Positions 1 to 63,700 are shown, counted from the whole stretch's first letter. The stretch: DNA of 63,700 nucleotides, filler included, from Dugesia japonica (GCA_001938525.1; 6 parts of 6 records of this genome joined end to end with filler, not necessarily neighbours in it); one strand, 5' to 3'. Translations and numbers: made by a program. Notes: a model not told the origin generated them from the letters alone.

Positions 1-559
1 AATAATAATAATAATAATACAAATAAATAATTGATTATACAGGTTTTTGCAGAAATATATTTAAAATGTTTCAAAATATATTTAAAATAATAAATGTTCA
101 AAATATAAGAAAATCAAATATTTCAATACTTATATACATTTATTGAAATAAATTCTTGTTTTGCAATATATTTTGAAACTTTTTAAATATATTTCTGCAA
201 AAACCTGTAATGAATAAATCATTGATATATAGTATTAATAACAATAAAAATGTCTTATATTAACAAATTTACTATTTTCAATGTAATTTGTTTATAATGA
301 ATTCTTAAGTTTCTACAACCTTAATCGAAGAATTTGTTTTTTCTTTCAGTATGTAATTNAGTAATAAGAAAGAATAATTTAATACTGTTAAATTGTAATA
401 CTTTTATTTGTGATGATCTGAATAAGTTGTTCAATATAAAATGTTCTTTTATCCTTAATTTTCAACTAAATTTAGTCTTCAATAATTACTTTAGATTTTA
501 TAGCCCATTAGATAGTTTGAAAAACACTGATTCTTAGAATATATTTTCCTACTTTTTGT

Positions 560-1362
560 TTAGGGTTGTTAAAAATCAAGAGGAATAATGGGTATTTCTG
601 AATTACTTTTTATAAATTTAAACGTGTCAAAACTATTGAGCAAGTTAACAAGGACTTCTGTGGTGCTTTTAAACAGTATTTGTGAAGAACACAGTACAGC
701 GGTGGTTTATTAAGTTTAAAAACCTGAAAACAAAAAATGAAAATGTAAATTATGCAGGCAAGCTAGTATGTTTAGCAACTACAATTTGAAAGCTTTAACG
801 AAACAAAAATAGTGTATAACATTTCGAGAGGTTGTCACTAATCTTGAAATAAGTATTACTATTCATTGAAATAGTTATAAATACTCGAAAAATGGATTCC
901 ACAAAAACTCAACGAAAATGAGAAGTATTGTCGTTTTGATATATCTTCACTGCTTTTACGCAATCAAAACAATCATTTTAATCGCATAATTAGGTGTAAT
1001 GAGAAATGGAATATTACGACAATCATCATACATCAGCGCAGTGGCTTGATTCAGATGAAATTATTTTTCATCCATCCTACTTATCAGTTCAGTCGTCAAC
1101 TGACCTTGTTTTTTTTTAAAAACTTATCTTTCCCACTGAAAACTTTCATCAATTTAGGCATCAAGGGGGACTTTAAACAATTTATATATTTTTAAATTCC
1201 AAATGTTGTATTAATGGAAAAAAATAAATTTCGTTCTCGTTAGCAGAAACGTATTGAATCTAACAGTATTTAGCTTGATAATCTATCATTTATTTTGATT
1301 TGATTTATGATTGAGTAAAATAAAGATTGAAAAAGATACATTTCATATTGAACAACCTATTA
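560..1362 (+). mobile_element. Degenerate, internally deleted mariner
   Basis: Remnant KWIPQKLNENEK...IIRCNEKW..YDN (WVPHEL and TGDEKW motifs). Imperfect TIRs tagggttgtt / aacaacctatta. Confidence 0.75.
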
Positions 1363-1863
1363 TTATTTTATACTAGGCTTCAGTTTACTGATTATAAAGA
1401 TTTTATTTTATGTAAATGCAGTTCTTTGTACGTAAATATATACTTTGTTAATTAAAGAATTATTTATCGATTTCAGGATAACAAACCAAATTTGCAATCA
1501 ACTGGCTAATAGAAATTTTAAAATATCCAAAAAGTGTTGTTCTTGGAAACCCCCAGGAATTTCAATTTTATTTTGTAATTTCACATGCAAAGTGAAGATT
1601 AATCAATTCAGACCAATGTTAAAACTAAATTTGAATAAAAATCAATATCTCTATAAATCAAACAAAAATTATAAGTTAGAATAGTTGAATTTATTCACAA
1701 TTTGGGATAAGGATTTATTTTGGAAGTAGATAGAAAAATAGTATAAACTATTAAAGTTAATTGATATTTATCAGGTGTAATAAAATCTGGCGCTTTATTG
1801 ATTTTATAATATCTAAAGTTTATATAATTTTCTCATGAATTATTGAAAATTTATATTTTTCAG

Positions 1864-4800
1864 TCACAAAGAAGCCACTTTCATCAAAGGTAATAATATT
1901 GTTTTAATTTACATTTATTGAATTTATATGTTATCCGTTCTTGTTTTAACATGAATGATTGTCTAAATTATATTTAAAAATTAATTTGTGAATATATTAA
2001 ACCAAAAATTTTGCTTCATAGTTTCAATAAAATATTTAGATTTTGTTTGAGCTTTCTTTTTAATTGATTTCTAATCTGTCGATAAGTATTGTTTGTCATT
2101 TTTTAAAAAGCTATGATTAACTTGATATATGAGCCAAAAACTTGAGTGGTTGAAACCTGCAAATCACTTATTTTTTAGAAGAACTAGAACCACAACTGTA
2201 ATCTCGATATGTAATAATATTTCTCAACTATGTTGATTGTTTTAAAAAATCAGCTTAACATATTTCATATACAAGGCAAAAGAGTTCAATATCTAAAAAT
2301 CAGTTCTTTAATCATGTTGTATTTGTATGAAAACCCAGAAAATAAAGTCCATATTTTTTCAAAAGCTTTAATTTATATCAAAAATTGTTATTTTTACATA
2401 TAATTACTTAAATATAATATATAAATAGTTATATTTTTACTGTCAAATATTTTAAAAATAATTTAATTTTGAAATGAAAATAATTTCTACAGAAATTTTA
2501 ATTTATCAATAAATAAAAAATGTCTTAATTTTTTCGTTTTAAGAATTTTTTAAATTTAGGTGAAGGAGTTTTACGAATATTTATTAAAGGAAGACCAATT
2601 AATTTATACGTTCCGAATTCATTGACCGACGGATTTGATATTAAGAGTCCAATACAAGAACCTCAGGAAAATTTAAGAATGGAATGGGTGTATCCTTTTA
2701 AAATTACACACATTATATATATATATATATATATATATACGCTCACATAGGTTGTTATTGATATATATAATTTAATATTATTTTATTTTCTCAGTTGACA
2801 GTTTTAATGGGTGTATCGACGTAGCTGTTATTTCACTGAGTTAATAATCGATGAATTTCTCTTTTCATGAAATCATTGATTTTATATCATTATTGTCTGT
2901 TTTGTTTTATCCTTGACAATACTGAATTTAGATATGGATATCGAGGTAAAGATTGCAGGAAAAATTTATTCTATTTACCAACGGGGGATCTTGTATATTT
3001 TGTTGCTGGTATTGTAGTATTGCACAATTTAAATACGGAAATTCAGAGACACTACGTGGAACACACGGATGATATCAAATGGTATTCATAAGTTATAAAT
3101 GTTTTAAATTACTTTTTTTATTTCTACAGTATGGCATTGCATCCTGATAAAGTTACTTTTGCTACTGGACAAGTAGCCGGTCATTCTAAAGTTGAAGGAA
3201 AAGTAAGAAAATGCCATCTGAATTTATCAATTATTACAATATTTAGCCCCATGTTCGTATTTGGAGTTCGATTTCACTACAAACATTGCACACTATTGGC
3301 TTAGGATTTTTTGAAAGAGCTGTCAGTGCTTTGGGCTTCTCTAAATTAGTAAGTTTTATACCTAGATTTTAAATACAAGAGAAAATAAATATATTTTTAA
3401 AATCTAATTAATGAAAATATCAAAAATTCTATCATTATAATTCATAAATTTGACTTCTTCAATAGCATAGTAATTATCATTTGGGTTTATAATTCATCAT
3501 TTTTCATTTTAAATTTACCAGAAAAATTTAGAGAAAAATAAGCATTTAATTTACAAAAAACATAGTTATCTTTTTAGACAATCTCAAGTAATTATTCATA
3601 CATATTAAAATTAATAACAATGATAACAAATTCAGGACTGCTATAATTAACTAGATTCTTGGAAAAATTGATATTTATTCAATTTGTTTGAAATTTTTAT
3701 TATAAATAATTTGGTATGAAGTTCAGCAAATATTAATTATTCTAATATGACAATGTTTTCTAACTTTTGAGCCTTCAAACTTTAAATTTTATTTATCTTC
3801 ATTTTAGATTGCAACTACTTTTAGAAGTAATTTGTTTGTAAATGATCATTTGTTTTTCATATAACGAATCAAATAGTTTAAAAAGTAGAAAAAATTTGAA
3901 TGATACATTATAAACAAATTTTTTTTTAATGGTTTAGAGTTTTAATGAAATTTTATTTTCAATCAATCGCTAATTTATATCTATTCTTGGGAATTGGTGA
4001 ATTAGAATAACTTGACAGTAAAAATTTGTTAATTAGATTTGTAGTTGAAGTTTTTATTTAACTAATTAATTGTTTTAAACATCAATTACACATAATACTA
4101 ATTTCTGTCAATGATGATAATAGTGATAATACACAAATACATGACACATCTATTTAACCAGCACGAAGATATGTCGTTCTTTGATACAAGTCTAAAACTT
4201 GCACAAAATTTGATATTTTATCCCATTCATTACTCATGAGTTTTTTGCCTTGAAATTGATTTTCCTCTAGCAACATATAAACATTTAAAACTTTTTTAGG
4301 TTCTTTAAAATGAAATAGGAAACACAAGCATATTATAAAATTGCAATGAAACTTATAAACTGAATAAACTCCAGCAAGATATTTCAACAAGATGAAAGAA
4401 ATATTATTTACATAATGTTGCATAGTTTGCTTTAAAAATGTTTCGGTATTTGCTGACTTCAATCCATGTAATATGCTTAATTGTAAGCTATGTGCAATGT
4501 GATGAGTATGAACAAAAGCTGCCTTTTTAAGTGCAAAACGTATATTCCAAGCATTATCAGTTGAATTTTTTCTGTAATATTCCAGTTTAAAGCAAGTAGT
4601 TTATATATTTCAGCAATATAGTTACCAGACATGCGCACACTTAAAAAGCCCACATGAATAAAATTCCACATGGATAAAAGTCCACATGGATAAAAGCTCA
4701 CATGAACATTTGTATATTTGGGCTTTTTTCGTGTGGGCTTTGGTCATTGAACTTATTTGAATAGTGGAGTTCAACAACATTAACACATTCGTTAAAAAAA

Positions 4801-7800
4801 TTAACGATAATTATTTGATTTTTACAACCCTATTTTGTTCTAAAAGAGATAACTCGCGAATATTCGACAAACATAACACAAAACAAATGAAGAATTATTA
4901 TTTTAAAACAAACTCAAGGAATAATATCAAGAATTTATATTGTAAATTAAGGAATTGAAATTATAAATATAGCAGTGAAATTAATAATTTGAAATGAGAT
5001 TGTGGGAAAGTTATAATGTTGAACGTGTGAGAATTAAATAATATATTGTATTATTTAGAAATGGCATATTTTACAATGTAAAATGAGTCGAGGTAATTAT
5101 GGCTTTTATGCACTCATTACGTTTTATAACAATATTAATTTTTCTAAAATTTCTTTATTTAATATTTGCTTTTAGTTGATAGTGTTTGATTTAACTCTTA
5201 ACAGTTTCACTGCTTATTTGTGCAACAAAAATCATTAAAATTTTTCTAATGTTAATTTTTTTTAACTTCACAAAATTGCTGAGAAATAATTACGAGGTTA
5301 TACTGAAAATTTATAAAATTTATTACGTTGGTAAATAAGTTTCCGCTTTTTTTTATTAAAATCATTTATAGAAAAAACCAACTATTATTTTGTATTTACA
5401 AATAACAAATTAATCAAATATATAGTCGCCATCATTGTTCAAGACTGTTTTTCATTTCTCAACCAATTTTTGATCCCATTTTGCCAGAAATTGCTTGGCC
5501 GAGTTTCGAAGAAATTGTCGATCCAGTTTTTGAGATTTTCGTTCTTGAAAGTTAAATCCTTTATTTGATTGGATAACGAGTGGATAAAGTAGAAGTCAGA
5601 CGACGCCAGATCAGGAGACTACGGCGGATGCTGAAGAACCTCCCATATGAGCTCTGGTATGTCTATATTTACTACCTTTGCTGTGTGTGAAAGTGTGTTG
5701 TCGTGAAGCAGGATGATTTGGCTTCGTCGATAAAGTCTTCTCAGCTGAATAGCCTTGTTCAATTGATGCTACTGAGCTACATAAAGTTCCTTGGTAATTG
5801 TCTTATTTTTGTCAAGGATTTCTCATGCACCAAATACTTCCAGACCAACCAGACACAAATCATTCTTTCACTCTTGGCTTAGACGTGACTCCCTTAGTTA
5901 CTCACATTTTCCACTGTCTCATAATGACGTAGAGGCAACATTTTTCGTCTCGTCACGATTCTATACAGGCACTGCTCTTTGTGCCGGGCGATATGTTACG
6001 CTGAAATTTTTTAAAAATTTTCTTTTTTTTCAAAATTATCATTTTTCAAATGATTATCTTCTGGAGTCCTTGCAGCTATTACATTATCTCCATACACGGC
6101 ACAAATTTGTCGTATCGCTACCGTGGCTTTCTGACCACGACGAAAGGCAAAGTTAAGTAAATGTCGAAAGTAAATTTTTTAACGCTTGGAATTTCCATTT
6201 ATAGAGCTAAAAATATAGGCACAATCCAGTTATTTAGAAAAATGATGATAATAGGTTTGTTTATGACTATATACAAATAACTATATACATTTTGCCAAAC
6301 AATTTACAAAATAGCGATAGAAAAGCAACATAAAAAATGTGGGAACTTATTTACCAATCTAATACAACTGATATCAACACGTAAGTTAAACTAAAATAAT
6401 ATTATAGCTGGACATTAAACTTATAGAAATATCAACAAGTGAGATTGAACAAGTTTTCTTTATCTATTTTAGTGTTAATTATATAAAAATGTATGTTTTA
6501 GCAAAATTTATTGATTTATCAAAAATTATCGTACAAAATCCAATAGCCAAAATAAAATGTTATTCAGTATATTAAGTTGTAAATTTACAGTTAAAAATAA
6601 TTTATATTTATCTCCATAGCCGTAGAATGTCAAACATAAAAGATTCTCAAAAAGATTTTATGGTAATTCGCTATTTATATTAAGTCTTCCACACAATTTT
6701 CTAAGTTATATCTTTTTAACTAAAGAAAATACAAATTAAACTAAAAAATTTTTGTGATTATAATTATCTTTAGGATAATTGTTTTTAATTTTAAGTTTAG
6801 AAGCGAATCTTAAAACAAAATTTGGAGATTAATAAAATTTTGTTTTGATTAATTTTGAATTTAGATTTGTTAAATTCGATCAATTATAAGTATAATTATA
6901 ATCAGAAAAAATGAAATTTTATACTGAATAAGGAGTTAATGAATAAAACAAGTTAGATTAATCGTATTCAAGATCGAAAAGGGTAGATCGATTATATTCC
7001 TTATATAGTTGATATTGAATTTATATTTGTTAATTGATCTAATGGATTTGGATGAATCTAGATATGTGAAGTTATTTTTTGGGCTTGTATGTTTATATTT
7101 ATTTATTTGTTTGTAAACCCCAGAAATTTATTAAGAATTATTTTTAATCTTAATTATAAATTAAAACTACTTTTGCTTTTAAACTTTTTAAAGTAATTAT
7201 TACAAAAAGATTGAATTTTTTGATTCTCTGAAATTCTTCTTTTCATATTTTTAAATTTTACAATTTAAATGGGAATATTTTCTTTTAAAATCAGTTTAGT
7301 ATTTATTATAAGTATAGATTGAATAGAAAAATTCAAATCAATTCATTTTATTATGACTACACAATATTCTCGACAAATTCGATATCCTAAAATATTATTG
7401 TAACTTAAAGACACATTCCGATTTTAGGAAAATGTTCTTTCTATATCAGACAGCGTAAATTGAACGTAGAAAACTAATAAAAATTTTCAACAGTTCTACT
7501 AAATAGAAAAAAATCAAATTATATAATTTTTTATAAATTATAATATTTTTACAAATTATAATATTATATAAAATTTTATAAAATTTTAGTTAAAAATTTA
7601 CCATAAAATCTTGAATATTTTAATGAAGATTTTCGTCAATTTTGTTTAAATTCTAATTAACCAGTTATGCATTGGATTTACGTATATTTACTTATTAGTT
7701 TGATATGAAAATATAAGCCGGAAGAAATGAAAACAATAATTTCCTCTCTAACTACACATTGGACAAAAACTAATCAATATAAATTGAAATTGAAATTAAT

Positions 7801-9603
7801 AAATTTTCCTACTCTGATTTCTTGAATAAATACAAAAGTTTGATGCGAGTATTGTCATTTTCATTAAATAATTATTTGTTTAATTGTATTATGGTGAGTA
7901 ATTAGGTATTGCTGCGCAATTTGAAATTTTTGCATTTTCATGTATTAAAAATTTAAAATATTATATTTTTGATAAATTAAATTATCTTTTAATTATTTAA
8001 AATATTAAAGTGTAATTAATTTATTAGAAATTCATGTCTTGGATAAGTTTTTTTAGTTTGAGGTCCTTAAACTTTTTTTGATATTTAAATTTTTAAAATT
8101 AATACCAATTTTAGTTTCAATTTATATTTCTTAAAATAATTTTTAATATTTAACTAAAATTATAATAAAGTAAACTTTTTTGATAATTAAGTGTCGTTAG
8201 TTTTCATATTTTAAATCTGGTAAAATTTTATTTCAAGTACACTTTCATAATAACTATAATTTAATGGAGAGTATTTTCCTTTAATAGTATAATTATAACT
8301 TTTTTTGCTATTGATTGACTTATTCTATTCTTTAAACTATTTTAAAATGATAGAATAATAGAATAAATATTTATTATTATACTTTTAACGTCATTTTCGA
8401 AAGAGTGTGGTCTCATGGACAAGTGGTTTTCAAAAAATTACAATTTCTTACAAATATACTTATTTATTTATCAATAAAAGTCAATTTGAAGTAATCTATA
8501 AACAATGAATATAACGCTTTATGAATAAAACAATTTATTTTAGTATGATACATGGGATATTGGGCAACCAATGCATTCATAGAATCTACACCATCGATAG
8601 TTTTATTTATAAACTAGTCTTGCAACATGTCATAAATGACGGAAGTAAAATTAATCCTAGTATAATTGTAATGATAATTTTATCTATCAATAATGGCAGT
8701 AGTAATTTTTAGAGTTACACGCTTTCAGCTAAAAACATAAATGTTATGAAAATTATGTCTATGATTATTATTGGTATTTTTTGAAACTAATTAATTAATG
8801 CTATTACATGTCATTAAATTTTAAGTATATTATGAATCAAAAAATTAACTCGAATTAGCTTATTATTTAGATGTTTTTGACTGAAGACTGTTGATATATT
8901 GAACAATTCTTTAAAATAGAAAAAGTATATTTGTGATAGTCACATTTTAAAAAATTATTTTTGATTATTAAAAACTGATTGAAAAACAGAATCGAATTTC
9001 TTAATTTTATGTATAGAATATATTAACACAAAATCAAATAGATAATTACGATTACTTTTTGGTTTTAACATTATTTTTTATTTTAATAATCGATTATTTA
9101 ATAATGATAATTATTACGTTTTAGTGAATTTATTTTTCTTAGGATGGAGGGAAATTATTATGTACTGTTGATGAAGCTAATGATCACAATATAACGGTTT
9201 GGAATTGGGCAACTACCAAAAGTATATGTACATCCAAGGTAAGCATCATTGGTTGAAAAATTACCATAATTGATTTTAAGAGTTCAACTGAAGCCGTTAT
9301 AGAAGCTGAATTCAATCCCACTGATAACAACGTCATTGTAACTTGCGGTAAAAATCATCTAGCATTTTGGATTTTAGAGAAAAGCACTCTGGTAAAGAAA
9401 ATGGCTATTTTTGAAGTATTTTTTTTTTTGATACAATGGAAATTACAAACGAATTTAGAAATATGAAAAACCGAAGTTCACAACCTGTGTAACATTTACT
9501 AATACTGGTGAACTCATTACAGGAGATTCTTCCGGAAATATTTACTTTTGGAGTCGTGGTAAATAATTATTTCTAATCATAATTATTATTAATTGATTAG
9601 CTG

Positions 9604-9670
<67 letters not shown>

Positions 9671-9720
9671 NNNNNNNNNNNNNNNNNNNNNNNNNNNNNN
9701 NNNNNNNNNNNNNNNNNNNN

Positions 9721-9787
<67 letters not shown>

Positions 9788-12093
9788 ATAAATAGTCAAT
9801 AATGATCATTCTTTAGAAAAACGATCAATTACTTCAGCAATTTTGCAAGCGCACAACGGTCCAATATTTTCGTTATTTATTACCGAAGCTGGATCACTTC
9901 TTACAGGTGGTGGAAAGGATCATGCTATTTTTGAATGGGACTTATCAAAAAAAGAAAAATCTGGTAGAAATATACAATTGACCAATGAACATGGATTTTG
10001 CAGAACAATTTCGGAGGTGAATGATAAATTGGTGGTTGGAACAACAAATAACGCTATTATAGAGGTTGATAATTTTTTTTCATTCAATATCTTGAATTCT
10101 ATATTCTTTTTTTAGGTAACTGGAAATGATGAATTCATTAATTTACTTAACGGCCATTCTGATGAGGTGTGGGCTATTGACAGCCATCCTTCAAAGGAGC
10201 AATTTATAACGGGTGGTCATGATCGTAAACTAATTTTGTGGGATGCTTTGACTCATACTGTTCTATTGTCGAAACAGTTTGAGAAAAATATCCAATCCGT
10301 TTCGTTAAACCCAACAGCTGATTTTGTAGCAGTAGGATGTATTGAAGGTCACTGGTATGTGTGCGATATAAATGAATTCAAAGAGATTCATCAAGGTAAA
10401 GATGGTAACGAACCAATTCAAAGTATTGAATTTAGCCCAGGTTTTTTTATTTGTGAAATAAACATTCTTAAACATTTACCATTGTTACTTTTAGATGGGT
10501 CTCATCTTGCAGTAGGATCAAGAGACAATTTCATCTACATTTATAAAGTAAGTCATGAAACTAACGAAGTTTCCAAAGTAGGAAAATGTTCCGGTCACTC
10601 TAGTTTTATTACACACTTGGATTGGTCTACTGATGGATTGTATTTGAGAAGCAATTCAGGTGATTATGAACTTCTTTTTTGGAACATACCAGAGTGCAAA
10701 CAATTAACAGCTGCAAGTACACTGTCAGATGTTAAATGGCATTCTGCAAATTGCACATTAACTTTTGAAGTAGCTGGAATTTGGCCAGAAGGTTCTGATG
10801 GAACTGATATCAATGCTGTAACTAAAGCACACAGTAAATTAATCCTCGCTACAGCAGATGACTTCGGAAAAGTTAATCTTTACCGTTATCCAGCATGTAA
10901 TCCAAAAGTAAAAATTTTATTCATTTCAAAAATTGATTTTGAGAATTGCGCCTTCAATTTAAAAATGTCAATAATTTAATAGAAAAAATAGACGAGAGAT
11001 TGTTTGGGGAATTTTCTAGTAAATTTTTTTTGTTCTTTATGAAATTATTGTTAGGTGGGTCTGTGATTCATGCAATATTTATTAAAAATAAAAATATTTA
11101 ATTTTGAAAATTTTTCATTAAAAAATTTTTCAAATTTTAATTAAATAATTATTATTTTACTAATTATTTATGTAAATTTTTTTTTCATGTTTTTTTATTT
11201 ATTTTGAAATAAAATTTTATTATAAAATTTATTAAAACAATTATAAAATTATAAAAACTTTTTTTAATATTGAAAATATTTTTTTCGAAATAATTTTTTA
11301 TATTTAAATCTTTTTTATTTTTTATCTTAAAATTTTACATATTATAAAATTAAACTTCATTTGAATATTTTAAATTCAAATTATTTTAAATAAACTTATT
11401 TTTTAATGTTTAAAAATATCAAAGCTGAAATCTTATAAAAATTTAGCTATGCAATTAATATTTTTTATCTATGTTTATAAAAAGTAAAATATTTACAATT
11501 TGTCTGAATAGTTAATGATGTATATTTGTAAAAATTTTTTAAAAAAATATTAATATTTCTCTAAAATGTTAGATTCTGTGAATTAAATGACAAAATAATA
11601 AGTATAATTTCAAATCTTACATCCAGTAATTTATTAGCTATGAATTGATGAGAACATCTAATGTCTAAATCTAATTAAAATTGGTTGTTCGTATTACAAT
11701 ACTCGAATATAGGTCATAAAACGAATTTTTAGCAATTGTAATAATTGAATTTATTTCTTGCTGAATTAAATACGATTGGAGATTTTTCTTGTAATTATAG
11801 AATAGATCAACGCGATTCACTATGATTCGAGAAATTAAAGATTTAGTTAATTATTTTGATATTAATATTTAATATTATTTTTTAAAAATGTATAAATTTA
11901 CTGGTTAATGAATTTTAAATTTATTTACTTTTTTTAAACTATTCGTTTAAATATTTATTAATTTTAGACAGCCCATAAGATATACAAAGGTCATAGCAGT
12001 CATGTAACTGGCGTGAAGTTTCTTGTTGAAGATCATCGACTTATGAGCGCTGGAGGTCAAGACACAGCAATAGTTCAATGGGCTCTTACTTGA
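1864..12093 (+). CDS. EML: Echinoderm microtubule-associated protein-like (EML/EMAP) gene, HELP + WD40 TAPE domain; 5' exons lie outside the window
   Basis: Manually spliced exons ~1864-1889, 2560-2689, 2932-3081, 3130-3202, 3247-3348, 9143-9238, 9281-9415, 9459-9558, 9817-10064, 10115-10440, 10495-10907, 11968-12093, with GT-AG boundaries and many introns of ~42-54 nt. They encode FIKGRP, LRMEWVYGYRGKDCRKNL, HPDKVTFATGQVAG, GHSSFITHLDWS, SNSGDYELLFW, WPEGSDGTDINAV and GHSSHVT, all hallmark EML motifs. Confidence 0.95.
2690..2931 (+). other. U12-type (minor spliceosome) GT-AG intron in EML
   Basis: 5' site GTATCCTTTT at 2690. Branch TCCTTGAC at 2910-2917 with the A 15 nt from the AG at 2930-2931. 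Splicing restores EWV-YGY. Confidence 0.92.
4640..4745. repeat. Short ~15-bp tandem/inverted repeats (aaagyccacatggat), resembling the subterminal repeats of a DNA transposon
   Basis: Four direct units followed by reverse-complement units (gtgtgggcttt). Confidence 0.5.
5321..6364 (-). mobile_element. Degenerate mariner inside the large EML intron
   Basis: TIRs tattacgttggtaaataagtttcc / gggaacttatttaccaatctaata. The minus strand encodes LQHPP*SPDLASSDFY (YSPDL motif). Confidence 0.88.
9604..9787. repeat. (TTA/AAT)n microsatellite (others at ~17719-17780 and ~26850-27025)
   Basis: Direct trinucleotide runs, partly N. Confidence 0.95.
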
Positions 12094-12879
12094 AAGATAA
12101 TTATAGGAGAAATGAAAATTGGAATATTGACATCTGAATTATTAGTTTTTATTGTTATTAATTCTATTTAGTTTATATGATTTAAAATTTGCAAGATTTA
12201 ATTTTTGTATCAGTGTGCGTGTGTGTGTGTGTGAAATCGATGTTGCAATTATTTATGGAATTTTAATTTATCTGGCTCTCATTAGTGTATCTTTAACCTT
12301 TCAAGGGTTATAGTGCTTAATTTGTTTAGACTATTTATTTCGAATTTTATCTAAATCAAATATAAAAATAATATTGTTATGAATAAAATATTATTTTTCG
12401 CATTCCATTTACATTATTTTTTAATTTCTAGTTTTCTTAAAACTTTATTTTAAATTAATCAAAAATACATTTAGATAAATGCAAATATTTTCTAAGTTTA
12501 AAATACGCCAAGCTTAGTTTAAGTAGTGGTTTGCTTCCGCAATTGCAATCTTGTAATAAAGTTAATCTAAAGAGAAACTCGCACTTTAAATTTGGATTAA
12601 TTCACTTCCAGTAATGAATACAAGATATTACGCCATGATCATGCACAGAATTGACAAATTCGAGAATGATTAGAGAATCAGAAGCAGTTATTTTACTCTT
12701 CTGTTGTATTGATTAATTGAGATTGTTTCGACTTTGGTTTTTCACGGATTTCAAAATTGATTGTTTATTATTGTATACTGTTTACGTTGGCTTTTATAAT
12801 TGTATTAAGCTGTCTGGAAAATTCTTTCAGTTTTTCACTATGAAATATTAAAAGCGATTTTTAAACACAAAATTTTTAA

Positions 12880-13260
12880 CCTAAAACTTAATAGCCATTA
12901 TTATCGGCAATTTCCCATTTCTCAGTCAATATCATGTCTGACAATAAACATTTGAGTCAATTGTAGTTTTAACTAGAAAGATTTCAAAATATACAATTTC
13001 TTTATAATCCAGCCATAATGACAGCATGAAATTTTCTGTTGAGTTTCAGTCTAAGCTGTTGTTTGAGGTGGGTCACTCGGCTTAGACAATGATCTTCTGC
13101 ATTTAATATTATTGTATAAAGTCCATTCAATGATCAGTTATGGGTTTCTTCATGAATAGGTTGGTATAATTACATCTTAAAAACATATCGCCGATATCAT
13201 TTCTTGGCACTAAATAATTTTTTTTCAATTTATGTGGTGTGAGGTAAATTAAATAGACAG
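12880..13260 (-). mobile_element. Mariner transposase fragment
   Basis: Frameshifted minus-strand remnants NIKCRRSLSKP and MLSLWLDYKEIVYFE..TIDSNVYCQ. Confidence 0.65.
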
Positions 13261-13307
13261 ATTGATTCGGGGAATTTTTTTGTGGCAAATCAATAAAAGA
13301 ATAATAA

Positions 13308-13407
13308 NNNNNNNNNNNNNNNNNNNNNNNNNNNNNNNNNNNNNNNNNNNNTTAATTAATTAANNNNNNNNNNNNNNNNNNNNNNNNNNNNNNNNNNNNN
13401 NNNNNNN
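13308..13407. other. Artificial contig spacer (also 23045-23144, 32272-32371, 44016-44115, 55318-55417)
   Basis: Five identical N44-TTAATTAATTAA-N44 blocks. The 12-mer has stops in all six frames. Confidence 0.95.
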
Positions 13408-14130
13408 AAAATATTACGAATTTTTTATGTATTCATTATTTCTGAAAATTTGATCTAAAGAAGACAATTCGTCAAATAATAGGAAATTAAGACGTGTGCT
13501 TTAAAGAGTAATGACATATTTATATAGTCAAACTAAAATAAATAATTGTCAATGTTAAATATTAAAAATATCGATTGTTAAACTTTGGACTTAAGGAAAT
13601 TCAACATTTCATACTTAATGGCCTAATATTTGTTAGTATTAGAAATTTATCATTGTTTTTCGTTTTATCTTTATTATAATTATTAAATAACAGTGTAACC
13701 TTGGATTTTAAGCACACATAATTAAATTAGTTTTTTTTACTTTTAATAGATAACATGATTTTTTTTAATCATTTCGATGTAAAATTCGTTTATGATCAGA
13801 ATAAATGAGCTTCTGTTACTCGAATTTCTTAATTTATTAAAGTCACAAGTATTAATTGATTTCTATTTATTTGAATTTTAATATTAACAGTTTGATGTGT
13901 TTTGAAAAATAATAAACAACACCCCGAAATGTACTGCAAGCCTTAAATACATCAAACAAGACAATAAAAGAACAGAAAACTGTCAGAATTTAGATAAGTA
14001 TTCTCTCATTTCCTCGTACAAACCTTTTTCTCTTATTTCAATTTATTACTGTTAGTAAATGTAACGCAAGATTTCAGTACAAGTATAAATTTTTAAAAAT
14101 CTCATCTAAAACTATACTTTTACAAATGCA

Positions 14131-14254
14131 ATTATTGTGGGAATAATTGTTGGACTTAACCATTGATTGAATTTGAGATTTCATTAAAATAAAGAAAAAG
14201 CTTCGATCCAAATAATATTTTGATCGAAGCTTTTTCTTTATTTTAATGAAATCT
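14131..14254. repeat. Dispersed fold-back repeat, probably a Penelope-like pseudo-LTR (copies at ~24060-24210, 48735-48792, 49376-49519)
   Basis: Shared tgtg(g/a)gaataattgttggacttaacc...gagatttcattaaaataa sequence. Perfect 33-bp inverted repeat at 14176-14208 / 14222-14254. The 24060 copy carries a hammerhead core. Confidence 0.75.
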
Positions 14255-14557
14255 ATAACGATACATACTGTCTTTTAATAGTTGGAGTTTTGTGAATTAA
14301 TTAATTTTTAAATTATTACTGTTAATTTAGTTTCAGTTTTTGTTTAAATAATATTGGAGTTTGTGCGAAATATTAAAAATTTTATAGTAAGCTTTTTTGG
14401 AATTTTAATAATTGTTTATTTACTAAATTTGTAATTTATTATCTGTGTAATTTATTATTTTAATATTTTATAAAATAGAAAATTTTATACTATTAGATTT
14501 GAACCATTACAGATTGGGAAGAAAGAAGAATATAAATATATCGTGTATTAGAAATAA

Positions 14558-17500
14558 ATGTTACCAATAAATGGCGATTCTTATTCGGAAGGGTCTGTAT
14601 GCTTAAATGCTAATATAGAGTCAGCATTGAACACAGATTCAATAACAGACCGATTAATGCCTGAGATTTTTTGTAAACAGAATGATGTTGAAAAATTCAT
14701 TCGTAAAAGTGAGATGTACTTTGAGGTGAAAGATATATCGAATAAAAGGGAGCAGGAAAGGCTGGTCATCTGTCTAATTGATGAATAACTATTGGCTAAA
14801 TATGTTGAAACATTTGGTAAAATAGAAGGTTTCCAAGGACGATTAAGACGTGCCTTTAGTAAAGAAAGAAATGTCATTCGAGACATGAAAGACATGATAG
14901 ATTACAGGAGAAAAGACGAGGATATCGATAATTATATGAAGAAAGTAGAAGATTTCGTGGAAAAACTCTTTGCAAATAAGGAATTCTCAAAGGAAAAGTT
15001 GACAGCTAAGTTGCTGGTACAATGTGTAGGAAATAAAAGAGTAGAAGAATAAGTAATTTTACGTAAGATACAAAAAGTTGAAGAAATCANAGAGACTTTG
15101 AAACTTTTAGATAAAGTGAGAAATAATGAAGACACAGATAATATTATGAGTTTTGCAGCAGCTGTGAAAAGAGATAGAGAGACAAATAGAGGTCCTGAAA
15201 CGAGATGACCCGAAATACAAAATCTTGAAATGCAACAAAGGGTAATACCAAAATTTGGAAACGAACAAGTGGATAGACATAGAAATTGGAAAACGACGTT
15301 GGTGTGTTGGAATTGCAATAAAGTCGGTCACATGAGATGGGAATGCTCATTTAATTCAAGGATCAAGTGTTGGATATGTGAACGAGTTGGTCACACAAGC
15401 AGAAGATGCCGAAAGAAACAACCTATTCAGTGTTTTCAATGCGGAGGAAATTGGGGAGTAAACAATTGGAGGAATGCGAGATGAAATTGCGGTGTGCAAA
15501 TAACAGCACGTTGGAAAAAATGGGGAAAGTAAGATTGAATGTACATGTTGGTAACAAGAAAGAACGAATTGTTTTCATGGTGGGAAAACCAGTAGTTCCA
15601 GAAATAATTAGAGGTATGGAATTTTTGAATATTTTCAGATTTCGCTTAGAGCAAAGTGAAGAAGAGAGACTAGAGTTCAAAGGGAAAAAGTATATTTGTA
15701 ATATGGAGTCGAAATTTGTAAAACAAATTGATCTGGGTGAACGTTGGGACAAGGCAAAGGGTGCCATAGATTAGGGAGATGACAAGTGGTTGATTGAAAT
15801 AAGTAGATTGAGGGGAGAGGTTTTAATTTCGAATAAATGAGATGGGCAAAACATTTAATTAAACATACAATCAATACAAAAGGGGGTCCGATTAATGTAA
15901 AGTCATACTGACAACCGATGAATTTTGAGGATAAAATGGATGAAGCAATTAGAAATCTTTTTGAAAACAATATTATTAGGAGATTTAATTCGCCATGGAA
16001 TACTCCTATGGCGTGTGTGTTTAAAAATGACAAAAACGATATTAGGTTATGTTTGGACTTTAGAAGATTGAACGAAATTACAGAGAGACAGGCATTTCCT
16101 ATGCCAAATGTGGAAGAAATTTTGGACACTTTGAATAATGCAATTTATTTTAGCTCGATAGACCTTGGGAATGCATATTATCAGGAGGAGTTGGATAAAC
16201 AATTGCAGGATAAAACCGCATTTTCCACAAAGCAAGGATAATACTGCTTCAAGAAAATGCCGTTTGGGGTAGCTGCAGCCCCAAGAACATTTCAGGAGAT
16301 GATAAATGAAGTAATCACGGGATTTCGTGGAGCAATGGTATATTTGGACGATATTTTGATTTTCTCTAAATCAAAGGAAAAGCATTATCAGGCTAGTGGC
16401 CAGGTGTTGGATAGGATTTTATCAGCAGGTTTGAGGATCAATCCCGACAAATGTACATTTATGAAGGAGGAAATTAAATTTTTGGGTCATATAATCAGCA
16501 AGGAGGGAATTCAAACAGACCCAATAAAAATAGAGGACATTAGATCCTATGGAAAACCTAAGTGCGTAATAAAAATGCTCAGTTTTTTAGGAATATGTAA
16601 TTATTATAGAAAATTCATTAAAAACTATGCGACTAAGGGGAGTAAGCTTGAACAACTATGTAGTGGACCTTGTAAAACTAAATTAATATGGTTATCTGAG
16701 CTGACAGAAATTTTCAAAGGATTGAAGACTGTACTTACATCGGCTCCGATTTTAGGATTTCCAGATTTGAAAAGAGAGTTTATTCTGGATACTAATGCGA
16801 GTTTCAACTCAATCGGAGCAGTATTATCACAAGTGGATAGACATGGGAAAGAAAAGGTAATTGCATATGGATCCCATGCAATGACATCTCATAAATTAGG
16901 ATACTGCATAACTAAGAAAGAATTGTTAGCAGTATACTATTTTGCTTACATTTTAAACTCTACTTGTACGAGAGACGTTTCACTTTGAGAACAGATCATA
17001 AGCGATTACTTTTATGTTAAACACGAAGAAACCAGTAACGAGTCAATTTCAAACATGGATTTTTTTTCTTAGTAGCTTAGATATTAACCTAGAATACATA
17101 AAGGGGATATTACATAGAAACGCGGATGCTTTGAGCAGACTAGTGTGTGATAGATGTACACAATGTCAAACGGAGAACGAGGGAGTCAAGATAGAGAAAC
17201 CAAGAACTAGACTGATTTAACGGAACGATATTTTAGAAATTAAAATGGATGACGGAAATACGAGTAAATTAGTAAGAGAAGGGACGAAAATTTGGTTAAC
17301 AAGCGGCAAAAGAGACAAACAAATCGTAAAAATCATTAGATTTTTGTGTCACGCAGGTGTAGACAAGACAACAGATTATATTTTGGCACGATATGAAGGA
17401 AATTTCTTGAAGGATGAGATAAGTGAATTAGTTCAAACATGTAAATGGTGTCAAAAGTCAAAGACAAATACAGAGGGGGTGAAAGAAAAGACAATCTGGT

Positions 17501-17568
17501 CTGAAGACTTTGAATCATTCGAAGTGGTTTTTGTAGATGTTTGTGGACCGTTGAAGGAAACAACATAA
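14558..17568 (+). mobile_element. Ty3/gypsy LTR retrotransposon, degenerate gag-pro-RT-RNaseH-IN, 3' truncated
   Basis: CCHC knuckles (CWNCNKVGHMRWEC), SPWNTP, LCLDFRRLN, MPFG, YLDD, FILDTNAS, HRNADALSR and integrase CHAG...CKWCQK. Multiple stops and frameshifts. Confidence 0.95.
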
Positions 17569-17603
17569 ATCCTGACGAAGACAAGGTCGAAATATCGATT
17601 TGT
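17565..17603 (+). ncRNA. Minimal type I hammerhead ribozyme (Penelope-type)
   Basis: ataaatc-CTGACGA-a-gac(aag)gtc-GAAA-ta-TC-gatttgt: intact core, stem I 7 bp, stem II 3 bp, palindromic stem III, AUC cleavage triplet. Confidence 0.75.
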
Positions 17604-17718
17604 TATCTAATATCAATAATTAAAACCTAAATTTTGANNNNNNNNNNNNNNNNNNNNNNNNNNNNNNNNNNNNNNNNNNNNNNNNNNNNNNNNNNNNNNN
17701 NNNNNNNNNNNNNNNNNN

Positions 17719-17757
<39 letters not shown>

Positions 17758-18385
17758 TTAATAATTATTATAATAATAATAATTTAGAAAAAAAAATTTC
17801 TTTACTGATACTATTAAAAGAGCCAGAATTCAAATCGGATGTTTATAATTTTAGTTCATGTCAAAATTATTTATAATAACTAAATTAATTTTGTAATTTC
17901 TGCATGTGGTTTTTCTTCTTTTGATTATGTTTGTTAGCAATATCAAACACATTCATTACGTCTATTTATTAGAATTACAATCAGGGATTTTAAAAATTCG
18001 CCCGAAATCAAAAGCTAGTAATTCGGTTTTCACAGGCTTCAGAAAATAAAATATTTTTTATAAGTTTATAATTTTTATACTGAAAAAAATTGTAAATATA
18101 AAATATTATGCAAAAACAATTGCTTATAAATTTATTGGAATTAGCTTTATTAATTTTTATAAAATGATCAGAAATATTACGGATTTTCAAAAATTTCCAT
18201 AGTTTTAAGAAAAAAGAATTTTATTAATTTTATTACAAATAGCATACTACATTTAATTAAAATATTTTCNNNNNNNNNNNNNNNNNNNNNNNNNNNNNNN
18301 NNNNNNNNNNNNNNNNNNNNNNNNNNNNNNNNNNNNNNNNNNNNNNNNNNNNNNNNNNNNNNNNNNNNNNNNNNNNNNNNNNNNN

Positions 18386-18850
18386 CACTTCTTCAACATT
18401 GCAAAATCGTGTATCAAAAAGACTGTGCTGTATGGAAATAAATAAGTGAAAATCTAAAGGGGAAATATCTGAAGAATATGCAGAGTGTGATAGAACTTTA
18501 CATTGTAATTCCATTAAGCAAAATTGGCTGGCCTGACAGAAAAATCACCATTTTTTGCTTAGTCGCGTAACATGATAGTTTCTAAACCAACTACTCATTC
18601 AATTGCCGGCTGTTAAATTCCGCGGTGATAATCTGAGATGGTTTAATAGTTCATAATATAGAACTCCTTGTATGTTCCACCAGATTTACAGAAGAATCTT
18701 GCGACTTGAATATCTCGTTGCAGATATGATTTAGTTTGTTCTCCTGGATTTAGCCAAGACCTTTTGTTATTAACATTATGATAAAATATCCATTTTTTGT
18801 TTCCGATTATAATTAAATAAAAAAAAATTGTCAACTGATTTCCAACTGTT
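18386..18850 (-). mobile_element. Mariner transposase fragment
   Basis: IIGNKKWIFYHN and HSAYSSDISPLDFHLF. Confidence 0.8.
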
Positions 18851-19739
18851 TTAATAATAGTAAATTAACAATGAGAATGTTAACATAACTACAATAATAA
18901 AATTGAAAAAAATATTTAGTCTCCATTTATTAAATTATCTGCTTTATAATAAAAAATACTATTNTAAATTTCAATATAAATTATTATTTTATAAATAATA
19001 ATACATCACTTAAAAAATTAACTACACTCCGTTTATTCCTTACAAGGACTAAAAATAATTTCTAAATTGATTCTAGAAATGATAAAATTTAATTTTTATT
19101 AATATGTTTATATACATATTTATATTTCAAATAATTTTTTTAATATTTATATACATAAATGCCTTCCACTTTGATTTTCAATATTAGTTTTTAAAATACA
19201 TTGCAAGACTTTTGAAATTAATTTATTTCTATTGAATGAGTATTCATATTGTTCTTTCTGTATTTTTTAAATACATGAACAATTTAAAATCTTTTGTTTT
19301 CTTGAATCAAACAAAGATAATATTTAAAAAACAATTGATAGAAAAAATTTCTACACATGAAAAGAAGAATTAATTCTATTGTTTTAATACATATTTATAT
19401 TTATATCGCCNNNNNNNNNNNNNNNNNNNNNNNNNNNNNNNNNNNNNNNNNNNNNNNNNNNNNNNNNNNNNNNNNNNNNNNNNNNNATTTTTGATATTCC
19501 ATTATGGAATGTATTCACTTTCTCTGGTATTAAACCATTTAATATTAACAAGATTCGCGAAAATTTTGTTTTGTATAAGGCAGGGGTAGGCAATGTGGAT
19601 TCGGAGACAATTGAAGGGTTACACATAAAAAATGATACGTATCGAATTAAGTTTATACATCGTAAAATGTATAAATGGTGCCACTTTATTATATATATAT
19701 ATATATAAAAATGAAGATATATTTAATTTGAAGAATTTC

Positions 19740-21555
19740 ATTGAATGGATAAAATAATTTTCATCTTGATTATCATTAAAACTAGATTTTCCATTACTTT
19801 TTCTTCTTCATCATATAATATTCTTGCAAGTCTTTTATTCAAATCCTTTTTGTTTAAACATACTGCTGTGACTTTTAGTCTACTAAAAGAAAAACTTTTT
19901 TTGACATATTTCTTGGCTAAATACTGACTATATACTGGCTAATACTGGATGATATTGATCAATTCTTTAGGTCCATTTATAAACCAACCACTCCATAAAG
20001 GTTTCATTGAAGATTTAAATGTTGCATTTACCAGAGCATCTAAAGGTTGAGAAGGAATAAAAATGTGGTTTGTATTTTCTGCTTTTACTTTGTTTAGAAC
20101 TGAATCTTCTTTGTGTGCAGCAAACGAGTCAAATAGTAACAATCTTTTATTTATTCTTTTAAATAGTCATGTAGTATTCAGACATGTTTTCATGATATTT
20201 GTATCAATGGTTCCTGATTTGATTGTAATAATAAATAAATCTTTAGGTATTGTACACTTTTGAACTTTTTAATTTCTTTGAGAATAACCGTTGTTTTAAA
20301 TATTGGACCTTTTGCAGTCAGTAGCGTAGGCAAGGGAGGGTTTAGGGGGTTAAACTCCGCAGGCATATGAAAAAAATTGCATTTTTATGCGAATTTATGT
20401 GCCTAAAAAAGGCAATCCACTTAATTAATAAAAATTATATAAAAATTGTTTTTCGTACNTGTCTGTATTCTGTACTTTCAGTACNCTATAATTATTTATT
20501 TTTTTCTGATGTCCCATACGTTGTCTCCGTACTTTAAAGAATCGGCTAATGACGTCATTATTTAATACTTGGCTTCTTTGTTGTTTTATGTTAGTAAACG
20601 AAAACCAAAATTTTGACAAAAATTTAAAATTTAAAATTTAGAAAAAATTGTTTACATTTAGTAAGTTTAAAAATATGCAATGTATAATACTCTTTAAAGT
20701 TAAACAATTTTAGTAAAATTTCTATTACAGATTATAATAAATAAAAATAAAACAATTTATTTAACCCCATGTTTAAAAAACAACAGAGTAATAGTATTAC
20801 TAACTATTTTGATTTCAAACTTGTTCATACACCTACTCCTAACACAGCAGCTATTAGCAACCCAACCCCTTCATATATTCCTGGGTACGTCACTGGTTGC
20901 AGTCATTGCTATAACAACCGTTAGTCTACTTTTATTATGACCGGGGCCATGAGATTCTGTATTCTTTTCGTTTTTGAATTATATTATATGTGTAGCCGTC
21001 ATATCTATGTATAATAGAGTTTCATCCTTTAATAATTAATAATTTCATCCTCATCTTTTATGTCCTTTAATAGATGGNNNNNNNNNNNNNNNNNNNNNNN
21101 NNNNNNNNNNNNNNNNNNNNNNNNNNNNNNAAAGTCTTCCTGTCCTACACTGGTTATTTTTCTGCATGACAAAGCATTTGGTTTCATGAACTTATTTTTC
21201 CAATTATTACTTACTTTAAAATCCGATGTATTCAAATCATCTGCTATTTTTAGTGCATGCTGTCGAACTAATTCATAATTTATTATTCTTTTATTTGTAA
21301 ATCTTACATTATAAACCCAATTATACAGCTTATTCTGAAGCTCGTGATAAAAATCTTTCCTTCCCGATCTAACATTCTTTTTTTAATCTTTACTAGAAAC
21401 TAATAGAAATTATTATTCAGAATTTATTGATTCCTTAAGCATATTGTTTGTAACCTTCAATCCATGGGCTACCTTTGATATGTTATTACTTTCTTCGTTT
21501 CAATTTTCAATGGCATTCAATTTTTATTTGATTGTATAACATTTTCTACTCATTA
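19740..21555 (-). mobile_element. Degenerate pogo/Tigger-like (CENP-B HTH + DDE_1) transposase, interrupted by a MITE
   Basis: FKVSNNWKNKFMK..LSCRKITS, DET motif, LLFDSFAAH and QPLDALVNATFK. Confidence 0.8.
20319..20895. mobile_element. hAT-like non-autonomous element nested in the pogo element
   Basis: TIRs CAGTAGCGTAGGCAAGG / CCTGGGTACGTCACTG. 8-bp TSD tttgcagt / gttgcagt (1 mismatch). Confidence 0.75.
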
Positions 21556-24067
21556 ATGGGTTTAAAAAGTTATGCCAATTGATTATTTTAACAAATACGC
21601 ATAAAATATTTATAATCAATTTTACAAAGTTAATAATGGAATATAAACCATACTCACAAAAATGTATAAATAAAATAAAATTTATTTTTTTTAAAATTTA
21701 CAAAAATACTGAACGTAAATTAAAAAAATTAGTCTTAAAAATAAGTCCACTCCGAAAATCCGGCATATCAATTTTCATTTTGAATTGTTTTAAGATTTTT
21801 TTTTATTAAATTAAAATATTAATGAAATAAAAATTAAAACATAATTTTATTTTAGTTAATATAATATATTTAAAAATCTTTAAAATAAAAAAAATAATCA
21901 ATAATTAATTGTACAATTTTTAATTCATTTCAATTTTGGCTAAAAAAATTATATCTGGATTTTCTTTAGAAATTCAGTAAATGAAAATTTTTTTTGAAAA
22001 AAATTTATTTTCTAAAATTATTAAATTTATTAATTTGTTATAGTTAAGTTTATTTATTAATAAATTATCAATATTTTTGTAATTTAATTAATNAATATAA
22101 TTTCCTCATTTTTGTTATTTGTTTGAATTTTAAATGAAATCATTTAAATTCATAAATATAGCACAAAGCAAAAAAAGCAATAATTTTTTGAATAAGAAAA
22201 TAATTGAACAACATTCTTTCTCTTTTCATACAATAAAGCTTAGTTTATATGGAAAAATATTATATATCAAACCAATGCTACACCACATTTGTAACACACC
22301 ATAATTTAATGCCTTATAGATTCATCAGAGTTCAAGAGCACAGTCGAAATAGTGGAATTAGTGATTTGTTGAGCATCAAAGAAAATGTGTAAATTCAATA
22401 GTGTTTTCTGATTTTAAGATCCTGTGGAGTGAATTTAATAATTTTATTTTAATCATTTTACTAAGTTAAAACCCATCTAGTTACTAATACAAAATTTAGG
22501 TCAAGTTTATCATTATCAATACTTTCCCAATTTTAAGTTAACGGTTTTTGTACATCCAAATCGATATACGAAAAGAAATAAAATAAGAACCTTCTCACAC
22601 AATCACATTAATTTATTTTCCAAGATATTTCTTTTCATATAAATTGCTAAATTTATTTGGTTTAAACACACGGTGAACCAACTAAATTCCTTTGCTATTT
22701 GGATAAATAAAAGTCCACCTAAAACTTAACAAATCTTAAGATAAATCAACACTAAGATACGAAAATGAGCCTCACTGCACTTACTTTCATTTAACCAATT
22801 ACTAAAACTAATTAGAAATAGCTAAAATTATTAGATATAATATATAAAGCCATTGATTATTCTTTACTATTTCCTATGAAATGGAATTATTAAAATGATT
22901 AATATATTTATATTCAAAAATTACTAGAACTATATTTTAATTAATAAAATATAATTACTACATATAATTACAAAATATAAATACAACAACATTACAAGGA
23001 ATAAAATACTCAAATTAATAGTAAGTATGCTGGACTTTTTTAAANNNNNNNNNNNNNNNNNNNNNNNNNNNNNNNNNNNNNNNNNNNNTTAATTAATTAA
23101 NNNNNNNNNNNNNNNNNNNNNNNNNNNNNNNNNNNNNNNNNNNNCCTTTTGGCATCCAATTACAGAAACCAAGACAAAACTTTTGTGGTCCCAAATGCAT
23201 TTGTGATGGTAGAAATATGCAATAAAAAATAGCACTTACAAAATAACATGCACCTTATGTAAGGATACATATATAAGAGAATGATTCAGAACCATACGTA
23301 CAAGAATCAAAGAACATCTTAAACAGAAAGAAAGTGAAGTCTTCAAACACTTTCAAANNNNNNNNNNNNNNNNNNNNNNNNNNNNNNNNNNNNNNNNNNN
23401 NNNNNNNNNNNNNNNNNNNNNNNNNNNNNNNNNNNNNNNNNNNNNNNNNNNNNNNNNNNNNNNNNNNNNNNNNNNNNNNNNNNNNNNNNNNNNNNNNNNN
23501 NNNNNNNNNNNNNNNNNNNNNNNNNNNNNNNNNNNNNNNNNNNNNNNNNNNNNNNNNNNNNNNNATAAATATATTTATATATAAAAAATATAAAAAACGA
23601 AATAATATTAATTAAATATATTAATTAGTTGTCCTAATTCGAATTTGATAGAAACTTTTCAAAATGTTTAGTTAAAAAAAATTAGTTAAATAATTTTAGT
23701 TCATTAGTTCATTTAAAATTTGTTCATTTTTGAATGAATTTTAAAAAAGAAATTTATAAAAAATAACATTTATTTAAAATAACAAATATTATGTAAAAAA
23801 AACACAAAATAAAATTCTTAAAAATTTTCAAAAAAAAATACAAAAATTTAAAATTAAAAAGTTCTAAGTATAATATATATCTAAAATATCTAAAAGACTT
23901 TTCTGTATTAATTAAAAAAAAATTTGGAAATTTTTTGAGTTGATTTAAAAATAGAAATTAAAATCCATAATTAAAAGTGAAAAAAATAAACCAATAAAAT
24001 GTTGATAAAAATTTAAAGAATTGAGTAACAAGGATCTATTGTATTGAATATGTCAAGAAGCCAACAT

Positions 24068-24101
24068 GTTCCTGAAGAAGACTATTTTCGAAAATTTGAA
24101 C
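24068..24101 (+). ncRNA. Hammerhead ribozyme, slightly degenerate, at the start of a dispersed-repeat copy
   Basis: gttc-CTGAAGA-agactattttc-GAAA-attt-gaac, followed by AATAAA. Confidence 0.6.
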
Positions 24102-24209
24102 CGTTTTACAAATAAATTTTATTCTGATCGAAGCTATTTCTTATTTTAATGAAATCTCAAATGCGATCAAAGGTTAAGTCCAACAATTATTCTCACAATA
24201 ATTGTAATT

Positions 24210-26830
24210 ATAAAATCCTTTTCATGATCATTTAAATTACGAGATGCATAAGCAATAACAGTTTCTACACCATTTCTTGAAAATTGACTCAAAACAGCAC
24301 TAATTGCATTGAAACTCGCGTCTATATCTAATATCATTTTATTTTGAGGATTTGGAAATGCCAAGATTGGAGAACTACATAATTTTTCTTTCAGTAGTTT
24401 AAAACTGCTGTCACATGCTTCAGTTCACTCTACGACTTCTTTTGATTCAGTAATTGCTGCATATAATGGACTGGCAATTGTTGCGTAATCTTAAATAAAT
24501 CTACAATAATAATTTGTTAATCACAAGAAGGTTTGAATTTGGGTTGCACATTTTGGAATAACAGCTTCTTTTGCTTTATTAATAATGTCATAATTTGTTT
24601 CAACACCTTTAAAACTTATTGTATGACCAAGAAATTTGAGTTTTGAAACACTTAATTTACATTTTTCAGGATTAATTTTTAGATCAGATTGTTCAATTAA
24701 TTCCAACACATTTTGTAAATGTTTATCATGAATTTCTTAATGTCTGAAAATGTCATCAAGATAAACGATCACTCCACTAAATAACATCTTCTAAAAAATG
24801 TTATGTATAAATTCTTTAAATGTTGCAGGAGCGATGCATAATTCAAACGGCATGCGATTGAAACAAAATTGTCCCATTTTTGTGCTGAAAGCTGTTTTTA
24901 ATTTTAACTTTTCAGTTAATTCAATTTAATAATATTCCTCTCCTAGATCAATTGATGAAAAAAGAAGAGCCATTTAATGTTTCCAATAACATATTTATAT
25001 CTGGAACAAGAAATGAATATTTTTCAGTTACCGAATTCAATTTCCTAAAATCAAGGCACATTCTTAGAGAACTATCTTTTTTTGGAACAATCACTAATGG
25101 AGAATTCCATGGACAAGGTTTTATAACATTTGCTGGTAACAGATTTTGTATTAATTCTTCGATCTTGCCTTCTAAGTGCATTGGTTGTCTGCTTGGATTT
25201 ATCAATACTGGTTCTCCTTTAGTTTCTATGTTATGCATTGTCATATTTGTTAACCCTACATCAGATTTTGAATTCATAAATATGTGCTCATATTTATGAA
25301 GTAATTCAATTATTCTATTGCTGGCATTTAGCCTGAGTGCATTCATTTTTTTATTATCAAGTTTGTTATTTTTGCATATAACATCTTTTGAATCTATGAA
25401 ATTGATCTCTTTTATTCCCATTCCAAACGNNNNNNNNNNNNNNNNNNNNNNNNNNNNNNNNNNNNNNNNNNNNNNNNNNNNNNNNNNNNNNNNNNNNNNN
25501 NNNNNNNNNNNNNNNNNNNNNNNTAATTCTAGCTTTTCCTATGCATTTTTCACTTTTCTCAGAAAATACTCAGAAAATTGAATTTTAGGTGAACCAATCT
25601 TCTTCCAAATTTCCTCACTTATCACTGAGACAGACACTTTAGAATTCCATAACATCTCTACAATAATTCAATTACAATTTACACTGCTCCAATTTATATC
25701 ATCACGTTTTTGATACATAAGTTTAACATCCGGTCTCCTATCAATATCTCGATTTTTCTCTTTAAAATTCATTAATGCAACCTCACCGACTAGATGAACA
25801 CAGCGGGTTGCTAAACATTTTTTCATTATTTTCTTAGATATTTATTGTATCATGTTCAAAATCAATTAAGGAGTCACCTATTAAAAACCTATTTTTGAAA
25901 GAACAGTTTATTCTTCTGTGGTTTGTTTCTCCACAGCAAAATCAAGCACCATGCTGTAGGAATTCTAGTCTTGAAGGAGCTTTACAATAACATCTATTAT
26001 AAATTTATGTTGCTACATATTTCAGAGAATGTTTTGGAAATTCTAGTTTTTGTTCTTCATTTATATCTTTTAATTGTTGCATATTATTACCAATCCTTGA
26101 ATCTTTTCTCGGTTTTCTAGAAATTGTAGAATATTTTGGAGTATTTTCTTTGTGATGAAATCTGTAATTATTTCCCATTTTATTAAATTTTGATTAAAAA
26201 GCTGATCTCTTGACTGCACTTGCATAGCTGTCGTTGACAACATTTACATTACTTTTTGCTACAAATTTATCAACGTTTGCAGCCGATTCTCGACGTTTTT
26301 CGTCATTTATTTTTGGTTGGAGTGCAAAGGATTCTTTAAGTTTCTCACTTCTTAAGCCATTCAGAATAAAAACTCTTGATATTTCCTCTGGTGATCTTTT
26401 GCTTTCAAATATCTCGTGAAAAAGCTTTTTTATACTTATTTCAAAATTCCGATATTTTTTATCAATTCTTAGTTTAACTAATGATAGATCTGTTATTTTG
26501 TCAACCAAAGATTTATCATTAATTAATGTTCATCGAAACCAAGTTTCACACTTTTTATTTGAATTGAAATCCTCGTTTGTGTTTGTTTCTTGACACAATT
26601 TCTTCGTATCGCCTCGTAATAGCATGTCAAATACAAAAGAAATCCCCATTTGATTAAATATAGCAAATTCTTCTACATCCAATCTTTTGCAGTGTCTGAA
26701 TAACCATCAAAGAATTTAGGCTTCGGAATCAGCATTTCTTGCGTAGCTTGTAAAATATTTTTAAAAATCTTTTGTCGTTCTTCTTTCCTTTGCCTAGTAA
26801 ATGGCACTAACTTCTGCATGGTCGCCAGTT
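24210..26830 (-). mobile_element. Ty3/gypsy element (second family), degenerate gag-pro-RT-RNaseH
   Basis: PBS-like TGGCGACC at ~26820-26827, PWNSPLVIVPKK, MCLDFRKLN, VYLDD and ILDIDASFNAISAVLSQ. Confidence 0.9.
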
Positions 26831-26859
26831 AGATTTTGTAATTCAAAATTATTATTATT

Positions 26860-26918
<59 letters not shown>

Positions 26919-26968
26919 NNNNNNNNNNNNNNNNNNNNNNNNNNNNNNNNNNNNNNNNNNNNNNNNNN

Positions 26969-27027
<59 letters not shown>

Positions 27028-27877
27028 TACTATTAATAATATTTCAATCCTTTCCAAAATCATTAATTGTTGAATTTCTTTTCCGTTGGAAACTGAAAAT
27101 TGTCTACATAATCAATTAATGAAATTTGCAAACCTTTTTTAAAGACCTCGTTAATTATTTAAGTAAAATTTAAAAATTTTATCCGAATTATTACTATGTG
27201 AAAAGGTTTTACGAAAATATATTTTAGTAAAAAAAAATCAAAAGCTTTACATCAATTTGCAATACAATTTCCAATTACAGTAAATATTTTGTAAAATGCA
27301 TCAAATATATTTTATATATATTATTTAAATCTACAAATTCTAATTCTCTGGAATTCTGCATAAATAAATTCTTTATTTTCTAAACAAAAATTTTCATTTT
27401 CATTTTTATTTTACAAATTGATCTGATCTTTACAAGGTTGTTAAAAAAATCGTCCGTAGATAATTAATTTTATTTATCAAAACTAATTATTTCAGACATA
27501 TTTTTATTTACAAAAGGCAAAGATAACTTTATCAAATGAAATATCTTAAATGAAACCATTTTCGAGGTTTAGGCGTGGCCAAAATATTCTGTGAGCCTTA
27601 AAAAATATTGTAAAATATTTTTAATTTTAATAACAATTTTTTTATACTATTTGATTTTTTTTATTTATTTAATATTTATTTATTATTTTTTTGGAATTAA
27701 TTTATTTTACTGAAATTTTATTGATTAATTCTATTATTTTATAATTTTAAGTATTTAATTATTATCAATCACATTGTTACATAATCGATATTTTTAATTN
27801 TATTATTAATTATTAATCAATGTTGATTACAAGGTCAATGTAATTTATAATAATTAATTAATAATAATAAAGTAAGT

Positions 27878-30800
27878 TGTTAGGTAAATTTTCAATTGGT
27901 AATTCATTTTGCAAATCATTACTAATATTTTGAGACATCATTTATTTTATTACTACAAACTATGTTTTATAATATAAATAATATCAAAATACAAGCATTT
28001 CAATATTAATATTCAGATAACTCAATTTCTATTAGTGAAATTATAATTTAATAATTATTTCCTCATATCCCCCTTTTTAAGAAACTTCCTAAGTATTCCA
28101 TATGTCTTTCTAATCGCTGTCCATTTTCTACTTGTACTCGCTTGTACCGCCTTTCATGAATTTTCTCAATTATTCGGTAAGGTCCTTCAAATTTGTCTTG
28201 ACTTTTATTTCTAGTTTCTACTTTGATAAGTACTAAATCGCCCACTTTGAATTCTATTTTAGTTATCTCGTCAGAAATGTTTTTTTAGTTATATCTGAAA
28301 CGTCTGACTCGTATCACTTTTCTCCGCAAATTTTCTTTCCAAAAACAATCTTTCTCTTTCCAGTCGTCTTATGTTTTGTTGCGTTCATTGTAAATTCTAT
28401 TTCCCGGTAAAAGACCTGCCAAATCTGTTGTCTTTCTTTACTGAAGTGTTGTATTAATAAAATCTCGAATTGTCCTGAACTGTCTCTCAATTTCTCTATT
28501 TTCATTATAATGATAGGGACTCGAAAAGCAAAGTTTAATATCTAACTTCAGTGCAAACTCTCTCATAACTCTGGATTCAAAAGCTTTTCCACAATCTAAT
28601 CTTATCTCTCTTGGACATCCAAATCTCAGTATCCACTTTTCGAAAGTAGCTTTTCATATTGTTTCTTCGTCTTGTCTAGGCAATAGTATAAGAACCAGAT
28701 ATTTACTGTACTGGTTGATTATTCCATNAATATATTTTTTTCGTCCACTTGTTTCCCGCATTGTCCCATATATATCTGTGAATATCATCTCAAATAAATT
28801 GGTAGCTTCTAAACTCTTTGTCTTTAGTTGCTGTTGTTACTACTTTGGTGTTCTGACAAATTTCACAACTACGAAATATCTTCTGTATTTGGCTCCACAA
28901 GTTCTTTGCAATATATTTGTTTCTCATAATTTCGTGCACCTTTTCAACGTTTGCATGACATAATAATTTATGTATTTCTTATATTGTTTTATGTACTTTG
29001 TCATCCGGAATTTTCATTTTCTTGATCAAATATGTTTCCTCCGAAATATTTAAATTTTCTACTTTTTCCTTTTCAATCATGTTTAGTATTCTCATTTTAA
29101 TCTTCCTTTTCTTGGCAACTTCATGCGACATTTGAAACCTCAAATCTTGGTCTAGATAAGATATCTGCATTACTATGTTGAATTCCTTTTCTATATTCCA
29201 AAACCANGTGTAAACTGCTCAGATAATTAATCCATGTCTAGAATTGTGATATAATTGCTTTCTTCGTCGTCATCATGAAAGTTAGAGCTTTGTAATTTAT
29301 TCTAAGAGTAAATCTTCTACCGTGCAAGTAATGTTTGAAATGCATCTAGAAATAATAAACAGCCAATAACTCCTCTCGTATAATGCAGTATCCCTTTTCA
29401 TAACTTGTCAATGAGTGTGATCCATAGGCAACAACTCTTTCTCTTCCTACTTTATTTCTCTGTGAATATACTGCTCCAATCGTATGAAAACTGGCATCTG
29501 TATCTAATATAAATTCTTTGTTTATGTCTGGAAAACACAATATTGGTGCAGTCATTAGAGATCTCTTCAGACCCTTAAAGGTATCATTTATTTCATCTGT
29601 CTTTTGATTTCCTTTCGTAGTTTTCTATAAACTTTCTGTAATAATGACAAATCGCAAAAAACTTCGTAACTTCTTCGCACAGTTAGGTTTGCCAAATATT
29701 CTTATAGCTTCTATTTTAGACGGATCAGTTTTAACACCATCTCTGCTAACTATGTGTCCAAGAAACGTGATATCACTTTGAAGAAACTGAAGCTTTTCCG
29801 GAATTATTCTTAGACTAGCCTTCATTATTTCCATCAATAATCTTTCAATTACTTCACAGTATTGATTTTTATTGTTGGAAAATATCAGGATGTCATCAAG
29901 ATAAACCATGATTCCATTGATTCTACTACTTGTGTCATGATCTCTTGAAATATATCTCCTACCGCTGCAATGCCAATTGGCATTCTATTAAAACAACATT
30001 GTCCGTGGTTCGTAGAAAATGCCGTTTTTTCTTGAGATTCTTCTTTTAGCACCACCTGATAATATGCATTTCCAAAATCTATTGAACTGAAATATTTAGC
30101 TTCATCTAAGTTGTCCAGCATTTCATCGACATTAGGCATCAGAAAGGCTTGTCCTTTCGTTACTGCATTCAACTGTCTGAAATCCAAACATATTCTTATG
30201 TATTTCTTTTCCTTTTTCTAAACACAGATCAATGGAGTATTCCATGGAGAGTTGCATTTCCGGATAATATTATTCTCAAAAAGGTTTTGGATAGCTTCTT
30301 CAATTTTAGATTCTAAGTTCATTGGTGCCTATACGGTTTTCAATTGATTGGTTCACCACTTGTGATTATTTTATGTCTTGTCAGATGTATGCGTCCTACA
30401 TCCAAATAATCTCACATAAAAGCATCTTCTTTACTTTCAATTATTTTCAATAACCATTGATCCTCTTTAATCTTCAAAATATTTAAAACTCTTGTCAATC
30501 ACTCACCTTGTTTTTATTTGTTTTCCGAATTTTGCTTCAATATTGCAAATATAATTTTCGACTTTTTCATCCCTTTTGCCATCAACCTTTTGCATAAGCT
30601 GGTATCCAAAATTTTTCTCCATATCTATTCCTCCTATCAGATCTGATGTCACTCTTTCAGCCACTAAGAAAGTAATCTATTTGCAAACGTCATCAGTTAT
30701 CAGTTACGGCTCTAACTTTTCCAACAATTTCAAGTGTACTATTATTTGCGAAACGCAATCTTTCATCACTCTTTTCTAAATTTACTCGTAATTTATTAAA

Positions 30801-32271
30801 ACAACTCAAACTCATCACGTTAATTCGAGCCCCTGTATCTAATATGCATTCTACTTTATTTCCTTGAATTGATACCGTAACACTTGGTCTGCCTTGCAAA
30901 TTATTGTACGAAATAATTGTTTTTTTTTCTGCATCAATTGTTCCAACTGATTCTACTTTTCTATCATCCGCAAAAATTTAGTCTTTAGGAACCTGTAAAC
31001 TTTTATGTAACTTTTCCGATATCATCCCACTTTTCCACCACTTGAGTATAATTACTAACTTTATTTAACAATGAATGGTTTCAACCAACTTTTCTACGGG
31101 TGGAGCCCTGCATTTTGGGTACTGCCTTTTGAAATCACTTTCATATACTTCCTTATATCCATCGTTTGTACTTATATCTTCATCTTCAATCGCATGTACT
31201 GGATTATATCGGTTTCTTGATCTTTCTGCAGTAGAAAATTTTTTACTTGTTCTTTTTGCTTTCACTCTTCTGATCTATGCCCACCATTTCCACATTGTTG
31301 ATACCTCTGTTCTTGACATAACCTTCTAATATGACCAACCTTTCCAGAACCAAAACATTTTGTTGGTTTTTTGTTTGGACAATCTCGACTTATATGTCCT
31401 TTTTTATGACCACTCTAGCACTCTTCCACTTTTTCGGTCGGACAATTTGCTTTAGAATTACCGGTCTTATGACATGATCAAAATTCGATATTTTGTTTTT
31501 CTTTTCTTTGTTCCACATGTCTATTTACCGTATGATTTACAGGTTTTTGATAATTTCGATTTGTAACTCTCGCGTAACTTCTAACTTCATCAACTTGATC
31601 TCTATTTTTCTCTACTCAATCTTCTAACGTCATTGTTTCTTCAATTTTTTCTATATTCTCTCGTTTTCTCAAAGTCACTTCTTGTTCAACTTTTTTGTTT
31701 TCTAAACAATATTCTATAATGTTTGCTGCCATTTTTCTTCAGTAAAATCTTTGTTTGTAAATAATTGTTTTACTAAATCTTTTACATTTTTAAAATAAAC
31801 TTGAATCTCTTCATTTCCACGCCAGTAGTTAATCAAATTTTCAAAATCTTTGATTACATCTTTCTTTTTCTCAAATGCCATACGTAAACGAGCCTGAAAT
31901 CCTTCAACTTTTTCTAATGTCTTTGCATATTCCTCCAAACAATCTGCATCTAACAAATACGAGATTATTCTCTCCTGTTGTTTCACGTAGGCGATGTTTT
32001 TGGCTTCAAAATACAATTCACACCTTTTCATAAGTTTCTCAATATCATCTCCTCTGCTGAACACATTAAGCAATAATCTCTCTGTAATATAATCGGTATT
32101 TACCGCTGCCACCATGTTAGGAAATTTTTAATTGGTAATTCAATTTGCAAATTACTACTAATATTTTGAGACATCATTTATTTTACTACTACAAACTATG
32201 TTTCATAATATTAATAATATTGAAATACAAGCATTTCAATATTAATATTTATATAACTCAATTTCTATTGG
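27878..32271 (-). mobile_element. Near-complete compact (~4.4 kb) Ty3/gypsy retrotransposon with both LTRs
   Basis: 3' LTR 27878-28065 (TG..CA, 188 bp) matches the 5' LTR 32115-32271, which is cut by the spacer. PBS TGGTGGCAGCGGT (tRNA-Leu type) at 32102-32114. PPT AAAAAGGGGGA at ~28068-28078. Motifs ILDTGA, YLDD, DTDAS and GPY. ORFs are disrupted. Confidence 0.95.
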
Positions 32272-32371
32272 NNNNNNNNNNNNNNNNNNNNNNNNNNNNN
32301 NNNNNNNNNNNNNNNTTAATTAATTAANNNNNNNNNNNNNNNNNNNNNNNNNNNNNNNNNNNNNNNNNNNN

Positions 32372-32665
32372 GAGATCAGTAAAACTCCATGACAACGGTG
32401 TAGAATTTCAGGAGATCCGTGAGTCTTTCTGGTAATAAAATGAAAGAAATCATATTTCAGGAGGTCTATAAAACTCCACGACAATACAATGAAATTAATC
32501 AAGTTCTATGAGATCTGCAAGACTCCAAGACAATACAATTAAATTAATTAAATTTCGGGATATCTGTAAGATTCCATGACAATGGCATATAATTTCAGGA
32601 GATCTGCGAGACTTCAAAATAATCAGTTAAAATAAATCAACTTTCGGAAGAATCACCGAGATTTC
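32372..32665 (+). repeat. Degenerate tandem repeat, units of 40 and 49 bp
   Basis: Six units beginning (g)gagatct/gaggtct...actcca, spaced 40, 49, 49, 49, 40. Confidence 0.75.
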
Positions 32666-32924
32666 CCGACAAGAAGAAGAAGTGGATCATGTTTTAGAAG
32701 ATAGATGCAACATTGTGACAATAAATTGAGATGAATCAAGTTTCAAGAAAGCTGGTGGCTCTCTCATTTGTCAGATTTAAAGTGACACAATGAACAGGCA
32801 AAGCGATGATTAAATAGTTGAAGAAACTCCATTGAAAGGTGATCAGAATATGGAAAACAAGATGTGACAAAATGTTCAATTGCGGTAAATTCAGGTAAAT
32901 CAAATACTATCATCATGAAAAAGC

Positions 32925-35900
32925 ATCAATGACAGCAATCCAATTTAAAATTGAATTTAATGAAGAGACGTTTAGCGGTGATATAGAAAATTGAATAAAT
33001 TTTTGTTTAACTATGAGATCTATACCAAAGTCTGCGAGTGGAACTAAGTAGAAAAGATGACTAGAATATTATGTTATTTGTCAGGAGCTGCAAAAGAATT
33101 GTATTGGGTCAAAACTCAACACATAGATCAGGCTCTAAAGGCTTGGAAGGAGGCTAAAAAAATTTTGTTAGACAATTTTAATAGCGAAATATAACCAGAT
33201 CAAAACTTTTGGAGGTTTACAAATAAACAACGAGCAGATGGAGAGTCTTATCAAGCTCATCTATGTGGGGTAAGACTGCTGGGTCGTCTTGCATTGGACA
33301 CCAGCTTGACTGATAAAATTGTAATGGATAGTTTTATCAATAATATAAACAAACCAAAAGTAAAGAATTGGGTAAGAATTAAACAGCCAAAGTCCGCAGA
33401 TGAAACATTGCAGTTGGCATTAGTAGCAGAACAAGTACAAAAAGATGATTGTAATCAATTGATGGATAAATTAGTTTATGCAACAGTCAATGGCCAATCT
33501 CAGGAAAAAGATGGCAAACTGCTGACATAAAAATATGAGAGTAAAAGAGATGTTGAGTTAAAAGATATAACGTCAGAACAATTACAAACATTGCAAATTA
33601 GAGCACAGCAAATGATTAAATGTAAAATATGTCGAAGTAGCACGCATACTATAGATAATTGTAGAACTATGTATTTGAGTTGGGATAGGTGTGGAGCCAA
33701 AGAACATACAACGAAAATGTGCTACAGTAAAATTTACTCACATGAAGCAGTGGTAACATTAGTAAATAAACGGACTGCATCACGCGAAAAAGTACGATGT
33801 AGAAAATGTTGAAGGAGTACGCACACAACCAGTCATTGTCAAGTTAAGTATATTTATTGTGGCCGATGCGGTGCAAAGGGTCATGTATAAAATAACTGAA
33901 GAAGTAAATTGAGTTGCAAATACAACGCGGAACCGATAGTGATTGATTTATTAAAAGTTAAAACAATTAAGTCAAATCAAAAAGGATTAAAGCAAAAATC
34001 AGATATAAACCATGATTGGGAGAAAAGTAGTTATGCAGCGTGCGTTGATTTGGATATTCAATGTGATAGTGATTAACAACTTGAAGAGAAAGAGGAGTTA
34101 GAGAAGCGTTATTTGTATACCAAACAATTCCGGGAGAGAAAAGATAGTCGATACGTTAAGAGAATAAATGAGACATTGGAGAGAGACGAAATATGTGATT
34201 CAAGTAATTTTTAGAAAACAAAACAAATAAAACAAAGAACCAAAGATCTCAATAAAAATTTTGCAAATATCAAATGACAATCAAGTAATCGAGCCGTAGC
34301 AAATTTATCTACAGGAAGAAGTATCGGGTCAAGACTAACAGTCAAGATTTCTGTAGACGGACTAATGATGGTAGCATTCATTGACACTGGAGCAGCGATA
34401 TCAGTTGTGTATTGTATCAAACTCAAATATCGACGTAGTATTGAGACAAAAACCAAGTTATTAGCAGTGGGAGTACATGACCAGCCAGGCAAATTGAAAG
34501 GAAAGGCGAAATGTCGAATAAGCTATGGTAACAGGACTGTAGAACAACAAATTTCGATAATTGAAACGAATAAAGATTTTTTTATGGGGACGGATCTAAT
34601 ACCCAAGTTGTTGTCAGATTTTGCGCTAGAGTTCAAGTCACTACGTTTTAAATCAACCGAAAAAGAAACGATTATAACATGCAACGGGAATAATTGTGGA
34701 GAATATGAAAAACGTGGCAAGAACAAAAGGATAGTAGAAAGAATGCAGATCAATATGCTACAGGTAAGCCAATAGGGAAAAAGTAAATTGTTATTGCATC
34801 CAATCTCATCTGACAAAGATAATGAGACGATTAGGCAAGTATTTGAATTACAAACGACGATGGAAGAAAAAAATAATAAAGAGGAAAATAATTTGTTATT
34901 AGATGTCGCCGAAGTGCTAATAGCGTTTAATGAAGTTAAACCAAGTTTCGATAGGTTACATCAAACTTTGCTGGAGAAATTGATCACAGATCGAGGAAAG
35001 CAGTTGATAGAATTGGATATTTAGCCATTTAAGATAAAGATATATGTGGAACAGCAAGTAACCCGTCATGTACGAGTACATAAAACAAATCGATGGTGCG
35101 ACATTGCGGAAAGAGTCAGATGCATAATAAATATGGTTGGAAAAAACCTGTATTTCGGCATGATAGAATAGAAGATGATTCGATAGAGCCTGTGTTGTTA
35201 AATGTATTATTGAGTAACTCTAAGATGGGTCTATATGTTAAAACCAAACAAGATCATATCCAGATTGGTGGAAAAGCTGAGAATCTCCAAAAGAAAGTTA
35301 AACATATTTGGAAGTGAGTGAAAAACAATATAGAGTTGGCATTTCACCAGGAAGTACTGCAAGTGATAAACAAGGAACAAAGGCAGCAAATGGAAAGCAC
35401 GGAAGCAATCCATAAAAGGAATGAGAACAATTTGATCGAAAAAACCAGAAAAGAAGGGAAGTTAGATTATGAAATACAAATTTTAGTAAACATTATACAG
35501 AGGACTACAAAGAATTTGCAAGAAATCACAAGCGCATCTCATTATCATTTGGCACAGCAAATTAAGGACGAAAAACGAGCAGATTTGGAAAGAGGATTTC
35601 GTGGTTTTAAGAAACAAAGAAAGGCAACTGATATGATTATTACGCTTTTCCTGTCATTGTGGAAGATGTGAACAGATGATGAAAATATTACTAGAGCGAG
35701 TAGCAAATTAGCATCTCCGATAGAACCTCCAGAACATCGACAGTTATCGTTGTGTCAATATTGTGGAAGAAGTAGATGTTGGTGGTTAAAGATTTGTTTC
35801 AGATGTCAAGCAAAAGGACACGTCTGGAAGAATTGTCTGGTAGGAAATAGACCAAGCACTATAAGTGAAAATCCACAGGTAAACAGATGTAACTCTAGAG

Positions 35901-36490
35901 GAAATAAATGAAAAAATACATGAGGTTGCAAATAATAGAAGCGGTGAGATCAATGGAGCAGGTCACCATCAAGAAGCTACCAAGAAGAATAATTTATACA
36001 ACCGTTATCCAGAAAGAAAACCAAAAGATCTATGCCCAGTAACAATTCCAGGTGGTGAAGTACTGATGAAAATGACGAGAACAAATGACAGAGAAAACAA
36101 ATGCATACTAGACACCGGGGCGAGTAGATCGATAATCGATTTTAAAACAATAGTTAAAGAAGACGTAATAAGAATTCGTAAAGAAAAAACTATATGCTTA
36201 CAATAACCGGAAAGACAATTGACGGAATTGGGGAATTGGATTGTTGGATATGTAATGGTGACTTCAAGTGTATGTATTCAATAAAAGTAATCGAGAACTC
36301 AATGTTTAAATGTGTTATTGGATTAGACCTGTTGAGAACAATGTTTCCAGATGGTTTAATAGATATGAAAAGATTCAAAGAAGAGATTAGTAGTGACTCT
36401 GCTAAAATGGAAGGTAGGACTAAATCATATACAAACGAAAACGAAACATGGAAGGAATATCAGGAAAAAGAGATCGACCAAAACTGAGAA
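32925..36490 (+). pseudogene. Retrotransposon gag (capsid + 4 zinc knuckles) - aspartic protease 1 - coiled coil - zinc knuckle - aspartic protease 2
   Basis: Capsid-like W..AKKILLDNF..RADGESY..FINNI..QPKSADETLQLA. Knuckles CKICRSSTHTIDNC, CGRCGAKGH and CFRCQAKGHVWKNC. Proteases FIDTGAAIS..FMGTDLI (~34378) and ILDTGASRS..VIGLDLL (~36105). Many stops. Confidence 0.8.
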
Positions 36491-37581
36491 CAAATTTATC
36501 GAAAAACAAATCATGTTTCAAATCAGAGTTTTGTGTTTAAACTACGGCAAACAAAACAAAGAGAAGAGGAAAGTCCGAGTTGCATTAGCTGTGTAAATGA
36601 AAATGTCAAAGTAGATCTGCCCGTGTTAGAAACGGTAGTCAAAAATTTGCGTTTTGACGGTACAATTGATATACATAGTCAATTAAAAAATGTGGTAAAT
36701 GTGTTGCATGAAGCAAAAACAAAGATGAAATTAATACGGGCCGTATATATCAAAGGCTGTACATTGTTACTAACAGAACAAGAGAGACGGTGAGTGACAC
36801 AAAACGTCAGGTGCAAGGCATCGATGAGGAAGTAGATTTTTCGAAAGAGGGAAGTAATTTAGGAGAACTGCTATTCAAAGTACGCCGAAGGAGAATGCAC
36901 CAAGAACTAACTAATAAAAAGAAAATAATCAAAGAGATACAAGGAGACAATAGAGTATTTATTGAATTAACAAAACGAAATATACAAGTGACGTTATCAG
37001 ACGGGTCTAAACCAAGTCTGGAAGACTCGTGTCAGGCGAAATATGAAGAAAATGATACTGCGGAAGAAAATTATTTATACGCGATGTCAAAATCAGAATC
37101 AAAGGAACATATTTACAAAAATGCATCAGAAGATCTAAATGTAGCAATAAAGACGTCATTACATATAAATTATAGAAAAGCAGTGTATGCTTCCTTAACG
37201 ATGATACCTGTATCATTAATTATCTTTTGGCTGGTGGCGTTAACAACAGTAGCATAGGTAACACCAAAACAAGGGACAAAATTATACGAGATCAATCAAA
37301 CAACCGTAATGTCAAACGAAGCGAGTAAACAAACGAAAATAAAGATGATCAAAATCGAGAGAGATTGGCCAACAGGACCAACTATTCTCATGAACCAGAC
37401 GAGTCACGATAATCGGAAACTTTTAATTACAGTGACAGTAATGGCGGCATTAGCATTTTCAGTGACTATAATAATTTTGGTAATGACAATAAATAATGAA
37501 GCACAACTAAAGCTCAATGTGCCAACGGATCAGTAAATTCCTAGGAATGCGTGTCAGATATCGATTAAATGTGACAAGTGG

Positions 37582-38990
37582 ATGTATGCGGTACTATTAG
37601 TAATTGCATTTAAAGTGATAAATAGTAAGGAGTGCTATAATTATGAGAATGTTCATACAAAACATAGAATACACATAATACGTTATAATACTGGAATACA
37701 AACGATATCTAGAAAAGAGTTAAAAAGAGTAACGTCAATCAATGATCGCAATAAAAGAAAAAATAGCAAAATTGCGTATAAATGGATGGAACCAACCATC
37801 TCAGTTAAGGACCAGCCAATTGGTGCAGTAATACACTGAGAATTTGGAGTTTATCGATCGAGGTCTAAGGCAACCGACAACAGAAAGTAAAGCTCGTACA
37901 ATATAACAAGGAAACAGGAGATTTATATTGAGACGAGGATTGGCAACTTATTTGCAAACGGAAGACAAAATTGTTTGGATTATATTGTGTTTTCAGTATA
38001 TATTATCGCACCGAATTTCAGATCATGTATATAACTCAAGACGGGAAAAATCCAGTATGGCCAACTAACCAAAATGACTGTCCGAGAAAACAAGCAATAT
38101 ACGTGTCACAGTTGTAGAAAATCGGATCGAATACGATAATCGGAGTACGTTGGAAATGACGAGCTTAGAAAATCAAAAGACAAAGAGAAACATTACAATT
38201 CGGGAGATGGAGTGAAATTGGCATGCAAATAAATGCCTGGAAAACGGAGAACGCGGTGTACACGTTTACAATTACAATAAAATGAGGTAATAAACAAAAA
38301 ATACGATTTTGACATTACAATGAATTACGAAAATGGATAAACGGACAGTTTCTACAGGAAATTGAATTGTGGGAAAGTCAACAAGATTTAGTAATAAAAA
38401 TTAAAAAGAAGTTTGGAGTGTGGATTGAGTTGGAATATATTGCACATTCGAGTTGCCACTGAGCAACAAGTCGTTAAAATATAATATTACAATGACAACA
38501 ACTAAACCAACAACAGAAAGATTAAAGATGAAAACGTATCCAAAAACGACAACAACTTTGACAACAACAACAATGAAGAGTAGTACAAGAGCAACAAGTG
38601 TGCAAAGCAAAGTGGGAAACACTACGACAACGAGGTATGTGAAGACGACAACTGAAAGCGGGCAAAAGAGAATTTCATTAAATGTATTAAATAAACAACA
38701 AGAGAATTTTATTGATAAATGGATGAAAAAGTTGGTAAAGACCGGTTCACGAAGGATATTTCCAGCACAAGTCAAGGTGCTTTGAAAACGAAGCAAAGCA
38801 AAAATGAAAATGAAGGAAATTCGTCAGCAGGACTCAGTGGTGAAGTAGCGGGCGTCATTAGGTTACACTTATAACGACGTTAATTTGTAAAGCGAAACGA
38901 GGGCAGTATCCGAGACTGCGACTAGAACCGGAGTTAAGAGAGTTGACGGCAAAACATTTGCATCCGCCAAGAGAGTTAGTGCGATCGGGA
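37582..38990 (+). pseudogene. Degenerate type I membrane glycoprotein (signal peptide, Thr-rich stalk, TM, basic tail); env-like position
   Basis: N-terminal MYAVLLVIAF, then TTTKPTT..TTTTLTTTT, then GLSGEVAGVI/VTLITTLICKAKRGQYPRL across a frameshift. Confidence 0.5.
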
Positions 38991-39924
38991 GTTCTTGAGG
39001 GGGGAACTGAGTCATTGTGGAGTTACTGAAGAGAATAGTGAGAGTAAAGTTGTAAATAAATTACTTGAAATGTAACAGTAAGGTACAAAATTTAGTTTTT
39101 CAGTAGCTCGAAATTTAAAGTAGAGCCTAGTTGATTAAAATCAAATTAAAATATGGAGTAGTTGAATAAATTTGAATTTGATCTGGATTACCATAGTGTT
39201 TATCGTACTATTTAGTAAAAATGGAACAGAAACAAATGCCAATGAATGAACATCTAACAGTAAATAAAGATCTTAACGACATCAACAGAACAACTACAGA
39301 GCAACCAGAACAAACATATACGCAGATGCTTAATCAACCTTAAAATCGTATGGAAAACATGTTGGATGAACATTGCAGAAGCGTAATGAGGAATTCAAAT
39401 GTATTAAATGAGCAACTACAAAAGACCCAACAATTAAACGCAATACTTGTGGAGAATCAAAATTTTCATGTGATACAGATACACCGATTAAATAAAATCG
39501 TGTAGAACCAGAGAGGACAGATTACAGAGAATCAGAATTTTGAGTGGAACTAATAAAATAGTAAAGGATCTAAGACACCAAGTGGAGGAGTTACATACCT
39601 ATAATGCAGAGCTGATTTTATCCAAAATTAATCGACTATCGAGTGTATCCGCCCTCTTGAACACTATCGTGAAGAATGAGAGTATATTGTATTGAGAAGA
39701 GAGTAATATATGATAGTAGATGCCAAAATAGAGATTATTTGAAAACATTGTGCTTAATAGTAACTGTATTACTATGCAAAAAAACTTGTATTGTAAAAAA
39801 TCAAAAACAGTAAAAATATAGTAAAATTAGATTTAATCAGTGCGTAATCCAAATAATTCAAATTTGTATATAGAATGTCTGAAGGATTTCAAAGATTGTG
39901 AAGTTGTGTTGTGGAGACAATAAT

Positions 39925-40395
39925 GATGGAGAAGTCGAATTTAGAACAGAAATCAATCGCAGAATTAAAACAGATCAATCAGAGTATGAAGCAGAATAAT
40001 GTATCGTATTTTAAGGAAATATTTGGTTATCAAAATGCTATTTTGAAGATAGTCGAGTATTAACGATGCAACAAAAAAATAAAGACGATAAAGAAGTATT
40101 GAATGAATATTATTGGACTATCAGCGAGCAAAGATTGGGAAATGTTCAATTTTTCCATGAGGTGCAAAAGCTAATCAAGGAGATGAAAGAGTTTGAGAAG
40201 ACGGTGTCATTAATATGCAAGACAAAGATTGAGAAAATGATGAAGTTTGGAGAATACTAAGTGGAAGCAGTTTCAGTATTAAACTTACCTTGTGCACATG
40301 AAGCAGTTTGTAAGAAATGCCCTAAAAGAAACGAGTTCAAACGATGTGTGATATGTAAATGGTCAATTGAGGAGTGGAATATGGTGTATCTATGA
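39925..40395 (+). pseudogene. Coiled-coil protein with a C-terminal C3HC4 RING finger (IAP/MDM2-like spacing)
   Basis: Reading through the stop at 40258-40260 gives LNLPCAHEAVCKKC-x8-CVICKWSIEEWNMVYL*. The first CxxC appears mutated to FGEY. Confidence 0.7.
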
Positions 40396-42849
40396 GTGAG
40401 ATACCGGTAAATTGTAAATAAATTCAGTACAGGACGTATCTACCGTACAGTAAAAGTAACAAAGTAAACAACACTAAACATATTGTAGATACCAATCTCA
40501 ATTAAAAGTTTGTTAATCAGTAAATTTTATAATTTGTAACTTCCAATGTCTTATTATGTACATATTCGATATTAAGCGTTACGTTAATTTTATTAAGAAA
40601 ATGGCAATCCAAAATTCAAGCAGTATGATTCGACAACGAGAAGCAATTAGACAATATTCTAAAAGAAGCAATAACAGTACTAATTACCAAACCCTCCCAC
40701 TCAATGAAATAAAGCCTTATAAGATCAAGGAGAAATTGAGCACAAAGACGCCCAGGGGTAAGATAGAGCAATAGCAGTTGAGAATAGTCGAATTAAAAAC
40801 CCAACCAACGGAAATAGAATCACGAGTCCAATGATGTAATGTGTGCACCCAGAGTGAGAGTGAGTAAGTAAAAAATATGTGTAAAGAAAAATCTTTTGGA
40901 AAAACTTATGCACTGAAAGAAAAGAGACGATACTTAAGCTGTAACAAGAACTAAACCACCTTCGTAAGCGACCAATCAAGCAACTCAAAGAGTTAGAAAC
41001 TGACATTAAGTGGCAGCAGAAGAAAATCAGAATGTTAGAGAAAACTATCGAAAGGAACAAAGAAGCTCGCATTACAAATCAACAAGCGCAACAAGAAAAA
41101 ATGAGTCAAATGCAAAAAGATAATGAGCGACTGATGAGAGAAAACCTAGCATAGAAATTAGAGAAAAAACAGAACACGATAGACATACAATATCTGGAAA
41201 ACGCAGTGAAACATCTTCATGATGAAAATGCAGGTCTCAAAGAAGTCCCAATCCGAGTAGTGATTCTCTCTCAACAAGTCAATATAATGAAGGTAGAAGA
41301 CACCTTCTACACTTATAAAACCAATGGACGACCTGTAGCCCCACAAATTAGTCTACTCGATCAGCGAGCCATCCAGAAGAAGCAAACCCAACAACAGTCC
41401 TCAGTCTAATCGATCCAGTGCATCATATCCTTCGACTTCAACAAATGAGCAATCGCAATGGCCATATTCAGCGTCCAAGAAAGAACTATTTTGGGGCCGA
41501 TGAACTCTTCATTTTGAGCAATTCCTCACTGCGTCTAAACTATGTAAATATCGTTCGAAATTATGTGTGAAAACTATTTATCTTTGTGTCTCTGACAATT
41601 TATATACTCAAATGTTCGCTGACAGTTCTATACTGTTCATTTGGTCGTCTCAGTGTATTTTGCAGGTCTATGGTGCTTATTTTACCGAATTTTTCCCAGT
41701 CGAAGGTCGCCTCCGAATTCCAGTCAGTCCATGAAAAGATCCGCGCTAGTGAAGTTACTAATTTTCTGTTGATTCATGTTTGTGCTTAATGAGTGATTAT
41801 ATCAAAATTTCGACATTTTAATTAGCGATCCACTATTGTGTTTTATTAACTGATATGCACGCAAGTTTTATAATTATGAGATGCTGTTAATGTAAATTTG
41901 ATTGGAATAATATATTTTAAAGTGTTATTTTTCTTCTTATTTCTTATCTGTGTTTATTTTATGACCTATAAGAGTCTTGGTTGAGGGATCTTTTGACCAG
42001 TGTAATGATGCAATGAGTAATGACCGAGCTCCAGTAAATCTAGTTGAGAAATCGGAAGACGAATGAATAAAGTTATCCCAACAATACAAGTGAAATTGCT
42101 GTATGATAATAAAAGAGCACAAAAGGAATTCAATGAAAGAAATTCCGGGGCGGAATTTTTTCAGGGGCCCCAGTATTTTGTTTGACTAGAACATATGTGC
42201 CGGGGATCAAAACTTATAAAAAGAGAGTGAGAGTAAATAAGAAAAGAATGGAAATTGAAAGAAAATATGTTGAGAAATGAACAGTGCTGGACCTAGAATT
42301 TATTATTATTATCTGTATTAATGTTATTATAATTATCATTATATAATTATTATATGAAAAAGAAAAATTGGGCATAGAGGATCCATATTTGAATTGCAAA
42401 AATGTTAATTTATTTGAGATAGATATTATTAAAAAATATGCACTAAAAATAATAATACTATACTATAATATAAGTAAAGAGATCTCTACGACCTTATTTT
42501 ATTAATATAATAAAGAGAAAATTCTCTTTTAATATTATTTTGTTACAATTTTCGTTATTATTTCGGTAATGAACGAAAAATAACAACAATTAGTCCAGGT
42601 ACTGTATGTTTATGGTTTTCCAAAAGAAAATTTAAACAAAATAAGTTTTCTCATCGATTTTCTTTGAAAAAATGCATAAAAATCATTAATTCCCTAATTT
42701 AAATAAAAATCTGAAAAATCAGTAAAATTAAAAAAATCATAAAAATCAATTAATTTAAACAAAAAAAAACAACATTAAAACAAAAAATATTATGTCTGCG
42801 CAGGAAATTTAAATATGAAGTCTACCCGGAAGTTAGTTGTCATAGAAAT

Positions 42850-43166
42850 AACCTTGACTTACTTTCATTTAACCTTGGCCTACATTTACTCGACCTCGAA
42901 ATATTACATCAATCAGAACTGAGTTAACTAAATCAATCTGACCTTGAATTATTTCAGCCAATGAGAATAAAGTATACTAGAACACTGACCTAGAAAAATT
43001 TGACCTTAAGATTTTCCACCAATGAAAACCAAGTATACTAGATCACTGCCCTTAAAAATTCGACCTTGAATTATTTTAGCCAATCAGAATCGAGTATACT
43101 AGATCACTGACCTTGAAAAAATTTTCTTCTCGGCGGGGGGGTTGATCCAGTGCGCTACTATCTACT
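42850..43166. repeat. Candidate Polinton/Maverick terminal repeat
   Basis: Ends CCAGTGCGCTACTATCTACT (reverse complement AGTAGATAGTAG). Three to four ~60-bp subterminal repeats with TGACCTT and CCAAT. Confidence 0.55.
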
Positions 43167-44115
43167 GACCTGTTATGCGGGTTAAAAAAGTTAGAATGTT
43201 ATTTGAGATTAATAACGTATCTGGGAATAAAATGTTGTGTGACATTGATAAAATATTTGAACGGAGAATAGGTTAAGTGAGCTGATTACACGTTGGGAGC
43301 TCGATTATGATCTTTGGGAATTATATAATGAGAAGAGATCTGCTTTAATAGTCCTTAGTGAAATGTTCCTTTCTTGGTTGATGTAGTATGGTGTCTTATA
43401 ATTTAATTTTGTTTATTTTAAACCTGATAATAAACTTATTAAGATCATATGATATTTTAATTAATTTTGTTTAAAGTAAATAATCATTATCATTTTATCA
43501 ATTGGGCGGTTGTCCTCTTGCCCCAAGCTAGTACATTTTAAACTGATAAATCATTTTTCTTCAAAAAATTTTCAAACCAGCAATTATTTCCGATAAAGTT
43601 ATTTATTGGGAGATATGGCAATTTTAATTTCTTTTTCGCATAGCGTATTAAAAGTAACCAGTCATTCGTGGGTATTAAGCGCAGTAGTTACCTTAAGCTC
43701 TTTTTCTAGCTCTAGAAAGAATGCTGTTCTCTCATACCTCATTCGGAATGTTGTTGATTTGTTTCCTACTATACATATCTTATTTTCCTGTTTTCCCAAT
43801 TCCATAACATCTTGCTGGTTCTACCACAATTTCTTGCTGTTTTACTAACATTTTTGTTATTTTATTTTAAAAGTTCAAATGTCTCGAGGTTTTCATTTGT
43901 ACTTAATTACTTTCAATTCATGGGATAAAAGTATAGAAATATAAAATCCACAAAATTAATAAATCTATAAACCTTTAAATGTTTTAAAGTAATTATAGAC
44001 CTACAAAATACAAACNNNNNNNNNNNNNNNNNNNNNNNNNNNNNNNNNNNNNNNNNNNNTTAATTAATTAANNNNNNNNNNNNNNNNNNNNNNNNNNNNN
44101 NNNNNNNNNNNNNNN

Positions 44116-47100
44116 AATATACTATCAGTATTTTTTATTATTAGTGGAAATCCACAATTAAATGATCCATCTTCAGTTTCAATATCATACACATCTTCAA
44201 TACCTTCTCTTAAATATTCAGTTTTTTGTACATTAGTTTTTAGATTTGATTTTATTTGTGTTGCAACATAATCTGAATATTTTATTGTAATAGCTAAATT
44301 AATTCCTAAAGATGTTACTAAATAATACAATTGTGAAAAACATTTTTTATCATTTTCTTTAAAACTAATTGTTTTAGATTTTTTATTTCCATTCATTAAA
44401 TAGTAACCTACAAAGAACCAATATCTNNNNNNNNNNNNNNNNNNNNNNNNNNNNNNNNNNNNNNNNNNNNNNNNNNNNNNNNNNNNNNNNNNNNNNNNNN
44501 NNNNNNNNNNNNNNNNNNNNNNNNNNNNNNNNNNNNTTGATTGAACTATATCATAAAATTCAGAATTATAAACTTGTTCATAATATTTTTTTATTTTCTT
44601 TAATAAATATAAATCATTAATATAAATTGCTTTAGGATATTTTCTAGATATTCCATCTATAAATGCTTTCTTTGATTTTCTACCTCTAGGTTCTTTATCA
44701 CTTAAAATTTGTTCAATATTTATTTCATTATTTTGTTTAAATATTTTATTGTGAAGTAATTTAGTTTTAGTTGTTACATCTATAGGTTTTATATGTTCAC
44801 CTTTATCATTTAACAGTGAATGATCTTGTGTGACATCTACAATTCCCATTGTAGTTATTACTCTATAAATCTTTTTATTTGTTGTGTGTTTAATTACTTT
44901 CTTTAATTTTACCCAATTACTTTTAGTCCAAATTTCATAATCATCTGGAAAAGAATAATATTTATCATCATAATTATAATAATAAGGTTTTGAGATTTCA
45001 GATATCTTTTTAATTATTACTTTAATATTTTTTCTTAAAATTATTGGAGTGTCAGCTGTTACACTATCACTGTAATGTATTTTATAATTATCATTTCCAA
45101 TTAATGGATCCATTTGATTGTATANAAAATCATACATTACTTGTTTAGCATGTTCAAGTATTGTGAATCCAATATATGGAAATTTGTTATATTTTAATTT
45201 ACCTTTTTCCATGTTCATTGCTGCAACTTCTGCTTCATTTGAATCATTTATTATAAAAATTTTACTTGATTTAAAAGTTGTTTTACTAGCAAAATTTAGA
45301 TAATCTTTTTCATTGTCAACTATTTCTATGTTACACCTATTTCTAATATTTTCTAATGTTTTACCATAGAATGCATTTAACATTAGTTTATAAATGTAAT
45401 CACTAAACACATCATTTATTCTTTTTGATTCTTTTCTTAGAGTTATTAATTTGTGAACATGATTTTTAAACCATGTAGAGGTTGGCATTTTAATTTTTCT
45501 ATGTATTGTTATTAGTTTCATGCCAAGTTTTAAATAGAGATCTAATGTTGATCCTAAACATACATAGTTTTTCTTGTNNNNNNNNNNNNNNNNNNNNNNN
45601 NNNNNNNNNNNNNNNNNNNNNNNNNNNNNNNTTAATTGGTAATTGCTTAACATCTCAGGTCTAATATTTATTCTGTCTGGTGCTAATGGGAAATATTTAG
45701 TTTTGTTATGAATTTCTGGTGGATAATCAAGATCAACTTCATAAATATAATTAATGTTATCATTTGAAATTTGATATGTTAAATCTGTCATCTCATATAA
45801 TTCACCTGTAGGTAATGGTCTAGTCATACATGATGCATATGATGAATTTTCATCTAAATATTTTATAAATGTATCTTCTAATAAATTTTCAATATAATCA
45901 TTTGGAATAAATGTATGAGTGCTCATCATTTTTATTAATTCTTCATTCATTTGTTTTGTATATGGGTCTTTATTTTTATTATATGAAAATACTTGACGTT
46001 CACCACATACACCAGAATATCCACCTCTAATACCTTCTTCAATTAATAAGAAAATGTCATGTTTCAGCTTTAGCATATTTCAATTTAATATTAGCATTTA
46101 ACATTCCTGTTTCCAATGCATAACCTGGTGCTGAATAAGAATAACTTGGATCTAATTTTAAAATATTATTTAGACATGAATCTCTAAAGTTTTCTAAGAA
46201 ATCAGTTAGAATTAAAACATCTAACTTCATATTATGTAACATGTAACACCACATATTTTCATAATTGCATATATCATTCATAAATGTTTCATATTCTTCG
46301 TTAGATATTTCTTTTTGGGTTAATGTGTTAAAGAAATCATCTTTTGTTGGAATTTGATTTGATTTTAATAATGTTTCAACTTCTTGAATATTTTCACCTT
46401 TTACATATTCATAAGGAAATAATGCTTTTTTAGGTGATAAATAAAATGAATTTAATATTGGATAATTATTAGATTGAGTTAAAAATTTACCCATTACTTC
46501 TACAGATGTAAATGGAAGTAATCTAGCTGAGTCTAAAAATTTAATATTTTTAAATTCNNNNNNNNNNNNNNNNNNNNNNNNNNNNNNNNNNNNNNNNNNN
46601 NNNNNNNNNNNNNNNNNNNNNNNNNNNNNNNNNNNNNNNNNNNNNNNNNNNNNNNNNNNNNNNNNNNNNNTAAAATGGAATAAATAAATTTTTAATTGAT
46701 AAATCATTTTCATTACAGGTGTTACATGCCCAACCTCTAAATTCACCATTAAAATGGTTATGATCTTTAACTCGATTATCTATTAATCTGTTACAATAAT
46801 AACATTTAGTGTCAAATGTATATTCTGGATGATTTATACCTGAATATGTTTTAAATAGTTTGTTATCTTTTATTTCATTTAATTCATTATTAACTTCTTC
46901 TAAAAATTAAAAGAATTCATCATAAATATTTTCACTTAAGAATTCATAATATTTACTTTTTAATAATTGTGGATAATCAGATTTTCAATAAACACCTAAA
47001 GATAAAGCTTTTTGTTTTTTAGTAATAGAATTTGTATATGTTTCAAAATCACCAAATAATATAAATGGTATTTTATTTTTCTGGTAAAATTTATTAAATG

Positions 47101-48373
47101 AATAATAATCTTTATATTCAAAAGTAATGTTATTGGGTTTATGCCTGATACATGCATCTTGATGTTTTAATAAAACCGCTTCGCTTGAGTAACAATTCAT
47201 ACATCTGATGCATGGATAATTTGTGTTTCTACTTGATGATGTAAAAAATACAGTAATAAAAATACATAAAATAAAGTGATCTTTATATACTAATAAGTTA
47301 CATTTATTTTCTTGATGTGATGGATTTCTTGTATAATGAGAAATGTGTAATGGCTCAAGTTTTTTATTATCATTAACACCAAACACATTAATTTCTAAAT
47401 TGTTTAATTTTTCAAATTTACTTATATCACTAATTTTCATTGGAAATTCAAAATCACTATAATTTAAATCTGATAAATGTGGAATGTAATTGCTAACATG
47501 TGTAGGATTATTATTTAAATATTTATGTGATAAAATTGAATATAAAAAACATTTATTATCTTTATTTTCTATATTGATAACTCCAGGTTTTTTAAATGGT
47601 AATTTAATATATGTCGCACCTGCTAATGATTTATATTTAGAAAGATCTAATGTATAATCTATAATGTGCGACATTGACCATCCACTTCCTTCTCTATCTT
47701 TATCTTCTATATATTTTTCTAATTCATTAAATATTTCATTGGTACCATTTTTTATTTCACTTTTCATTATAATTCTTTTATTTATTGAATAAGATGTAAA
47801 ATCTCTTTCTTTATATTCAATATTTATTTCTTTTATATATCTACATTTTACACCCATACTTACAATTATCTGTTTAGCAAAATTAAAATATTTAGTAATA
47901 ATTTCTTTGACATCACTTTTAAATGCGTTAACATTTCTAATAGGGATGCTATATAATTCTTCTACATTATATTTCATTTCTACTTTTACATCTTTTAAAT
48001 ATTTAATTTCACAATCTTTGTAAATTTTAAAAATATCTCTAATTTCATGTTTTATATTAATTTCTTCTTTTTCTTTTAATTTATCAAGTAACATTTTTTT
48101 ATGTCTATCTGAATTATAATGTTTTCTTGCATGATTTTGTCTTAAAAATCGTTTGTTGCAAATTTCACAGAATAATGCAACATTTTCATGATTACCACAT
48201 TTTGCTGCATTTAAATGTTCTTGTAATGCATTTTCTGAATTGAATTTTTTTCTAAATGTTAAACATTGAAATTCATCATTTACCTTATAACAAATTTTTG
48301 ATCTTACATGACCTTTTAGCCCAGCTAAATTCTTAAACTCTTTATTACAATTATTACATTTAAAAGTACTCAT
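44116..48373 (-). pseudogene. Polinton/adintovirus-type protein-primed family B DNA polymerase (zinc fingers, OTU-like region, exonuclease with EndoVII/HNH insert, polymerase), intein-containing, truncated by the contig end
   Basis: EGSGW, GATYIKLP..VINIENKDNKCFLYSIL, ExoI GDFET, CYYC..KDHNHFNGEFRGWACNTCN, FLDS, FPYEY, GIRGG, motif A YLDENSSY, motif B YKLMLNAFYGK and motif C YSD/TDS. In-frame stops at 46985 and ~46907 and a frameshift at ~46065. Confidence 0.92.
44130..45065 (-). mobile_element. Intein in pPolB motif C (YSD|TDS)
   Basis: In-frame 312-codon insert (110 N inside). Block A SVTADTPII, block B VDVTQDHSLL, block F VYDIETEDGSF, block G PLIIKN followed by +1 Thr. Removing it restores HYSDTDSI. 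Confidence 0.92.
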
Positions 48374-49659
48374 TTTCTATAGGAATAATTTAATCTTATG
48401 AAGTTTTTTTTCCTCTTTAATTTTTATATTATTCCTCTTAAATGTTATCATGTTTGTATTTTCTACAGAATAAATTTGAAACATGTCACTTTGTATATTT
48501 TTGATATGTCACTTTGTGTATTTTACATTTTCCATTNGATATTTTACATTTTACATTTTTACATTAGGTACGGTAATATTACCCTTAGGTTAATTCGTAC
48601 TTATTCTATTACTTAAAAAATAGATGATGATGAAAAATAATTAAAATACATCATATCTGCAACATTACTAATTCTTTAAATTTAATTTTTATTTTTATTT
48701 AACTTTTATTGGGTGATATAAATAATTTTACAATTACAATTATTGCGGGAATAATAGTTGGACTTATTCATTGATCGTATTTGACATTTCATGAAGAGGA
48801 CAATAGTTGAACAAAACCGATTATCTTTAAAACAACAATTTTATTTGATTGAAGTCTTTATTTCAATAATATAAACAATACTTATAGACATAATCATTTA
48901 ATTAATAAATACATGCTACCGTTTAACAACCAGAATTCTTTTATTTTTAAAAGATATTACATAGTTGAATTTACAATTCAGAGTTTATCTTCATCATTAA
49001 GTGTTTGTAATATTAAACTAAGAATAATAATGCATTGTTTTTTCCTATTGATAATGTATGGCTATCTATACAAAAAAGTACAATACAAGAAACAAATAAA
49101 CAGGTCACGATATAATTTAATAATAATAAAATGTGCTACATCTTTTAAATAATGTGTTATTTAAATAAATAACATAAGATGTGAGTTGTCAATTGAAATA
49201 TACGATAATTAGACAGATTGTGTGGGTTTTAAACATATATAAATACATGTTGAAAACAATACAGATAAATGATTTTTATAAAAAATTTTTAAAATTAAAT
49301 TTATGATTGAAAGATAGTTTTCAGCAAAATCATTTGATATATATTCATAGATATTATTAAGTATTCTTAATATAATTACAGTTATTGTGAGAATAATTGT
49401 TGGACTTAACCATTGATCGCATTTGAGATTTCATTAAAATAAAGAAAAAAAATAAAATGTATTTGTAAAGTGTCGAAAATTTGAATTTGTTTACAAATGA
49501 ATTTTTTTTGATTGAAGCTTTTTCTTTATTTTAATGAAAGTATTCTTAAGTTTTTATTTTATCTGATAGATTCTTCGGTTGGTGTTTTATGTTTAGTAAT
49601 CCAGACCATAAATAATAATCAAAAGGGAAATAAAAAATAATAACAAATATATAATAATT

Positions 49660-50146
49660 ATTTGTCCTATCGCAATCAAACACGTAACAATTGTCCCCTT
49701 TGTTTTGCCAATCGCATTTGTCATCATTTTCAGGAACGTATTTTATGCCATTTTATTTGTTCTTTCTCTTTCTTTCCTTTATCCATCAGTAGTTCTACTT
49801 CTTCTCAACATTCTACAATAAGCATCGTTGACATTACCTTTTCTTTAGTGACTTATTTGTTCTTGAAAACCCGTATTCACCAAATCTTTCACTCTTTAAT
49901 GTGTGCTTCGATTTCTTTATTTTAAAAAGTCTATAATTCGAAATATTTTCTAAATTTTTGACAGAATCCAATTCGATTTGTAGCTTAGCTTGGAATCTGT
50001 CTGTTTTATTCTGTAGTTATGCATATATTTCTAATAGATCTTCACCGATCATGTAATTCATTTCTCTTCTTTGCTGAATGCCAATGGATTAAAAATATAT
50101 CTAATAAATTTTATTANACAATCTTTTATCGCTGCCATCATGTTAA
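49660..50146 (-). mobile_element. Ty3/gypsy gag remnant
   Basis: Same LTR-end/PBS junction (taacATGATGGCAGCGAT) as the 27878-32271 element, followed by purine-rich decayed coding sequence. Confidence 0.55.
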
Positions 50147-50987
50147 GGAAAACGTTCGTCGGTACTTGACAACCAATAAATATTTGAACGAATTATATTG
50201 AAATTATTAACTGTCTAAAGAATATATACATATCTGTAAATAATTATTTAAATCAAATATGATAATTTACAAAGAATTTGTAGTTGAATTTACTTATTTG
50301 TTTTGTATATTTTACAACTCAATTTGTTGATTTTCATTCGTATGTAAATTGTTTTCCTTTTTGCGTTATTTTGTAACATAAATACACACACACAAATTAT
50401 TTTAAGTAAACATGACTGATAAACAAACATCATTATTTAACACACTGGGTTTAGGTTGATTAAATAATTCATTTAAATTAATGTAATTTATTAATATTGA
50501 TTTAATAATCATGTGAAAATTTTACAATTTTCAAATAATTATTTCCATTTCGATATTCTTGATTATTGTTTTCTTAAATAAATTATTAACAATTTAAATT
50601 TTAATTAATCTCTCATTTTAAATTAAACAAAATCGTTAAAATTAATTTTCATCGAAATTCGCAGACTGCATTTACTGAATAATTTCTTATGTTTCACTAG
50701 ACAGTTAATAAATACAAATTAATTTCTCGAAATATTTATTTGCTTATCATCAATTACCTCTAATTAATAAATAATTTAAATTATTGGTTCTATTAGTAAA
50801 TTTATTAATTTCATTTAATTATTTATAGATTTATTTTTAAAAATAACTTTTAGTAATTATTTTTCAAATTAGTTGAGTTTTTGCTAAGAAAATGATATTA
50901 ATGTAAAAATAAATAAAATTACTTATTATTATAATTAATAATTAATTATTATTATACAAAATAAATGTAAAAAATATAAAAAAATAA

Positions 50988-51935
50988 AAGTTTTAGCGTT
51001 TCGTTCTTGGTCGTTGTCTTCAACTTTTTCGAAATCCATTAAAAGTATTGAACATTTATTAAAGTTACTGCAAGCAAATGGTTATAGTAAACAATTTAAT
51101 AAATTCATTGACTTAGCGGACAATCGATAAAATCTTTTTTCTAATAATATTGATAAATAAAAAGATTAAAACTGTATTGCATAATTATGAACTTGGTAAC
51201 ACTTTGTAAAACTTTGTTAGGCCATTTATTTTATCGATTCCTTATTCTGAAAGTTTAAAAAAGTTTTTGTATTCGATTCTGAAAGCTGTTAAGGATCTTT
51301 TTTAATTGAAAATAGTTTCTACTTCAAATAAGATTGTTCATAGCTTTATTAATAAATTCCATAAACCACGTGATTTGTGTTCTAGCATTATTTATCAATT
51401 TAAATGTAAAATGCCTGATGTCATATGCATTAAAGAGACTGCCAGTCATCTCTGTACAAGGGCTCAAGAGCACAATCGTTTTATTAATGTTAATAATATT
51501 ATCGAGCATAAATATAAAACAAATTTTAATGCGAATGTTGATATTTCAAATTTAAAAATTATTTGGAGAGATTGTTGTATGAAGCATTAATGATTAGATT
51601 TCATAATTCTAGCATTAATTTACAGACAGCTCATTCGACTAAATTAATTAAAAATTTTTAGATTGAAATTTGAATTTTTTAAAAGTTTCATAGATTTTTT
51701 TGATAGGTTTGTAATTTTTAAATAAAATTTCAAAAAATAAATTTGACAATTATGTTTTTTATAATAGATTTTATATTTCAATACTTTCTATATTTGAAAA
51801 AAATATGAATATTTTTTATAGACATATACCATTTAGTATAATTGGTTAGCTTAAATAGTACAGACTGAATAATCTCAAAATTTTCATTTTGTCTGATGAT
51901 GTCGGTTGATCCTTTGAAATATATTACAATAAAAT
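50988..51935 (+). mobile_element. Penelope-like element 3' remnant (GIY-YIG) with a downstream degenerate hammerhead
   Basis: LLQANGYS, SIPY, SSIIYQFKC..IKETASHLCTRAQEH and YEALMI. CTGATGA..GAAATATATT at 51893-51925, then AATAAA. Confidence 0.75.
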
Positions 51936-52884
51936 TTTATTTTAAATGGCATTATTTTTTTTATTTAAAATTTGCCATCATTTTTTACAAAATTATTATT
52001 ACTATTATTATTAATTATTATTAATTCATTAATTAATTTCTAACAAATATTTCTAAAAAAATTAATACAACACATATTAAATTAAAATCTTTTCATTTGT
52101 TATCTCAAGAAATTTCTAAATGTTAACACGCAAACACATTAACATATTACCAATCAAAATGAATCTTCTTATAAATTTAATTTTCTCCAGAATATTTGAC
52201 AATTATTATATTATTAATTTAATTAAATTAGAAATAGCAAATTTAGAAAAAAACAATCAATTTAAAATTTAAAAAAAATGATGTATAATATTTTCTAGAA
52301 ATAAAAAGACTTCATACAACATTTATTTGCTTTTTCCATCAGAAGCCAATTAATCAAAATTTAGCTTCCAACATCAAATTAATCACAGTGACGAGAATGT
52401 AATAAGAATATTTGCTTTATTCATATTCTGTGACACCACGTCTATTGGAGTTTCAGAATTTGATGTCTAATTTAAAATTTAATAAAATAGCAGAAATCAA
52501 TTCTCATTTACTATAAAACATCAGAAAATAAACGAAAACTAATTGAAATTTATTTTAAAATGTTTTTACCGACAGCTAATTTTTATCATTGCATTAATTT
52601 ATCCTAAATGTATNNNNNNNNNNNNNNNNNNNNNNNNNNNNNNNNNNNNNNNNNNNNNNNNNNNNNNNNNNNNNNNNNNNNNNNNNNNNNNNNNNNNNNN
52701 NNNNNNNNNNNNNNNNNNNNNNNNNNNNNNNNNNNNNNNNNNNNNNNNNNNNNNNNNNNNNNNNNNNNNNNNNNNNNNNNNNNNNNNNNNNNNNNNNNNN
52801 NNNNNNNNNNNNNNNNNNNNNNNNNNNNNNNNNNNNNNNNNNNNNNNNNNNNNNNNNNNNNNNNNNNNNNNNNNNNNNNNNGAT

Positions 52885-63700: not shown

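Follow-up and report, generated by a model that had tools for sequence, protein, structure and literature searches.

A decayed gypsy-type retroelement of Dugesia japonica with two knuckle–protease modules, a surface-protein ORF and accessory ORFs, and no visible pol

What kind of retroelement carries a capsid, two proteases, a membrane protein and a RING ORF while displaying no RT, RNase H or integrase? The question is raised by a region of Dugesia japonica DNA, ~10 kb of which is visible, lying inside a 63,700-nt stretch (hereafter the window, meaning the whole stretch of DNA that we analysed). An earlier note, made from the sequence alone, had proposed an internally deleted or non-autonomous gypsy-type element with extra ORFs, and our results agree: gag and both proteases are of gypsy type, pol is absent and decay is even. 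Overall, the architecture is real and unusual, and it is seen in a single decayed, 5′-truncated copy; one copy cannot decide between the readings that are weighed below.

Setting and composition of the locus

The window has a background GC content of ~24% and 35 N runs, one of which (32272-32371) directly precedes the element; the next gap lies at 44016, with no N between 32372 and 44015. Because position 32372 is the edge of a scaffold gap, the 5′ LTR, PBS and TSD are out of sight. The start that had been placed at 32372 is thus an assembly gap edge and not an element boundary, coding beginning at 32929, and the label 'giant' does not carry over, since owing to the gap only ~10 kb can be seen. 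Elsewhere the window holds a Polinton-type polymerase and several ordinary gypsy copies in decay, together with an exon of an EML gene (Pfam E 4e-81) that has a GT-AG intron of 54 nt. Searches for tRNAs and Rfam families gave no match anywhere in the window, and the LTR search suggested by the earlier note found no LTR pair in the window and no long inverted repeat in the contig. Read along the plus strand, the element is composed as follows.

32372..32928, +: leader, non-coding (coding signal z 0.1), 5′ end cut by the gap
32929..33450, +: Gag capsid of Ty3/gypsy type (Pfam Ty3_capsid E 6e-4 for 32985-33533)
33621..33896, +: four zinc knuckles in two pairs (motif reading of the translation)
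34320..34660, +: aspartic protease 1 (PR1), FIDTGA motif at 34377-34394 (Pfam Asp_protease E 1e-4)
34661..35752, +: coding stretch after protease 1, stop-poor, helical or coiled-coil-like by eye
35753..35836, +: second knuckle pair, first knuckle degenerate, second CCHC (35795; Pfam zf-CCHC E 0.05)
36060..36390, +: aspartic protease 2 (PR2), ILDTGA motif at 36105-36122, split over two frames
36391..37536, +: coding stretch with two hydrophobic segments at its end (37195-37254 and 37426-37485)
37582..39029, +: decayed type I membrane protein with a signal-like start at 37582, ectodomain, stalk, anchor remnant and short tail
38985..39011, +: PPT-like site A, resembling the PPT/LTR junction of a neighbouring ordinary gypsy copy
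39030..39152, +: AT-rich spacer with TTGTAAATAAATT at 39050 and TTWWTCAGT at 39096
39153..39695 (end approximate), +: accessory ORF 1, stop-poor frame, no family match
39875..40395, +: accessory ORF 2, helical region and C-terminal RING (Pfam zf-C3HC4_3 E 3.5e-6)
40601..41409, +: accessory ORF 3, coiled-coil-like by eye, stop-poor frames, no family match
41410..42140, +: 3′ region, probably non-coding (z 1.3 against shuffles)
42145..42175, +: PPT-like site B, not a pure purine tract
42176..42590, +: candidate 3′ LTR, its 3′ end guessed from a TAACAACA ending; partner copy absent in the window

The plus-strand order described before (gag, knuckles, two proteases, hydrophobic segments, stalked membrane protein, RING) was confirmed by Pfam, alignments and translation. 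A tandem repeat of 49 nt occupies 32434-32583 of the leader, and a short way upstream of the gag ATG, at 32893, lies a splice-donor-like site that is the sole strict-form match in the element; shuffling the 100 nt ahead of the ATG reproduced this pattern, which was picked post hoc, in 1.25% of cases (P 0.0125).

One coding track with two knuckle–protease modules

Gag, proteases and membrane protein lie on one decayed plus-strand coding track of 2,034 codons, from 32929 to ~39030, with 22 stops (1.1 per 100 codons) and nine frame changes (z = 15 against 60 shuffles in a frame-path analysis). Six fixed frames contained 19 stops in 1,722 codons, versus 299 in twelve alternative frames. Stop density ranged from 0 to 4 per 500 nt along the track, with decay even throughout. 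In simulations of decay, 5% substitution yielded 0.64 stops per 100 codons and 10% yielded 1.32, placing the copy at about 8% substitution, a rough figure given that the frame path avoids stops. The total coding sequence of the element comes to ~2,700 codons. Strand bias is even along the element and reverses in 41410..42140, and the trinucleotide profile of 34700-36400 is slightly nearer to ordinary gypsy copies (0.08-0.12) than to its flanks (0.09-0.11).

Four knuckles had been counted after gag and all four are present (33621, 33681, 33798 and 33858); two of them keep the full CCHC spacing and the others are degenerate. The further knuckle reported before protease 2 is also there, as the CCHC at 35795, although not as a single knuckle, since a degenerate partner stands at 35753. 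This second pair is paralogous to the first cluster (alignment score 53, reached by 0 of 1,000 shuffles). Protease 1 matched protein P0004 by tblastn (E 6e-14) and Ddi1-type protease structures (E 0.003), and both parts of protease 2 aligned to P0004, with scores reached by 3 and 0 of 1,000 shuffles. The two proteases are highly diverged, scoring 51 against each other versus 146 and 88 against P0004, which rules out a recent duplication; a tree of both, as the earlier note had suggested, was built with nine rows and came out unresolved. The motif [IV]N[MVI][LIVM], picked post hoc, occurs four times in the track versus 0.67 expected (P 0.004), five times in P0032 and zero to two times in six other proteins.

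The stretch between the modules (34661..35752) was not RT, dUTPase or integrase in any test and had no family match. None of 644 candidates, which included longer proteins only, was a homologue of 35165-35905, and a fold search with a single-sequence model of the stretch, itself unusable (pLDDT 40), gave no match at E <= 0.001. A ubiquitin-like domain considered at 35025-35260 was unsupported (P 0.3), and a parallel idea for P0032 also failed.

A single in-frame stop separates the two hydrophobic segments that follow protease 2; it could be original or a product of decay. An Atlas search with 36712-37254 gave no usable match, and an HCV_env match at 36488-36790 (E 0.025, in 1 of 24 segments) was taken as chance. 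From gag to either protease, the coding frame contains no hydrophobic segment. The membrane protein has a stalk (38483-38680) of 45% Ser+Thr, a decayed anchor (38830-38900) and, in its tail, a YxxL motif of the kind that can serve as an endocytosis signal. A single-sequence structure model of this protein was unusable (pLDDT 35), and the protein, being decayed and split over frames, matched no Pfam fusogen family and no PDB sequence. The proposal of an enveloped endogenous-retrovirus-like element finds no clear support here: although the protein is laid out like a type I surface protein, this decayed sequence matches no Pfam fusogen family or solved structure.

Candidate 3′ ends

We modelled a junction pattern on the PPT/LTR junction of the neighbouring gypsy copy and scanned both strands of the window with it. 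There were five matches: the neighbour's true junction, site A (38995) and three others. Site A overlaps the tail of the membrane-protein ORF. The tract at 42145-42172 that had been read as a PPT is not pure purine and was missed by the same pattern, and the LTR-like segment described after 42172 has no second copy in the window. Judged by this pattern, site A (~39000) seems a better candidate for a gypsy-type PPT junction than ~42150. The sequences behind the two sites are unlike each other (P 0.6), and pairing LTRs between sites A and B, or of either with the neighbour's LTR, was rejected (P 0.6, 0.64 and 0.31).

Absence of pol

Several searches for RT, RNase H and integrase were negative. 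Pfam found none in 15 frame pieces covering both strands, none in 24 segments with E values as high as 10 allowed, and none in six frames of 42300-44015. Eight gypsy queries derived from the window, applied within 32372-44015, reached at best E 0.013 for integrase and E 3.3 for RT; as a positive control, the same eight recovered the other gypsy copies of the window at E 1e-10 to 1e-61. Likewise, 462 tiles of the element reached at best E 0.94 (integrase) and 0.56 (RT), compared with 5e-4 and 4e-32 for 114 control tiles. Decay alone does not explain the missing pol, because Pfam detected rve in a decayed neighbour (E 3e-12). The absence of RT, RNase H and integrase claimed in the earlier note thus held up against Pfam and window-derived queries that were positive on neighbouring decayed gypsy copies.

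Two candidate vestiges were rejected. The integrase-query match at 35556-35708 (E 0.013) was not reproduced in the tile test, and an ITDRG...AERV string after protease 1, reminiscent of a DDE core and rare in shuffles (post hoc), drew no support from Pfam, PDB or the neighbour's integrase (P 0.97). Downstream of both proteases the reading frame continues open into sequence that is not RT, and two of the nine frame changes sit 125-170 codons downstream of a protease.

Accessory ORFs and their spacers

Three accessory ORFs start at 39153, 39875 and 40601 (jointly z 5.3) in a region with more stops than the main track (2.3 per 100 on the best path). The RING of the second (40288-40362) scored 27.1 bits against the zf-C3HC4_3 cut-off of 27; its first Cys pair is decayed and it is accompanied by no BIR. 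Its best PDB matches are the RINGs of cIAP2 and cIAP1, with weak E values of 0.036 and 0.077, and NCBIfam gave a weak RING match only. By sequence, this is a predicted IAP/MDM2-type RING. A homologue search with the RING ORF returned none among 74 candidates, longer proteins only.

An AT-rich spacer stands before each accessory ORF and carries TTWWTCAGT 42-88 nt upstream of the ATG. The shorter form TTWWTCAG occurs four times in the element; three of these sites fall in the accessory-ORF spacers, and 0 of 20,000 shuffles had it in all three spacers (the motif being chosen post hoc). The motif AGTGAGAGT is found in the window only at 39037, 40853 and 42226. The two visible splice acceptors of the host end in TTTTAG. 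TCAGT resembles the invertebrate initiator consensus. A planarian initiator has been reported (PMC10558129). Together, the spacer motifs and the donor-like site suggest that separate mRNAs may have been made, by splicing or from initiators.

Relatives

We searched the gag–PR1 frame against 1.84 billion representatives with phmmer, obtaining 28 matches at E <= 0.001, one of them at E <= 1e-10, and no relative closer than 33% identity. The earlier suggestion of an undescribed family fits these protein searches, whose scope is the 1.84 billion representatives and not the repeat libraries Repbase and Dfam. The best gag match was P0002 (E 2e-15, 25% identity), which forms one gypsy gag family with seven others. 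Members of this family have three knuckles; P0018 continues into an integrase zinc domain (H2C2, E 2e-20), and P0032 carries a long post-gag extension with no Pfam match. Segment comparisons with the family's unassigned parts gave 2 of 160 at P <= 0.02, both of low complexity. In a capsid tree of 22 rows, the element falls in an open fork beside the P0002/P0008 clade, far from the ordinary gypsy copies of the window.

At their N termini, the gene models P0006 and P0030 have a helical region and RING like those of accessory ORF 2 (E 0.014 and 0.005 by tblastn), and the part before the RING alone matches the P0030 N terminus (5 of 1,000 shuffles). P0030 carries the top-matching gag type, whose family has pol (P0018). 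In both gene models the RING ORF lies 5′ of gag, but in the element it lies 3′ of PPT-like site A. No helper was found.

Interpretation

Our preferred reading, held tentatively and with a little less than even confidence, is that the region is a single old copy of a complex Ty3/gypsy-type LTR element that already lacked pol at insertion and depended on a helper. We favour it because a chance deletion would usually be expected to leave one end of pol, because the track is continuous and stop-poor with the frame open past each protease, and because it is free of nested LTR pairs and long inverted repeats. It is also favoured by the recurrence of [IV]N[MVI][LIVM] in the track and of TTWWTCAG in the accessory spacers, by the likeness of the RING ORF to P0030, whose family has pol, and by the precedent that TelKA2n sets, in the published account, for env-bearing families without pol (PMC5408684). 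Several points count against it: there is one copy, in which no LTR pair, PBS or TSD is seen, and each of its nine frame changes could hide a deletion junction; segment comparisons with the P0002 family gave almost nothing; the capsid and protease trees are unresolved, PR1 and PR2 are diverged, there are two PPT-like sites and no helper was found.

Gene content and the absence of pol are read directly from the copy, and from them we infer how such a helper-dependent element may have worked. Gag would package the RNA and, with the proteases, build and mature particles, while the polyprotein would be cut by its own proteases at the repeated I/V-N-M/V/I-hydrophobic sites. RT and integrase would be supplied in trans by an autonomous gypsy relative built much like Burro. 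The 3′ ORFs would be expressed from short mRNAs of their own, produced by splicing or from internal initiators at TTWWTCAGT; the IAP-type RING would work as an E3 ligase whose targets are host proteins of cell death or defence, and the surface protein might serve in attachment.

The main rival, which we consider unlikely, is that an autonomous complex gypsy element inserted with its pol and that this copy later lost pol by one deletion. The copy is old, with ~8% decay, and two of its nine frame changes lie about as far beyond a protease as the start of pol would; the best-scoring gag family has pol, and decayed Burro fragments are known from Dugesia japonica (PMC6431247). However, neither end of pol has left a remnant, and a deletion would need both of its breakpoints inside short spacers. 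A further possibility, also unlikely, goes beyond the helper-dependent reading to a gene-rich satellite retroelement family, one that dropped its replication enzymes and has a gene set larger than that of most autonomous elements. It would comprise the capsid, two NC–protease modules with separate jobs, the surface protein and a separately expressed three-gene cassette, and with the same low confidence we would have such an element provide particles, attachment and host control while parasitising the RT and integrase of its helper. The cassette, with its IAP-type E3 ligase, could possibly lie inside a long LTR, because the RING ORF is 5′ of gag in P0006 and P0030 and 3′ of site A here.

It is more doubtful still that the locus is a composite, in which gag–PR1, the NC2–PR2–membrane ORFs ending at site A and the accessory cassette ending at site B were joined by nesting, tandem insertion or recombination. 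Such an origin would agree with the PR1–PR2 score of only 51, the two PPT-like sites, the greater stop content of the accessory region and the 34700-36400 trinucleotide profile slightly nearer to ordinary gypsy copies, but between the modules there is neither a break in coding nor an LTR remnant nor a second capsid, decay and strand bias are even, and the rare motif AGTGAGAGT recurs across the 3′ half. The unrelated nested insertions named earlier as an alternative likewise find no nested LTR pair or long inverted repeat in the track to point to. An assembly effect, with pol in or beyond the 5′ gap or skipped by a short-read mis-join of related copies, seems improbable: the assembly is fragmented (35 N runs) and the region begins exactly at a gap, but 32372-44015 contains no N and no internal near-identical repeats at which a mis-join could occur, and the 550 nt upstream of gag are non-coding. 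Least probable is a once-domesticated host gene cluster of retroelement origin, since pseudogenised. Gag and protease without pol, as seen here, is the usual pattern of domesticated retroelement genes, but the locus has no introns, shows retroelement-like strand bias and ORF packing, is set among transposon debris and has no relatives above ~33% identity.

Non-autonomous LTR elements usually shrink. If the helper-dependent reading is true, a lineage that lacks pol but keeps two proteases, a surface protein and genes that modulate the host would represent a division of labour between retroelements, and the Burro-type strategy of captured IAP-like genes would extend to a second, distant lineage. 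If instead pol was lost in this copy alone, its parent would still be a complex gypsy family new to description, and the finding would then chiefly interest repeat annotators.

Comparison with known systems

The closest published plan is that of Burro (GYPSM1), described from a dugesiid host as an element of >30 kb with long LTRs and one ORF of ~4,900-5,100 aa ending in PR-dUTPase-RT-RH-IN; decayed fragments are reported in Dugesia japonica (PMC6431247). Published descriptions place an F-type env between gag and protease and list BIR, BCL2, MATH, ankyrin and ubiquitin-like domains (PMC6431247, PMC13465017, PMC8532177, PMC13238120), and Burro1 is reported to encode B-IAP (PMC13465017). As far as these descriptions go, Burro and the element share a gypsy-type gag, several knuckles, a long polyprotein with non-standard domains, a membrane protein, accessory ORFs, an IAP-type RING and tandem repeats. 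They differ in that Burro has a single protease and pol, whereas the element has two NC–protease modules, no pol and ~2,030 codons; and env is 5′ of the protease in Burro, whereas the membrane protein here is 3′ of both proteases and has no F-type match. In six frames and 24 segments, Pfam matched no BIR, BCL2, MATH, ankyrin or ubiquitin-like domain, a search that distant matches can escape. The domains of the P0002 family fit the published Burro descriptions, a likeness by description alone. Despite the similar plan, the element is not filed as Burro, from which Burro's published description sets it apart.

Phrase searches, which excluded subscription papers and repeat libraries and so are weak evidence, found no precedent for two knuckle–protease modules in one gypsy polyprotein or for a gene set like this one. 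Other known elements share parts of the design. TelKA2n, a non-autonomous env-bearing LTR family of bdelloid rotifers, is gypsy-type, lacks most of pol and keeps an env-like ORF, and rotifer ORF3s, expressed from spliced messages, include TM and coiled-coil ORFs (PMC5408684). As described there, however, TelKA2n lacks the gag C terminus and has a canonical F-type env, whereas in our element gag is whole, the proteases are doubled, and four 3′ ORFs are accompanied by no known fusogen. The TR-GAG elements of plants are likewise gag-encoding, pol-less LTR elements and are reported to be mobilised in trans; their gag is described as a single ORF, to which the element adds proteases, a surface protein and a RING (PMC8704663). 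Errantiviruses, finally, resemble the element in gypsy-type gag, protease and a type I membrane protein ORF, and those of flatworms that carry env are ordered GAG-ENV-POL; in the published account they encode gag, pol and an F-type or gB-type env, whereas the element lacks pol and its decayed membrane protein showed no F or gB similarity (PMC13524379).

Repeats within and beside the element

Two short motifs recur within the pol-less, two-protease gypsy-type remnant (the element). The window holds just two instances of TTGTAAATAAATT, at 39050 and 40412, both directly 3′ of an ORF stop, and all three occurrences of AGTGAGAGT in the window (39037, 40853 and 42226) fall in the element's 3′ part. 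Further downstream lies a tandem array of three 61-nt units followed by a G7 run (42935-43180), which is probably the terminus of a different repeat.

Other features of the window

On the other side, an ordinary compact gypsy copy (27878-32269, − strand) carries an LTR pair (92% identity across 156 nt), an integrase and a polypurine tract, with its gag ATG overlapped by the primer-binding-site-like TGGTGGCAGCGG. Its 5′ LTR enters the gap at 32272-32371, where the element also begins. All five scaffold joins are written N44-TTAATTAATTAA-N44, and this filler is an assembly marker rather than biology.

Scaffold joins, gypsy copies and a short dispersed repeat in the window
13308-13407: scaffold join
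23045-23144: scaffold join
32272-32371: scaffold join
44016-44115: scaffold join
55318-55417: scaffold join
14600-17600, +: decayed ordinary gypsy copy or fragment
24200-25540, −: decayed ordinary gypsy copy or fragment
~50000, −: decayed ordinary gypsy copy or fragment
61800-63150, +: decayed ordinary gypsy copy or fragment
14114-14254, 24088-24216, 48722-48807, 49371-49539: short dispersed repeat

The gypsy copies at 16 kb and 62 kb share 79% identity, and the short dispersed repeat is MITE-like, with a palindromic copy at 14176-14254. Exons of an EML-family host gene were found at 10116-10979 (+), where a 54-nt intron leaves the frame open.

Finally, the next scaffolded contig encodes a protein-primed family B DNA polymerase (44116-46076, −; Pfam DNA_pol_B_2, E = 4e-11) that is Polinton-like. 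Its YSD...TDS catalytic motif is the site of an intein insert (~45065-44125, −), which scores at or above the cut-off for TIGR01445 intein_Nterm. Because it sits on that next contig, the polymerase may not be host-integrated DNA. The insert matches the split intein of the Nanoarchaeum polymerase (E = 1.4e-7).

Follow-up and report, generated by a model that had tools for sequence, protein, structure and literature searches.

In the DNA analysed here, an intein interrupts the catalytic motif of a protein-primed DNA polymerase (pPolB) of Polinton type. The window, as we call the whole stretch of 63,700 nucleotides, consists of six contigs joined by 100-base separators, and contigs next to each other in it are not necessarily adjacent in the genome. 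The insert, located on the minus strand at 44130-45065, is confirmed as a real intein. Its allele (pol-c) is already known as a type; the kind of host gene is new and the kind of host genome probably so. We consider it quite probable that this is a Ser1/Thr+1 intein in the pPolB active site which belongs to a single branch of pPolB inteins, likely derived from giant viruses and likely spread by homing. A wider reading, towards which we lean only slightly, is that of a Polinton-specific intein lineage of giant-virus origin, native to and mobile in animal nuclei, which would home between copies and polymerase classes and make replication depend on splicing.

The insert is an intein at the pol-c site

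The 936 nt of the insert correspond to 312 codons on the minus strand, with Ser1 starting from 45065 and the terminal Asn312 reaching 44130. It lies at the YxD|TDS (pol-c) site, with the extein residues HYSD before Ser1 and TDSI after Asn312. An earlier sequence-only reading of this DNA had given these coordinates, strand, flanks and junction residues (Ser1, Asn and Thr+1) exactly. The contig (44116-55317) stops 14 nt past the intein, its C-extein consisting of only four codons (Thr+1, Asp, Ser and Ile; 44118-44129, minus strand). A masked run of 110 N at 44427-44536 hides 37 intein codons; the remaining 275 contain no stop, and the sequenced part of the insert is thus stop-free as previously noted. 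Intein-free homologues carry YxD-TD or YxD-CD uninterrupted, and the insert, masked codons included, is in frame. Its closest kin are inserted at the same position (256 extractions from RNA-primed PolBs and nine from pPolBs at Y.D|TDS). That this site is occupied by inteins in RNA-primed PolBs had been pointed out before, and passages of PMC549080 indeed place those of Mimivirus and archaeal PolBs there. GC content (0.21 in the intein, 0.22-0.25 in the extein) provides no useful contrast.

Several searches bear out the identification as an intein. The NCBIfam model TIGR01445 (intein_Nterm) matches residues 2-85 of the insert with 24.6 bits, just over its cut-off of 24.5 (E 3.7e-5), and the best PDB sequence match, with E 4e-6, is the chain of the Nanoarchaeum split intein NEQ068. 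When scored against a profile of 60 RNA-primed-PolB inteins, with no pPolB intein among them, the insert reached 185.8 bits (E 1.2e-56), the best of 200 shuffled sequences 4.5 bits. Among the domain models that the sequence-only reading had proposed for searching, only the N-terminal one was recovered, by TIGR01445: Pfam gave no significant intein or LAGLIDADG match (E 0.09-0.14), and no intein C-terminal model of NCBIfam matched. An AlphaFold model of the insert was obtained with pLDDT 84.5 and pTM 0.85 from a 40-row alignment. The best PDB fold matches are the endonuclease-bearing inteins 7qsu, 7qst and 7qss (E 2.5e-10 to 2.4e-9, TM 0.60), among the best 39 fold-match ranks listed all rows with a name are intein structures, and PolB16 and Aes123 PolB1 are among the matches. 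As the model rests on an intein alignment, sequence match and fold match are not two independent lines of evidence. When full-length proteins were used for the PDB profile search, the extein signal dominated.

That the insert is an RNA intron or inert debris rather than a protein-splicing element is very improbable, and largely refuted by the sequence. The absence of a significant Pfam domain in the insert would fit such an origin; however, its borders on the coding strand are AG...AT and not GT...AG, it is a whole number of codons long and holds all key splicing residues, and both the profile match (E 1e-56) and the predicted fold are those of an intein.

Splicing residues are kept and the endonuclease is degenerate

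The junction residues of a class 1 intein (Ser1, Asn312 and Thr+1) are all present in the insert. The N-terminal splicing (Hint) region (residues 1-108; 44742-45065, minus strand) includes Ser1, Lys59-His60, Thr79 and His82, the last two forming block B, and is identical at 64 of 105 positions to that of P0003, the pPolB intein protein most similar to the insert. S1, H60, D81 and H82 are invariant across 40 aligned rows. His60 aligns with His61 of NEQ068, so that Lys59-His60 stands opposite Lys60-His61, at the position of the NX motif; the NX histidine belongs to Ser1 inteins, according to the relevant passages of PMC10189870. The C-terminal splicing region (residues 278-312; 44130-44234, minus strand) is identical to P0003 at 28 of 35 positions and includes Asp294, which is the block F Asp (F:4), Asn303 (F:13), Lys311 and Asn312; here Y293, D294 and N312 are invariant across the 40 rows. 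Like many giant-virus relatives, the intein lacks His at both F:13 (Asn303) and G:6 (Lys311). The penultimate Lys had been regarded as unusual. It turns out to be the commonest residue of the group: among 264 RNA-primed-PolB inteins, extracted so as to admit only H, K, S, R, G or Q at this position, Lys occurs in 186, His in 71, Ser in six and Arg in one. We took the definitions and roles of class 1 residues from the part of PMC4031507 that deals with them, which also names inteins without His at G:6. The C-terminal motif GFPL is not specific to pPolB inteins, being present in many RNA-primed-PolB inteins. All key splicing residues are kept in the window intein, for which class 1 splicing is predicted.

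Residues 109-277 (44235-44741, minus strand; 44427-44536 masked) correspond, by alignment, to a degenerate LAGLIDADG region, as the sequence-only reading had proposed. Block C has suffered a 15-residue deletion and block E lacks its acidic residue; with neither catalytic motif intact, the window copy does not classify, by its predicted protein, as an active LAGLIDADG endonuclease. Both motifs are present in all 11 other pPolB intein proteins tested and in 147 of 196 full-length inteins of RNA-primed PolBs. Two contigs of sequencing run X2 cross the block C deletion without insertion, from which it follows that other copies share the deletion and that endonuclease decay predates some of the copying. 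In the DNA runs the two splicing regions are deeply covered and the endonuclease region thinly, which is a hint only, as summed contig depth does not equal copy number and the region is partly masked.

The host gene is a broken Beta-class polymerase

The N-extein core, which ends in HYSD, spans 45066-46079 on the minus strand (PF03175, E 5.2e-12). It is 28-34% identical to the pPolBs P0004, P0005, P0285 and P0290 and has no match to P0003 at E 1; taken together, the polymerase pieces of the window align with the same four proteins at 28-43%. Upstream in the gene and also on the minus strand are an exonuclease-side piece in another frame (46057-46557), an Endonuclease VII (HNH-type) insert that is not an intein (46671-46906; PF02945, E 3.4e-6) and an N-terminal part with C2H2 zinc fingers that terminates at an in-frame stop (46985-48373). 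The reading frame is broken by in-frame stops near 46985 and 46907, which agrees with the stops previously noticed in the N-terminal half of the polymerase, by a frameshift near 46060-46079 and by a frame change across the masked stretch 46558-46670. We assign the gene to the Beta class of Polinton/adintovirus pPolBs, an assignment made from the description of the classes in PMC8502044 and not from a reference sequence. With the endonuclease motifs lost and the polymerase broken, the window copy is, as judged from its reading frame, a decaying pseudogene. A list of its 24 best-supported differences from other copies, which is a biased one, comprises 20 non-synonymous, one stop-type and three synonymous changes; with 20 of 24 non-synonymous, the open frame of the intein is no evidence of present selection and fits neutral decay.

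On the 11.2-kb contig, which ends at the intein, no integrase, capsid, ATPase or protease gene and no terminal repeat was found, and none of eight ORFs there matches Pfam. The Polinton label consequently rests on the polymerase. Elsewhere on the contig, what we take by eye to be a Penelope GIY-YIG-like remnant (51306-51590, plus strand) and what is presumably a Tc1/IS630-type transposase-like remnant (52952-53700, plus strand) had no Pfam match. The segment 53902-55308 is strongly C-skewed and contains direct repeats (54283-54481 and 55108-55308, 71%; 53902-54017 and 54789-54907, 79%).

The polymerase family is multi-copy and likely resides in an animal genome

Parts of the stretch are contained in 16 of 24 listed sequencing runs, none of which is an RNA run, with at most 41% of the sampled words in any run. 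In three DNA runs labelled as organism A and belonging to three studies (2014, 2015 and 2025), about 41,000 contigs each aligned to 44116-49600, most of them 85-95% alike to it; these 5.5 kb contain a host repeat. A run labelled as organism B gave 3,801 contigs. When only the 1.2-kb intein stretch (44116-45330) was considered, 4,770 contigs of run X2 aligned, and the intein sites 44851 and 45025 were covered by 59-74 contigs in the three organism-A runs. These thousands of diverged contigs imply that the pPolB family is multi-copy and that the intein is present in many of the copies. The depth of the family in the DNA runs drops at about 48500. A very high-copy repeat of the host genome follows on the same contig at 49371-49539; blastn matches it at 85-91% to segments of two other contigs (14121-14199 and 24088-24212), in keeping with the earlier remark that repeat families are shared between contigs, and the summed depth in the bin 49240-49422 reaches 650,000-720,000 in the three runs. 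The flank 48820-49397 is identical in the three runs.

We conclude from the high multi-copy state in the DNA runs of three studies that the family is probably endogenous, and the genome is likely that of an animal. It is unlikely, to a marked degree, that the polymerase was instead co-assembled with the genome from a non-animal source, such as a protist symbiont, food or a free Polinton-like virus. Such a source would be consistent with the fact that none of the run contigs joins the polymerase to the unique flank, with the limit of 41% of words in any run, with an exact look-up of six proteins of the window that matched none of them, and with the location of some pPolB relatives on short metagenome contigs. 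It accounts poorly, on the other hand, for thousands of diverged contigs under one organism label in three studies and under a second label, for the stops and frameshifts in the polymerase, and for the host repeat and the invariant flank on the same contig. Integration had already been preferred to contamination from the sequence, and the multi-copy diverged family, the broken frame and the repeat on the contig argue for it.

The sequence-only reading had suggested looking for intein-bearing and intein-free copies. The former appear in many contigs; the latter may be represented by five RNA reads of run X18, one of three RNA runs, which fit the N-extein and depart from the window sequence exactly at 45065. 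These reads behave as an intein-free allele would at the N-terminal junction. No reads derived from the insert were found in the three RNA runs, of which 6-25% each was read. Reads matching 45008-45042 were set aside, the match being of 35 nt, less than 90% alike and with loose ends on both sides.

A lineage of pPolB inteins related to those of giant viruses

When the insert was compared with longer proteins, 536 matches were obtained. The three best, P0003 (40%), P0004 (34%) and P0005 (32%), are pPolBs that carry an intein with a LAGLIDADG domain, and the remainder of the 120 matches listed are almost all giant-virus-type polymerases (PF00136). Named giant-virus relatives among the matches are Saudi moumouvirus (P0106), Marseillevirus LCMAC201 (P0008) and Mimiviridae sp. 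ChoanoV1 (P0300). A search started from P0003 (902 matches, best 120 listed) added the pPolB inteins P0285 and P0290, and a motif scan yielded one viral and four metagenome loci, of which only L083 is a pPolB; its intein contains two stops. All seven pPolB inteins (window, P0003, P0004, P0005, P0285, P0290 and L083) are at the same site. A search of proteins represented at 50% (1476 matches) had no pPolB among the best 150 listed. Likewise, the loci search with the intein alignment gave no pPolB among the at least 79 loci kept of 527 matches (66 RNA-primed PolBs and 13 matching neither reference), and related-locus searches with P0005 (viral and metagenome) and P0285 (viral) found nothing.

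Trees place the pPolB inteins together. In a quick tree of 57 rows they occupy one side of a branch with support 100, window and P0003 pairing with 96. A mixture-model tree of 36 rows, from which 21 long or redundant rows had been dropped, unites all six pPolB inteins included (100/100; window and P0003 100/96), and a 22-row tree that includes L083, with 36 rows dropped, unites all seven (100/100; window and P0003 96/95). The trees are unrooted and have no outgroup. The pairing of the window intein with P0003 is favoured by these trees, not proven, and an AU test did not reject a clade restricted to Beta-class inteins (p 0.059). The P0003 intein, which resides in an Alpha-class polymerase, is 39-45% identical to the other pPolB inteins, whereas its extein reaches at best E 7e-4 against theirs and has no match to that of the window. 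Whichever pairing is right, similar inteins in exteins that barely align require transfer of the intein between the Alpha and Beta polymerase classes.

The kinship with giant-virus PolB inteins that had been claimed for the insert is upheld by both searches and trees. Separate phylogenies of intein and extein had been proposed; the intein trees give the pPolB branch at 100/100 and, being unrooted, carry no direction. We infer the direction from giant virus to Polinton from the wider spread of these inteins in RNA-primed PolBs (264 inteins, compared with seven pPolB lineages), and on this ground the pPolB inteins likely came from a giant-virus PolB. The single event envisaged by the sequence-only reading gives way to a lineage of seven pPolB inteins with present/absent alleles. 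A separate observation concerns P0067, P0168, P0179 and others, whose inteins belong to the same pol-c-like family, interrupt a D.D|TDG site and form one branch. The P0067 protein has type II topoisomerase domains, a case of non-allelic spread of pol-c-like inteins.

Signs of homing in a related family

The cluster of P0004 has 136 members, on contigs of up to 1 Mb. Among the 15 members listed, seven have the intein, six span the site without it and two do not reach it; identity among the N-exteins of the members that extend to the site is 95-99%. All ten fixed differences between intein-bearing and intein-free alleles fall between -7 and +44, that is, within 55 of 1191 extein columns. The nominal p for this clustering is 2e-14, a value to be read with caution, as the alleles are kin and the interval was set after seeing the data. 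Differences clustered in the flank are what homing with co-conversion predicts, although a similar pattern would arise if the intein had been lost through conversion or if selection acted close to the splice site. In L083, identity to P0004 is 68% over the intein, and identity to P0133 is 49% over the N-extein. Of the fixed sites compared by eye, the three closest to the insertion agree in L083 with the intein-bearing alleles, three others agree with the intein-free ones and two with neither, a mosaic that would lend homing weak support. The catalytic motif varies in the intein-free members P0129, P0131, P0132, P0133, P0135 and P0136 (YFDTDA, YGDTDA and YTDCDS), and such variants possibly represent escape from the endonuclease.

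A real intein that was inherited only, having entered an ancestral pPolB once and then descended vertically with repeated loss and no homing, appears unlikely to us. The single branch of pPolB inteins, the Beta-only clade left standing by the AU test and the loss of endonuclease motifs in the window copy would all suit it. It conflicts with inteins 39-45% identical in Alpha and Beta exteins that barely align, with present/absent alleles that are 95-99% identical and differ only in the flank, and with the retention of both endonuclease motifs in the 11 other pPolB intein proteins.

The reading we prefer, that of an intein spread by homing, can be put as a series of steps. The precursor would be translated with the intein parting the Asp from the Thr-Asp of the active site, and class 1 splicing would restore YSDTDS, on which polymerase activity should depend. 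Splicing would proceed by an acyl shift at Ser1 with the help of His60, Thr79 and His82, by transfer to Thr+1 with the help of Asp294, and by cyclisation of Asn312. Where the LAGLIDADG domain is intact, it would cleave pPolB alleles lacking the intein at the insertion site, and a copy with the intein, used as the repair template, would pass on the intein together with some flank; Polintons, being multi-copy, could supply empty alleles within one genome. The subfamily of the window would be at a later stage, with the endonuclease lost and the splicing residues kept. The lineage itself may have originated from a giant-virus PolB within a co-infected cell.

Comparison with known systems

The Mimivirus PolB intein, as described in passages of Ogata et al. 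(2005; PMC549080), is of the same type as that of the window: it is located at YGD|TDS (position III), has Ser1, a terminal Asn, Thr+1 and the Thr and His of block B, and contains a LAGLIDADG domain within about 350 aa. The window differs from it in that the host is a protein-primed Polinton-type polymerase (PF03175) instead of an RNA-primed one (PF00136), the endonuclease is degenerate and the setting is nuclear and multi-copy. The Nanoarchaeum equitans Pol intein (NEQ068; PDB 5oxw, 5oxx and 5oxz) shares position III, according to the same passages, but is split, archaeal and without endonuclease. Cysteine-less Ser1 inteins, in the sections of Pasch et al. (2023; PMC10189870) devoted to them, have the same Ser1/Thr+1 junctions and Lys-His at NX, whereas the window intein is contiguous, not split, and has non-junction cysteines. 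Inteins in viral-type DNA polymerases on nuclear scaffolds of eukaryotes are found in Gallot-Lavallee et al. (2023; PMC10710043), the hosts treated in its text being Klebsormidium, Tetrabaena and a labyrinthulomycete, which, unlike the likely host of the window, are not animals; the words 'polinton', 'animal' and 'metazoa' do not occur in its main text.

Nuclease inserts are known in the same polymerase. Parts of Jeong et al. (2023; PMC10748475) describe Polinton/adintovirus pPolBs with HNH and VSR nuclease inserts, and the window polymerase likewise has an EndoVII/HNH-type insert; those described there are bare nucleases without splicing domains, whereas the window has a full Hint domain in the active site. 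The Alpha and Beta pPolB classes are set out in portions of Starrett et al. (2021; PMC8502044), and the word 'intein' does not occur in the main text of either paper. Krupovic et al. (2024; PMC11071308) suggest, in a passage on these nuclease inserts, that they result from intein invasions. No description of an intein with splicing domains in the pPolB of a Polinton was found in a literature search of openly available main texts, and none in the excerpts of PMC12220804, PMC3671162, PMC10991399, PMC13768754 and 10.64898/2026.10.13.758929, in agreement with the earlier impression that the feature had not been described.

Inteins are stated to be absent from metazoan genomes in a section of the review PMC8529194, and the consulted part of PMC5784728, a survey of eukaryotic inteins, lists viral ones for no groups other than families of large DNA viruses and unclassified viruses. 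A likely animal genome with an intein in many copies would be an exception to this absence, by way of an endogenous virus. If the proposed origin holds, the intein would be a direct molecular trace of recombination between Polintons and giant viruses, at the active site of the polymerase, in a cell that both occupied; it is relevant to the question whether the Polintons of animals arose from parasites of large DNA viruses, and would give substance to the suggestion that intein invasions brought the nuclease inserts to pPolBs. With intein-bearing and intein-free alleles side by side in one multi-copy family, homing, co-conversion and the escape of target sites would become testable in a single eukaryotic genome. 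Planarian Polintons are reported, in a passage of PMC8532177, to be de-repressed upon smedwi-2 knockdown, and if the host is a planarian such a knockdown offers a route to the precursor and the spliced protein. Ser1/Thr+1 inteins are, moreover, of the type wanted in protein engineering.

Other features of the window

On the other contigs, exons of an EML1-like beta-propeller gene lie at 9843-10979 (plus strand), and broken pieces of LTR retrotransposons (reverse transcriptase, RNase H, integrase zinc finger and aspartyl protease) at 16242-17568 (plus), 29625-30217 (minus) and 34278-34775 (plus). An ORF of 121 aa at 62652-63017 (plus strand) has a weak baculovirus RING-like match (E 0.003) below the cut-off. 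At 42910-43172, on the contig placed next to that of the polymerase, an adjacency without meaning, a 61-nt unit containing a CCAAT box is repeated three to four times; the array lies immediately inward of a CTACTATCTACT end similar to a Polinton terminus.
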